Shown: positions 1 through 33,983 of the stretch, piece after piece | Position numbering within the stretch: the first letter of the stretch is position 1 | How the letters are laid out: the number at the start of each line of letters is the position of its first letter | Notes under the pieces: model-generated | What the model saw: only the letters and a program-made list of their open reading frames with translations | Database searches by the model: none | What the model was told of the DNA's origin: nothing | Program-made: the position numbers and the translations under genes | NCBI GenBank assembly: GCA_951800155.1 | Contig: CATOJL010000002.1 | Coordinates: forward strand, 1 to 33,983 | Reading direction: 5' to 3' | Length of the DNA: 33,983 bases | DNA from: an uncultured Bacilli bacterium | Lineage (GTDB): Bacteria; Bacillota_I; Bacilli_A; RF39; UBA660

Positions 1-132
1 CTCTGTTTCAAATTTAATTTCATCCATAAAACAGGCCAACCTCTTCAATAACTTTCATTCAATTTCGAATTTTTCAAAGTACATTTTACCAATTTATTTA
101 CATCAAGTCAAATCTTAAATTAAAAGATGATT

Positions 133-157
133 AAAAAAGAAGTTATTGCTAACTTCT
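133..157 (-). terminator. Putative intrinsic terminator after the ParB/Noc-family gene
   Basis: The minus strand reads AGAAGTT-agcaat-AACTTCT followed by TTTTT. The stem begins inside the TAG stop codon. Confidence 0.5.
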
Positions 158-1892
158 AATCAATTTTATTAATTTTAAATACTACTTGGTAATGATCATC
201 AAAATCTAATTCATCGGTATCAATTGTATAGCCACTTTTCTCAATTTGTGCTGCACAATTACGGATTAGATTAATCACCTGTTTCATATCCATAGTAATA
301 ACAGGACCCTGTTCCTCCATAAGAGGTTGTAACATAGGTTCTTCCATTCGATTATTTCCCATAGTGCCTAACTCTACAACAGAAGAATTTGTAAATTCTT
401 GGTTATCATTTAATTGAAATGGTTGCACTGTATTCATTAATTCAGGTTGCGTCTGTACTGGTTGACTCATATCTGGAGTCACTGGTACATTTGGCATTGG
501 AATAGGTTCTGAATAGTTTGGATTCATTGGTTCCATCACTGGACTAGTTGGCACTGGATTTTGAGGTACAATTGTATCCATTCCAAAAGGATTAAAATTC
601 ATATTCTGTGGTTGTTCAGGCATAGCTTGATTTGAATTTTGTGGTTGATTTCCATTCATATTTCCGTTTGTATCTTCCCCAAACATATTGAAAAATCTTC
701 CTCCAACAGGCATATCTCCATTAGAGGTATCATCCAAAGTGTCATGCATTGGTTGTGGAACATTGTTCATCACACCCATATTTTGTGGTTGTACTCCCAT
801 TTGAGAACCAGCTGATAGATTCATTCCAGAATCAACTGGATTTTGAGTAGGCATTTGAAATTCAGGTTGCATTGGATTAAATGCTTGAGGTTGCATCATA
901 TCTGCCGAAAATGGATTTCCAATTGAAGGTTGTCCTATTCCCCCATTTGCCCCAAACATTGGATTTGGTGCTGGAATTCCATCATTTGCATTCATAAAAG
1001 ATGGAGCCTCCACAGGTTGCCCATAAGGTTGCATTCCCATTCCTTGATTCATATTTGTTGCCATATTTGGCTGTGCATTCATTGATCCATCTTGTTGGGT
1101 ACTAGGTCCTACAATTGGAGCATTTGGTATATTAAATTGTTGCATATAATCATTATTATTCATAGTATTTTCCTCTTTTTCTTCCTTTATTTCTTCTTTT
1201 TCACTCTTTTTTTCTATTGGTTGTAGATTCTCCAATATTTCTGTTTTTTTCGCATCTCCGCTTTCACTTGCACTGTTTTCACTATTCTCTCCAAATAGAA
1301 TCTTATTAATTTCTTCATCTGTCTTTCTAACAGTCATTCGATTTTTAATAATTTTCTCCAACATTTCATCTTGTTTATCTTGAGGAAGGCGTAGAATAGA
1401 TCTCGCATGACGTTCAGAGATTCTCTCTTGTAACAAGGCTTCTTGCACAGTATCTGTTAAATTCAAAAGCCGCAACTTATTTGCAATCGTCGATTGCGTT
1501 TTTCCTAATTTCTCAGCTAATTCGCTTTGATTCATATATCCCATATCTAAAATTTTTCTATAAGATATAGCCTCTTCTATAGGGGTTAAGTTTTGTCTTT
1601 GCACATTTTCAATTAAAGCAATTTCAGCACTATCTTTATCATTTAAGTCAGTAACAATGGCCGGAATTGTATCTTTTCCAGCAAGTACACTCGCCTTATA
1701 TCTTCTCTCTCCTGCAATAATTTCATACTTATCCGCTACTTTTCGTACAATAATTGGTTCAATAACCCCATACTGTTTAATCGATTCTGTCAATTCATTA
1801 ATTGCGACCTCATCAAAAACAATTCTTGGTTGAAATCGATTTGGTAGTATATCATCTAATTTTAAAGTATGGACTTCTTTAGACATTTGCAT
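156..1892 (-). CDS. noc: ParB/Noc-family CTP-dependent DNA-binding protein (Noc-like) with a very long low-complexity linker
   Basis: 578-aa ORF. Motifs present: ParB box I LPNRFQPR, arginine patch IAGERRYKA, and HTH segment GKTQSTIANKLRLLNL...ISERHARS. The C-terminal 48 aa (MKQVINLIRN..EKSGYTIDTDELDFDDHYQVVFKI) resemble the Noc C-terminus as I recall it. The gene sits next to rsmG, as noc does in B. subtilis. Noc versus Spo0J identity is inferred, not proven. An alternative start is M3 at 1886. Confidence 0.85.
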   Translation of the reverse strand: MQMSKEVHTLKLDDILPNRFQPRIVFDEVAINELTESIKQYGVIEPIIVRKVADKYEIIAGERRYKASVLAGKDTIPAIVTDLNDKDSAEIALIENVQRQNLTPIEEAISYRKILDMGYMNQSELAEKLGKTQSTIANKLRLLNLTDTVQEALLQERISERHARSILRLPQDKQDEMLEKIIKNRMTVRKTDEEINKILFGENSENSASESGDAKKTEILENLQPIEKKSEKEEIKEEKEENTMNNNDYMQQFNIPNAPIVGPSTQQDGSMNAQPNMATNMNQGMGMQPYGQPVEAPSFMNANDGIPAPNPMFGANGGIGQPSIGNPFSADMMQPQAFNPMQPEFQMPTQNPVDSGMNLSAGSQMGVQPQNMGVMNNVPQPMHDTLDDTSNGDMPVGGRFFNMFGEDTNGNMNGNQPQNSNQAMPEQPQNMNFNPFGMDTIVPQNPVPTSPVMEPMNPNYSEPIPMPNVPVTPDMSQPVQTQPELMNTVQPFQLNDNQEFTNSSVVELGTMGNNRMEEPMLQPLMEEQGPVITMDMKQVINLIRNCAAQIEKSGYTIDTDELDFDDHYQVVFKINKID

Positions 1893-2004
1893 AATAAAAA
1901 ATCCCCTTCCATTCTTACTCTTTAACTATAATCTTACTATACTTTGGGAAATAATTCAATTCTTTTTTGTAATTTTTTCATTTTATTCACTCACAAAAAA
2001 AGAA

Positions 2005-2718
2005 TTACCACTTGCAATTCTTAATTTCCTTATATTTTCTAGGATATTTTTTAGGGGTAACTTCTTTTTTGGTAAAAGATACTAAAGTTCTTTTGCTATT
2101 TTCTATTGGAAGAAGAAAGGTTTGTATTTTCATTTTTCCTAATTTAAGAATTGTTTCTACTTTTTCTATATTTTGTAGCTCTTCCTCTTGCAAATCACCT
2201 TTCATGAATACTAATTTTCCACCTGCTTTTAAAGAAGGAGAAGCATATTCTACTAATTCCTTTAATGGGGCAACGGCCCTCGCAGTAACTATATCAAACA
2301 TTTCGCGGTTTATTTTAGCATAGTCCTCCATACGATCATGAATGGCACAAATACCTTTTAAATGCAACTCCTCGATTACTTTTCTTAAAAAAAGAACTCT
2401 TTTATTTAATGCATCTACCAAAGTAACTTGTAAATTTGGAAAGACAATTTTTAAAACTAAACCAGGAAATCCAGCACCTGTTCCAATATCACAAAGGCTA
2501 CCTTCTTTTTTCAAATCAACTTCCTTTATTAAAGTTAAACTATCATAAAAATGCTTTAAATAAACTTGTTCTTTTTCCGTTATCGCTGTTAAATTCATTT
2601 TTTGATTTTCTTCAATCAGGAGTTGATAATATTGCTCTAACTGTTCGACCTGCCCTTTTTCTAAAACAATCCCTAATTTTTGTACTTCTTTTATAAATTC
2701 TTCTTTAGTCATTTGCAT
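2005..2718 (-). CDS. rsmG: 16S rRNA (guanine527-N7)-methyltransferase RsmG (GidB)
   Basis: 237-aa ORF with SAM-binding motif DIGTGAGFPG. It lies downstream of mnmG in the conserved position and overlaps the mnmG 3' end. Confidence 0.93.
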   Translation of the reverse strand: MQMTKEEFIKEVQKLGIVLEKGQVEQLEQYYQLLIEENQKMNLTAITEKEQVYLKHFYDSLTLIKEVDLKKEGSLCDIGTGAGFPGLVLKIVFPNLQVTLVDALNKRVLFLRKVIEELHLKGICAIHDRMEDYAKINREMFDIVTARAVAPLKELVEYASPSLKAGGKLVFMKGDLQEEELQNIEKVETILKLGKMKIQTFLLPIENSKRTLVSFTKKEVTPKKYPRKYKEIKNCKW

Positions 2719-4573
2719 ATTCCTTCTTTATATAAATAGACAATATAGAAATATCTGCGGGATTCACCCCACTAATTCGTAGAGCTTGTCCTATCGAGGT
2801 TGGACAAACTTCTTTTAATTTTTGCCTTGCTTCACTAGCAATATTTTTTATTTTATCATAATCAATATCCGCAGGAATTTTTTGATTCTCTAGTTTCAAC
2901 ATTTTAGAAGCTTCTCGATTCGCTTTTTCTATATATCCTTCATATTTTATCTGTATTTCCACTTGTTCCTTCACTGGATCCTCGTAAGAGATTTGGATAA
3001 AATGCTCTATATTTTCCATTTGAATTTCTGGCCTTTTTAACAATTGATAAAGAGAAATTCCATCCTGTAAAGTGGCGGAACTTACACTCTCTAAGTATTT
3101 ATTTGTTTCTATAGTAGGAGTGATTTTATTTTGTTTTAAATATTCTTTTAATTTATCTATTTCTTTTTCTTTTTCACACAACTTTTGGTATTGTTCTTCA
3201 TGAATTAGACCACATTCGTATCCATATCCTCGAAGCCTTAAATCAGCATTATCATGTCTTAAAAGAAGGCGATATTCTGCTCTTGAAGTAAGTAAACGGT
3301 ATGGATCCCGGATCCCCTTCGTTACTAAATCATCAATTAGAACACCAATGTATGCTTCATTTCTTTTTAATATGAGTGGTTCTTTTCCTTCTAAATACAA
3401 AGAAGCATTGAGTCCTGCCATTAATCCTTGACAAGCTGCTTCCTCATATCCACTTGTTCCATTGATTTGGCCAGCTGTATATAAATTTCTAATTTTTTTC
3501 GTTTCTAAGCTTCTTTTTAACTGGGTTGGATAAATAGCATCATACTCAATTGCATAAGCATACTTTAAAATTTTAGCCTGTTCTAACCCTTCAATACTAT
3601 GTACCATTTTCTCTTGTACATCGTGAGGCATCGATGTAGAAAACCCTTGCAAATAAATATCATCATAATATAAACTCTCTGGTTCTAAAAAAAGTTGATG
3701 TTTCTCTTTATCCGAAAAACGAACAATCTTATCTTCAATGGATGGACAATAGCGGGGTCCTATCCCTTTTATATCATCAAGTCCTCCATACATACTCGAC
3801 TTTTCTAAATTATCTTTAATAATTTGATGTGTTTTTTCATTTGTATAGACAATGTGACAAGGAATTTGATCTTCTATCTTATAATTAGGTTCCCTATCAA
3901 AACTAAATGTATGATAAATAGAATCACCATATTCAACCTTTGTTTTTGAAAAATCAATCGTATTTTTATCCAATCTTTGAGGCGTACCTGTTTTAAGTCT
4001 TTTAATTTCAAAACCTAACTTCGCTAAATTATCACTGAGATGATTGGAAGGCTTCTCCCCATGTGGACCTTCTCTTCTTCGCGTAGAGCCAACTAAGATA
4101 TCTGCTTTTAAGTAAGTTCCTGTAGTTAAAATCACACAAATAGACTCTATTTTTTCACCATTTTCTAAAATCACACCTTTTACTGTACTCTCTTCAACAA
4201 TTAAATCCTCAACAATGGCTTCTTTGATTTCTAGTAAAGGTTCCTTTTCAAGTGTCTTAAGCATTTCTTTTGGATAAGTAATTTTATCACCTTGTGCACG
4301 CAAAGCCTGAACAGCAGGTCCTTTTTTATAATTTAACATTTTTATTTGTATCTGTGCCTTATCGGCATTTTTACCCATTTCGCCACCTAAAGCATCAATT
4401 TCTCTCACTACAATTCCTTTAGCGCTTCCCCCAATGGATGGATTACATGGCATATCTGCTATATTTTTAATATTTCCCGTAATCAGTAATGTTTTATGTC
4501 CTTTCCTAGCACAGGCTAAAGAGGCTTCACAGCCTGCATGTCCTCCACCGACAACAATAACTTCGTATTTCAT
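2705..4573 (-). CDS. mnmG: tRNA uridine 5-carboxymethylaminomethyl modification enzyme MnmG (GidA)
   Basis: 622-aa ORF. N-terminal FAD-binding motif VIVVGGGHAGCEA. Full-length GidA-like sequence (GPRYCPSIEDK, TSRAEYRLLLR). Confidence 0.97.
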   Translation of the reverse strand: MKYEVIVVGGGHAGCEASLACARKGHKTLLITGNIKNIADMPCNPSIGGSAKGIVVREIDALGGEMGKNADKAQIQIKMLNYKKGPAVQALRAQGDKITYPKEMLKTLEKEPLLEIKEAIVEDLIVEESTVKGVILENGEKIESICVILTTGTYLKADILVGSTRRREGPHGEKPSNHLSDNLAKLGFEIKRLKTGTPQRLDKNTIDFSKTKVEYGDSIYHTFSFDREPNYKIEDQIPCHIVYTNEKTHQIIKDNLEKSSMYGGLDDIKGIGPRYCPSIEDKIVRFSDKEKHQLFLEPESLYYDDIYLQGFSTSMPHDVQEKMVHSIEGLEQAKILKYAYAIEYDAIYPTQLKRSLETKKIRNLYTAGQINGTSGYEEAACQGLMAGLNASLYLEGKEPLILKRNEAYIGVLIDDLVTKGIRDPYRLLTSRAEYRLLLRHDNADLRLRGYGYECGLIHEEQYQKLCEKEKEIDKLKEYLKQNKITPTIETNKYLESVSSATLQDGISLYQLLKRPEIQMENIEHFIQISYEDPVKEQVEIQIKYEGYIEKANREASKMLKLENQKIPADIDYDKIKNIASEARQKLKEVCPTSIGQALRISGVNPADISILSIYIKKEYAND

Positions 4574-4758
4574 AAAATCACTTCCTCTTGCCTTTCATCA
4601 TTATACTATCAATTGTTTGATGAAACAAGTTATTTATAAAGACATTCGCTTTATTTTAGTCATGGATTTTTTCTATTTTATTATCCTCTTACAAGTACTT
4701 CTATTTGAATAGAAGAATGTAAAGAACTTATTTATTTTTCAGGCATAAAAAACTCCTG

Positions 4759-4780
4759 AAAAAAAGCATAATTATTATGC
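4759..4780 (-). terminator. Possible intrinsic terminator between mnmE and mnmG
   Basis: The minus strand reads GCATAA-taa-TTATGC followed by TTTTTTT, about 130 nt downstream of the mnmE stop. The stem is short and AT-rich. Confidence 0.4.
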
Positions 4781-4909
4781 CATTTTCCCTATGATCTTAA
4801 AATTTCATAACTAGATTTCATTTTTAAACTTAAAATCTTTCTATTTAATTCCAAAAGAATATTACTTCTAGGATAGAAATAAGAAAAAAGAATTTATTCC
4901 TAAATACAA

Positions 4910-6262
4910 CTATTTTCCTAAACAAAAACGACTAAATAGTTCATCTATTAATTCTTCCTCGTAAGTTTCTCCAATTATCTCTCCTAAATCATTCCAAATT
5001 TCTCTTATATCCATTGCCAACATATCAACAGGCAACTTTCCATCAATTTGTTTTTCTACATCCTGCACTTTTTCATAAGCTCTTTTTAAAAGCGCTATAC
5101 TTCTAGCATTTGTTAAATAAGTTAAGTCTTTTCCTATTCCTGTTTCTAAAAAAAGATCGACCATTTTCTTTTTTAGCTCTTCTATTCCCTGCTGTTCTTT
5201 AACACTTACTCGAACAATATGATTCTCATCTATTTCTTGTAAAGAAAGTACAGGTTCTAAATCCATTTTATTCACAATTACTAAGTATTTCTTCTGTTTT
5301 ATTTTCTCTAACAGTTCTATTTCTTCTTGCGTCAAGCACTTATTATTATTTACTAAAAATAAAATAAAATCTGCCGTGTCTATGAATTGTTTACTTTTTT
5401 CAACACCTAAACTTTCTACAAGATCATTGGTTTGCCGAATACCTGCTGTATCAATCATATCAAACTGTAAACTATTTATTAAAATGGAACCTTCTACCGT
5501 ATCCCTCGTCGTTCCTTCTATATCCGTTACGATTGCTTTTTCCTCATTTAATAATATATTAAGAAGACTACTTTTACCGACATTTGGTAGTCCTAAAATT
5601 GCTGTCTTTATACCTGTTTTCAACACTTTTCCATCTTCACTTTTACTTAATAAATCATACATTTTTTTCTTCAAAGATATAATTTTCATTCGTAACATTT
5701 GATGTGTCATTTCTACGTTTTCTTCATACTCTGGATAATCAATATTGACTTCTATTTGTGTTAATATTGCTATTGTATCTTCCCTTAATTCCCTTATTTT
5801 CTTAGAAACATCACCACACACTTGATTCATGGCAAGTCCCCTTGCATTTTCAGTATTTGCGTGAATTAAATCCATCACTCCTTCTGCCTGTTGCAAATCA
5901 ATTCTTCCATTTAAAAAAGCTCTTTTTGTAAATTCGCCAGGTTCAGCTAAACGTGCTCCATGCACGAGAACTAATTCCAATATCTTTTTTGTAGTTGCTA
6001 CTCCTCCATGGCAATTGATTTCCACAATATCCTCAGTTGTAAATGTTTTTGGAGAACGCATAATAGACACCAATACTTCATCTATCTTTTGACCATCTTC
6101 AAGAATAAAACCATAATGAATCGTGTGTGAAGGTGCATCGAGAAATGCATCATTCGAAAAAATTTTCTGCACAGTCGTTATCGCATCTGGACCACTAACA
6201 CGAATAATTGATATTGCCCCTACCCCTTGCGCGGTTGAAATAGCTGCAATTGTATCATTCAT
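4910..6262 (-). CDS. mnmE: tRNA modification GTPase MnmE (TrmE/ThdF)
   Basis: 450-aa ORF. G-domain P-loop GLPNVGKSSLLN, DTAGIR motif, and C-terminal FCLGK (C-[IL]-G-K) motif. Confidence 0.97.
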   Translation of the reverse strand: MNDTIAAISTAQGVGAISIIRVSGPDAITTVQKIFSNDAFLDAPSHTIHYGFILEDGQKIDEVLVSIMRSPKTFTTEDIVEINCHGGVATTKKILELVLVHGARLAEPGEFTKRAFLNGRIDLQQAEGVMDLIHANTENARGLAMNQVCGDVSKKIRELREDTIAILTQIEVNIDYPEYEENVEMTHQMLRMKIISLKKKMYDLLSKSEDGKVLKTGIKTAILGLPNVGKSSLLNILLNEEKAIVTDIEGTTRDTVEGSILINSLQFDMIDTAGIRQTNDLVESLGVEKSKQFIDTADFILFLVNNNKCLTQEEIELLEKIKQKKYLVIVNKMDLEPVLSLQEIDENHIVRVSVKEQQGIEELKKKMVDLFLETGIGKDLTYLTNARSIALLKRAYEKVQDVEKQIDGKLPVDMLAMDIREIWNDLGEIIGETYEEELIDELFSRFCLGK

Positions 6263-6774
6263 GATTTACCACCTCTAATCCCAAATAACTTTAAAAAAAA
6301 TGTTGGATGCAAGAATACTTCTAACGAAACCCATTTATCTACAAGAGTAATTAACCAAGCTTCTCTATATTTAGGAGGAACCTTATTTAAAGGGAACATA
6401 TGTCTTTCAATAATATTTTTTATCTTTTCATTCATATATTCAGGAAAATAAAATTCAGCATTTATTAAAGCTTGATGAGCATGGACAAAGCCATGCTTTT
6501 TAAAAAAAGGACTTTTCTCTTTTTTATCTTGCCATGGTTTATCATAAAAATCATGGAGTAACCCTCCTACTGCTATACTCCTTGCATCCATACTTTTCAA
6601 TTTTTTAGCAATTTTATAAGCAACTTGGGATACTTTTAGTGAATGATCATACACTGTAATATTTCCATGATGCTTATAGTTCTTTCTCTTTTGAAATTCT
6701 TCACTCTCTAAAATTTCCTTTATTATATCATAGTATTCTTTCTCCATACTTTCCCTTTCCATGAAAAAACACAT
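6259..6774 (-). CDS. HD-domain metal-dependent phosphohydrolase, specific function unknown
   Basis: 171-aa ORF carrying H...HD signatures (YDHSLKV, GGLLHDFY, HGFVHAH). Its stop overlaps the mnmE start by 4 nt (ATGA). The true start may be an internal ATG (6762 or 6747). Confidence 0.75.
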   Translation of the reverse strand: MCFFMERESMEKEYYDIIKEILESEEFQKRKNYKHHGNITVYDHSLKVSQVAYKIAKKLKSMDARSIAVGGLLHDFYDKPWQDKKEKSPFFKKHGFVHAHQALINAEFYFPEYMNEKIKNIIERHMFPLNKVPPKYREAWLITLVDKWVSLEVFLHPTFFLKLFGIRGGKS

Positions 6775-6784
6775 ATTCTGTGTT

Positions 6785-7399
6785 TTATTTTTCTACATAT
6801 CGAATGACAATATGTCTTTCTTTTCCCTCACCAATACTTTCTGTCTTTAAATGGTCTATCGTACTAATTATCGTGTGCACCTTTCTTCTCTCATAAGAAT
6901 TCATAGGATCTAGGGACACATCTATCTTTGAAGACAATACTTCTTTCGCAATTTCTTCTATTTGCCTTTCAATATTTCTTACCTTTTGCTCTTTATAACC
7001 AGCAATATCAACATGGATGGGAATCATTTGTCCTACATTTTTTAAAAGAGCCTGTCTTAATAAAACTTGAAAATACGCAAGAGTCTTTCCTTCCCTTCCT
7101 ATTAATATAGGATTATTATCACTATCAAGTACTAATTTAAAGAAATCCTCTTCTTCTGTTAATTTGTAATCCATTTTAATATTTGCTAAATGAGAAAATT
7201 CCTTCACATATTCTTCTATAAAAGTACGAACATCTAGTTTTGTAACTACTGTTAATTTATAACGCTGCCCTTTAAAAAGACCTGCTTGTGTAGTTTCTTC
7301 TTGTATATATAATTCATCGACAGGAAATTGCAACTCTTCCTTTATTTTCACCAAAAGATCCTCTCTATCTTTTCCTTCATATTCTCTTTTATTTATCAT
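6785..7399 (-). CDS. jag: Jag/KhpB RNA-binding protein (KH + R3H domains)
   Basis: 204-aa ORF with a C-terminal R3H-like segment (LDPMNSYERRKVHTIIS). It holds the conserved position downstream of yidC and overlaps the yidC stop. Confidence 0.9.
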   Translation of the reverse strand: MINKREYEGKDREDLLVKIKEELQFPVDELYIQEETTQAGLFKGQRYKLTVVTKLDVRTFIEEYVKEFSHLANIKMDYKLTEEEDFFKLVLDSDNNPILIGREGKTLAYFQVLLRQALLKNVGQMIPIHVDIAGYKEQKVRNIERQIEEIAKEVLSSKIDVSLDPMNSYERRKVHTIISTIDHLKTESIGEGKERHIVIRYVEK

Positions 7400-8333
7400 G
7401 CTTCTTTTCCCTTCTCATCACTAAATTTTGAACAATCGTAAATACATTCGATGTTACCCAATAAATAGCTATACCACTTGAAATAGAGAAAGAAGCAATC
7501 GTCATAAATACAACCATAAATAAATTCATCATTTTCATCTGATGGGCTTGTTCATCAGACATAACGGTTGCTTTTGCATTAAGTTTAAAGGAATAATAAG
7601 TTGCTCCAGCAATTAAGAAAATAAAAATTAAATATTGATAATGTCCAGCAAATACAGCAGTAAGTGGACTTGTTCCTAATTGAAAACCTAAAAACGTTTC
7701 TTCAAATATAACAGGAATACGACTAATTGCTTCATAAAATGCAAAGAATAAAGGAATTTGTAAGAAGGCAAATAAACATCCAGACATCGGATTAATATTA
7801 TATTTTTTATAAATCAACAACATTTCCTGACTCTTCTGCATCATGGCTTCCTGATCCGTTTTATTTTTATATTTCTTTTCTAATTTTTCAAGTTCTGGCT
7901 TTGCTTTCTGCATACTTAAAGATTGTTTCTGTGCTTTTCCAGAAAGAGGCCAGACAAGTGCACGAATGGCTATCGTAATCAAAATTAAGGCAAGACCATA
8001 GCTTTTTATAAAATGACCAAATTGAATAATTACAATAGCTAAAGGTTTAACAAAAATGCTTGTCCATATCCCCTCATATTTTCCTGTTAAATTTAAATTC
8101 TCACAAGCAGGAAGTTCTTCTAAATTTACCCTTTTATCTGCATCTACCTTTGCATCATATTCTTTATATAAATTTACTATCTCCTCTTCCTGTGGCCTAC
8201 ATAGGATATTTTTAGTAAGTGTCTGCCCTGTTTTTTCATATTTGACAGCTTGTTTTCCATCTTTTAAATAAGTCGTACATCCACTAAGTAAAAAAATACA
8301 TAAGAATATAGCAATCAATTTCTTTTTCTTCAT
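7389..8333 (-). CDS. yidC: Membrane protein insertase YidC/OxaA (SpoIIIJ-type lipoprotein)
   Basis: 314-aa ORF. Lipoprotein signal ...FLLSGC, multiple TM segments, and YidC-like core (MQKAKPELEKLEKKYK, YKKYNINPMSGCL). Confidence 0.95.
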   Translation of the reverse strand: MKKKKLIAIFLCIFLLSGCTTYLKDGKQAVKYEKTGQTLTKNILCRPQEEEIVNLYKEYDAKVDADKRVNLEELPACENLNLTGKYEGIWTSIFVKPLAIVIIQFGHFIKSYGLALILITIAIRALVWPLSGKAQKQSLSMQKAKPELEKLEKKYKNKTDQEAMMQKSQEMLLIYKKYNINPMSGCLFAFLQIPLFFAFYEAISRIPVIFEETFLGFQLGTSPLTAVFAGHYQYLIFIFLIAGATYYSFKLNAKATVMSDEQAHQMKMMNLFMVVFMTIASFSISSGIAIYWVTSNVFTIVQNLVMRREKKHDK

Positions 8334-8671
8334 TCACTTATCTCCTTTTCTATTTTCAATCTATGAATTTGTTCAAACAAACTTTCCATCATCTGTTCAA
8401 AATCTAATTCCAACAAACTCTTTCTTACTATTATAATACAATTGAATCCTTTTTTATAGTCTTTTTTGTCAAGGATACTTTTTATTTGCCTTTTTATGCG
8501 ATTTCTAACAACTGCATTTCCTATTTTTTTGCTAACCGAAATACCAAAATGGTACATATCCTCCCCTGTTCTATCTAAATATAGAATGTAATGCTTACTT
8601 TTATAAGGTTTTCTTTCTTTAATAATTTTAGTAAAATCTCGACTATTTTTTAAGATATTTATCTTTTTCAT
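8330..8671 (-). CDS. rnpA: Ribonuclease P protein component RnpA
   Basis: Basic protein (KKIGNAVVRNRIKRQIK) located between rpmH and yidC. I place the start at ATG 8671, which is preceded by GGAGGAG. The ORF track begins at an upstream GTG (8698) that has no SD. Confidence 0.9.
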   Translation of the reverse strand: MKKINILKNSRDFTKIIKERKPYKSKHYILYLDRTGEDMYHFGISVSKKIGNAVVRNRIKRQIKSILDKKDYKKGFNCIIIVRKSLLELDFEQMMESLFEQIHRLKIEKEISE

Positions 8672-8716
8672 GAATCTCCTCCGTTTTAAAAAATCCACTG
8701 CGTTACAGTGGAAATT

Positions 8717-8839
8717 TTAATGTGATAAAACTTTGCGTCCTTTTTTGCGACGTCGATTGATGATTTTCGTTTCCATACGAGCAAAAAATCCTTGCTTCTT
8801 ACTTCTTCTTCGATTATTTGGTTGATAAGTTCTTTTCAT
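8717..8839 (-). CDS. rpmH: 50S ribosomal protein L34
   Basis: Hand translation of the minus strand gives [48 protein letters not shown] lies upstream. The ORF is below the track's length cutoff. Confidence 0.93.
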
Positions 8840-8989
8840 TTTCACACCTCCTGCGTCTTTTCATAAATACTTTTTCCATTATATAGATAAAAGGGGGCTT
8901 TGTCAATTTTTTAGAGTAATATTAGAGAAAAAAGAGAGAAGGGGATTCGTTTCTATACAGGAAATGTAGAAAAGTGGAGAGGATGTTTA

Positions 8990-9200
8990 AAATTTTTTTG
9001 TCTTTTCGACAATTTTCATCTTTTTGACAACTTTTTCGACATGACTCGACATTTATTTTTCAAACCTTTTACAAGTTTTAAACATTTTTGTTCAAAACTC
9101 TATAAACATGTTTACACATAGAGCATAACTTTTTGTACATTTTTGTTCAAAATTGTCGTAATACTTATAAATATACTGTTTTTTATGTTCAAAAGTTGGT
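8990..9200. promoter_or_regulatory. oriC upstream part: cluster of repeated DnaA-box-like 9-mers
   Basis: TTTTCGACA at 9003-9011 and 9033-9041, TTTTTGACA at 9021-9029, GACTCGACA at 9043-9051, TTTTGTACA at 9131-9139. On the opposite strand, TTTTGAACA at 9089-9097, 9144-9152 and 9186-9194. The cluster lies in the rpmH-dnaA divergent gap, where gene orientation switches. Confidence 0.6.
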
Positions 9201-9279
9201 TTAAACCCTTAAAAATCCTTTTTTCTCTTTTTTTTTGTAGAAAAATAGGGTAAAATGGTATGCAGGGAGGATGTTTTTT

Positions 9280-10644
9280 ATGGATACGAATAAGTTATGG
9301 ACATCATTTCTTGATAGTATCAAAAATGAATTATCTCCGATTGCCTTTGATACATGGTTTTCTGAAAGTAAATTAGTAGAATTAGATGGGGACACAGCAA
9401 AAGTGGTCGTTCCTATGCATATACATAAAAAAAACCTGAAAGAAAATTACAATAGTTTTATTGAAGAAAAATTTACTGATATTTCTGGATCAAACTTTAA
9501 ATTTGAATATTTTACAGAAGAGGAAATTGAAAAAAATATAGAAATTGAAACAGATGAATTAGGAGTTCCAGCAATTGTTTCTTTTGAAAACAATTTAATT
9601 TCTAAATATAATTTCGATACATTTATAGTAGGGGATTCGAATAAATTTGCGCATGCAACCGCCTTGGCTGTAGCAGAAAATCCGGGCACAATGTATAATC
9701 CACTATTTATTTATAGTAACAGTGGACTTGGAAAAACACATCTAATGCATTCCATTGGGAATTACATTGTCAAAAATAGTAAAAAGAAAGTTCTTTATGT
9801 TACTTGTGACGATTTCATTGATGATTTTACGCATACTTCCCGGTATAATAAAAAAGGGGGGAAGGGGAATAATTTCGATAACGTAGACAATTTCAAAGAA
9901 AAATACAGAAGTGTCGATGTCCTTATTATTGATGATATTCAATATTTAAGTAATGCAATTCAAACACAACAAGAATTTTTTAATACCTTTAATGATTTAT
10001 ACCAAAATAACAAACAAATTATTATTTCATCCGATCGTTCTCCTGATGACCTAAAATTATTGGAAGATCGTTTGAAAACAAGATTTAATTGGGGATTGAC
10101 TACTAGTATGTCCCCACCAGATTATAACTTACGAATGGAAATTATCAATAACAAAATTATAGGGCATAATCTAGCGAATGATTTCCCAAGTGATGTAAAA
10201 GAATATATTGCAAACAATTGCACAACAGATATTCGAAAATTAGAAGGTTCTATTACACGAGTCATTGCATTTGCTGCGATGATGAATGGAGGGACCATCA
10301 CTCTTGAACTGGCAATTGAAGCTTTAAAAGGATCGTTTAAAGTACAAATTAGTTCTAAAAATAAGATTGATCAAATCATTAATGTCGTATCAACACACTA
10401 TAACATTCCAGTTGCAGATATAAAAAGTCAAAAAAGACAAGCCAATATTGCTATCCCAAGACAAGTAGCTATGTATATATGTCGTGTCCACTTTGATGAA
10501 CCATTATCTAAAATTGGAATGGAGTTTGGGGGAAAAAGACATACAACTGTCATGCATTCTGTAGATAAAATAACAAAAGAAATAAAAAAAGATGCAGAAC
10601 TTGACAAAGCCATTCATAAAATTGTAAAGGAAATTAACACATGA
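9280..10644 (+). CDS. dnaA: Chromosomal replication initiator protein DnaA
   Basis: AAA+ Walker A SNSGLGKTHLMH, and a C-terminal DNA-binding region (IPRQVAMYICR, GGKRHTTVMHS). The start is placed at ATG 9280, 9 nt after GGGAGG. The track start at 9271 abuts the SD. Confidence 0.97.
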   Translation: MDTNKLWTSFLDSIKNELSPIAFDTWFSESKLVELDGDTAKVVVPMHIHKKNLKENYNSFIEEKFTDISGSNFKFEYFTEEEIEKNIEIETDELGVPAIVSFENNLISKYNFDTFIVGDSNKFAHATALAVAENPGTMYNPLFIYSNSGLGKTHLMHSIGNYIVKNSKKKVLYVTCDDFIDDFTHTSRYNKKGGKGNNFDNVDNFKEKYRSVDVLIIDDIQYLSNAIQTQQEFFNTFNDLYQNNKQIIISSDRSPDDLKLLEDRLKTRFNWGLTTSMSPPDYNLRMEIINNKIIGHNLANDFPSDVKEYIANNCTTDIRKLEGSITRVIAFAAMMNGGTITLELAIEALKGSFKVQISSKNKIDQIINVVSTHYNIPVADIKSQKRQANIAIPRQVAMYICRVHFDEPLSKIGMEFGGKRHTTVMHSVDKITKEIKKDAELDKAIHKIVKEINT

Positions 10645-10785
10645 TGTGTAAAACAGAAAGAATTCTACAAGATTTGCACATCAAAAAACAGTTGTAAATC
10701 AAGAGTAAAGTGAGTTTTGAACATATTCGACATTAATAATATAAATACTATTAAATAATAAAATATAAAACAATAGGAGGTTTTT
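10645..10785. promoter_or_regulatory. oriC downstream part: DnaA-box-like 9-mers plus an AT-rich candidate unwinding element
   Basis: TGTGTAAAA (reverse complement TTTTACACA) at 10645-10653, TTTTGAACA at 10715-10723, TATTCGACA at 10724-10732. These are followed by a run of essentially pure A/T (about 10733-10775) before the dnaN RBS. Confidence 0.5.
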
Positions 10786-11907
10786 ATGAAATTAGAGATT
10801 AAACAAAATATTTTGATGGAACATTTAAATTATGTGATAAAAGGGATATCAAGTAAAAATATTATACCTGTATTAAATTGTATTAAGTTTGAATTGACCA
10901 GTGAAGGGTTATACTTAATGAGTACGGATAATGATATAGCCATTAAAACATTTATTACGAAAGAGAAAATTGAAAAAATTGAAATGTTAGGAACTATTTT
11001 AGTATCTGGACGATATATTTATGAAATTATTCGAAAATTACCAGGAGAAATCGTTAAAATAGAAGAAGTGTTAGATAATAAAATTGATATTAAAACAGCC
11101 AATTCTAACTTTAACTTAAATTGTAATGATGCATCAGAATTTCCAATTTTAGATTTACAAGATAGTGAAAATCCTATCGTAATGAATCAATCTGTTTTCA
11201 AAACGATTATTAGACAAACTGCTTTTGCTTCTTCTATGCAAGAATCAAGACCAGCCTTAACAGGAATTAATTTTACAATTAATGATCTTATTTTAGAAGC
11301 GAGCGCTACAGATTCTTACAGAGTTTCTAAAAAGAAGGTTGAACTCAAAGAGGCTAGTAAAATTCCTATTAATATTATTATTCCAACAAGAAACTTAAAT
11401 GAACTAATTAAATTATTAGAAGAAGATGAGGAAGAAATAGAATTACATATTTTTTCAAATAAAATTATCTTTAAATTTAATTCCATTGTTATGATGTCAA
11501 GACTGATTAATGGTGATTTTCCTGATTTATCAAAATTGATACCTGATACATATTATTTAGAAGTAACAGTAAACTTAAATGGTTTTTATAAAGCACTTGA
11601 TCGAGCCAGTTTACTAACAAACGAATCGGATAAAAATATTGTAACTTTTAGAACAGAGGATGATATCATTCAAATTTCTTCAAATATTCCAGAGATAGGG
11701 CATGTAGAAGAAACTATTGCTATGCAAAAAAATAATGAGAATGAGATAGAAATTAGTTTTTCCTCTAAATATATGATGGATGCTGTTCGAACTCTTGAGT
11801 GTGAAAATATAAAACTCATGTTTAATGGAGAATTAAAGCCAATTATTATCAAAAATGCAGAAGATGATAATTTAATTGAATTAATTGTTCCAATTCGAAC
11901 ATACTAA
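10786..11907 (+). CDS. dnaN: DNA polymerase III beta sliding clamp DnaN
   Basis: 373-aa ORF directly downstream of dnaA, with RBS AGGAGG. The sequence is typical of a beta clamp (RPALTGINF, ATDSYR, LINGDFPD). Confidence 0.97.
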   Translation: MKLEIKQNILMEHLNYVIKGISSKNIIPVLNCIKFELTSEGLYLMSTDNDIAIKTFITKEKIEKIEMLGTILVSGRYIYEIIRKLPGEIVKIEEVLDNKIDIKTANSNFNLNCNDASEFPILDLQDSENPIVMNQSVFKTIIRQTAFASSMQESRPALTGINFTINDLILEASATDSYRVSKKKVELKEASKIPINIIIPTRNLNELIKLLEEDEEEIELHIFSNKIIFKFNSIVMMSRLINGDFPDLSKLIPDTYYLEVTVNLNGFYKALDRASLLTNESDKNIVTFRTEDDIIQISSNIPEIGHVEETIAMQKNNENEIEISFSSKYMMDAVRTLECENIKLMFNGELKPIIIKNAEDDNLIELIVPIRTY

Positions 11908-11911
11908 TAAA

Positions 11912-11933
11912 AATAGAGCTATTCTATTTTTTT
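11912..11933 (+). terminator. Weak intrinsic terminator after dnaN
   Basis: AATAGA-gctat-TCTATT followed by a T-run. The stem is only 6 bp and AT-rich. Confidence 0.35.
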
Positions 11934-11991
11934 CTTTTATACATACAATTGTCAATAAGTGTCAAGCATATAGAATAAATGATACATTTTG

Positions 11992-12020
11992 TTGCATTTT
12001 TTGTAGAAAAATTATATAAT
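11992..12020 (+). promoter_or_regulatory. SigA-type promoter for the prepilin gene
   Basis: TTGCAT (11992-11997), an exact 17-nt spacer, then TATAAT (12015-12020), 24 nt upstream of the ATG. SD AAGGTGA at 12033-12039. Confidence 0.55.
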
Positions 12021-12043
12021 TCTTTTAAGGATAAGGTGATCTT

Positions 12044-12481
12044 ATGAAGAGGAAAGGTTTTACATTAATTGAGCTTTTAGCAGTTATCATTATTATTGCC
12101 ATTGTAGCACTAATCACAATTCCTGTTGTTTCTCATTTAATTGATGACTCTAAGAAAAATACATTTTCAAATAGTGTAACAGGGATGATTAAATCAATTG
12201 AGATGTATTCTACGAAAATTGCTGGAACGAATGTTGTTTTAGATTTAAGTCCTACGGGTGGAGATATTGGAAAGATTGATTTTAATGGACAGGATCCCGA
12301 ATTAGGAACTGCGTATATTAATGAAGATGGTAAAATTTCCATTTTTATGTGCAATGATGAATTTTGTGGATATAAAAGAATTACAGAGAAAAAAGTTATT
12401 ATAGAAGATAGAGATAGTGTGGCAAGTAATGACTTTCTATCTTTAGATGTGCAAGAGAAAATAAATTGGTTAAATCAATAG
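12044..12481 (+). CDS. Type IV pilin / pseudopilin-like protein with a prepilin-type N-terminal cleavage/methylation signal
   Basis: MKRKG|FTLIELLAVIIIIAIVALITIPVV shows the class III signal: G-1, F+1, E+5 and a hydrophobic helix. The C-terminal Cys pair (FMCNDEFCG) resembles a pilin D-region. No other pilus or competence machinery genes are in the window. Confidence 0.85.
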   Translation: MKRKGFTLIELLAVIIIIAIVALITIPVVSHLIDDSKKNTFSNSVTGMIKSIEMYSTKIAGTNVVLDLSPTGGDIGKIDFNGQDPELGTAYINEDGKISIFMCNDEFCGYKRITEKKVIIEDRDSVASNDFLSLDVQEKINWLNQ

Positions 12482-12509
12482 AGAAAATAGAAAATATTTT
12501 CTTTTTTTT
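12482..12509 (+). terminator. Intrinsic terminator after the prepilin gene
   Basis: AGAAAATA-gaaaa-TATTTTCT (8-bp perfect stem) followed by TTTTTTT. Confidence 0.7.
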
Positions 12510-12633
12510 ATGCAAGATATACAAAAATTCTTTCTTTTTTGCTAAAAATTTTTACTTTTGACAAATTTAAACAAAAATAGACTTCCTCATCAGCTTTAAT
12601 AGAAGCTACTTTCAAAAGGAGGGGGTGAAAGGT

Positions 12634-13092
12634 ATGTTAGATGGTTATGAGATTAATAATGCAACAATGGCCATTATTTCTTTAAAGAAAGGACACTCTA
12701 GAATTATTGAGGAGCAGGATGAATTTGTGGTGATGAAAGATTCTACGGAGATTATTAATGATAGTTGTAAATACTTTGGTAGTTCCTATTCTGGTCGATT
12801 TGAGGGAACAAAAAATTTGATAGGAATTCATTATAAGGCACCGATTATTATTGAAGAATCTAGGGAAATCATTTTCTTTCCAACAAGTTCACCACGATTT
12901 CAAAATTGCAATTGGATCTGTCTAAAAAAGATCAATACGATTGAAAAGGATAATAAGAAAACAGTTCTTAAATTTAAAAATGGAAGTTGTCTAATCCTTG
13001 ATGTTTCCTATCATTCTATTGAAAATCAGATTTTAAGATCCACTTTATTGGAATCAAAGATGCGAAATAGAAAAAAGGAGGCATTTCGATAA
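12634..13092 (+). CDS. comK: ComK-family competence transcription factor (short form)
   Basis: Blocks align to B. subtilis ComK as I recall it: YEINNATMAI / YEVNGATIAV; SCKYFGSSYSGRFEGT / SCRFFGSSYAGRKAGT; YKAPIIIEES.EIIFFPTSSPRFQNCNWI / HKPPIMVDPSNQIFLFPTLSSTRPQCGWI; VSYHSIENQILRS / ISYNSFENQVYRT. The start is placed at ATG 12634 after AGGAGG. The track GTG at 12625 is too close to the SD. Confidence 0.85.
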   Translation: MLDGYEINNATMAIISLKKGHSRIIEEQDEFVVMKDSTEIINDSCKYFGSSYSGRFEGTKNLIGIHYKAPIIIEESREIIFFPTSSPRFQNCNWICLKKINTIEKDNKKTVLKFKNGSCLILDVSYHSIENQILRSTLLESKMRNRKKEAFR

Positions 13093-13120
13093 GCATTTTA
13101 TTAAAAAATGCTTATTTTTT
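13091..13120 (+). terminator. Intrinsic terminator after comK
   Basis: AAGCATTTT-attaa-AAAATGCTT (9-bp stem) followed by ATTTTTT. The stem starts in the TAA stop codon. Confidence 0.7.
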
Positions 13121-13131
13121 ATAGGAATTTA

Positions 13132-13140
13132 TGGTATAAT
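13132..13140 (+). promoter_or_regulatory. Extended -10 promoter element upstream of recF
   Basis: TGgTATAAT, about 75 nt upstream of the recF start. No good -35 is visible. Confidence 0.4.
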
Positions 13141-13215
13141 TAGATGTGTGTATGGGAGTATGCAAAAGTAAAAAAATGGTTAAGAGCATTTTTAAAATGA
13201 AAATAGAGGTGTTTT

Positions 13216-14346
13216 ATGTATATTCAATCGATCAAAATACAAAATTTTCGTAATTATGAAACACTTTCTTTAGATTTTAATAAAGGAATTAATATTATTT
13301 ATGGAAAAAATGCTCAAGGAAAAACCAATTTATTGGAAAGTATTTATGTTTTAGGAATTACCAAGTCCCATCGTTTAACGATTGATAATCATTTAATACG
13401 TGATAAGCAGAAATTTTTGAGTATTAGGGGAGTTATTAAGAAGAATCGATTTCCAATGGAAATGGAATTGAGTTTATCAACAAATAAAGAATTAAAAATT
13501 GATAAGCAAAGGGTACATAAAGTATCAGATTATATTTCTAAGATGAATTTAATCATCTTTTATCCTGAAGATTTAGAATTAATAAAAGGATCCCCTAGTA
13601 TTAGAAGAAGATTTCTTAATTTAGAACTGAGTCAATTATATAGTGGATATTATACTTTACTAAATGACTACAATAAATTGCTTAAAATGAGAAATGATTA
13701 TCTAAAGAAGATAAAAGAAGGAGAGAAAATAGATGAGTCTTATTTAGCAATTTTGAATGACTACTTTATAGAGAAGGGAAGTTATCTTTGTAAATTGCGC
13801 AAAAAATTTATTTGTCTTTTAAATGAAAAGTGTACGCAAATTTATCAAAAAATTACAGGTTTAACTGGATTTCATTTGGTTTATGAATCCAATGTAGATA
13901 CGAGTTCTCTAGAAAGAGAGGAAATCAAAAAAAGTTTTAAACAAAAAATGGAGAAAATGTATAGGAGGGAACTAAGCTTCAAAGCAAGTCTAGTAGGACC
14001 TCATCGTGATGATTTTGTTTTTTACTTAAACGATAAAAATCTAAAATTATATGGCTCACAAGGGCAGCAAAGAATCGCTGTACTTGCTATCAAATTAGCG
14101 GAAATTGAAATTTTTAAAGCATATACAAATACGACGCCTATTCTCCTTCTAGATGATATTTTTAGTGAATTGGATAACCGAAAAAAGAACAATTTACTTA
14201 AATTTATTAAGAATAATATACAAACAATTATTACGACAACTGAACTTTCTACGATTAGTAAAAGGATAATTGATAAAGCAAAATTGATTGAAATTGAAGA
14301 GGGAAAGGTAAAAAAAATCAAAGAGGTGAATGAAAATGCAAAATAA
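13216..14346 (+). CDS. recF: DNA replication and repair protein RecF
   Basis: 376-aa ORF. Walker [17 protein letters not shown]-like signature GSQGQQR, Walker [13 protein letters not shown]. Confidence 0.96.
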
Positions 14347-16264
14347 AGAAGAACATTATGATGCTTCGGATATTCAAGTTTTAGAAGGGTTAGAAGCAGT
14401 AAGAAAAAGGCCAGGTATGTATATAGGTACAACCGATGTGAAGGGGTTACATCATTTAGTATGGGAAATCGTAGATAATGCGATTGATGAAGCACTTGCT
14501 GGGTATTGTAATCATATTGAGATGATTATTAATAAGGATAATTCTATAACAGTAAAAGATAATGGACGTGGTATTCCTGTTGGAATTCATGCGAAAACGG
14601 GTATTTCTACTGTAGAAACTGTCTATACAGTATTACACGCTGGTGGTAAATTTGGCGGTGGCGGTTATAAAGTAGCTGGTGGACTCCATGGTGTGGGTGC
14701 TAGTGTAGTGAATGCTCTAAGTAAATGGGTAATAGTTCGTGTTTATAAAGAGGGCAAGATTTATGAAGTAAAGTTTGAAAATGGAGGGAAAATTGCCCAA
14801 CCTTTAACCGTGATTGGTACCTGTGAAATGGATAGAACAGGAACAACTGTTACATTTAAACCAGATGGAGAAATATTTGATACCGATATTTATGATTATG
14901 AAACATTGAAAGTTAGAACGCGTGAATTAGCCTTTTTAAATAAAGGATTATCTTTAACTTTAAGGGATGATCGGGATGAGGAAGATACGACAGGAGAACA
15001 TTTCTTATATGAGGGTGGTATTTCAGAATATGTTTGCTTTATTAATGCAAATAAGACACCTGTCCATGAAAATATTATTCATTTAGAGGGTGAAGATTCT
15101 GGTGTATTTTTTGAAGTAGCCATGCAGTACAATACAAGTTATAACGACAATATCTATTCTTTTGTCAATAATATTAATACCCATGATGGAGGAACGCATG
15201 AAGAAGGTGTGAGAAGAGCATTAACAAGGGTAATTAATAGTTATGCTAGAAAGACAGGATTATTAAAAGAGAAGGATGAATCTTTAACAGGAGATGATGT
15301 GAAAGAGGGACTTACGATGATTGTATCTTGTAAGCATCCAAATCCACAATTTGAAGGACAGACAAAAGGTAGACTTGGAAATGGGGAAGTTCGAAAACTA
15401 GCTGATAATGTTTTTTCACAAGGATTTGAAAGATTTTTGATGGAAAATCCAGATGAAGCTAAAAATATTGTGAATAAGGCACTTCTTGCTTGTCGTGCGC
15501 GAAATGCAGCTAAAAAAGCACGTGAAATTACAAGAAAGAGTGAATTGGGACCTGTATCTTTTATGGGAAAATTAGCAGATTGCAAAAGTAAAGATCCAAA
15601 AGTGGCTGAAATATTTATTGTCGAGGGAGATAGTGCAGGTGGTTCAGCGAAAGAGGGAAGAGATTCCATGACACAGGCCATTCTTCCTCTTCGTGGAAAA
15701 ATATTAAATGTGGAGAAAGCGCGTTTGGATAGAGCTCTTTCCAATGAGGAAATTCGAACGATTATTACTGCTTTTGGTACGGGAATTGGTGAGGAATTTG
15801 ATTTATCAAAATTGAGATATGATAAAATTGTTATCATGACCGATGCCGATGTGGATGGTTCTCATATTCGTGTATTATTGCTAACGCTGTTTTATCGCTT
15901 TTTTAGACCTATTGTCGAGGCAGGGCATGTCTATGCCGCCCAGCCCCCTTTATTTCGAATAAGACATGGAAAAATTAGAAAATATGTTCTGAATGAGGAA
16001 GAAAAGGAGAAATATTTAGCAACATTACCTGAAAATGTTCGTTCTAGAGTAGAAATTACGCGAATGAAAGGACTTGGTGAAATGGATGCAGATGAACTCA
16101 ATGAAACGACTATGGATATTAATCGACGTATACTTAGAAAAATAACGGTTGATGATTGTATGAAAGCGGATGAGATGTTTAATACACTCATGGGAGAAGA
16201 AGTGGAACCAAGAAGAAAATTTATTGAAGAAAATGCAATATATGTAAAGAATTTAGATGTTTAG
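14330..16264 (+). CDS. gyrB: DNA gyrase subunit B
   Basis: GHKL ATPase region ([26 protein letters not shown]), Toprim EGDSAGG, and [10 protein letters not shown]. The true start is probably ATG 14336, which is better spaced from GAGGTG. The gene overlaps the recF 3' end. Confidence 0.97.
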
Positions 16265-16278
16265 AGGAGGTGTAGGTT

Positions 16279-18828
16279 ATGGATAAAGAGAAAGAGGAAA
16301 TAGAAAAAACAAGAAACTTAGAAGAAGAGATAGAAGAGGGTAGTGAAGGAACAACTGCTTTTGGGGGAGAATTCCACGAAAAGGACTCACATGCAATCAA
16401 TGATATTGTGTCTGAGATAAGTGATTCTTTCCTTGATTATTCGATGAGTGTTATTACATCACGGGCTATACCTGATCTTAGAGATGGATTAAAACCAGTT
16501 CATCGTCGTATTTTATGGTCTATGTATGAGGAAGGAAACACACCTGATAAGCCACATAAAAAATCTGCTACAACGGTTGGGTATGTTATGGGACATTATC
16601 ATCCTCATGGAGATTCTTCCATTTATGATGCGATGGTAAGGATGGCACAAAGCTTTAATCAAAGATATATTATGGTCGATGGCCATGGAAATTTTGGGAA
16701 TATTGAAGGGGATGGAGCAGCGGCTTATCGTTATACAGAAGCAAGACTTTCTAAAATTTCTCTAGAAATGTTACGAGATATTCGAAAAGACACGGTTGAT
16801 ATGGATCTAAATTATACAGAAACAGATCCAGAACCAACAGTTTTGCCTTCTCGTTTTCCAAATATTTTAGTTAATGGAACTATGGGAATTGCAGTTGGTA
16901 TGGCGACTAATATTCCTCCCCATAATTTAGGAGAAGTAATTGATGGCTGTATTGCTTATATTGATAATCCTACCATTGATACGATGGGATTAATGGAATA
17001 TATAAAAGGTCCTGATTTTCCAACAGGTGGTATTATTCTAGGAAATAGTGGAATACGTAAAGCTTATGAAACGGGTAGAGGAACAATTACAATTCGAAGT
17101 CGAGCTGAAATTGTAGAGTCTGGAAATCATAATAGTATTGTAATTACCGAAGTCCCTTATGGTGTAAATACATCAGAATTGAAAAATAAAGTGGCTGAAT
17201 TAGTTCGCGATAAAGTTATCGAAGGTATTTCTGATTATCATACTGATTTAAAAAAGGGAATTAGGATTACTATTACGTTAAAGAAGGATGCGAATCCACA
17301 AATTGTTTTAAACAATCTTTATAAGCATACAAATTTCCAAATCAATTATGGTATCATACTTTTGATGCTTGATGATAAGACACCAAAAACATTAGGTTTA
17401 AAGGATATCATTTCTAAATATGTTGACTATCAAAAGGAAATTATCATTCGTAGGACAAGATTTGATTTAAAGAAGGCACAAGATAGAGTTCATATCCTAG
17501 AAGGTTATAAAATCGCACTTGATCATATCGATGATGTCATAAAAATTATTAAAGAGGCAGAAACAGATATAGAAGCGAAGGAACAATTGATTGCAAAGTA
17601 TGCTTTTTCAGAAATACAAGCAGAAGCTATTTTGGAATTAAAACTTCGTCGTTTGACAGGATTAGAGCGAGATAAGATAGAAGAAGAATTGAAAGATTTA
17701 TTAGAGAAGATTAAAGAGTTAACTTCTATTTTAGCAAGCGAAGAAAAAGTTTTAATGATTATAAAAGAAGAATTGTTAGAAATAAAAAATAGATACAATG
17801 ATGAAAGAAGAACACACATTGATATGACAGCAATTGACTATATTGAAGATGAATCTCTCATTCCAGTAGAGGACATTATTGTTACATTGACTAATAAAGG
17901 TTATATAAAACGAGTTACGACAGATACATATAAAACACAAAATCGCGGGGGAGTCGGAATCAAAGGGATGGCTACGAATGAAGAAGATTTTGCGGAACAT
18001 TTATTAACACTAACCACCCATGACTATTTAATGTTCTTTACAAATAAGGGAAAAGCCTATCGTATGAAAGGATATGAGATTCCAGAATTTAGTCGCCAAT
18101 CAAAAGGATTACCGATTGTGAACTTATTGCCATTAGAAAAAGAAGAAAAAGTGACTGTCATGTTGAAAGTCTGTCCTTCTGATAAAGATAGTTATATTGT
18201 ATTTTGTACGCAAAAAGGTATAGTAAAGAGAACAAGTATAAAAGAGTTTGAAAACATTCGGACAAATGGAAAGATGGCCATTACTTTACGAGAAGATGAT
18301 GAGTTAATTTCTGTTAAGAAAACAAGTGGAAATAATGAAATATTGATTGCTTCCTCAAATGGACGAATGATTCGATTTGGTGAAGATGAAATTCGTATTA
18401 TGGGACGGACAGCCTCAGGTGTTAAAGGTATTGAATTAGATGATGGAATTTGTGTAGGTTGTGAGATAGCGGAAGAAAATCAAAAAATATTAGTTGTTAC
18501 AGAAAAAGGATATGGAAAGCAGACCAATCTAGAAGAATATAGAATGACACATCGTGGTAGTAAAGGAGTAAAGGCGTTAAATATTACAGAGAGAAATGGA
18601 AATATTGTTTCTTTTAAAACTACATTTGGGAATGATGACTTAATGATTATAACCAATAGCGGAATTATTATTCGGTTACCAATGGAACAGATATCTACAA
18701 CAGGAAGAGTAGCGCAAGGTGTTCGCTTAATTAATCTAAAAGATGAACAGTTTGTTAGTACAGTTGCATTGATAGCTAAGGAAGAAGAAACAGAACAAGT
18801 TAGTGATGAGGAAAAAGGAAACGAATAG
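16279..18828 (+). CDS. gyrA: DNA gyrase subunit A
   Basis: 849-aa ORF. DGLKPVHRRIL, active-site region AAYRYTEARL, and C-terminal beta-pinwheel repeats. A roughly 40-aa acidic N-terminal extension precedes the conserved core. Confidence 0.97.
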   Translation: MDKEKEEIEKTRNLEEEIEEGSEGTTAFGGEFHEKDSHAINDIVSEISDSFLDYSMSVITSRAIPDLRDGLKPVHRRILWSMYEEGNTPDKPHKKSATTVGYVMGHYHPHGDSSIYDAMVRMAQSFNQRYIMVDGHGNFGNIEGDGAAAYRYTEARLSKISLEMLRDIRKDTVDMDLNYTETDPEPTVLPSRFPNILVNGTMGIAVGMATNIPPHNLGEVIDGCIAYIDNPTIDTMGLMEYIKGPDFPTGGIILGNSGIRKAYETGRGTITIRSRAEIVESGNHNSIVITEVPYGVNTSELKNKVAELVRDKVIEGISDYHTDLKKGIRITITLKKDANPQIVLNNLYKHTNFQINYGIILLMLDDKTPKTLGLKDIISKYVDYQKEIIIRRTRFDLKKAQDRVHILEGYKIALDHIDDVIKIIKEAETDIEAKEQLIAKYAFSEIQAEAILELKLRRLTGLERDKIEEELKDLLEKIKELTSILASEEKVLMIIKEELLEIKNRYNDERRTHIDMTAIDYIEDESLIPVEDIIVTLTNKGYIKRVTTDTYKTQNRGGVGIKGMATNEEDFAEHLLTLTTHDYLMFFTNKGKAYRMKGYEIPEFSRQSKGLPIVNLLPLEKEEKVTVMLKVCPSDKDSYIVFCTQKGIVKRTSIKEFENIRTNGKMAITLREDDELISVKKTSGNNEILIASSNGRMIRFGEDEIRIMGRTASGVKGIELDDGICVGCEIAEENQKILVVTEKGYGKQTNLEEYRMTHRGSKGVKALNITERNGNIVSFKTTFGNDDLMIITNSGIIIRLPMEQISTTGRVAQGVRLINLKDEQFVSTVALIAKEEETEQVSDEEKGNE

Positions 18829-18832
18829 TTTT

Positions 18833-18866
18833 CTTTTTCTATGTTTCACGTGAAACATAGAAAAAG
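18833..18866. promoter_or_regulatory. 34-bp perfect palindrome containing a perfect parS site (18842-18857)
   Basis: CTTTTTCTATGTTTCAC|GTGAAACATAGAAAAAG, verified base by base. The core TGTTTCACGTGAAACA equals the Firmicute parS consensus TGTTNCACGTGAAACA. It starts 5 nt after the gyrA stop and could also act as a terminator hairpin. Confidence 0.8.
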
Positions 18867-19148
18867 TGACAATAAGGAATAGATATAGTAAATTCAAATA
18901 TGTGAAGAATACTTGTAAATCATGTTGGAATAAACAGTGGAAATTGCTACAATCTATCTATCAATATCTAATTGATAATTATAATAGAATAGAAATTCAA
19001 TTAAAATGCAGTTTCATATATGCATATTGAGGAAAATGAAAATCAAACATTTTGTTTTATTCATAGAAATCAAAAGAACAATAACTATTTTCAATAAAAT
19101 GGATGAGTCTATATTGCTCTTTTCTTAAATTTGTAGTATAGTAATATT

Positions 19149-19219
19149 GCACAACACTTATATCTGAACCAGGTCAGAATCGGAAGATAGCAGCCTTAAG
19201 GATCTCTAAGTGTGTGTGC
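19149..19219 (+). ncRNA. ffs: Signal recognition particle RNA, small (4.5S-like) form
   Basis: ACCAGGUCAGAAUCGGAAGAUAGCAGCC matches the conserved SRP domain IV (E. coli ACCAGGUCAGGUCCGGAAGGAAGCAGCC) with a GGAA tetraloop. The closing helix pairs GCACAACACUUA with UAAGUGUGUGUGC, followed by a T-run. The ends are approximate. Confidence 0.85.
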
Positions 19220-19265
19220 TTTTTTATTAGATTTATATTAAGGTGAAATATATTGGTGATTAATT

Positions 19266-19745
19266 ATGAATATAGATAAGAAATATATAAATATAGCTGT
19301 AGAACTCGCAAAGAAAGCCGCTAAAAAGGGTGATTTTCCAGTAGGAGCAGTAATTGTCAAAAATGATAAGATTATTTCGAAAGCATACAATACAAAGGAG
19401 AGGAAAAAGAATGCCATACAACATGCTGAAATATTAGCTATAGAGAAAGCTTGCAAGAAACTTAAAACTTGGCATTTGGAACAATGCACTTTATACTCTA
19501 GCCTGGAACCATGCATGATGTGCACAGGTGCTATTATGCAGGCTAGAATAAAAAAAGTGGTATATTCCCATACGAATCAAAACTTTGGTGCTATAGAAAG
19601 TAGTAATAATCACATTACAAATAGTATCCAAATCATCAAACTAGAAAACAATGATAATTTAGACTTAATTAAGAACTTCTTTAAGAACAAACGTAAAGGC
19701 ACCAACGTGAATAGTATAGATGTTTCACGTGAAACATTGAAATGA
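19266..19745 (+). CDS. tadA: tRNA-specific adenosine deaminase TadA
   Basis: 159-aa ORF. CDA zinc motifs HAE (QHAEILAIE) and PCMMC. FPVGAVIV N-terminal block. Confidence 0.93.
   Translation: MNIDKKYINIAVELAKKAAKKGDFPVGAVIVKNDKIISKAYNTKERKKNAIQHAEILAIEKACKKLKTWHLEQCTLYSSLEPCMMCTGAIMQARIKKVVYSHTNQNFGAIESSNNHITNSIQIIKLENNDNLDLIKNFFKNKRKGTNVNSIDVSRETLK
19721..19736. promoter_or_regulatory. Second perfect parS site, inside the 3' end of tadA
   Basis: TGTTTCACGTGAAACA. With flanking bases it forms the same 18-bp palindrome ATGTTTCACGTGAAACAT found at 18841-18858. It encodes the ...DVSRETL tail of TadA. Confidence 0.8.
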
Positions 19746-19807
19746 CTGTAGTTGGAACTTTTCAATAAAAAGGAAAAATGGTATAATGAATATAAGGAGG
19801 GGATAGG

Positions 19808-21535
19808 GTGTATCAAACTTTATATAGAAAATATAGACCTAGTAATTTTGATGAAGTTATAGGACAACAAGTTGTCGTAAAAACTTTGAAAAATGCTATT
19901 TTAAATAAAAAATTAACTCATGCATATTTATTTACAGGACCTAGGGGTACTGGAAAAACAAGTATTGCTAAAATATTTGCTAAAACGATCAATTGCTCCA
20001 ATTTGAATGAAACAAATCCATGCAACGCTTGTGAAAGTTGTTTGCAAATTTTAAGTAAAAAATCAATTGATATAATTGAAATTGATGCAGCCTCTAACAA
20101 TGGTGTCGATGAGATTAGAGAATTGAGAAGTAAGGCAAGCCTGGTTCCGACTGTTGGAAAATATAAGGTGTATATTATTGATGAAGTACATATGTTGACA
20201 CAAGGAGCTTTTAACGCACTATTAAAAACATTGGAAGAACCACCATCCCATATTGTCTTCATTCTAGCAACGACTGAACCACATAAAATTCCAACCACTA
20301 TCATTTCTAGGTGTCAAAAGTTTGATTTTAAAAAAATTGTAAAAGAAGACATTATTACAAAATTAAAATATATCATAGAGAAAGAAAATGTAATTGTGGA
20401 TGAAAATGCTTATGATGAAATTGCAATACAATCTGATGGATGTATGCGTGATGCACTTAGTATTTTAGATCAAGTAATTGCTTTTTCAAATAATCATGTT
20501 ACATTAGAAGATGTTCACGAAATCAATGGAACATTACCAGAACTTGAATTGATAGAGTTTATTAAGAATATGAAGGAGCAAAAATACGAACAAATATTCT
20601 ACAAAATAGAACAATATGAGAATATTGGAAAAAACTATATAAAATTAACTGAGGAATTTATGTCTGTTCTTCGAAATATTTTACTCTTTATAAATATACC
20701 TAATTGTGCATTTGATAGAGAAAGAAAAAAAACATATACAGAAATTGTATCTATATTTACGATGGAAGAAATTATGGAGTATATAAAAAAAATGAATGAG
20801 TACCTATTTGAAATGAAAAAAACAAATAATGTACGAATTTTGTTTGAAATGATGATTGTATCGCTTATGCAAAAAAGAGAAAATGTGGATTCTTTAAAAA
20901 AAGAGATTATAGAAAAAGAAAAAAAGGAGATATCTCTTTCAAACCTAAATGAACCACAAAAAGTAGAAATAGAATCTTCTATTTCGGAAGAAAAAGAGAA
21001 TATAGTAGAAACATTCAGTTCTTTAGAAGAAAGAAATGTATCTCAATCAGAAATACAAAATAATGTAGAGGTAACAGAAAAGATTCGAGAACTACAGCAA
21101 GTGCGTATTAATAACACTTTATATGGCTTTAATAAACAGAAAATGATTGAAATTAAAAATAAGATAGAGGATGTTAAAAAGCTACTACTAGATGCTGAAT
21201 ACAGTAATTATGCATCCATGATCTTAGATGCAGAAATAAAAGTGGCAAGTGAAGATCATATCATATTCTTATGTAAAAATGAAAGAATGGAAATGGAATT
21301 TTTACAAAATTTACCTTATATAGATATAACACTTGAAAAGGTGTTTGGTAAAAAAATGATTGCAAGTGCTACCAATTCAGCAAATTGGGCTATCATTAAA
21401 AATGAATTTAATAATAAGCTCAAGAAGTATGAATGGATGGAAGAGGCAGATGATATAAAAAAATATTATGAAAATCAAGAAATTGCATTGTCAATGATTG
21501 ATAATATTTTCAAAGATATAGTAGAATATAGTTAG
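19808..21535 (+). CDS. dnaX: DNA polymerase III subunit tau (DnaX)
   Basis: 575-aa ORF with a GTG start after AGGAGGGG. Walker A GPRGTGKTS, zinc module CNACESC, Walker B IIDEVHML, sensor SRCQKF. Confidence 0.96.
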   Translation: MYQTLYRKYRPSNFDEVIGQQVVVKTLKNAILNKKLTHAYLFTGPRGTGKTSIAKIFAKTINCSNLNETNPCNACESCLQILSKKSIDIIEIDAASNNGVDEIRELRSKASLVPTVGKYKVYIIDEVHMLTQGAFNALLKTLEEPPSHIVFILATTEPHKIPTTIISRCQKFDFKKIVKEDIITKLKYIIEKENVIVDENAYDEIAIQSDGCMRDALSILDQVIAFSNNHVTLEDVHEINGTLPELELIEFIKNMKEQKYEQIFYKIEQYENIGKNYIKLTEEFMSVLRNILLFINIPNCAFDRERKKTYTEIVSIFTMEEIMEYIKKMNEYLFEMKKTNNVRILFEMMIVSLMQKRENVDSLKKEIIEKEKKEISLSNLNEPQKVEIESSISEEKENIVETFSSLEERNVSQSEIQNNVEVTEKIRELQQVRINNTLYGFNKQKMIEIKNKIEDVKKLLLDAEYSNYASMILDAEIKVASEDHIIFLCKNERMEMEFLQNLPYIDITLEKVFGKKMIASATNSANWAIIKNEFNNKLKKYEWMEEADDIKKYYENQEIALSMIDNIFKDIVEYS

Positions 21536-21550
21536 AAAGAAGGATAATGA

Positions 21551-21847
21551 ATGAATATACAAGCAATGATGAAACAAGCACAGAAGTTACAAAAGGAAAT
21601 GATGGAAGAAAAAGGAAAAATTGATGCAATGCAATTTGAAGCAACCTCTTCTTTTGTCACAGTGACGATGACAGGAGATAAAAAAGTTAGTAGTGTAGAT
21701 ATTAATATGGAAATGCTAGAAAAAGAGGATATTGAGATTTTACAAGACCTAATCGTGGTTGCTACCAACGATTGCTTAAAACAAATTGATGCCGAAACAG
21801 AAAAGAGAATGGGAAAATATACACAGGGAATGCCAGGGTTATTTTAA
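21551..21847 (+). CDS. ybaB: YbaB/EbfC-family nucleoid-associated protein
   Basis: 98-aa ORF with MMKQAQKLQKEM at the N-terminus. It holds the conserved dnaX-ybaB-recR position. Confidence 0.92.
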   Translation: MNIQAMMKQAQKLQKEMMEEKGKIDAMQFEATSSFVTVTMTGDKKVSSVDINMEMLEKEDIEILQDLIVVATNDCLKQIDAETEKRMGKYTQGMPGLF

Positions 21848-22449
21848 TGAATTATCCAAATGTTATAAATGATTTAATAGAGTGCTTTAAAAAATTTTCT
21901 GGAATAGGAGAGAAAACAGCTGAACGTTTAGCGCTCTCCACATTAGAAATGGATGATGAAGTTTTACAAATTTTTTCAGAGGCTTTAAAAAGTGTGAAGA
22001 AAAAAATAAAGCGTTGCAAACGTTGTAACTATCTTACAGATGAAGAATTATGTACTATATGTAAAGATGACACATTTAGAGATAAGACAATTCTATGTGT
22101 AGTAGAAGAACCTAAAATAGTAACTTTGTTTGAAAAAATGGGAGGGTATCATGGACTGTATCATGTTCTCGATGGTTTAATTTCTCCCTTAGATGGGATC
22201 AATCCAGAGGATATTCAGATTGCATCTTTAATAGAGCGAATAAAAAAAGAAAATATACGAGAGGTTATTCTTGCAGTAAAACCAAGTGTGGAAGGGGAAA
22301 CGACAACTCTTTATATATCAAAGCTATTAGAAGGAATGGATGTCGTTGTTTCCAAAATTGCTCATGGTGTGCCAATTGGTATTGATATGGAATATATTGA
22401 TTCTTTGACTCTTGAAATGGCTTTAGAAGATCGTAAAAGTGTGACATAG
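21847..22449 (+). CDS. recR: Recombination protein RecR
   Basis: 200-aa ORF. HhH segment GIGEKTAERLA, C4 zinc finger CKRCNYL...CTIC, and a Toprim domain. Confidence 0.96.
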   Translation: MNYPNVINDLIECFKKFSGIGEKTAERLALSTLEMDDEVLQIFSEALKSVKKKIKRCKRCNYLTDEELCTICKDDTFRDKTILCVVEEPKIVTLFEKMGGYHGLYHVLDGLISPLDGINPEDIQIASLIERIKKENIREVILAVKPSVEGETTTLYISKLLEGMDVVVSKIAHGVPIGIDMEYIDSLTLEMALEDRKSVT

Positions 22450-22485
22450 TTTGGACACATAGGCGTAAAATGTATTGGTGATACA

Positions 22486-22671
22486 ATGAAAAAAATAATA
22501 GGCGCTCTTAAAAGAATTATGTTTAGTGGATTTTTGATTTATGGGTATAACATGCTAACGGTTTCCTACAATATGACAATTCCTATGAATGTAATCACAG
22601 TTGGGACAATTAGTGTTTTAGGTTTTCCAGCTCTTTTTTCATTCATACTAATAAAAAAAATGATTTTTTAA
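22486..22671 (+). CDS. bofA: BofA-family small membrane protein (pro-sigmaK processing inhibitor-like)
   Basis: 61-aa two-TM protein. IPMNVITVGTISVLGFPALFSFILIKKMI resembles B. subtilis BofA (IHVPINLVTTAISGILGIPGIAALVVIKQFI, from memory). It lies downstream of recR, as in Bacillus. Confidence 0.65.
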   Translation: MKKIIGALKRIMFSGFLIYGYNMLTVSYNMTIPMNVITVGTISVLGFPALFSFILIKKMIF

Positions 22672-22687
22672 AGAAAATAGGTGTATC

Positions 22688-23626
22688 ATGTTAGATGAGT
22701 ATAAAGAAAAGCAAAAAATAGTATATAAAATTTTAAATAATGCAATAAAACAAGATAGAATTAGTCATGCCTATTTGTTTGAAACAAATGGATATAAAGA
22801 TGCCAAAACAGTTGCCCTTTCCTTTGCAAAATCTTTATTTTGTCCAAATAAATATACAAATTATGAAAAATGTCTAGACTGTAAGCAGTGTGAAAATATT
22901 GATAAAAACAACTTTATTGAATTAAAATGGATAGAACCAGATGGCATGTGGATTAAAAAAGAACAATTGGATGAATTGCAAAAAGAATTTAGCATGAAAA
23001 GTGTAGCTGCGAATAAGAAAATATATATTATTAATCATGCAAATCAATTAAATGTTTCCTCTGCCAATACCATTTTAAAATTTTTAGAGGAGCCAAGCGA
23101 GAATATTGTGGCTATTTTACTTACAGAAAATGCATATCAAGTATTAGAAACGATCGTATCTCGATGCCAAATCATTTCTTTTCAAAAAAATAGAGATGAT
23201 CTTAATGATAAGATGATGCAGAAAGTATCCTTTTATATTTCTATTCCTGATATAATAGATGCAGAGGAGAAGTTAATAGAAAAAATTGAAACTATTGAAA
23301 AATTTGTGAAGATGATTGAAAAAAGAAAAGAAGAGGCACTTTTATTTACGCAACATCTCTGGCATGAACAAATGATAGGAAAAGAAATGAATCAATTTGC
23401 TCTTTCTATTATGTTCTATATATATCGTGATATGTTAGCAACAAAAGTACATACAGTTCCTTTCTTGTTTTCAAATACTCTCGTAGAAGAACTTGCAGAA
23501 AAAAATACAGTAAGTCAAATCAATCAAAAACTTAAAATAGTAAATGAAGCAAAAGAAAATATTAAATATAATGCAAATATGGCTTTATTATTAGATAAAT
23601 TAATTATAGAACTGAGTGATGTATAA
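22688..23626 (+). CDS. holB: DNA polymerase III subunit delta-prime (HolB)
   Basis: 312-aa ORF. ISHAYLFE, a Cys cluster CPN...CLDCKQC, ILKFLEEP, and SRCQ sensor motif. Confidence 0.9.
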   Translation: MLDEYKEKQKIVYKILNNAIKQDRISHAYLFETNGYKDAKTVALSFAKSLFCPNKYTNYEKCLDCKQCENIDKNNFIELKWIEPDGMWIKKEQLDELQKEFSMKSVAANKKIYIINHANQLNVSSANTILKFLEEPSENIVAILLTENAYQVLETIVSRCQIISFQKNRDDLNDKMMQKVSFYISIPDIIDAEEKLIEKIETIEKFVKMIEKRKEEALLFTQHLWHEQMIGKEMNQFALSIMFYIYRDMLATKVHTVPFLFSNTLVEELAEKNTVSQINQKLKIVNEAKENIKYNANMALLLDKLIIELSDV

Positions 23627-24414
23627 TGAAAGAAATCGTTGGAGTAACTTTACAAGAAAATGGGAAAATGGAATATTACTCTATAGATAAGTTCAAATTG
23701 AAAAAAGGTTATAATGTTTTAGTGAAAACAGATAGGGGCATTGAATTTGGAAAAGTAGTAACAGATATTCATCCCATAGATACGAGTAAACTAAAAAAAG
23801 AGTTAAAATCGATTTATAAATTAGCGACGAAACAAGATTATTACACACATCGAAAAAATATGAAAGATGCGAAAGATGCTTACCGAAAATGTCAGACTTT
23901 AGCACATAAACATAAACTGGATATGCGAATACTAGATGCAAATTATACATTTGATAGAGATCAATTGATGTTTAAATTTTATGCAGAAGCAAGAGTCGAT
24001 TTTAGAGAACTTACGAAAGAATTAGCGGCCATTTATAAAACGAGAATCGAATTAAGACAAGTAGGCGTTCGTGATAAAGCAAAACAAATAGGAGGGTATG
24101 GTTCGTGTGGACAAACTCTCTGTTGTTCAAGATTCTTAAATGATTTTGATTCTGTATCAATTTCTATGGCTAAAAATCAAAATATTTCTCTAAATCCATC
24201 GAAGATTAATGGAATTTGTGGCCGACTTCTTTGTTGTTTAAAATATGAAGATGCATGTTATAAAGAATGTAAAAAAGGATTACCAGTTTTGGGTAGTGAG
24301 GTAGAAACAAAAGAAGGAAAAGGGAAAGTTATACAGATTGATATTTTAAATCGAACTTATAAAATTCTTCTAACAAATGGAAATATAATGGAGGAAACTT
24401 GTGCAGAAAATTAA
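23626..24414 (+). CDS. ricT: PSP1-domain protein RicT (YaaT)
   Basis: 262-aa ORF. Cys-rich PSP1 C-terminal region (GSCGQTLCCSRFL, ICGRLLCCLKYE). It holds the conserved position after holB. Confidence 0.9.
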   Translation: MKEIVGVTLQENGKMEYYSIDKFKLKKGYNVLVKTDRGIEFGKVVTDIHPIDTSKLKKELKSIYKLATKQDYYTHRKNMKDAKDAYRKCQTLAHKHKLDMRILDANYTFDRDQLMFKFYAEARVDFRELTKELAAIYKTRIELRQVGVRDKAKQIGGYGSCGQTLCCSRFLNDFDSVSISMAKNQNISLNPSKINGICGRLLCCLKYEDACYKECKKGLPVLGSEVETKEGKGKVIQIDILNRTYKILLTNGNIMEETCAEN

Positions 24415-25120
24415 TTATTTGCTTGGATTTCCTCACTTAAAAATTTATCAAGATGAGGAATGGTTTAAATTTTCCCTTGATTCAGTTCTTTTACCTAATT
24501 TCGTAAAAATCAAAAAAAATACAAAAAAAATCTTAGATATCGGAACAGGGAATGCTGTCATTCCGATTCTTTTATCCACAAAAACAGAAGTTCCCATTTT
24601 AGGTGTTGAAATACAACGAGATGTTTACGAACTGGCTAAACTCTCTATTTGTGAAAATAAATTAGAGGGACAAATTTCTATATTGTGTGAAGATATCAAG
24701 GAGTATACAAAAAGACAAGAGTCGGATTGCTTTGATTTAATTACTTGTAATCCCCCTTATTTTAAAATAGAAAAAAATGCAAATATCAATGATGATCTGC
24801 ATAAACAATATGCTAGACATGAGATCTTATTAGATATAAATACCTTAATGTTAAGTGCTCGAAAACTACTCAAAAATGGAGGAACTCTATCTATTGTCCA
24901 TCGACCAAAACGCCTTATGGAAATTTTGCTATGTGCAAAAGAAAAAAAATTGGAGCCAAAACGGATTCAATTTGTCTATCCAAAAAAAGGAAAAGAAGCA
25001 AACATTGTTTTAATGGAATTTATTAAAAATGGAAATAGTGGACTTAAAATAGAAGAGCCTCTTTATATATACAATGAACAAGGGGAGTATACAGAACAGA
25101 TGCAGAAAAATTTTAGTTAG
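24401..25120 (+). CDS. SAM-dependent N6-adenine methyltransferase, YabB / tRNA1(Val) m6A37 methyltransferase-like
   Basis: 239-aa ORF. SAM motif LDIGTGNAV and catalytic NPPY (ITCNPPYF). It overlaps the ricT 3' end. Confidence 0.85.
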   Translation: MQKINYLLGFPHLKIYQDEEWFKFSLDSVLLPNFVKIKKNTKKILDIGTGNAVIPILLSTKTEVPILGVEIQRDVYELAKLSICENKLEGQISILCEDIKEYTKRQESDCFDLITCNPPYFKIEKNANINDDLHKQYARHEILLDINTLMLSARKLLKNGGTLSIVHRPKRLMEILLCAKEKKLEPKRIQFVYPKKGKEANIVLMEFIKNGNSGLKIEEPLYIYNEQGEYTEQMQKNFS

Positions 25121-25130
25121 AAGGTGCTAT

Positions 25131-25970
25131 ATGAGTCAAAAAAGTTATGATAATAGTCCGACCGTATATTTGATTCCAACTCCAATTGGAAATATGGAAG
25201 ATATTACATTGCGAGCCATTCATACATTAGAGAAGGTAGAAGTCATTTTTTCAGAGGATACGAGAGTAACAGGGTTACTCTTAAAGCAGTTGGAAATTAA
25301 AAAAAAGTTGATTTCAAGTCACAATTATAATGAAATTAAAAATGCAGAAAAATTTCTTTCCTATTTAAGAAATGGTTTTGATGTAGGGATTGTCACCGAT
25401 CGTGGGACACCGATCATTAGTGATCCCGGATATGAATTAGTCAAAATAGCGATTCAAAATAATTATAATGTTGTAGGATTGCCGGGCCCTACTGCTCTAA
25501 TACCTGCTCTCATAACATCAGGACTTGATCCATCTCCTTTTTTGTTTTATGGATTTCTAAATAGCAAACCAACAAAACAAAAGAAAGAACTTGAAGATTT
25601 AGAGAAAATGAAAGCTACTTTAATCTTCTATGAAGCGCCTCACCGTTTACTAAATACGCTACAGGTTATGAAAGAGGTTTTGGGAAATAGAAAGGTAAGC
25701 ATTTCCCGGGAAATATCAAAGAAATTTGAGGAAATATATCGAGGAAATTTAGAGAATATTTCCACTGAGCTTGTTGACATCAAAGGTGAAATTGTTATAA
25801 TTATAGAAGGATATAAAAAAGAAGAAAATTATAGTGAAATTCCCCTTTTAGAACACGTGCAATCTTTCATAGAAAAAGGCTATTCTTCTAAAGAAGCTAT
25901 TAAAGAAGTCGCACATCTTCGAGGATTAAATAAAAACATAGTTTATCAAGAATACCATCGAGGTGATTAA
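25131..25970 (+). CDS. rsmI: 16S rRNA (cytidine1402-2'-O)-methyltransferase RsmI
   Basis: Tetrapyrrole-methylase-fold N-terminus LYLIPTPIGN..DITLRA, then EDTR and ISDPG motifs. The start is placed at ATG 25131 after GAAGGTG. The track start at 25074 overlaps the previous gene without an SD. Confidence 0.92.
   Translation: MSQKSYDNSPTVYLIPTPIGNMEDITLRAIHTLEKVEVIFSEDTRVTGLLLKQLEIKKKLISSHNYNEIKNAEKFLSYLRNGFDVGIVTDRGTPIISDPGYELVKIAIQNNYNVVGLPGPTALIPALITSGLDPSPFLFYGFLNSKPTKQKKELEDLEKMKATLIFYEAPHRLLNTLQVMKEVLGNRKVSISREISKKFEEIYRGNLENISTELVDIKGEIVIIIEGYKKEENYSEIPLLEHVQSFIEKGYSSKEAIKEVAHLRGLNKNIVYQEYHRGD
25701..25714. promoter_or_regulatory. Perfect match to the Noc-binding site (NBS) consensus palindrome
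   Basis: ATTTCCCGGGAAAT is read directly in rsmI. It is identical to the B. subtilis NBS consensus as I recall it. A 14-mer with a 6-nt G/C core is very unlikely by chance in this AT-rich DNA. Confidence 0.6.
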
Positions 25971-26531
25971 ATGAAATTAGTTGTAGGACTTGGAAATGTG
26001 GGGCGCGAATACCAAAATACAAGGCATAATATAGGATTTATGTGCTTGGATAGAATCGCAGAAGCTTTTCATGTACAGTTTAATCGAAAAAAGTTGAATG
26101 GTTCTTATGCAGAAATTATTTATCAAAATGAAAAAGTGATTTTGCTTAAACCAGAAAAATATATGAATTTATCGGGCGAAGTTATAGCGGCTTTTATAAG
26201 ATTTTATAAAATTTCTCCCGTAGACTTATTCGTAATCAGTGATGATTTGGATATGCCGACTGGAAAAATTAAGTTGAAATATAAAGGTTCAAGTGGTGGA
26301 CATAATGGACTTAAAGATATTGAAAAAAATTTAGGGACACAGGAATATAAAAGATTGAAGATAGGGATTGCAAATAATAAAAAAATGGATACGAGAGATT
26401 ATGTTTTAGGGAAATTTAGTAAGGATGAGAAGCAAATAATAGAAGAAACCCTCACTTTAATTCCAAAAATATTTATGGATTATTTAGATTTAGATTTTGA
26501 TAATGTCATGAATAAATATAATAAGAAATAG
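25971..26531 (+). CDS. pth: Peptidyl-tRNA hydrolase
   Basis: 186-aa ORF. GLGNVGREYQNTRHNIGF and GGHNGLKDI motifs. Confidence 0.96.
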   Translation: MKLVVGLGNVGREYQNTRHNIGFMCLDRIAEAFHVQFNRKKLNGSYAEIIYQNEKVILLKPEKYMNLSGEVIAAFIRFYKISPVDLFVISDDLDMPTGKIKLKYKGSSGGHNGLKDIEKNLGTQEYKRLKIGIANNKKMDTRDYVLGKFSKDEKQIIEETLTLIPKIFMDYLDLDFDNVMNKYNKK

Positions 26532-26546
26532 GAATATTTCTTTTTT
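26524..26546 (+). terminator. Putative intrinsic terminator or attenuator between pth and mfd
   Basis: AGAAATA-ggaa-TATTTCT followed by TTTTT. The stem overlaps the pth stop codon. Confidence 0.5.
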
Positions 26547-26564
26547 GTGCTAGGAGGATAGAAA

Positions 26565-29500
26565 ATGAAAATATTTAAACAATTATTTGATGTGCAGGGT
26601 TCGGAACATAAGATTATGGGCTTAACGAAACAATTGCAAGCTATTTATATTTATAATTTATTTGTGAAAGAGAAAAAATCCATTTTACTTGTAACAAGTA
26701 GTCTTTTTGAAGCAAATCAAATGTATCAAATGCTTATGAATTTCACAAATGAGGTTTCCTTATTTCCAATGGATGAATTCTTGACGAGTGAAGCACTTGC
26801 TACCAGTCCCGAATTTACAGTAACAAGACTAGAAACATTGAACCGTATAATAGAAAACTCTCCTCAAATTGTCGTTACCAATATAATGGGTTTTCTTCGT
26901 TTTCTTCCTCAAAAAGGGCAATATAAAAATTCCTATGTTGTTTTAGAAAAAGGAAAAGAATACTCTTTTAACGAAGTGAGTGAAAAAATAGGAAATATAG
27001 GTTATAGTCGTGAGGCTATAGTAACCAAAACGGGTGAAGTGGCTATAAGAGGATTTGTTCTCGATATTTTTCCAATTTCTTTTGAAAAACCAATTCGCAT
27101 TGAATTTTGGGGAGATGAAATTGAATCCATAAGAACTTTTGACGTCGAAACACAAAGAACTTTGGAAGAAATAGATCATGTAACGATTCCTCCAAATACA
27201 GAATTTCTTGTTCCAAATATACAAGATGTGACTTCCTACAAACAAAAAAATCTGTATAAATATACTGAAGTTTCTATGGTAAGTGCTTATTTAGAACAGC
27301 CTATTATTATTTACAATGACTATACATCGTTTATGTCAAATTATGAATTATTGACAGAAGATATACAAAGATATAGAGAAGATGCTTTAGAAGAAAAAGA
27401 CCAAAAATATATGCATTCGCTTGAAGATATGGATAAATATGAGAAACTATATTTTCAAAAGGATGACAATGATTTCGTCCCTATCAAGAATGCACAAAAA
27501 TATATAAGTCATGAAATCGATCAGAATTTTAGAAAAATGGCACCTTTAGAAGTTACACTTACTAAATATCTAAAAGAAAAGAAAACCATTGTTTGTTGTT
27601 TAAAAAACCGATACCAAGTGAATCATTTAAATGAGTTACTTAGGGAAGAGAATATAGTACTTACCAATGAAGAAGAAATTTACGAAGGAAAAATAAATTT
27701 TATTATTCATCCCCTAGAAATGGGTTTTCTCTATGAAAATTATGTTGTACTTAGTGAGAATGATCTGTTTCATGATAACAGTAAAGTAGCCAAATATAAA
27801 ACGAATTTTCAATATGGGAGTAAAATAAAAGATATTACTAAATTAAATATCGGAGATTATATTGTTCATTCTGTTCATGGTATAGGTAGATATAATGGAT
27901 TAAAAACACTTGTGAAAAATGGTATAAAAAAAGATTACCTGCAAATTGAATATCGTGATGGGGATAAACTTTATATACCTGTTGAAAAAATTGATTTTAT
28001 TAGTAAATATTCCTCAAATGAGTCAATTGTCCCTAAAATTAATAAATTAGGAAGTACAGAATGGGAAAAAACGAAATTAAAGGTTCGAAAGAAAATTGAA
28101 AATATTGCGGGGAAATTATTACAATTGTATGCGGCACGTGAAGCAGCAGTTGGAATCCAATTTTCTTTGGATATTGCAGAACAAGCAATTTTTGAAAGTA
28201 ATTTTCCTTATGAGGAAACAAAAGATCAACTTCGCGTTATGGAAGAAATTAAAGCAGATATGGAAAATAAAAAACCGATGGATCGACTTGTATGTGGGGA
28301 TGTGGGGTATGGGAAAACAGAGCTCGCTTTTCGAGCCATGTTTAAAGCCGTTGCCTCTGGTTATCAAGCGGCTTACCTTTGTCCAACAACGATTTTATCG
28401 GATCAGCATTATCAAAATGCATTAAAAAGATTTGCAGGTTTTCCAGTTAGAATTGCCATTTTAAATCGTTTTGTTTCCCCTAAAAAAGTGAAAGAAACAT
28501 TAAATGATTTAGAAAAAGGACAAATAGATATTATAATAGGGACACATCGTTTACTTAGTAATGATGTCCATTATCACAATTTAGGACTTCTTGTAGTTGA
28601 TGAGGAACAACGCTTTGGGGTAAAACATAAAGAAAAAATAAAAGAATTAAAAACAAATATAGATATACTCACTCTATCAGCGACACCAATACCTAGAACT
28701 TTACAAATGTCTATGACAGGGATTCGTAGCTTATCCTTATTAGAAACGCCGCCAGTCAATCGTTTTCCTATTCAAACTTATGTTCTTGAAGAAAATAGTG
28801 TTATCATCAAGGATGCTATTTATAAGGAATTAGCGCGAGATGGACAAGTATTTATTTTGTATAATCATGTTGAAGATATGGAGTTGAAACAGAAGGAGAT
28901 TGAAAAACTTGTTCCAGAGGCAAGAGTTGTGTATGCGCATGGACAATTGTCTAAAAATGAACTAGAAAATATTATGAAGAAATTCATTCAAAAGGAATAT
29001 GATGTTCTTTTATGCACAACTATTATTGAAACAGGAATTGATATTCCAAATGTAAATACACTATGTATTATGGATGCCGATCGATTTGGCTTATCACAAC
29101 TTTATCAAATAAGAGGACGAGTGGGACGTAGTGATAAAATTGCTTACTGTTATTTAATGTATACGAAGGGAAAAACACTAAGTGATGTTTCCAATAAGCG
29201 CTTACAAGTTATTAAAGAATTTACAGAACTTGGAAGTGGATTCTCCATTGCCATGCGTGATTTATCCATTCGTGGCGCAGGAGATATTTTAGGGAGTGAG
29301 CAAGCTGGATATATTGATACAGTTGGCATTGAACTTTATTTAAAAATGTTAAATGAAGAAGTTGATCGTTTACACGGCAAAGTAGTAGAAACTGAAGAAG
29401 AAAGCGAGCAACCACTATTGGATGTAGAAACTGCAATTACGGATGATTATGTAACTGATACCGACATTAAGATAGAAATTCATAAAAAAATCAATACGAT

Positions 29501-29870
29501 TGATTCTTATGATAAGTTAGTGGAGGTTAAAAATGAACTAGAAGATCGTTTTGGTAAAATTAGTGATTCTTTAGTTATTTATATGCATGAAGAGTGGTTT
29601 GAGAAATTGGCTAAAAGATTACATATTAAAAAAGTTCGACAAACCGCTAATTTTATTGAGATTACAATTCCAGAAGAGTTAGGAATGGCTTTAGATGGAC
29701 AAAGTTTATTTTTAGATATCTTATCAATTAGTAAAATGTTTCGCTTTGGACACCAAGGAAAACAACTCCTTATTATTCTTGATATTGTCAAATTAGACAA
29801 ACACTTTATCTATTATTTAATTGACTTGATGAATGTTTTAGAAAAGTGTAAGAAAAAGGAAAATGAATAA
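26565..29870 (+). CDS. mfd: Transcription-repair coupling factor Mfd
   Basis: 1101-aa ORF. It has a UvrB-homology N-terminus and a CarD/RID-like region (GDYIVHSVHGIGRY). The SF2 translocase motifs are GDVGYGKTE, DEEQRFG and QLYQIRGRVGR. Confidence 0.97.
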   Translation: MKIFKQLFDVQGSEHKIMGLTKQLQAIYIYNLFVKEKKSILLVTSSLFEANQMYQMLMNFTNEVSLFPMDEFLTSEALATSPEFTVTRLETLNRIIENSPQIVVTNIMGFLRFLPQKGQYKNSYVVLEKGKEYSFNEVSEKIGNIGYSREAIVTKTGEVAIRGFVLDIFPISFEKPIRIEFWGDEIESIRTFDVETQRTLEEIDHVTIPPNTEFLVPNIQDVTSYKQKNLYKYTEVSMVSAYLEQPIIIYNDYTSFMSNYELLTEDIQRYREDALEEKDQKYMHSLEDMDKYEKLYFQKDDNDFVPIKNAQKYISHEIDQNFRKMAPLEVTLTKYLKEKKTIVCCLKNRYQVNHLNELLREENIVLTNEEEIYEGKINFIIHPLEMGFLYENYVVLSENDLFHDNSKVAKYKTNFQYGSKIKDITKLNIGDYIVHSVHGIGRYNGLKTLVKNGIKKDYLQIEYRDGDKLYIPVEKIDFISKYSSNESIVPKINKLGSTEWEKTKLKVRKKIENIAGKLLQLYAAREAAVGIQFSLDIAEQAIFESNFPYEETKDQLRVMEEIKADMENKKPMDRLVCGDVGYGKTELAFRAMFKAVASGYQAAYLCPTTILSDQHYQNALKRFAGFPVRIAILNRFVSPKKVKETLNDLEKGQIDIIIGTHRLLSNDVHYHNLGLLVVDEEQRFGVKHKEKIKELKTNIDILTLSATPIPRTLQMSMTGIRSLSLLETPPVNRFPIQTYVLEENSVIIKDAIYKELARDGQVFILYNHVEDMELKQKEIEKLVPEARVVYAHGQLSKNELENIMKKFIQKEYDVLLCTTIIETGIDIPNVNTLCIMDADRFGLSQLYQIRGRVGRSDKIAYCYLMYTKGKTLSDVSNKRLQVIKEFTELGSGFSIAMRDLSIRGAGDILGSEQAGYIDTVGIELYLKMLNEEVDRLHGKVVETEEESEQPLLDVETAITDDYVTDTDIKIEIHKKINTIDSYDKLVEVKNELEDRFGKISDSLVIYMHEEWFEKLAKRLHIKKVRQTANFIEITIPEELGMALDGQSLFLDILSISKMFRFGHQGKQLLIILDIVKLDKHFIYYLIDLMNVLEKCKKKENE

Positions 29871-29887
29871 ATATTTATAAAATAACA

Positions 29888-29916
29888 TTGACTATTTGTG
29901 AAAAAGAGAGTATTTT
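29888..29916 (+). promoter_or_regulatory. Candidate promoter at the cassette 5' edge
   Basis: TTGACT (29888-29893), 17-nt spacer, TATTTT (29911-29916). It is identical in unit 2 (33226-33254). The -10 is weak, and this promoter would give a 5' leader of about 175 nt. Confidence 0.35.
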
Positions 29917-30023
29917 AAAATTATAAATATGTGGCAGTATCTATACGTATTTATTAAAAGTAGTATTGTTTTTAGCTAGATAAAGACGAAAGAATATTTT
30001 TAATACATATTGATAACTGCTAA

Positions 30024-30059
30024 ATGATGAAAAAGTGCATCAATCTCTTTTCTTTCTAA
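30024..30059 (+). CDS. Possible 11-codon leader uORF (MMKKCINLFSF; MMKKYINLFSF in unit 2)
   Basis: ATGATGAAAAAGTGCATCAATCTCTTTTCTTTCTAA. Its last five codons and the stop lie inside the 5' arm of the leader hairpin. No recognisable SD lies upstream, so translation is unproven. Confidence 0.25.
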   Translation: MMKKCINLFSF

Positions 30060-30097
30060 ACACAATCTATAATTTTAGAAAGAAAGGAGGTTTTTTT
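30045..30097 (+). promoter_or_regulatory. Leader hairpin that sequesters the Shine-Dalgarno sequence and resembles an intrinsic terminator
   Basis: CTCTTTTCTTTCTAAA (30045-30060) pairs with TTTAGAAAGAAAGGAG (30074-30089): 15 Watson-Crick pairs plus 1 G-U, with a 13-nt loop. The 3' arm contains the AAGGAG SD. It is followed by G, T7 and the ATG. An identical copy lies at 33383-33435. Confidence 0.65.
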
Positions 30098-30484
30098 ATG
30101 AAATATGGAAAATATGTACTTACATTTGTGACAGTATTTCTATTTTGTATGATTTCAAATGCATCGGCAATCACTAAAACAAGTTTTTCAATTGAAACAG
30201 GTGCTAGTTGGGCAAAAGATATTGCAAGTACAGCACATAAAATAGAAGGAAATCATTTTTCAGCTGTAGAATGGACATACTCAAACAAAGCGAGTCATAA
30301 GATGTGGTTTCGAGTAATAGATGACTTTGGAAAAGTTAGAGGATCAGGACTTTTAAATTATCTTTCTACTGATGCGTTTCAAACAAACTTAAAATATGAT
30401 GATAATTTAAATTATGTTCTTGAAGCAAAACGTGAGCATATAACAAATCCACGAACTCTTGTTAAAGGGAAATGGACACCATAG
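30098..30484 (+). CDS. Small Sec-secreted protein, unknown family (paralog A, 128 aa)
   Basis: ATG lies 8 nt after AAGGAGG. The signal peptide MKYGKYVLTFVTVFLFCMISNASA has an AXA cleavage site. The mature part is about 104 aa, Cys-free and apparently beta-rich. The track's upstream GTG (30035) extension is rejected. Confidence 0.85.
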   Translation: MKYGKYVLTFVTVFLFCMISNASAITKTSFSIETGASWAKDIASTAHKIEGNHFSAVEWTYSNKASHKMWFRVIDDFGKVRGSGLLNYLSTDAFQTNLKYDDNLNYVLEAKREHITNPRTLVKGKWTP

Positions 30485-30498
30485 TTAAATATGTAGAG

Positions 30499-30531
30499 AA
30501 GGGGATTATAGTACAACAGATCCCCTTTTTT
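30499..30531 (+). terminator. Intrinsic terminator after small secreted protein A
   Basis: AAGGGGAT-13 nt loop-ATCCCCTT followed by TTTT. Confidence 0.7.
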
Positions 30532-30636
30532 ACAAGTCTTTGTCTTACCTAGTTTATTTGTGATAGCTTATTTAAAGGGATTTAGTGAGTTATCCTAAGT
30601 AAATTAAAAGAATGTATAGAATAGGGAAGTGTGCTT

Positions 30637-33192
30637 ATGATAGAGTTAAAAAAAATAAAGAAAGAATATAAGATTAAAAAGAAGAAAGTACAAGCCTTAG
30701 ATAATGTTAGTCTGATCTTACCTAATAAAGGAATGATTTCTATCTTAGGAGCAAGTGGAAGTGGGAAGAGTACGTTATTAAATATAATAGGTGGATTAGA
30801 TTCTTATGATTCTGGGGAGATGTTTGTTGATGGAGAAAATACAAAAAGTTTTAGTGAAAAAGAGTATGCGAAATATAGAAATAGTTATGTAGGATTCATT
30901 TTTCAAGAGTTTTGTTTGGTAGAAGAATATACAGTTTATGAAAATATAGCTTTAGTAGAACAACTACAAAAGGGGAAAGAGAACCCAGAACATATCAAGG
31001 AACTACTAAAAAAAATAGGATTAGAGGGGTATGAAAATAGAAAAATATATGAATTATCAGGAGGACAAAAGCAAAGAGTAGGAATTGCTCGTATTTTAGT
31101 AAAAGAGCCAAGAATAATCTTAGCCGATGAACCAACAGGTGCATTAGATAGAAAAACAGGAAAAGAAGTGATGGACTTATTAAAAGAAATAAGTAAGGAA
31201 ATATTAGTTGTATTTGTAACACATAATAGAGAGTATGCGTTAGAATATGGAGAAAGAATCATAGAGTTAGAGGATGGAAAAATCATAAAAGATACAAAAG
31301 AACAACAAGAAATTGAAAAAGAGAAGATAGAATATGAAAGTAAGGAAGCAAAGCTACCATTTAAGTATGCATTTAAACTAGGCAGGAAATTATTAACACA
31401 CCATAAAATAAGATTAAGTATATCAATTCTACTCATGACACTATCGAGTATGTTTTTAATCTATGCCTATTTTGGATTAACGTATGATATAGATGAACAA
31501 CACTTTGCAATATTAAAAAATAAAAATATTGATACTATAGAAATTGATAAGTCACAACACGGTATAAAAATAACAGATCGATCTCCTTTTCCATTAAAGA
31601 ACATGGATAAAGATTATATACAATCCAAATTAAATAGTCCATCGTATCCATTATATGAAATAGATGAAAATACAGATATTGCTCCATTTTTCAATACAAA
31701 TGTATATATACAAGAAGATATGTTCAATGATCCAAAAGAAGAACCAACCAATTTGTATACAAATAATCATATGATCTTAAAATTTGTCGAATTAGAAGAT
31801 GTAGATAAAAAATTGCCAATAGAGGAAGAGGTGATTGGGAGATATCCTATTCACAATCATGAAATTATGATATCGAATTATGTAGCAGATTTAATGATCA
31901 AGTATGGAATTTATGAGTATAAAAAGGATAGAGTTTATTATCCAAAAAGTTATGAGGAACTGGTAAATTCTTCAAAACTATTTCAATTTGGAAGTTATAA
32001 CTCTTGTAAAATCGTTGGAATAATTGATTATGATTTGCGTCCTTATGAAGAATTAAAAAAGTATATTTTTGGTGATTGGGATCATATGCCTGAATCTGTT
32101 TTTGAAATGTACCAAGAACTATACAGTAAACAAAGACAACTATATAATAAAGTATATATGAGTCAAGCGTTTATTAAAAATATGAAATATCCTGACAATC
32201 GAGAAATTGATAGTAATCACAATGTTATAGAATTGAAAATGGATAACCAAAAACTGTCAGGAACAAATTATATACGTGAACCTGTTACATACTATGATGG
32301 AAAAGAATGGAAGAAAATAGATACTTTAAAGGATAATGAAGTTTTAGTAAACATAAATTCTTTTGTAGAAGATTATGCGGATGCATTCGAATCTTATTTT
32401 GCTAGATATCCTGATCGCCCTATAGAAGAAGTAAAAAAAGAGTTTTTGTTACAGCAATTACCAAAGGAAAATATTATTGGAAAAGAGCTAAGATTAGAAA
32501 TTTATGAAGATACTATAAAATTGTCTAATCTATTTGAAAAGAAAGAAGAACCAGACAAAGTATATACGAATTTAAAGATCATTGGAATTATAGATACGAC
32601 AAGTAGTTATAGTAACCTAGTATCAAAAAATCTATTAAAAGAGTATCAAAAAGACTATTTTAGTTTAAAACGGATCCTTGTTTATGAAAATGATAGCAAA
32701 AAATTGAAAGAAATTTTTCATACTTTTCCTTATGAAGGAGATTATGTTATTAATAGTATTTATTCTACAGAGAGTATTTATAATGTTTTTCTTGGTGTTA
32801 AAGATATGATAATCCTATTATTTTTGGTATTTTTAATTCTATCTTTCGCATTAATTAGTAATTTTATGATGAGTAATGTTTTAGATTACAAAAAAAAAAT
32901 AGGAATATTACGTGCATTAGGTGCAACAAGAAAAGATATATTTAAAATATTTTTGATTCAAATTATTATTTTAGTATTTATCTTATTCTTTTTTAATTTA
33001 ATTGGAATGAAGATAGCAACAATTTATCTTTCCTATATGTACTCTACACCAGAAGCCTTTACATTTTATTATAACATGCGCCTTCTTTTGCTATTGTTAT
33101 GCTATTTAATAATAAGTATAACCATAGCAAGCATTTTACCTATATTAAGAATAACAAAACTAAAACCAGTAGAGGCTATTAGAAATGAGTGA
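30637..33192 (+). CDS. Fused ABC transporter, ATPase + MacB/FtsX-type permease, with a very large extracytoplasmic domain
   Basis: The NBD carries Walker A GASGSGKST, signature LSGGQKQR, Walker B ILADEPTGALD and H-loop VTHN. TM1 spans about aa 260-283 (track numbering), followed by a soluble domain of about 440 aa. Three C-terminal TMs end in the FtsX-like tail KLKPVEAIRNE. The start is placed at ATG 30637 (MIELKKIKKEY). Confidence 0.9.
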   Translation: MIELKKIKKEYKIKKKKVQALDNVSLILPNKGMISILGASGSGKSTLLNIIGGLDSYDSGEMFVDGENTKSFSEKEYAKYRNSYVGFIFQEFCLVEEYTVYENIALVEQLQKGKENPEHIKELLKKIGLEGYENRKIYELSGGQKQRVGIARILVKEPRIILADEPTGALDRKTGKEVMDLLKEISKEILVVFVTHNREYALEYGERIIELEDGKIIKDTKEQQEIEKEKIEYESKEAKLPFKYAFKLGRKLLTHHKIRLSISILLMTLSSMFLIYAYFGLTYDIDEQHFAILKNKNIDTIEIDKSQHGIKITDRSPFPLKNMDKDYIQSKLNSPSYPLYEIDENTDIAPFFNTNVYIQEDMFNDPKEEPTNLYTNNHMILKFVELEDVDKKLPIEEEVIGRYPIHNHEIMISNYVADLMIKYGIYEYKKDRVYYPKSYEELVNSSKLFQFGSYNSCKIVGIIDYDLRPYEELKKYIFGDWDHMPESVFEMYQELYSKQRQLYNKVYMSQAFIKNMKYPDNREIDSNHNVIELKMDNQKLSGTNYIREPVTYYDGKEWKKIDTLKDNEVLVNINSFVEDYADAFESYFARYPDRPIEEVKKEFLLQQLPKENIIGKELRLEIYEDTIKLSNLFEKKEEPDKVYTNLKIIGIIDTTSSYSNLVSKNLLKEYQKDYFSLKRILVYENDSKKLKEIFHTFPYEGDYVINSIYSTESIYNVFLGVKDMIILLFLVFLILSFALISNFMMSNVLDYKKKIGILRALGATRKDIFKIFLIQIIILVFILFFFNLIGMKIATIYLSYMYSTPEAFTFYYNMRLLLLLLCYLIISITIASILPILRITKLKPVEAIRNE

Positions 33193-33382
33193 TTTCATGA
33201 AAAAAGCAAAAATTGAAAAATGACATTGACTATTTGTGAAAAAGAGAGTATTTTAAAATTATAAATATGTGGCAGTATCTATACATATTTATTAAAAGTA
33301 GTATTGTTTTTAGCTAGATAAAGACGAAGGAATATTTTTAATACATATTGATAACTGCTAAATGATGAAAAAGTACATCAAT

Positions 33383-33435
33383 CTCTTTTCTTTCTAAACA
33401 CAATCTATAATTTTAGAAAGAAAGGAGGTTTTTTT
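33383..33435 (+). promoter_or_regulatory. Second copy of the SD-sequestering, terminator-like leader hairpin
   Basis: Sequence identical to 30045-30097. The uORF copy at 33362-33397 differs by one codon (Cys to Tyr). Confidence 0.65.
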
Positions 33436-33819
33436 GTGAAATATGGAAAATATGTACTTACATTTGTGACAGTATTTCTATTTTGTATGATTTCGAATGC
33501 ATCGGCGCTTAATGAAATACCTTTTTCTATTACTACCGATGGTATTTGGGTTGCAGATACTTTTAATGCGGCAAAGAAAATAGAAGGAAATCATTTTTCA
33601 GCAGTAAGATGGAAGAAATCAAGTCAAAGTGCGAATCATAAAATGTGGTTTCGAGTAACAGATGGTCAAGGAAGTATACAAGGATCAGGACTTTTAAATT
33701 ATCTTGCCTTAGATGCATTTAAAACGGATTTAACATATGGAAAAGTTTATCAACTTGAAGCAAAGCGTGAAAAATCTACAGGTTCAAAGGTTACTGTTTC
33801 AGGAACATGGGTACCATAG
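33436..33819 (+). CDS. Small Sec-secreted protein, unknown family (paralog B, 127 aa)
   Basis: GTG start in the position equivalent to paralog A's ATG. The 24-aa signal peptide is identical. By hand alignment the mature part is about 50% identical to paralog A, with conserved islands KIEGNHFSAV, HKMWFRV, GSGLLNYL and LEAKRE. Confidence 0.85.
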   Translation: MKYGKYVLTFVTVFLFCMISNASALNEIPFSITTDGIWVADTFNAAKKIEGNHFSAVRWKKSSQSANHKMWFRVTDGQGSIQGSGLLNYLALDAFKTDLTYGKVYQLEAKREKSTGSKVTVSGTWVP

Positions 33820-33833
33820 TTAAATATGTAGAG

Positions 33834-33867
33834 AAGGGGATTATAGTACAACAGATTCCCCTTTTTT
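33834..33867 (+). terminator. Intrinsic terminator after small secreted protein B
   Basis: AAGGGGA...TCCCCTT followed by a T-run. It is the same element as 30499-30531 with a 1-nt insertion. Confidence 0.65.
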
Positions 33868-33972
33868 ACAAGTCTTTGTCTTACCTAGTTTATTTGTGAT
33901 AGCTTATTTAAAGGGATTTAGTGAGTTATCCTAAGTAAATTAAAAGAATGTATAGAATAGGGAAGTGTGCTT

Positions 33973-33983
33973 ATGATAGAGTT
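33973..33983 (+). CDS. Start of the second fused ABC transporter gene (partial, runs off the window)
   Basis: ATGATAGAGTT and 150 nt of upstream sequence are identical to the start region of the 30637 gene. Confidence 0.7.

Follow-up and report, generated by a model that had tools for sequence, protein, structure and literature searches.

Comparison with described systems

In the lactococcin 972 operon, a Sec-dependent bacteriocin is encoded together with a membrane protein and an ABC ATPase that are thought to confer immunity. The locus analyzed here lies on a 33,983-nt stretch of DNA (hereafter the window; contig CATOJL010000002.1 of assembly GCA_951800155.1) and consists of tandem units, each pairing a small secreted protein (SP1, SP2) with an ABC transporter (ABC1, ABC2), all on the forward (+) strand. 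The host is an uncultured mouse-gut bacterium, the gut habitat being taken from an MGBC MAG. The locus resembles the lactococcin 972 system in its Sec signal peptide, in its unmodified, Cys-free secreted protein and in the ABC genes that follow the structural gene. In addition, the ABC1 ATPase has its best NCBIfam match by E-value in TIGR03608, the ABC model for Lcn972-type bacteriocins, at 204.4 bits and thus below the cutoff of 254.85. It differs in the mature SP, which has 104 aa and is modelled as an eight-strand jelly roll, compared with 66 aa for Lcn972, and in the transporter, which is a fused MacB-type protein. A preceding sequence-only reading of the window had already set the small protein apart from lactococcin-972-type bacteriocins, and our comparisons agree: hhalign gave a probability of 0.3% against Lcn972 (sequence verified as PDB 2LGN), SP1 and SP2 did not match PF09683 or TIGR01653 at E<=1, neither model is among the 25 families listed as matches of 77 family members (E<=0.1), and the 2LGN fold is absent among the 50 PDB Foldseek matches listed for the SP model.

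With MacB and the type VII ABC transporters, ABC1 shares an N-terminal ATPase domain (NBD) fused to the permease, four transmembrane (TM) segments, a large domain between TM1 and TM2, a C-terminal FtsX domain and a match to the MacB fold (E 6e-30). Among these transporters, pumps linked to the producer's own toxin and secreted partners encoded next to the transporter both have precedents (PMC5985334; PMC12646458). The MacB-family pump YknXYZ protects from SDP, and the same source lists AS-48EFGH as a possible AS-48 exporter (PMC5985334). [quoted passage not shown] At ~430 aa, the extracytoplasmic domain of ABC1 is about double the size of its MacB counterpart, and, unlike in MacAB-TolC and YknXYZ, no MacA/HlyD-type adaptor gene is found between mfd and metG (window and contigs L001 and L021). 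Furthermore, the ABC gene is tandem-duplicated here with a small secreted protein, and it is homogenised in its cytoplasmic half and diverged in its exterior and membrane half. A BceAB-type module was rejected: ABC1 is a fused protein with four TM segments, not a separate ATPase plus 10-TM permease, and the locus has no two-component system, as neither a histidine kinase nor a response regulator gene is present.

Two other types of loci are related in organization. The gene clusters around distant SP relatives resemble LanFEG, as an ATPase with the lantibiotic-protection ABC model TIGR03740 as best NCBIfam match and 2–3 polytopic membrane proteins directly follow the secreted-protein gene. However, the scores of these ATPases (107–164 bits) fall far under the cutoff of 309.75, the membrane proteins gave no family match, lantibiotic biosynthesis machinery is absent, the product is an 11-kDa Sec-exported protein, and the window locus has lost the separate ATPase. 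With polymorphic toxin and cassette loci, the array has in common a conserved 5' trafficking part followed by a variable functional part and, as also in tandem concerted paralogs, recombination via conserved sequence that yields new combinations, as well as variable copy number. It differs from polymorphic toxin loci in having no recognisable toxin domain, small immunity gene or silent orphan cassette, in that every copy is a full promoter-bearing unit, and in the co-diversifying partner, which is an 850-aa ABC protein.

A tandem array of two units downstream of mfd

The mfd gene ends with a TAA stop codon at 29868–29870, and similarity between the units begins at 29885 (unit 1) and 33223 (unit 2), within a direct repeat with a spacing of 3338 nt (29870–30169 versus 33208–33507). 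Unit 2 ends with the first 11 nt of ABC2 (33973–33983), where the gene is cut by the contig end; as this end lies inside the repeat, ABC2 cannot be extended directly from the window. Another contig of this strain, L001, coincides with the window at 100% identity over 11 kb, without a single mismatch up to position 31087, and thereafter carries ABC2 sequence. Full-length ABC2 therefore most likely corresponds to L001 positions 10540–13098 (852 aa), and the completed locus most likely reads mfd-[SP1-ABC1]-[SP2-ABC2]-M271-M207-ABC787. The sequence-only reading had proposed at least two repeats; the repetition stands, with most likely exactly two units in this strain, followed by M271-M207-ABC787. 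A related MAG contig from a sister species (L010) shows the order ABCa-SPb-ABCb-SPc, and thus at least three units, with the same identity profile as the window. Across related species, the unit copy number is 0, 2 or at least 3.

All sequences stem from short-read metagenome assemblies, and the repeat of ~600 nt breaks such assemblies into alternative, equally plausible contigs, as seen for the window and L001. One may therefore suspect that the duplication, or the contrast between flanks and cores described below, reflects a chimeric contig or a collapsed strain mixture: the window ends inside the repeat, L001 skips unit 2, and the ABC alleles of different assemblies look like patchworks. 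Such an artefact is nevertheless highly improbable, because the junction from the ABC 3' end via the unit 2 leader to SP2 recurs in three further assemblies (L002, 100% identical; L004, 98.8%; L027), 2/3 of which, L004 among them, come from different samples and a different assembler. Moreover, contigs with SP1 and SP2 occur together in one sample at matching coverages of 6.8x and 7.1x, and in the sister species a single contig runs across two junctions. A tandem two-unit repeat in a de Bruijn assembler is in fact expected to yield exactly L001 plus the leftover loop L002. That L001 represents a true one-unit strain is less likely than an alternative assembly path, given the 100% identity over 11 kb, the missing loop being L002 and the shared sample. 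Both the array of small secreted protein and MacB-like ABC units and the underlying duplication can thus be considered real. The pairing of SP with ABC within a unit was deduced across the ~600-nt repeat, and some of the ABC mosaics could be chimeric contigs; at such loci, paralog pairing is not to be taken from one contig.

The secreted proteins found an unannotated family

SP1 (30098–30484) is a secreted protein of 128 aa, with a signal peptide encoded at 30098–30169 that is cleaved after ASA and a Cys-free mature domain (30170–30481) of 104 aa, 11.9 kDa and pI 9.2. SP2 (33436–33819) has 127 aa and a GTG start codon, in place of the ATG of unit 1. Both units encode the same 24-aa signal peptide MKYGKYVLTFVTVFLFCMISNASA, as the earlier analysis had noted; the two coding sequences differ by one synonymous change. 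Also in line with it, the mature proteins are strongly diverged (69% nucleotide and 53% amino acid identity, two indels of 1 and 2 aa), and the conserved islands KIEGNHFSAV, HKMWFRV, GSGLLNYL and LEAKRE are all present. The identical SP2 protein is encoded on six further contigs from six different samples. A lipoprotein signal was rejected, as FLFC is no lipobox and its Cys is replaced by Ser in P0006.

Mature SP falls into no known family, as stated before: Pfam, NCBIfam, PHROGs, PADLOC (SP1 and SP2) and PDB sequences searched by profile gave nothing significant, the same holds for Pfam on 77 SP-family members, and homology to a toxin, bacteriocin or enzyme was found neither in these databases nor by Foldseek. 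The SP proteins found an unannotated family that comprises ~76 clusters at a 50% identity level; all ten of those inspected are unnamed or 'hypothetical'. Two apparent members from the SP HMM search, P0037 (a bacterial cadherin-repeat giant protein) and P0081 (a VWD/C8/TIL protein), were summed-repeat false positives. The AlphaFold2 (AF2) model of SP1 contains eight beta-strands, with 10-residue blocks from residue 31 averaging pLDDT 79–92. Its best Foldseek matches in PDB and BFVD are C1q/TNF-like domains, a TNF-like lectin, CBM36/61 and generic jelly rolls; with E ~4e-4 to 1e-3 and TM 0.4–0.55 they are too weak for assigning a function, and the model suggests a C1q/TNF-like beta-sandwich.

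In all neighbourhoods examined, relatives with 29–39% identity to SP have an ABC system downstream. For example, SP is followed by three membrane proteins, an ATPase and the fused ABC856 in L031/L032, by three membrane proteins and an ATPase in L033/L034 and L011, and by an M271-like protein, M209 and a fused ABC in L015. Transposases or a recombinase border some SP clusters, and L023 has an analogous cluster headed by unrelated small secreted proteins, which together indicate an accessory, swappable module. The two L023 proteins (143 and 148 aa) were discarded as SP homologues (HMM E >=7e-4 in a search of 13 sequences) and gave no family match. An ABC protein 70% identical to ABC1 occurs in a third species without an SP gene, where the orthologous ABC pair is present but SP, M271 and M207 are lacking, which fits the pattern of orphan immunity.

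ABC1 is a MacB-type transporter with an enlarged exterior

ABC1 (30637–33192) is a fused ATPase/permease that has 851 aa when translated from the ATG at 30637 and would have 853 aa with an alternative GTG start at 30631. Its NBD covers aa 1–235 (30637–31341), followed by the hydrophobic segment TM1 (aa 260–278), an extracytoplasmic domain (~aa 284–712, 31486–32772) and TM2-4 (aa 713–851, 32773–33189; segments 713–749, 765–798 and 810–842). Pfam identifies ABC_tran at aa 23–169 (5e-33) and FtsX at aa 729–846 (1.5e-13), and the four hydrophobic segments with the large domain between TM1 and TM2 correspond to the type VII (MacB) architecture. In agreement with this, the AF2 model (pLDDT 84.4) has a predicted MacB fold: its best Foldseek matches are the full-length MacB structures 5LIL, 5GKO, 5LJ7 and 5NIK (E 6e-30 to 2e-26; TM normalised to target 0.56–0.63).

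Structured leaders and terminators flank the secreted-protein genes

Each unit starts with a leader comprising a promoter and, in unit 1, a 5' UTR of ~180 nt (29885–30097; copy in unit 2, 33223–33435). The promoter-like site (TTGACT, 17 nt, TATTTT) lies at 29888–29916 inside the homogenised leader, with its unit 2 copy at 33226–33254, and TTGACT with its surrounding sequence is conserved in L010 and the distant L015. The 213-nt leaders differ at exactly three positions (29946, 29991 and 30037), the number counted previously; the difference between the start codons comes in addition. The unit 1 leader is predicted to fold (MFE -48 kcal/mol, z -5.95) into a long hairpin P1 (~29933–30021) and a hairpin of ~18 bp (30044–30090) that would bury the Shine-Dalgarno (SD) sequence AAAGGAGG; the SD-sequestering hairpin of unit 2 lies at 33382–33428. 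L010 and L015 retain the two hairpins, with five compensatory pairs, and a search of positions 29000–33983 against Rfam 15 gave no match at E<=1.

An intrinsic terminator-like hairpin with a T-run occupies the SP1/ABC1 interval (30493–30533; 16 bp, dG -21.3, z -6.9), and its counterpart in unit 2 is located at 33828–33869 (dG -19.2, z -4.5). Equivalent hairpins lie 3' of the SP gene in L010 and L015. The presence of this terminator in all lineages checked suggests that SP is made far in excess of ABC. The flanks behind the SP genes (30485–30647 versus 33820–33983) differ by a single 1-nt indel, in accordance with the earlier alignment.

Concerted evolution of flanks around old cores

Two tracts are nearly identical between the units, namely promoter, leader and signal peptide on the one hand and the SP 3' end, terminator and ABC ATPase domain on the other, the latter including tract A (30460–31087 in unit 1), which is identical to the unit 2 copy or one indel apart. 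The synonymous divergence dS between the units is 0.015 for the NBD, but 0.43 for the extracytoplasmic domain (blocks 0.09 to 1.45), 0.49 for TM2-4 and 0.50 for the SP core. Point mutation after one duplication cannot yield a contrast of 0.015 (NBD) and 1.4% (leader) versus 0.50 (SP core), as had been argued from the sequence. Going beyond that earlier description, the homogenised tract extends over ~900 nt through the whole ATPase domain, and the exterior and membrane parts of the ABC protein have diverged as well. The ABC paralogs of successive units are thus not identical. L010 shows the same pattern: ABCa and ABCb are identical over their last 900 nt and saturated at the beginning of the extracytoplasmic domain.

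Comparison between species reveals a reversal of relationships. Leaders are 99–100% identical within a genome versus 85–87% between species, and the flanks after SP 100% versus 61–68%, while the SP2 core is closer to cores of other species (78%) than to SP1 (69%). Flanks that are more alike within a genome and cores that are more alike between species point to concerted evolution, with gene conversion acting around old, retained cores. The mosaic boundaries and a recombinant allele agree with this: the SP of L027 is a natural SP1/SP2 recombinant with a single clean breakpoint at the HKMWFRV island, which at ~22 nt is shorter than the larger k-mers of such assemblers. The mature SP core shows a dN/dS of 0.75 versus 0.1–0.4 elsewhere. 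Of the two processes suggested earlier, flank homogenisation is therefore supported by the reversal and the L027 recombinant, whereas strong diversifying selection is not, since dN/dS stays below 1; together with the high dS, this value indicates that the cores are old. The anticipated co-variation between SP cores and ABC extracytoplasmic domains was not detected in a Mantel test underpowered at six units (r 0.27, p 0.24); among the same number of units, distances of SP core and TM2-4 correlate marginally (r 0.55, p ~0.05).

Altogether, a two-unit tandem duplication in which gene conversion keeps the flanks alike around anciently diverged cores very probably accounts for the locus, and most of this course is directly visible in the comparisons. 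Repeated conversion between the units would homogenise both the tract of promoter, structured 5' UTR and signal peptide and that of SP 3' end, terminator and cytoplasmic ATPase domain up to TM1. Mature SP, the extracytoplasmic domain and TM2-4 would escape conversion and remain anciently diverged, and conversion tracts may sometimes enter the cores via the short conserved islands and create new mosaics. The locus provides a clear case of domain-resolved concerted evolution, with homogenised cytoplasmic, regulatory and secretion modules and divergent exposed and membrane parts; this pattern marks specificity-bearing surfaces and offers concrete chimeras for testing.

Possible roles of the secreted protein and its transporter

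The earlier reading as an antagonism/immunity or ligand/receptor module is consistent with the gene neighbourhoods across the family. Tentatively, we consider it most likely that SP is a secreted effector against which its cognate ABC pump protects the producer. This role is suggested because SP relatives at 29–39% identity always precede ABC systems, because the ATPases best match the Lcn972-type bacteriocin ABC model (ABC1) or the lantibiotic-protection ABC model (L011 and L023), all below cutoff, and because the terminator implies an excess of SP over ABC. Further arguments come from the raised dN/dS of the core (0.75 versus 0.1–0.4), the ABC pair without SP that would represent orphan immunity, the accessory, swappable appearance of the clusters (transposases, recombinase, L023) and the link of MacB-family pumps to toxins of their producers (PMC5985334). 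Counted against it were the lack of toxin homology, a dN/dS below 1, the absent correlation between SP and extracytoplasmic domain, and the fact that neither a small dedicated immunity gene nor a regulator was found in the locus. According to this proposal, SP would be an abundantly made, Sec-exported 11–12 kDa binding protein with a C1q/TNF-like beta-sandwich, which exerts an antagonistic, bacteriocin-like effect extracellularly. The ABC protein, encoded past a leaky terminator, could use ATP-driven mechanotransmission to remove its cognate SP from the producer envelope or to keep it off. M271-M207-ABC787, and in distant clusters the three membrane proteins with a LanF-like ATPase, may add protection, the SD-sequestering leader would gate SP translation, and keeping at least two divergent SP/ABC pairs could broaden the range of targets and immunity. 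The joint explanation, conversion-driven evolution combined with an effector and self-protection function, falls just short of evenly balanced.

The main rival, though rather unlikely, is that SP serves as the extracytoplasmic partner of the neighbouring type VII ABC, as EnvC does for FtsEX, LolA for LolCDE and TesA for YbbAP. The ABC protein would then act mechanically on SP or by way of it, for instance in handing over a membrane-derived molecule, and the units would be specialised paralogous machines. The predicted MacB fold of ABC1 is in line with this, as are the partners of all four E. coli type VII systems (PMC12646458), and PDB 9GE8 (YbbAP-TesA) is found among the ABC1 Foldseek matches. 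SP and ABC also lie side by side and were duplicated together, the exterior parts of both have diverged, and the modelled SP fold is a binding domain and not an enzyme. A stoichiometric subunit, however, would not be expected in excess over the transporter, as the separate SP terminator implies; distant SP relatives lie next to LanFEG-like transporters, some without an adjacent fused MacB-type gene (L011, L033); the ABC 70% identical to ABC1 occurs without SP; and SP and extracytoplasmic domain did not co-vary among the six units. Less probable still is a lectin-like binder of host, phage or matrix, secreted or on the envelope and diversifying under immune or phage pressure, with the ABCs as a general antimicrobial-peptide resistance sharing the operon. 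The best fold matches (TNF-like lectin, CBM36/61, C1q-type heads) would suit such a binder, although they are weak (TM 0.4–0.55), and so would the gut habitat (MGBC MAG), the raised dN/dS, the mosaic paralogs and the ABC found elsewhere without SP. Yet the linkage of SP and ABC is kept down to 29–39% SP identity and across two transporter architectures, which argues for a functional link, and the exterior and membrane parts of ABC diverge in step with the duplication, unlike those of a generic resistance pump.

Returning to the effector proposal, an extended version appears doubtful, namely that the SPs form a new class of Sec-exported C1q/TNF-like effectors, each with its own MacB-type mechanotransmission pump, in an array that generates diversity under control of a new SD-sequestering leader RNA. 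Here, conversion would keep the expression, secretion and ATPase modules interchangeable, while shuffled blocks of SP core and pump exterior and membrane domains would give rise to new specificities, making the array a counterpart of antigenic-variation cassettes for bacteriocin/immunity (or ligand/pump) pairs. If the SPs are antagonistic effectors, they would constitute a new type of protein bacteriocin whose immunity mechanism is of the MacB type; should they be partners, the rule of an outside partner for type VII ABCs would extend to Gram-positives. In either case, they represent an unstudied family of small secreted proteins that is consistently linked to ABC transporters in gut Firmicutes-like bacteria.

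The accompanying membrane proteins are similarly unannotated. No Pfam model matches M271 and M207 of L001, the three membrane proteins of L011 or the two of L023, and NCBIfam matches of those from L001 and L011 do not reach significance (best E 0.003), with none at all for M271 and a non-significant one for M207 (E 0.15). A search with M271 retrieved 7 clusters only, all of them unnamed.

Organization and assembly support of the tandem array

A repeat search of the window revealed a direct repeat at 29870–30169 and 33208–33507 with a spacing of 3338 nt, followed by further repeat blocks up to the window end. Pairwise alignment placed the start of the two units at 29885, 15 nt past the mfd stop codon (TAA, 29868–29870), and at 33223. 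As described in the sequence-only reading, the 213-nt leaders differ at three positions (29946, 29991 and 30037), the 24-aa signal peptides are identical at the protein level with one synonymous change, and the approximately 165 nt following the gene of the small secreted protein (SP) differ by a single 1-nt indel. The SP gene begins with ATG in unit 1 and with GTG in unit 2. The mature region, estimated in that reading to share about half of its residues with two indels, showed 69% nucleotide and 53% amino acid identity with two indels (58–77% identity per 60-nt window).

SP1 (30098–30484, + strand) is followed by a terminator-like 16-bp hairpin with a T-run (30493–30533; dG -21.3, z -6.9) and by ABC1, the expected 851-aa ORF with ABC_tran and FtsX domains (ATG 30637). 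This gene has two in-frame starts 6 nt apart, GTG 30631 and ATG 30637, and the spacing of the GGGAAG Shine-Dalgarno motif points to the latter, giving 851 aa. ABC1 has a MacB-like topology with four hydrophobic segments. Its AF2 model is confident (pLDDT 84.4) and best matches full-length MacB chains (E 6e-30). At ~430 aa, the extracytoplasmic domain (ECD) is about twice as large as in MacB.

The array proved to be real rather than an assembly artefact, since the same junction occurs on independent contigs and a sister-species MAG carries multiple units. The exact SP2 protein was also found on six further contigs, each from a different sample, and the junction leading from the ABC 3' end through the leader into SP2 recurs on three contigs (L002, L004 and L027). 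L002 is 100% identical to window 31221–33975, and L004, a SPAdes assembly of another sample, is 98.8% identical across the junction. In sample ERZ13410440, the mfd-SP1 and ABC-SP2 contigs have a coverage of 6.8x and 7.1x, respectively. In the related species (MAG uncultured Bacilli MGBC119797), a single contig shows the order ABCa-SPb-ABCb-SPc and another the order SPc-ABCc-M269-M214-ABC781-DHH-spoVT-metG (M, membrane protein; numbers give protein lengths); the array of this species thus comprises three units or more.

The metagenome contig L001 matches window 20098–31087 with zero mismatches, shows 318 differences thereafter as far as 33205, and continues beyond its ABC gene with M271-M207-ABC787-DHH-spoVT-metG. 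The segment it skips is exactly L002 from the same sample, which is the expected de Bruijn output for a two-unit tandem repeat sharing ~600 identical nt. We infer that the ABC on L001 is ABC2, because only one path, mfd-SP1-ABC1-SP2-ABC2-M271-M207-ABC787, uses every segment once. There is an overlap between the array's last ABC gene and the beginning of M271, and M271, M207 and ABC787 overlap each other too (L001 13091–16849; L021 3168–6922), indicating that the tail forms an operon with translational coupling. The paralog ABC787 is shorter, has a smaller ECD and is ~40% identical to the sister-species ABCs.

Elsewhere in the window, the order and sizes of the ORFs at 8330–18828 resemble a chromosomal origin neighbourhood (dnaA/dnaN/recF/gyrB/gyrA-sized, + strand from 9271), and the ORFs before 8698 have the opposite orientation. 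If this reading is right, the array lies ~20 kb from oriC and is co-oriented with replication. A bacterial small SRP RNA is located at 19139–19235 (63.3 bits).

Domain-resolved concerted evolution

The two units show an unusually clean pattern of domain-resolved concerted evolution, a real and well-defined feature of this locus. Nei-Gojobori estimates for ABC1 versus ABC2 gave a dS of 0.015 in the ATPase domain (99% amino acid identity), 0.146 in the linker and TM1 (94%), 0.43 in the ECD (aa 284–720; 77%) and 0.49 in TM2-4 (69%). Within the ECD, blocks of low dS (0.09–0.16) alternate with blocks of high dS (0.5–1.45), and dN/dS is 0.35–0.40 in both ECD and TM2-4. Between SP1 and SP2, dS rises from 0.13 in the signal peptide to 0.50 in the mature core (dN 0.375, dN/dS 0.75).

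The contrast of flanks and core had been attributed either to core replacement or to diversification combined with flank homogenization. Of the latter, the homogenization stands, in the form of gene conversion, whereas rapid protein divergence of a recent duplicate is ruled out because the silent sites of the cores are diverged as well. The leaders share 99–100% identity within the genome and 85–87% with the sister species, and the spacer following the SP gene 100% and 61–68%, respectively. The SP2 core behaves in the opposite way, with 78% identity to sister-species cores versus 69% to SP1. This reversal is the hallmark of concerted evolution driven by gene conversion. The sister-species contig L010 repeats the pattern, with a leader identity of 100%, a core identity of 80%, ABC genes that are identical over their final 900 nt and a saturated ECD start.

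Gene conversion does extend into the SP cores as well: on L027, the unit-2 position is occupied by an SP that is SP1-type over its first ~195 nt and SP2-type after, with a single breakpoint in the 22-nt HKMWFRV island. A second mosaic, protein P0002, was seen at the protein level. Across assemblies, the ABC alleles combine old segments of two types in patchwork fashion, which could partly reflect chimeric assembly and is given less weight. Altogether, there is good support for tandem duplication, for gene conversion that homogenized the flanks and the ATPase domain, for old exterior cores that were retained and for the occasional formation of core mosaics.

An unannotated family of secreted proteins

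The SP carries a type I signal peptide ending in ASA. A lipoprotein reading was rejected, as the signal-peptide Cys does not belong to a lipobox and is replaced by Ser in protein P0006. The mature domain (103–104 aa) is free of Cys, hydrophilic and mildly basic. Its AlphaFold model contains eight beta-strands (pLDDT 79–92 averaged over 10-residue blocks from residue 31), and Foldseek returned weak jelly-roll matches only (E 4e-4 to 1e-3, TM 0.4–0.55), including the TNF-like lectin PLTL, CBM36/61, PirA and viral C1q-type heads.

SP1 and SP2 had no match in Pfam, NCBIfam, PHROGs, PADLOC or PDB sequences, in line with the initial view that the mature protein lies outside known families, and 77 relatives had no Pfam match. 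A direct test of relationship to lactococcin 972 was negative, as anticipated. An exhaustive HMM search gave 78 clusters at 50% identity, two of them false positives whose significance summed many weak repeat matches: P0037, a 4042-aa bacterial cadherin-repeat protein, and P0081, a 2443-aa VWD/C8/TIL multi-domain protein. Nearly all true clusters are 112–159 aa long and share the motifs W..S...SHKMWFRV and L.A.RE...DP.T.V.G.W.P. Members of the ten clusters looked up, almost all metagenome-derived, are unnamed or termed 'hypothetical protein'; the SP thus represents an unannotated protein family.

Gene neighbourhoods across the family

The SP always adjoins ABC systems, while an ABC can occur without SP. 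At L031/L032 (SP 36% identical to SP1), the SP is accompanied by three polytopic membrane proteins, a 209-aa ATPase and an 856-aa fused MacB-type ABC (35% to ABC1); at L033/L034 (37%) by three membrane proteins and an ATPase, with a fused ABC nearby and flanking DDE transposases; at L011 (37%) by M293, M211, M235 and an ATPase; and at L015 (35%) by an M271-like protein, M209 and a fused ABC. M271, itself without annotation, has homologues across distant SP clusters (31–46% identity). The ABC1 ATPase is nearest to an Lcn972-type bacteriocin ABC model and the ATPases encoded separately at L011 and L023 to a lantibiotic-protection model, each scoring under the trusted cutoff.

In a third species, the same mfd-to-DHH slot holds an unrelated membrane protein followed by ABC850 (70% identical to ABC1) and ABC788, and SP, M271 and M207 are all absent from this position. 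The protein between mfd and ABC850 (L017 9159–9848, L018 9171–9848) has 225–229 aa, carries TM helices in its N-terminal part and matches no family.

L023 contains two clusters of the same architecture led by unrelated small secreted proteins and adjoined by a serine recombinase, which suggests a broader theme in which the secreted protein can be exchanged. These clusters (3971–10586 and 13974–17972) comprise a leading protein of 143 or 148 aa, three membrane proteins and a LanF-like ATPase, with a fused MacB-type ABC in the first only. The two transposase genes bracketing the L033/L034 cluster (6991–7626 and 11420–12091) hint at a mobile module. L012 6173–8496 resembles a decayed L011 cluster (L011 3559–8337): a 133-aa ATPase fragment comes directly after the SP gene, then the same polysaccharide deacetylase gene as in L011, and the three membrane-protein genes are absent.

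Possible function of the SP-ABC pair

The locus logic resembles that of two known kinds of module, bacteriocin/ABC-immunity and type VII ABC/partner. We favour a mechanism in which the secreted SP would act as an effector and the cognate ABC would protect the producer itself, because the SP-ABC linkage spans two transporter architectures, each nearest to bacteriocin-protection models, and because a terminator follows the SP gene in every lineage checked, predicting excess SP. The raised dN/dS of the SP core, the variable unit copy number among species, the orphan-immunity-like species with ABCs alone and the mobile-element flanks at some clusters argue in the same direction, as does the fact that MacB-family pumps are already tied to the cell's own secreted toxins. 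For example, the MacB-family pump YknXYZ confers protection from SDP, a toxin secreted by the same cell (PMC5985334).

The main rival is that the SP works outside the cell as the partner of a type VII ABC, following the pattern of FtsEX-EnvC, LolCDE-LolA and YbbAP-TesA (PMC12646458). Two results count against the partner and effector readings alike: no toxin signature was found in the SP, and co-variation of SP cores with the ABC ECDs was not detected (r 0.27, p 0.24; six units). The correlation of SP with TM2-4 was marginal in the same number of units (r 0.55, p about 0.05).

A structured leader of the SP gene

The 5' UTR of the SP gene is much better folded than shuffled sequences (z -5.95). 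The structure spans 29933–30090, with a copy at 33271–33428 and counterparts at L010 2100–2326 and L015 1090–1321. In the predicted fold, an ~18-bp stem (30044–30090) pairs CUCUUUUCUUUCU with the Shine-Dalgarno sequence AAAGGAGG of the SP gene, thereby burying it. The leader matches no Rfam family. Its conservation between species is much higher than that of the spacer following the SP gene, and at L015 the homologous leader and promoter are still recognisable although the SP protein is just 35% identical. Both hairpins are retained with 5 compensatory pairs (RNAalifold, three lineages only). From sequence and predicted structure, the leader is a candidate translational control element and a candidate new cis-regulatory RNA.

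Follow-up and report, generated by a model that had tools for sequence, protein, structure and literature searches.

Two units of an uncultured mouse-gut bacterium, both contained in the window (the whole stretch of 33,983 nucleotides that was analyzed), each carry a leader that heads a gene for a small secreted protein, and in both leaders the ribosome binding site (RBS) is predicted to lie within a long RNA hairpin. Given that eight lineages of the protein family keep this hairpin and show compensatory changes in its stem, the comparative data indicate that it is a real RNA structure under selection that sequesters the Shine-Dalgarno (SD) sequence. The reading that we favor on balance is of a conserved, cis-acting operator of translation, placed over an unusually strong SD in a leader whose layout (about 175 nt for the whole conserved leader) resembles that of stabilizing leaders. 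The short upstream open reading frame (uORF) that runs into the hairpin is probably an untranslated reading frame specific to one lineage.

The core of the hairpin pairs CTCTTTTCTTTCTAAA (30045-30060) with TTTAGAAAGAAAGGAG (30074-30089), and the 15 Watson-Crick pairs, 1 G-U pair, and 13-nt loop that had been read from the letters alone were borne out by folding; RNAfold gave a longer stem of 19 pairs, between 30042-30060 and 30074-30092. The predicted stability of the hairpin (30042-30092) was -20.2 kcal/mol, with a z score of -6.68 and 0 of 200 dinucleotide shuffles as stable. Ensemble folding gave a probability of 0.86-0.99 that the SD is paired, and the RBSs of both hairpin units, at 0.86-0.90 in this comparison, were the most structured and most occluded among the window's 29 genes. 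The core 3' arm is followed by G30090, seven T residues, and the start codon (ATG at 30098; GTG at 33436 in unit 2). An 11-codon uORF with its stop inside the SD-burying hairpin, followed by a U-tract, had been placed correctly to the base in both units, and the claim that all mRNA of the gene passes through the hairpin, which overlaps the RBS, likewise stood. The leader had also been described as nearly identical between the units while the coding core was not, which agreed with our comparison: the leaders differ at 4 of 216 nt (29885-30100 versus 33223-33438; about 98% identity) within a repeat (29870-30169) that is 96% identical overall, whereas the proteins share 61% identity overall, with identical 24-residue signal peptides. 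Complementary copies of the loop or of the arm were sought within the window, and none was significant. The strong SD GAAAGGAGG is present but predicted to be buried by the stem; it occurs at two sites only in the 34-kb window, both of them under these hairpins. Its predicted duplex with 16S rRNA reached -17 to -18.2 kcal/mol versus -10 to -14 kcal/mol for other genes, values that assume a Bacillus-type 16S tail, which may not be the organism's. The features of both units are collected in Table 1.

Table 1. Positions of the leader elements, genes, and terminator in units 1 and 2 of the window
Feature	Positions	Strand	Unit 2 copy	Basis or remark
Promoter: -35 TTGACT (29888-29893), 17-nt spacer, -10 TATTTT (29911-29916)	29888..29916	+	33226-33254	Consensus scan
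Predicted +1 (A29923) and 5'-terminal stem-loop, AUAAAUAUGU / ACGUAUUUAU	29923..29954	+	33261-33292	RNAalifold, inverted repeat
Conserved 5' domain	29933..30022	+		Alignments; box GGCAGTATCTATRCRTRTTTATTAAAAGTAGTATTGTTTTTAG almost invariant
uORF MMKKCINLFSF, 11 codons	30024..30059	+	33362-33397	Lineage-specific
Hairpin 5' arm, pyrimidine-rich, anti-SD-like: AAUCUCUUUUCUUUCUAAA	30042..30060	+	33380-33398	Folding, inverted repeat
Hairpin loop, 13 nt: CACAAUCUAUAAU	30061..30073	+	33399-33411	
Hairpin 3' arm with extended SD AGAAAGGAGGU	30074..30092	+	33412-33430	GAAAGGAGG at 30082-30090
U7 run between SD and start codon	30091..30097	+	33429-33435	
Unit 1 gene for the small secreted protein (128 aa)	30098..30484	+		Signal peptide MKYGKYVLTFVTVFLFCMISNASA
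Small gene's intrinsic terminator: GAAGGGGAU and AUCCCCUUUUUU around a 13-nt loop	30492..30534	+		Stem kept by compensatory changes, loop variable
MacB-like protein of 853 aa, ABC ATPase fused to an FtsX-type permease	30631..33192	+		Pfam ABC_tran and FtsX
Small secreted protein, unit 2, 127 aa	33436-33819			GTG start

The comparison set comprised 30 related loci, which fell into nine lineages of the secreted-protein family. The SD-sequestering hairpin was kept in eight of these (43-97% protein identity), with predicted stabilities of -12 to -24 kcal/mol and z scores of -2.4 to -5.5, and it was absent altogether from the ninth (L023-L025). Covariation in homologous loci, which had been proposed as a check on the stem, was found: compensatory double changes were present at no fewer than five stem positions across the eight hairpin lineages. 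Covariation was seen at anchor positions -8 (G-C to A-U), -9 (A-U to U-A), and -10 (U-A to C-G), and also at +5 (U-A, A-U, and G-C) and +6 (U-A to A-U), and an independent run of MAFFT and RNAalifold returned 4 covarying pairs. At four-fold degenerate sites of the flanking genes, identity between lineages was only about 66%, and in these lineages the hairpin and the 5' box were almost invariant, a sign of purifying selection.

The upstream part of the leader is also conserved. The TTGACW element and the 17-nt spacing of the predicted promoter were kept in seven lineages, and the first T of TTGACW always precedes the beginning of a conserved box, RTAAATATGTG, by exactly 35 nt. All leaders keep this promoter geometry and a stem-loop that begins at the predicted +1. 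We infer from the promoter geometry that transcription starts at A29923, where the 5'-terminal stem-loop begins; the abundant RNA contig starts 11 nt downstream (29934). All variation in this stem-loop in the RNAalifold consensus of nine leaders was A-U to G-U, and a candidate long-range helix of GGCAGUAUC with GAUAACUGCU showed one compensatory pair (A-U to G-C). An invertible promoter or long-range inverted repeat joining 29913-29928 with 30065-30080 was not conserved in L003 and was therefore treated as chance. We also rejected a second promoter in the loop (TATAAT, 30067-30072), which had no acceptable -35 and whose hexamer is missing from distant lineages. The one low-depth RNA contig that starts at 30079 is not evidence for a loop promoter.

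RNA evidence was drawn from Logan assembled contigs of mouse-gut runs on the window; the locus is present in runs X3, X8, and X18 of study P3. In run X3, the contig had a depth of 164 (a flat mean that is blind to 3' ends and to the leader-to-CDS ratio), began at 29934, and continued across the hairpin to 30450, whereas the flanking genes were at a depth of 2-6, the level to which the depth dropped past the small gene's terminator. The transcript stood about 30 times above its neighbors in one mouse-gut metatranscriptome. In none of six RNA runs, as judged from contigs, did the leader exceed the coding region, and a small-RNA library gave a CDS contig and no leader contig.

We propose that the pyrimidine-rich arm acts as an anti-SD mimic that would pair with the long SD AGAAAGGAGGU and, through this pairing, would leave the RBS occluded in free mRNA. 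The stem-loop at the 5' end, together with the strong SD, would stabilize the transcript and let it accumulate to a high level, while initiation would be throttled or gated, given that the intramolecular stem (about -20 kcal/mol) would compete with an SD:16S duplex of about -18 kcal/mol. Both the translational repression and the stabilizing role of the leader are what we infer, and we consider a fixed throttle and a factor-gated switch to be about equally probable. In the latter case, the stem would be opened by a trans-acting factor, either a protein or an sRNA, with CUCUUUUCUUUCU or the loop as a putative sRNA-complementary site. The U-run would be an accessory (a spacer, an extension of the stem, or, in some lineages, perhaps a partial terminator). 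The uORF would have arisen by chance in one lineage; for its A-rich sequence, a role as pairing partner of the U-run is more plausible, and the A-rich uORF start did pair with the U-run in the consensus folds.

The closest known systems include the SD-sequestering stem-loop operators of bacterial 5' UTRs, among which the Staphylococcus aureus icaR mRNA (PMC3868564) similarly uses a pyrimidine-rich anti-SD-like segment to occlude the SD, in an element that is conserved with covariation. The anti-SD of icaR is located in the 3' UTR, whereas the present one is found within the same leader, 13 nt upstream. The SD described here also differs from those of the known SD-sequestering operators in being an 11-nt "super-SD." Among the mRNA-stabilizing leaders of Firmicutes, the strong SD of the aprE and STAB-SD leaders must be accessible for 30S binding. 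Hambraeus (pmid 12055299) is said to have dealt in 2002 with the aprE leader in terms of a 5' stem-loop and the binding of ribosomes, and Agaisse and Lereclus reportedly described STAB-SD in 1996 (pmid 8736542) as an SD sequence in the 5' UTR that sets mRNA stability. The stabilizing leaders of aprE, cry3A (STAB-SD), and hbs (PMC5737220) may share with the present leader a 5'-terminal stem-loop, which here begins at the predicted +1, and they share a very strong SD and an abundant transcript, but the SD here lies hidden within a stem of -20 kcal/mol.

The sequence-only reading had taken the hairpin for a sequestor and an intrinsic terminator at the same time. The sequestering part held up; the terminator part is uncertain, with a U-run kept in six of the eight hairpin lineages but absent in two, and with RNA that reads through. 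We considered that the element could be a transcription attenuator, in which the hairpin and U7 would terminate most transcripts before the start codon and an antiterminator acting in trans (a protein, an sRNA, or an activity of processive antitermination tied to the conserved 5' domain) would permit passage of RNA polymerase under some condition, with SD occlusion as a second layer. We judge this unlikely, if by no means implausible. At -19.9 kcal/mol, the hairpin with U7 is the window's most stable hairpin-plus-U-run and surpasses the genuine gene-end terminators (-7 to -11.5 kcal/mol), so a transcriptional component is possible. The small gene's own genuine terminator likewise has a loop of 11-13 nt, the A-rich tract upstream pairs with the U-run, mfd and the ABC gene both lack a terminator of their own ahead of the next unit's hairpin, and U6-U8 is invariant in the six lineages despite about 34% neutral divergence. 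Arguing against attenuation, L020/L022 and L029 keep the hairpin and lack the U-run (GGAGGGUACCUAAUG and GGAGGUAACAAUG, with GUACCUA or UAACA instead), a 13-nt loop on a 19-bp stem is beyond the usual terminator range, and the hairpin-free gene at 10786 also has GGAGGUUUUUAUG, a U-rich SD-to-AUG spacer. The read-through contig and the lack of leader excess described above point the same way, and a cis antiterminator pairing was not found. Constrained folds in which either arm was blocked gave no stable alternative stem, only the single hairpin. The candidate anti-terminator proposed earlier, GAAAGAA against TTCTTTC, did not survive: GAAAGAA is indeed at 29988-29994, but the pairing is unconserved and was absent from folds with the hairpin blocked. 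The 5' box could form a duplex of -11.5 kcal/mol with the hairpin region, which 6% of shuffles equaled, and no anti-terminator or anti-sequestor pairing emerged from it. Three roles are conceivable for the U7 run: the tail of a terminator, a spacer, or a pairing partner for the A-rich tract upstream. Some lineages may show termination, but it is not what the element is conserved for. What simple occlusion does not explain is the sequence-level conservation of the 5' box and of CAAUCUAUA in the loop among the four closest lineages. This loop motif is invariant across those four and different in distant ones, in contrast to the loop of the gene's 3' terminator, which is freely variable among the same lineages. 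The leader could be a signal-responsive riboregulator in which the 5' domain (box GGCAGUAUCUAU...UUGUUUUUAG) and the loop bind a ligand, protein, or sRNA and the SD hairpin serves as the expression platform, an idea that we regard as quite improbable. Dual-acting riboswitch platforms do share the long conserved leader, the structured 5' domain, and the hairpin and U-run over the SD before the start codon. They differ in that the present leader shows no alternative pairing, lacks the U-run in two lineages, and has no Rfam match at the gathering score (best E value, 0.19 in a search to an E value of 10, with unrelated miRNA and sRNA models). If this idea were true, such switches would turn on a previously unrecognized family of secreted proteins with a beta-sandwich fold, which in gut Firmicutes always occur alongside MacB-like ABC-FtsX transporters.

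Translational occlusion, which we prefer, also has to be set against three readings in which the hairpin is opened or cut in other ways. Control by a leader peptide of the erm/cat kind had been put forward because the uORF (ATG ATG AAA AAG TGC ATC AAT CTC TTT TCT TTC TAA, with TAC for TGC in unit 2) ends inside the 5' arm. A ribosome translating or stalling on the uORF would melt this arm and either free the SD or block termination, as in ermC, cat, msrDL, and bmrB; in msrDL (PMC10314930) and bmrB (PMC4191407), a stalled ribosome blocks a Rho-independent terminator. The geometry in the window's lineage is indeed like that of msrDL and bmrB, with a short ORF ending in the 5' arm of an SD-hiding hairpin before a U-run, so that a ribosome terminating there would mask roughly half the stem, and this likeness extends to translational (ermC and cat) and transcriptional (msrDL-msrD and bmrB-bmrCD) systems alike. 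In contrast to those systems, the ORF here has no SD, is unconserved, and is missing from most hairpin loci, no alternative stem of the ermC type was found, and the gene under control does not encode resistance. A canonical uORF start codon occurs in the window's own lineage only and is missing in three of the four closest lineages, where L003 reads ATA ATA, L014 reads ATT ATA, and the frame of L007 is broken by a TGA five codons ahead of the TAA. No ORF ending within the 5' arm was found in the more distant L017 and L020, the short ORFs of L026 are unrelated in sequence to the window's uORF, and no SD-like motif lies within 16 nt 5' of either uORF ATG, nor an SD in any copy. Given that the hairpin is kept in lineages without the uORF, it works without it, and because the uORF is confined to one lineage, the element is not an erm/cat-style attenuator; we find peptide control hardly credible. 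A processing site, at which a double-strand-specific RNase such as RNase III would cut the near-perfect 19-20 bp duplex, free or destroy the RBS, and so set the level of translatable mRNA, is very unlikely. Stems of 19-21 bp in six lineages would suit such an enzyme, and the sole sharp, abundant RNA 5' end (29934) falls in a hairpin loop and not at the predicted +1, which is a hint in this direction. The stems of L020, L022, and L029, however, have internal loops and 15-16 pairs only, and the X3 contig is unbroken across the stem. We consider an RNA thermometer, melting at host temperature, to be extremely unlikely. A U-rich strand pairs with AGGAGG on the SD, as in fourU and ROSE thermometers, and the host is warm-blooded, but the stem is long and perfect and stayed closed at 20-50°C in silico, with a probability of SD pairing of 0.99 at every temperature for the window copy and an equally constant one for the other lineages. 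Known RNA thermometers are far less stable than a mismatch-free stem of -20 kcal/mol.

The small protein that the operator would control had no match in Pfam or NCBIfam, and its family comprises at least 78 clusters at 50% identity. An AlphaFold model predicted an 8-strand beta sandwich (pLDDT 79). A MacB-like ABC-FtsX gene accompanies the small protein in all lineages, and the best NCBIfam matches of the 853-aa ABC protein, TIGR03608 and MacB, were both under the cut-off. We rejected a bacteriocin of the lactococcin-972 type for the small protein given the lack of an NCBIfam or Pfam match and a best Foldseek TM-score of ≤0.5 in the PDB, to lectin and CBM beta sandwiches. As for a lactococcin-972 link, the ABC ATPase domain alone resembles TIGR03608, with a score below the cut-off. 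A scan for the leader returned the MGBC119797 MAG only among GTDB genomes, and two patterns gave no match in JGI metagenomes.

In summary, we read the element described here as a new instance of a familiar mode of control at the level of translation and not as an attenuator of the erm/cat style. It also carries a caution for reading DNA from one sequence, given that a uORF of erm/cat appearance vanishes once sister lineages are compared. Among the natural variants, some have the U-run and others lack it, and the same holds for the uORF start codons. Together, the promoter, the 5'-terminal stem-loop, the structured domain, and the SD-sequestering hairpin make up a conserved cis-regulatory leader without an Rfam match, which fronts genes for small secreted proteins of a family that is linked to MacB-like transporters in uncultured Bacilli of the gut. 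Given the level of its transcript relative to neighboring genes, both the protein and the way it is controlled probably matter in the gut.

The Shine-Dalgarno (SD) sequence of the small secreted-protein gene lies within a hairpin in both units of the window, and the sequence-only reading, which described this stem with a U-tract and the start codon behind it, agrees with the sequence base by base. The SD hairpin is far beyond chance: it folds with -20.2 kcal/mol (z = -6.68), a stability equaled by 0 of 200 dinucleotide shuffles. Unit 2 has the same layout at an offset of 3338 nt, with 4 mismatches between the leaders across 216 positions. The probability that the SD is paired is 0.86 to 0.90 in both units, the most structured ribosome-binding regions among the window's 29 genes, and no other hairpin-plus-U-run of the window is as stable. 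The 11-codon frame (uORF; MMKKCINLFSF) ending within the 5' arm is also present as read.

Positions of the leader elements and neighboring features in the window
Feature	Unit 1 or single site	Unit 2	Detail
Repeat holding the leader	29870-30169	33208-33507	
Region before promoter	29870-29888	33192-33226	no recognizable terminator
Promoter to 5' box	29888-29976	33226-33314	TTGACW, 17 nt, TAYYNT, 6 nt, RTAAATATGTG
Inferred transcription start (+1)	29923		
uORF	30024-30059		ATG ATG AAA AAG TGC ATC AAT CTC TTT TCT TTC TAA
Hairpin stem (RNAfold)	30042-30092		19 pairs
Hairpin 5' arm	30045-30060		CTCTTTTCTTTCTAAA; 13-nt loop follows
Hairpin 3' arm	30074-30089		TTTAGAAAGAAAGGAG; followed by G
T7	30091-30097		
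Start codon	30098	33436	ATG in unit 1, GTG in unit 2
Small secreted-protein gene	30098-30484	33436-33819	
3' terminator of small gene	30492-30534		
Identical 3' flank	30521-30647	33857-33983	127 nt, 100% identical
Low-depth RNA contigs		33055-33275	
Small SRP RNA	19139-19235		RF00169, 63 bits

Thirty loci obtained by exact-protein look-ups were sorted into nine lineages. Proteins of lineages 1 to 4 (the window type, L003/4/5, L007-12 and L014/15) are 61-97% identical, and those of lineages 5 to 8 (L017, L026, L020/22 and L029) are 43-50% identical to the window's. Within lineages 1 to 4, the hairpin, the -35 box and a 47-nt box at the RNA 5' end are nearly invariant, while identity at four-fold degenerate sites of the neighboring mfd and ABC genes is only ~66% and the leader middle has freely diverged, which indicates purifying selection on these elements rather than recent common descent. 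Lineages 5 to 8 retain an SD-burying hairpin with different arm and loop sequences. With sequences anchored on the invariant AAAGAAAGGAG and each in its own minimum-energy fold, double changes preserve pairing at five anchor positions: -8 (G-C, A-U), -9 (A-U, U-A), -10 (U-A, C-G), +5 (U-A, A-U, G-C) and +6 (U-A, A-U). A structure-blind alignment also gives four covarying pairs. Of the nine sequences tested against shuffles, eight gave z of -2.4 to -5.5; the exception was the L022 variant of lineage 7, with only -1.0. Lineage 9 (L023-25) is without a separate leader; its small gene lies 56 nt after another secreted-protein gene, with the SD free.

The uORF had been proposed to control the gene by leader-peptide attenuation of the erm/cat kind, and this did not survive the comparison. 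The frame ending at the 5'-arm TAA has a canonical start in lineage 1 only; the start region reads ATA ATA in the L003 lineage and ATT ATA in the L014 lineage, and in the L007 lineage a TGA interrupts the frame five codons 5' of the TAA. An ORF ending in or near the hairpin arm was absent from L017 and L020, the short ORFs of L026 are unrelated, and no SD precedes the uORF in any copy. Given that the hairpin is kept in lineages lacking the uORF, the comparison argues that it cannot depend on the uORF peptide. In consensus folds, the A-rich uORF start instead pairs with the U-run, extending the stem over the start codon. None of the three defining features tested for the erm/cat, msrDL (PMC10314930) and bmrB (PMC4191407) class was found, and the element therefore falls outside it.

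The hairpin had also been read as sequestor and terminator at once; the stem does bury the SD, and the evidence on termination points both ways. In favor of a terminator, the U-run (U6-U8) is invariant in six lineages and the stem has roughly double the stability of the window's genuine terminators, one of which is also long-looped. Against it, the stem persists in lineages 7 and 8 with GGAGGGUACCUAAUG and GGAGGUAACAAUG in place of the U-run, GGAGGUUUUUAUG is also used by a hairpin-free gene at 10786, and no antiterminator pairing exists, including the alternative pairing envisaged by the sequence-only reading. Furthermore, a 521-nt mouse-gut RNA-Seq contig at depth 164 covers 29934 to 30450 and thereby crosses both hairpin and U-run, with the genes on either side at depth 2-6, and the leader is never in excess over the coding region in contigs assembled from six RNA runs. 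The contigs show abundant read-through and constrain termination weakly, being compatible with some of it. Attenuation in which an antiterminator would act on a hairpin/U-run terminator is a rival of low probability, as is processing of the stem by RNase III, and an RNA thermometer was excluded in silico. The mfd and ABC-FtsX genes have no recognizable terminator before the next unit's promoter; read-through transcripts must enter the leader, and RNA contigs of low depth do span 33055-33275. The small gene's own 3' terminator, compared in the window, L003, L005, L007 and L014, keeps its stem via compensatory changes (GGGGAU/AUCCCC versus GGGGAUA/UAUUCCC); its loop is wholly different among lineages, in contrast to the sequence-invariant SD-hairpin loop.

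The promoter elements and their spacing are conserved. In seven lineages, the distance from the first T of TTGACW to the start of the RTAAATATGTG box is exactly 35 nt, a fixed geometry that places the probable +1. The RNA predicted from there can form a stem-loop, AUAAAUAUGU/ACGUAUUUAU, whose natural variation is all A-U to G-U, and an alternative long-range fold of GGCAGUAUC with GAUAACUGCU also fits the observed changes, one of which is an A-U to G-C compensation. The 47-nt box can adopt either fold. Promoter and box are nearly invariant at the sequence level where synonymous sites are ~34% diverged, and the leader matched no Rfam family. The 3' arm carries AGAAAGGAGGU, and GAAAGGAGG occurs at the two hairpin sites and nowhere else in the 34-kb window. 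With an assumed Bacillus-type 16S tail (the rRNA is outside the window), the SD:16S duplex is ~-18 kcal/mol, versus -10 to -14 for other genes.

The window's G+C is 30%, and the units follow holB, a PSP1 gene, two methyltransferase genes, pth and mfd; the small SRP RNA upstream of a dnaX-recR-type gene row is an ordinary feature. Each unit consists of the leader, the small Sec-secreted protein, an intrinsic terminator and a fused ABC-ATPase/FtsX permease (853 aa). The two small proteins share 61% identity and the same signal peptide, and match no Pfam or NCBIfam family; the AlphaFold model is an eight-strand beta sandwich (pLDDT 79) with no confident PDB match. By profile search, the family comprises at least 78 clusters at 50% identity. 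Given that this ~100-residue beta-sandwich domain recurs in 14 tandem stretches in the giant protein P0037 (4042 aa) and 6 in another, P0081 (2443 aa), the small proteins may represent a surface or adhesin-type module in free-standing form. The MAG in which family member P0021 is annotated bears the name Methanobrevibacter sp./'Candidatus Methanovirga australis'; either transfer to an archaeon or misbinning could account for this. A fused ABC-FtsX gene (843-862 aa) lies downstream in all fetched loci extending far enough, often accompanied by further proteins without a Pfam family. In the distant loci L017, L020, L023, L026 and L029, the small gene belongs to a conserved, uncharacterized gene cluster that begins with an upstream protein of 194-243 aa (weak CNNM-like transmembrane match in two cases) and continues with proteins of 458-476 aa, or 265 + 200 aa, without a Pfam family, and then the fused ABC-FtsX gene.

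The 127-nt flank, spanning the terminator tail and intergenic region up to the ABC gene start, is identical between units, whereas the coding cores are 61% identical, a pattern suggestive of gene conversion or of flanks that were duplicated very recently. The paralogous secreted proteins, with P0002 and P0004 from loci L013 and L006 as examples, are mosaics: P0004 joins a unit-1-type N-terminal half to a unit-2-type C-terminal half, and P0002 is a unit-1-type protein with a unit-2-type C-terminus. These mosaics point to recombination between cassettes whose leader, signal peptide and 3' flank are the same.

In summary, the best-supported reading is that the SD hairpin is a cis-acting translational operator. 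On a long-lived, abundant mRNA, an unusually strong SD would be locked into a comparably strong stem, leaving initiation throttled or gated; the leader would repress translation and also stabilize the mRNA. Stabilization fits the high RNA level, and the aprE and STAB-SD stabilizing leaders reportedly combine a 5'-terminal stem-loop with a very strong SD, a layout that the window leader, with its predicted stem-loop, resembles. Loop and 5' box are conserved at the sequence level in lineages 1 to 4, which hints at a binding partner; no candidate for the loop or arm was found within the window. Among species-representative genomes, the leader occurs only in the mouse-gut MAG 'uncultured Bacilli bacterium MGBC119797'. 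The specific mechanism first proposed fails, and what stands is a real, conserved element, highly expressed in the gut, whose modeled working principle would be the familiar one of SD-sequestering 5'-UTR stems.
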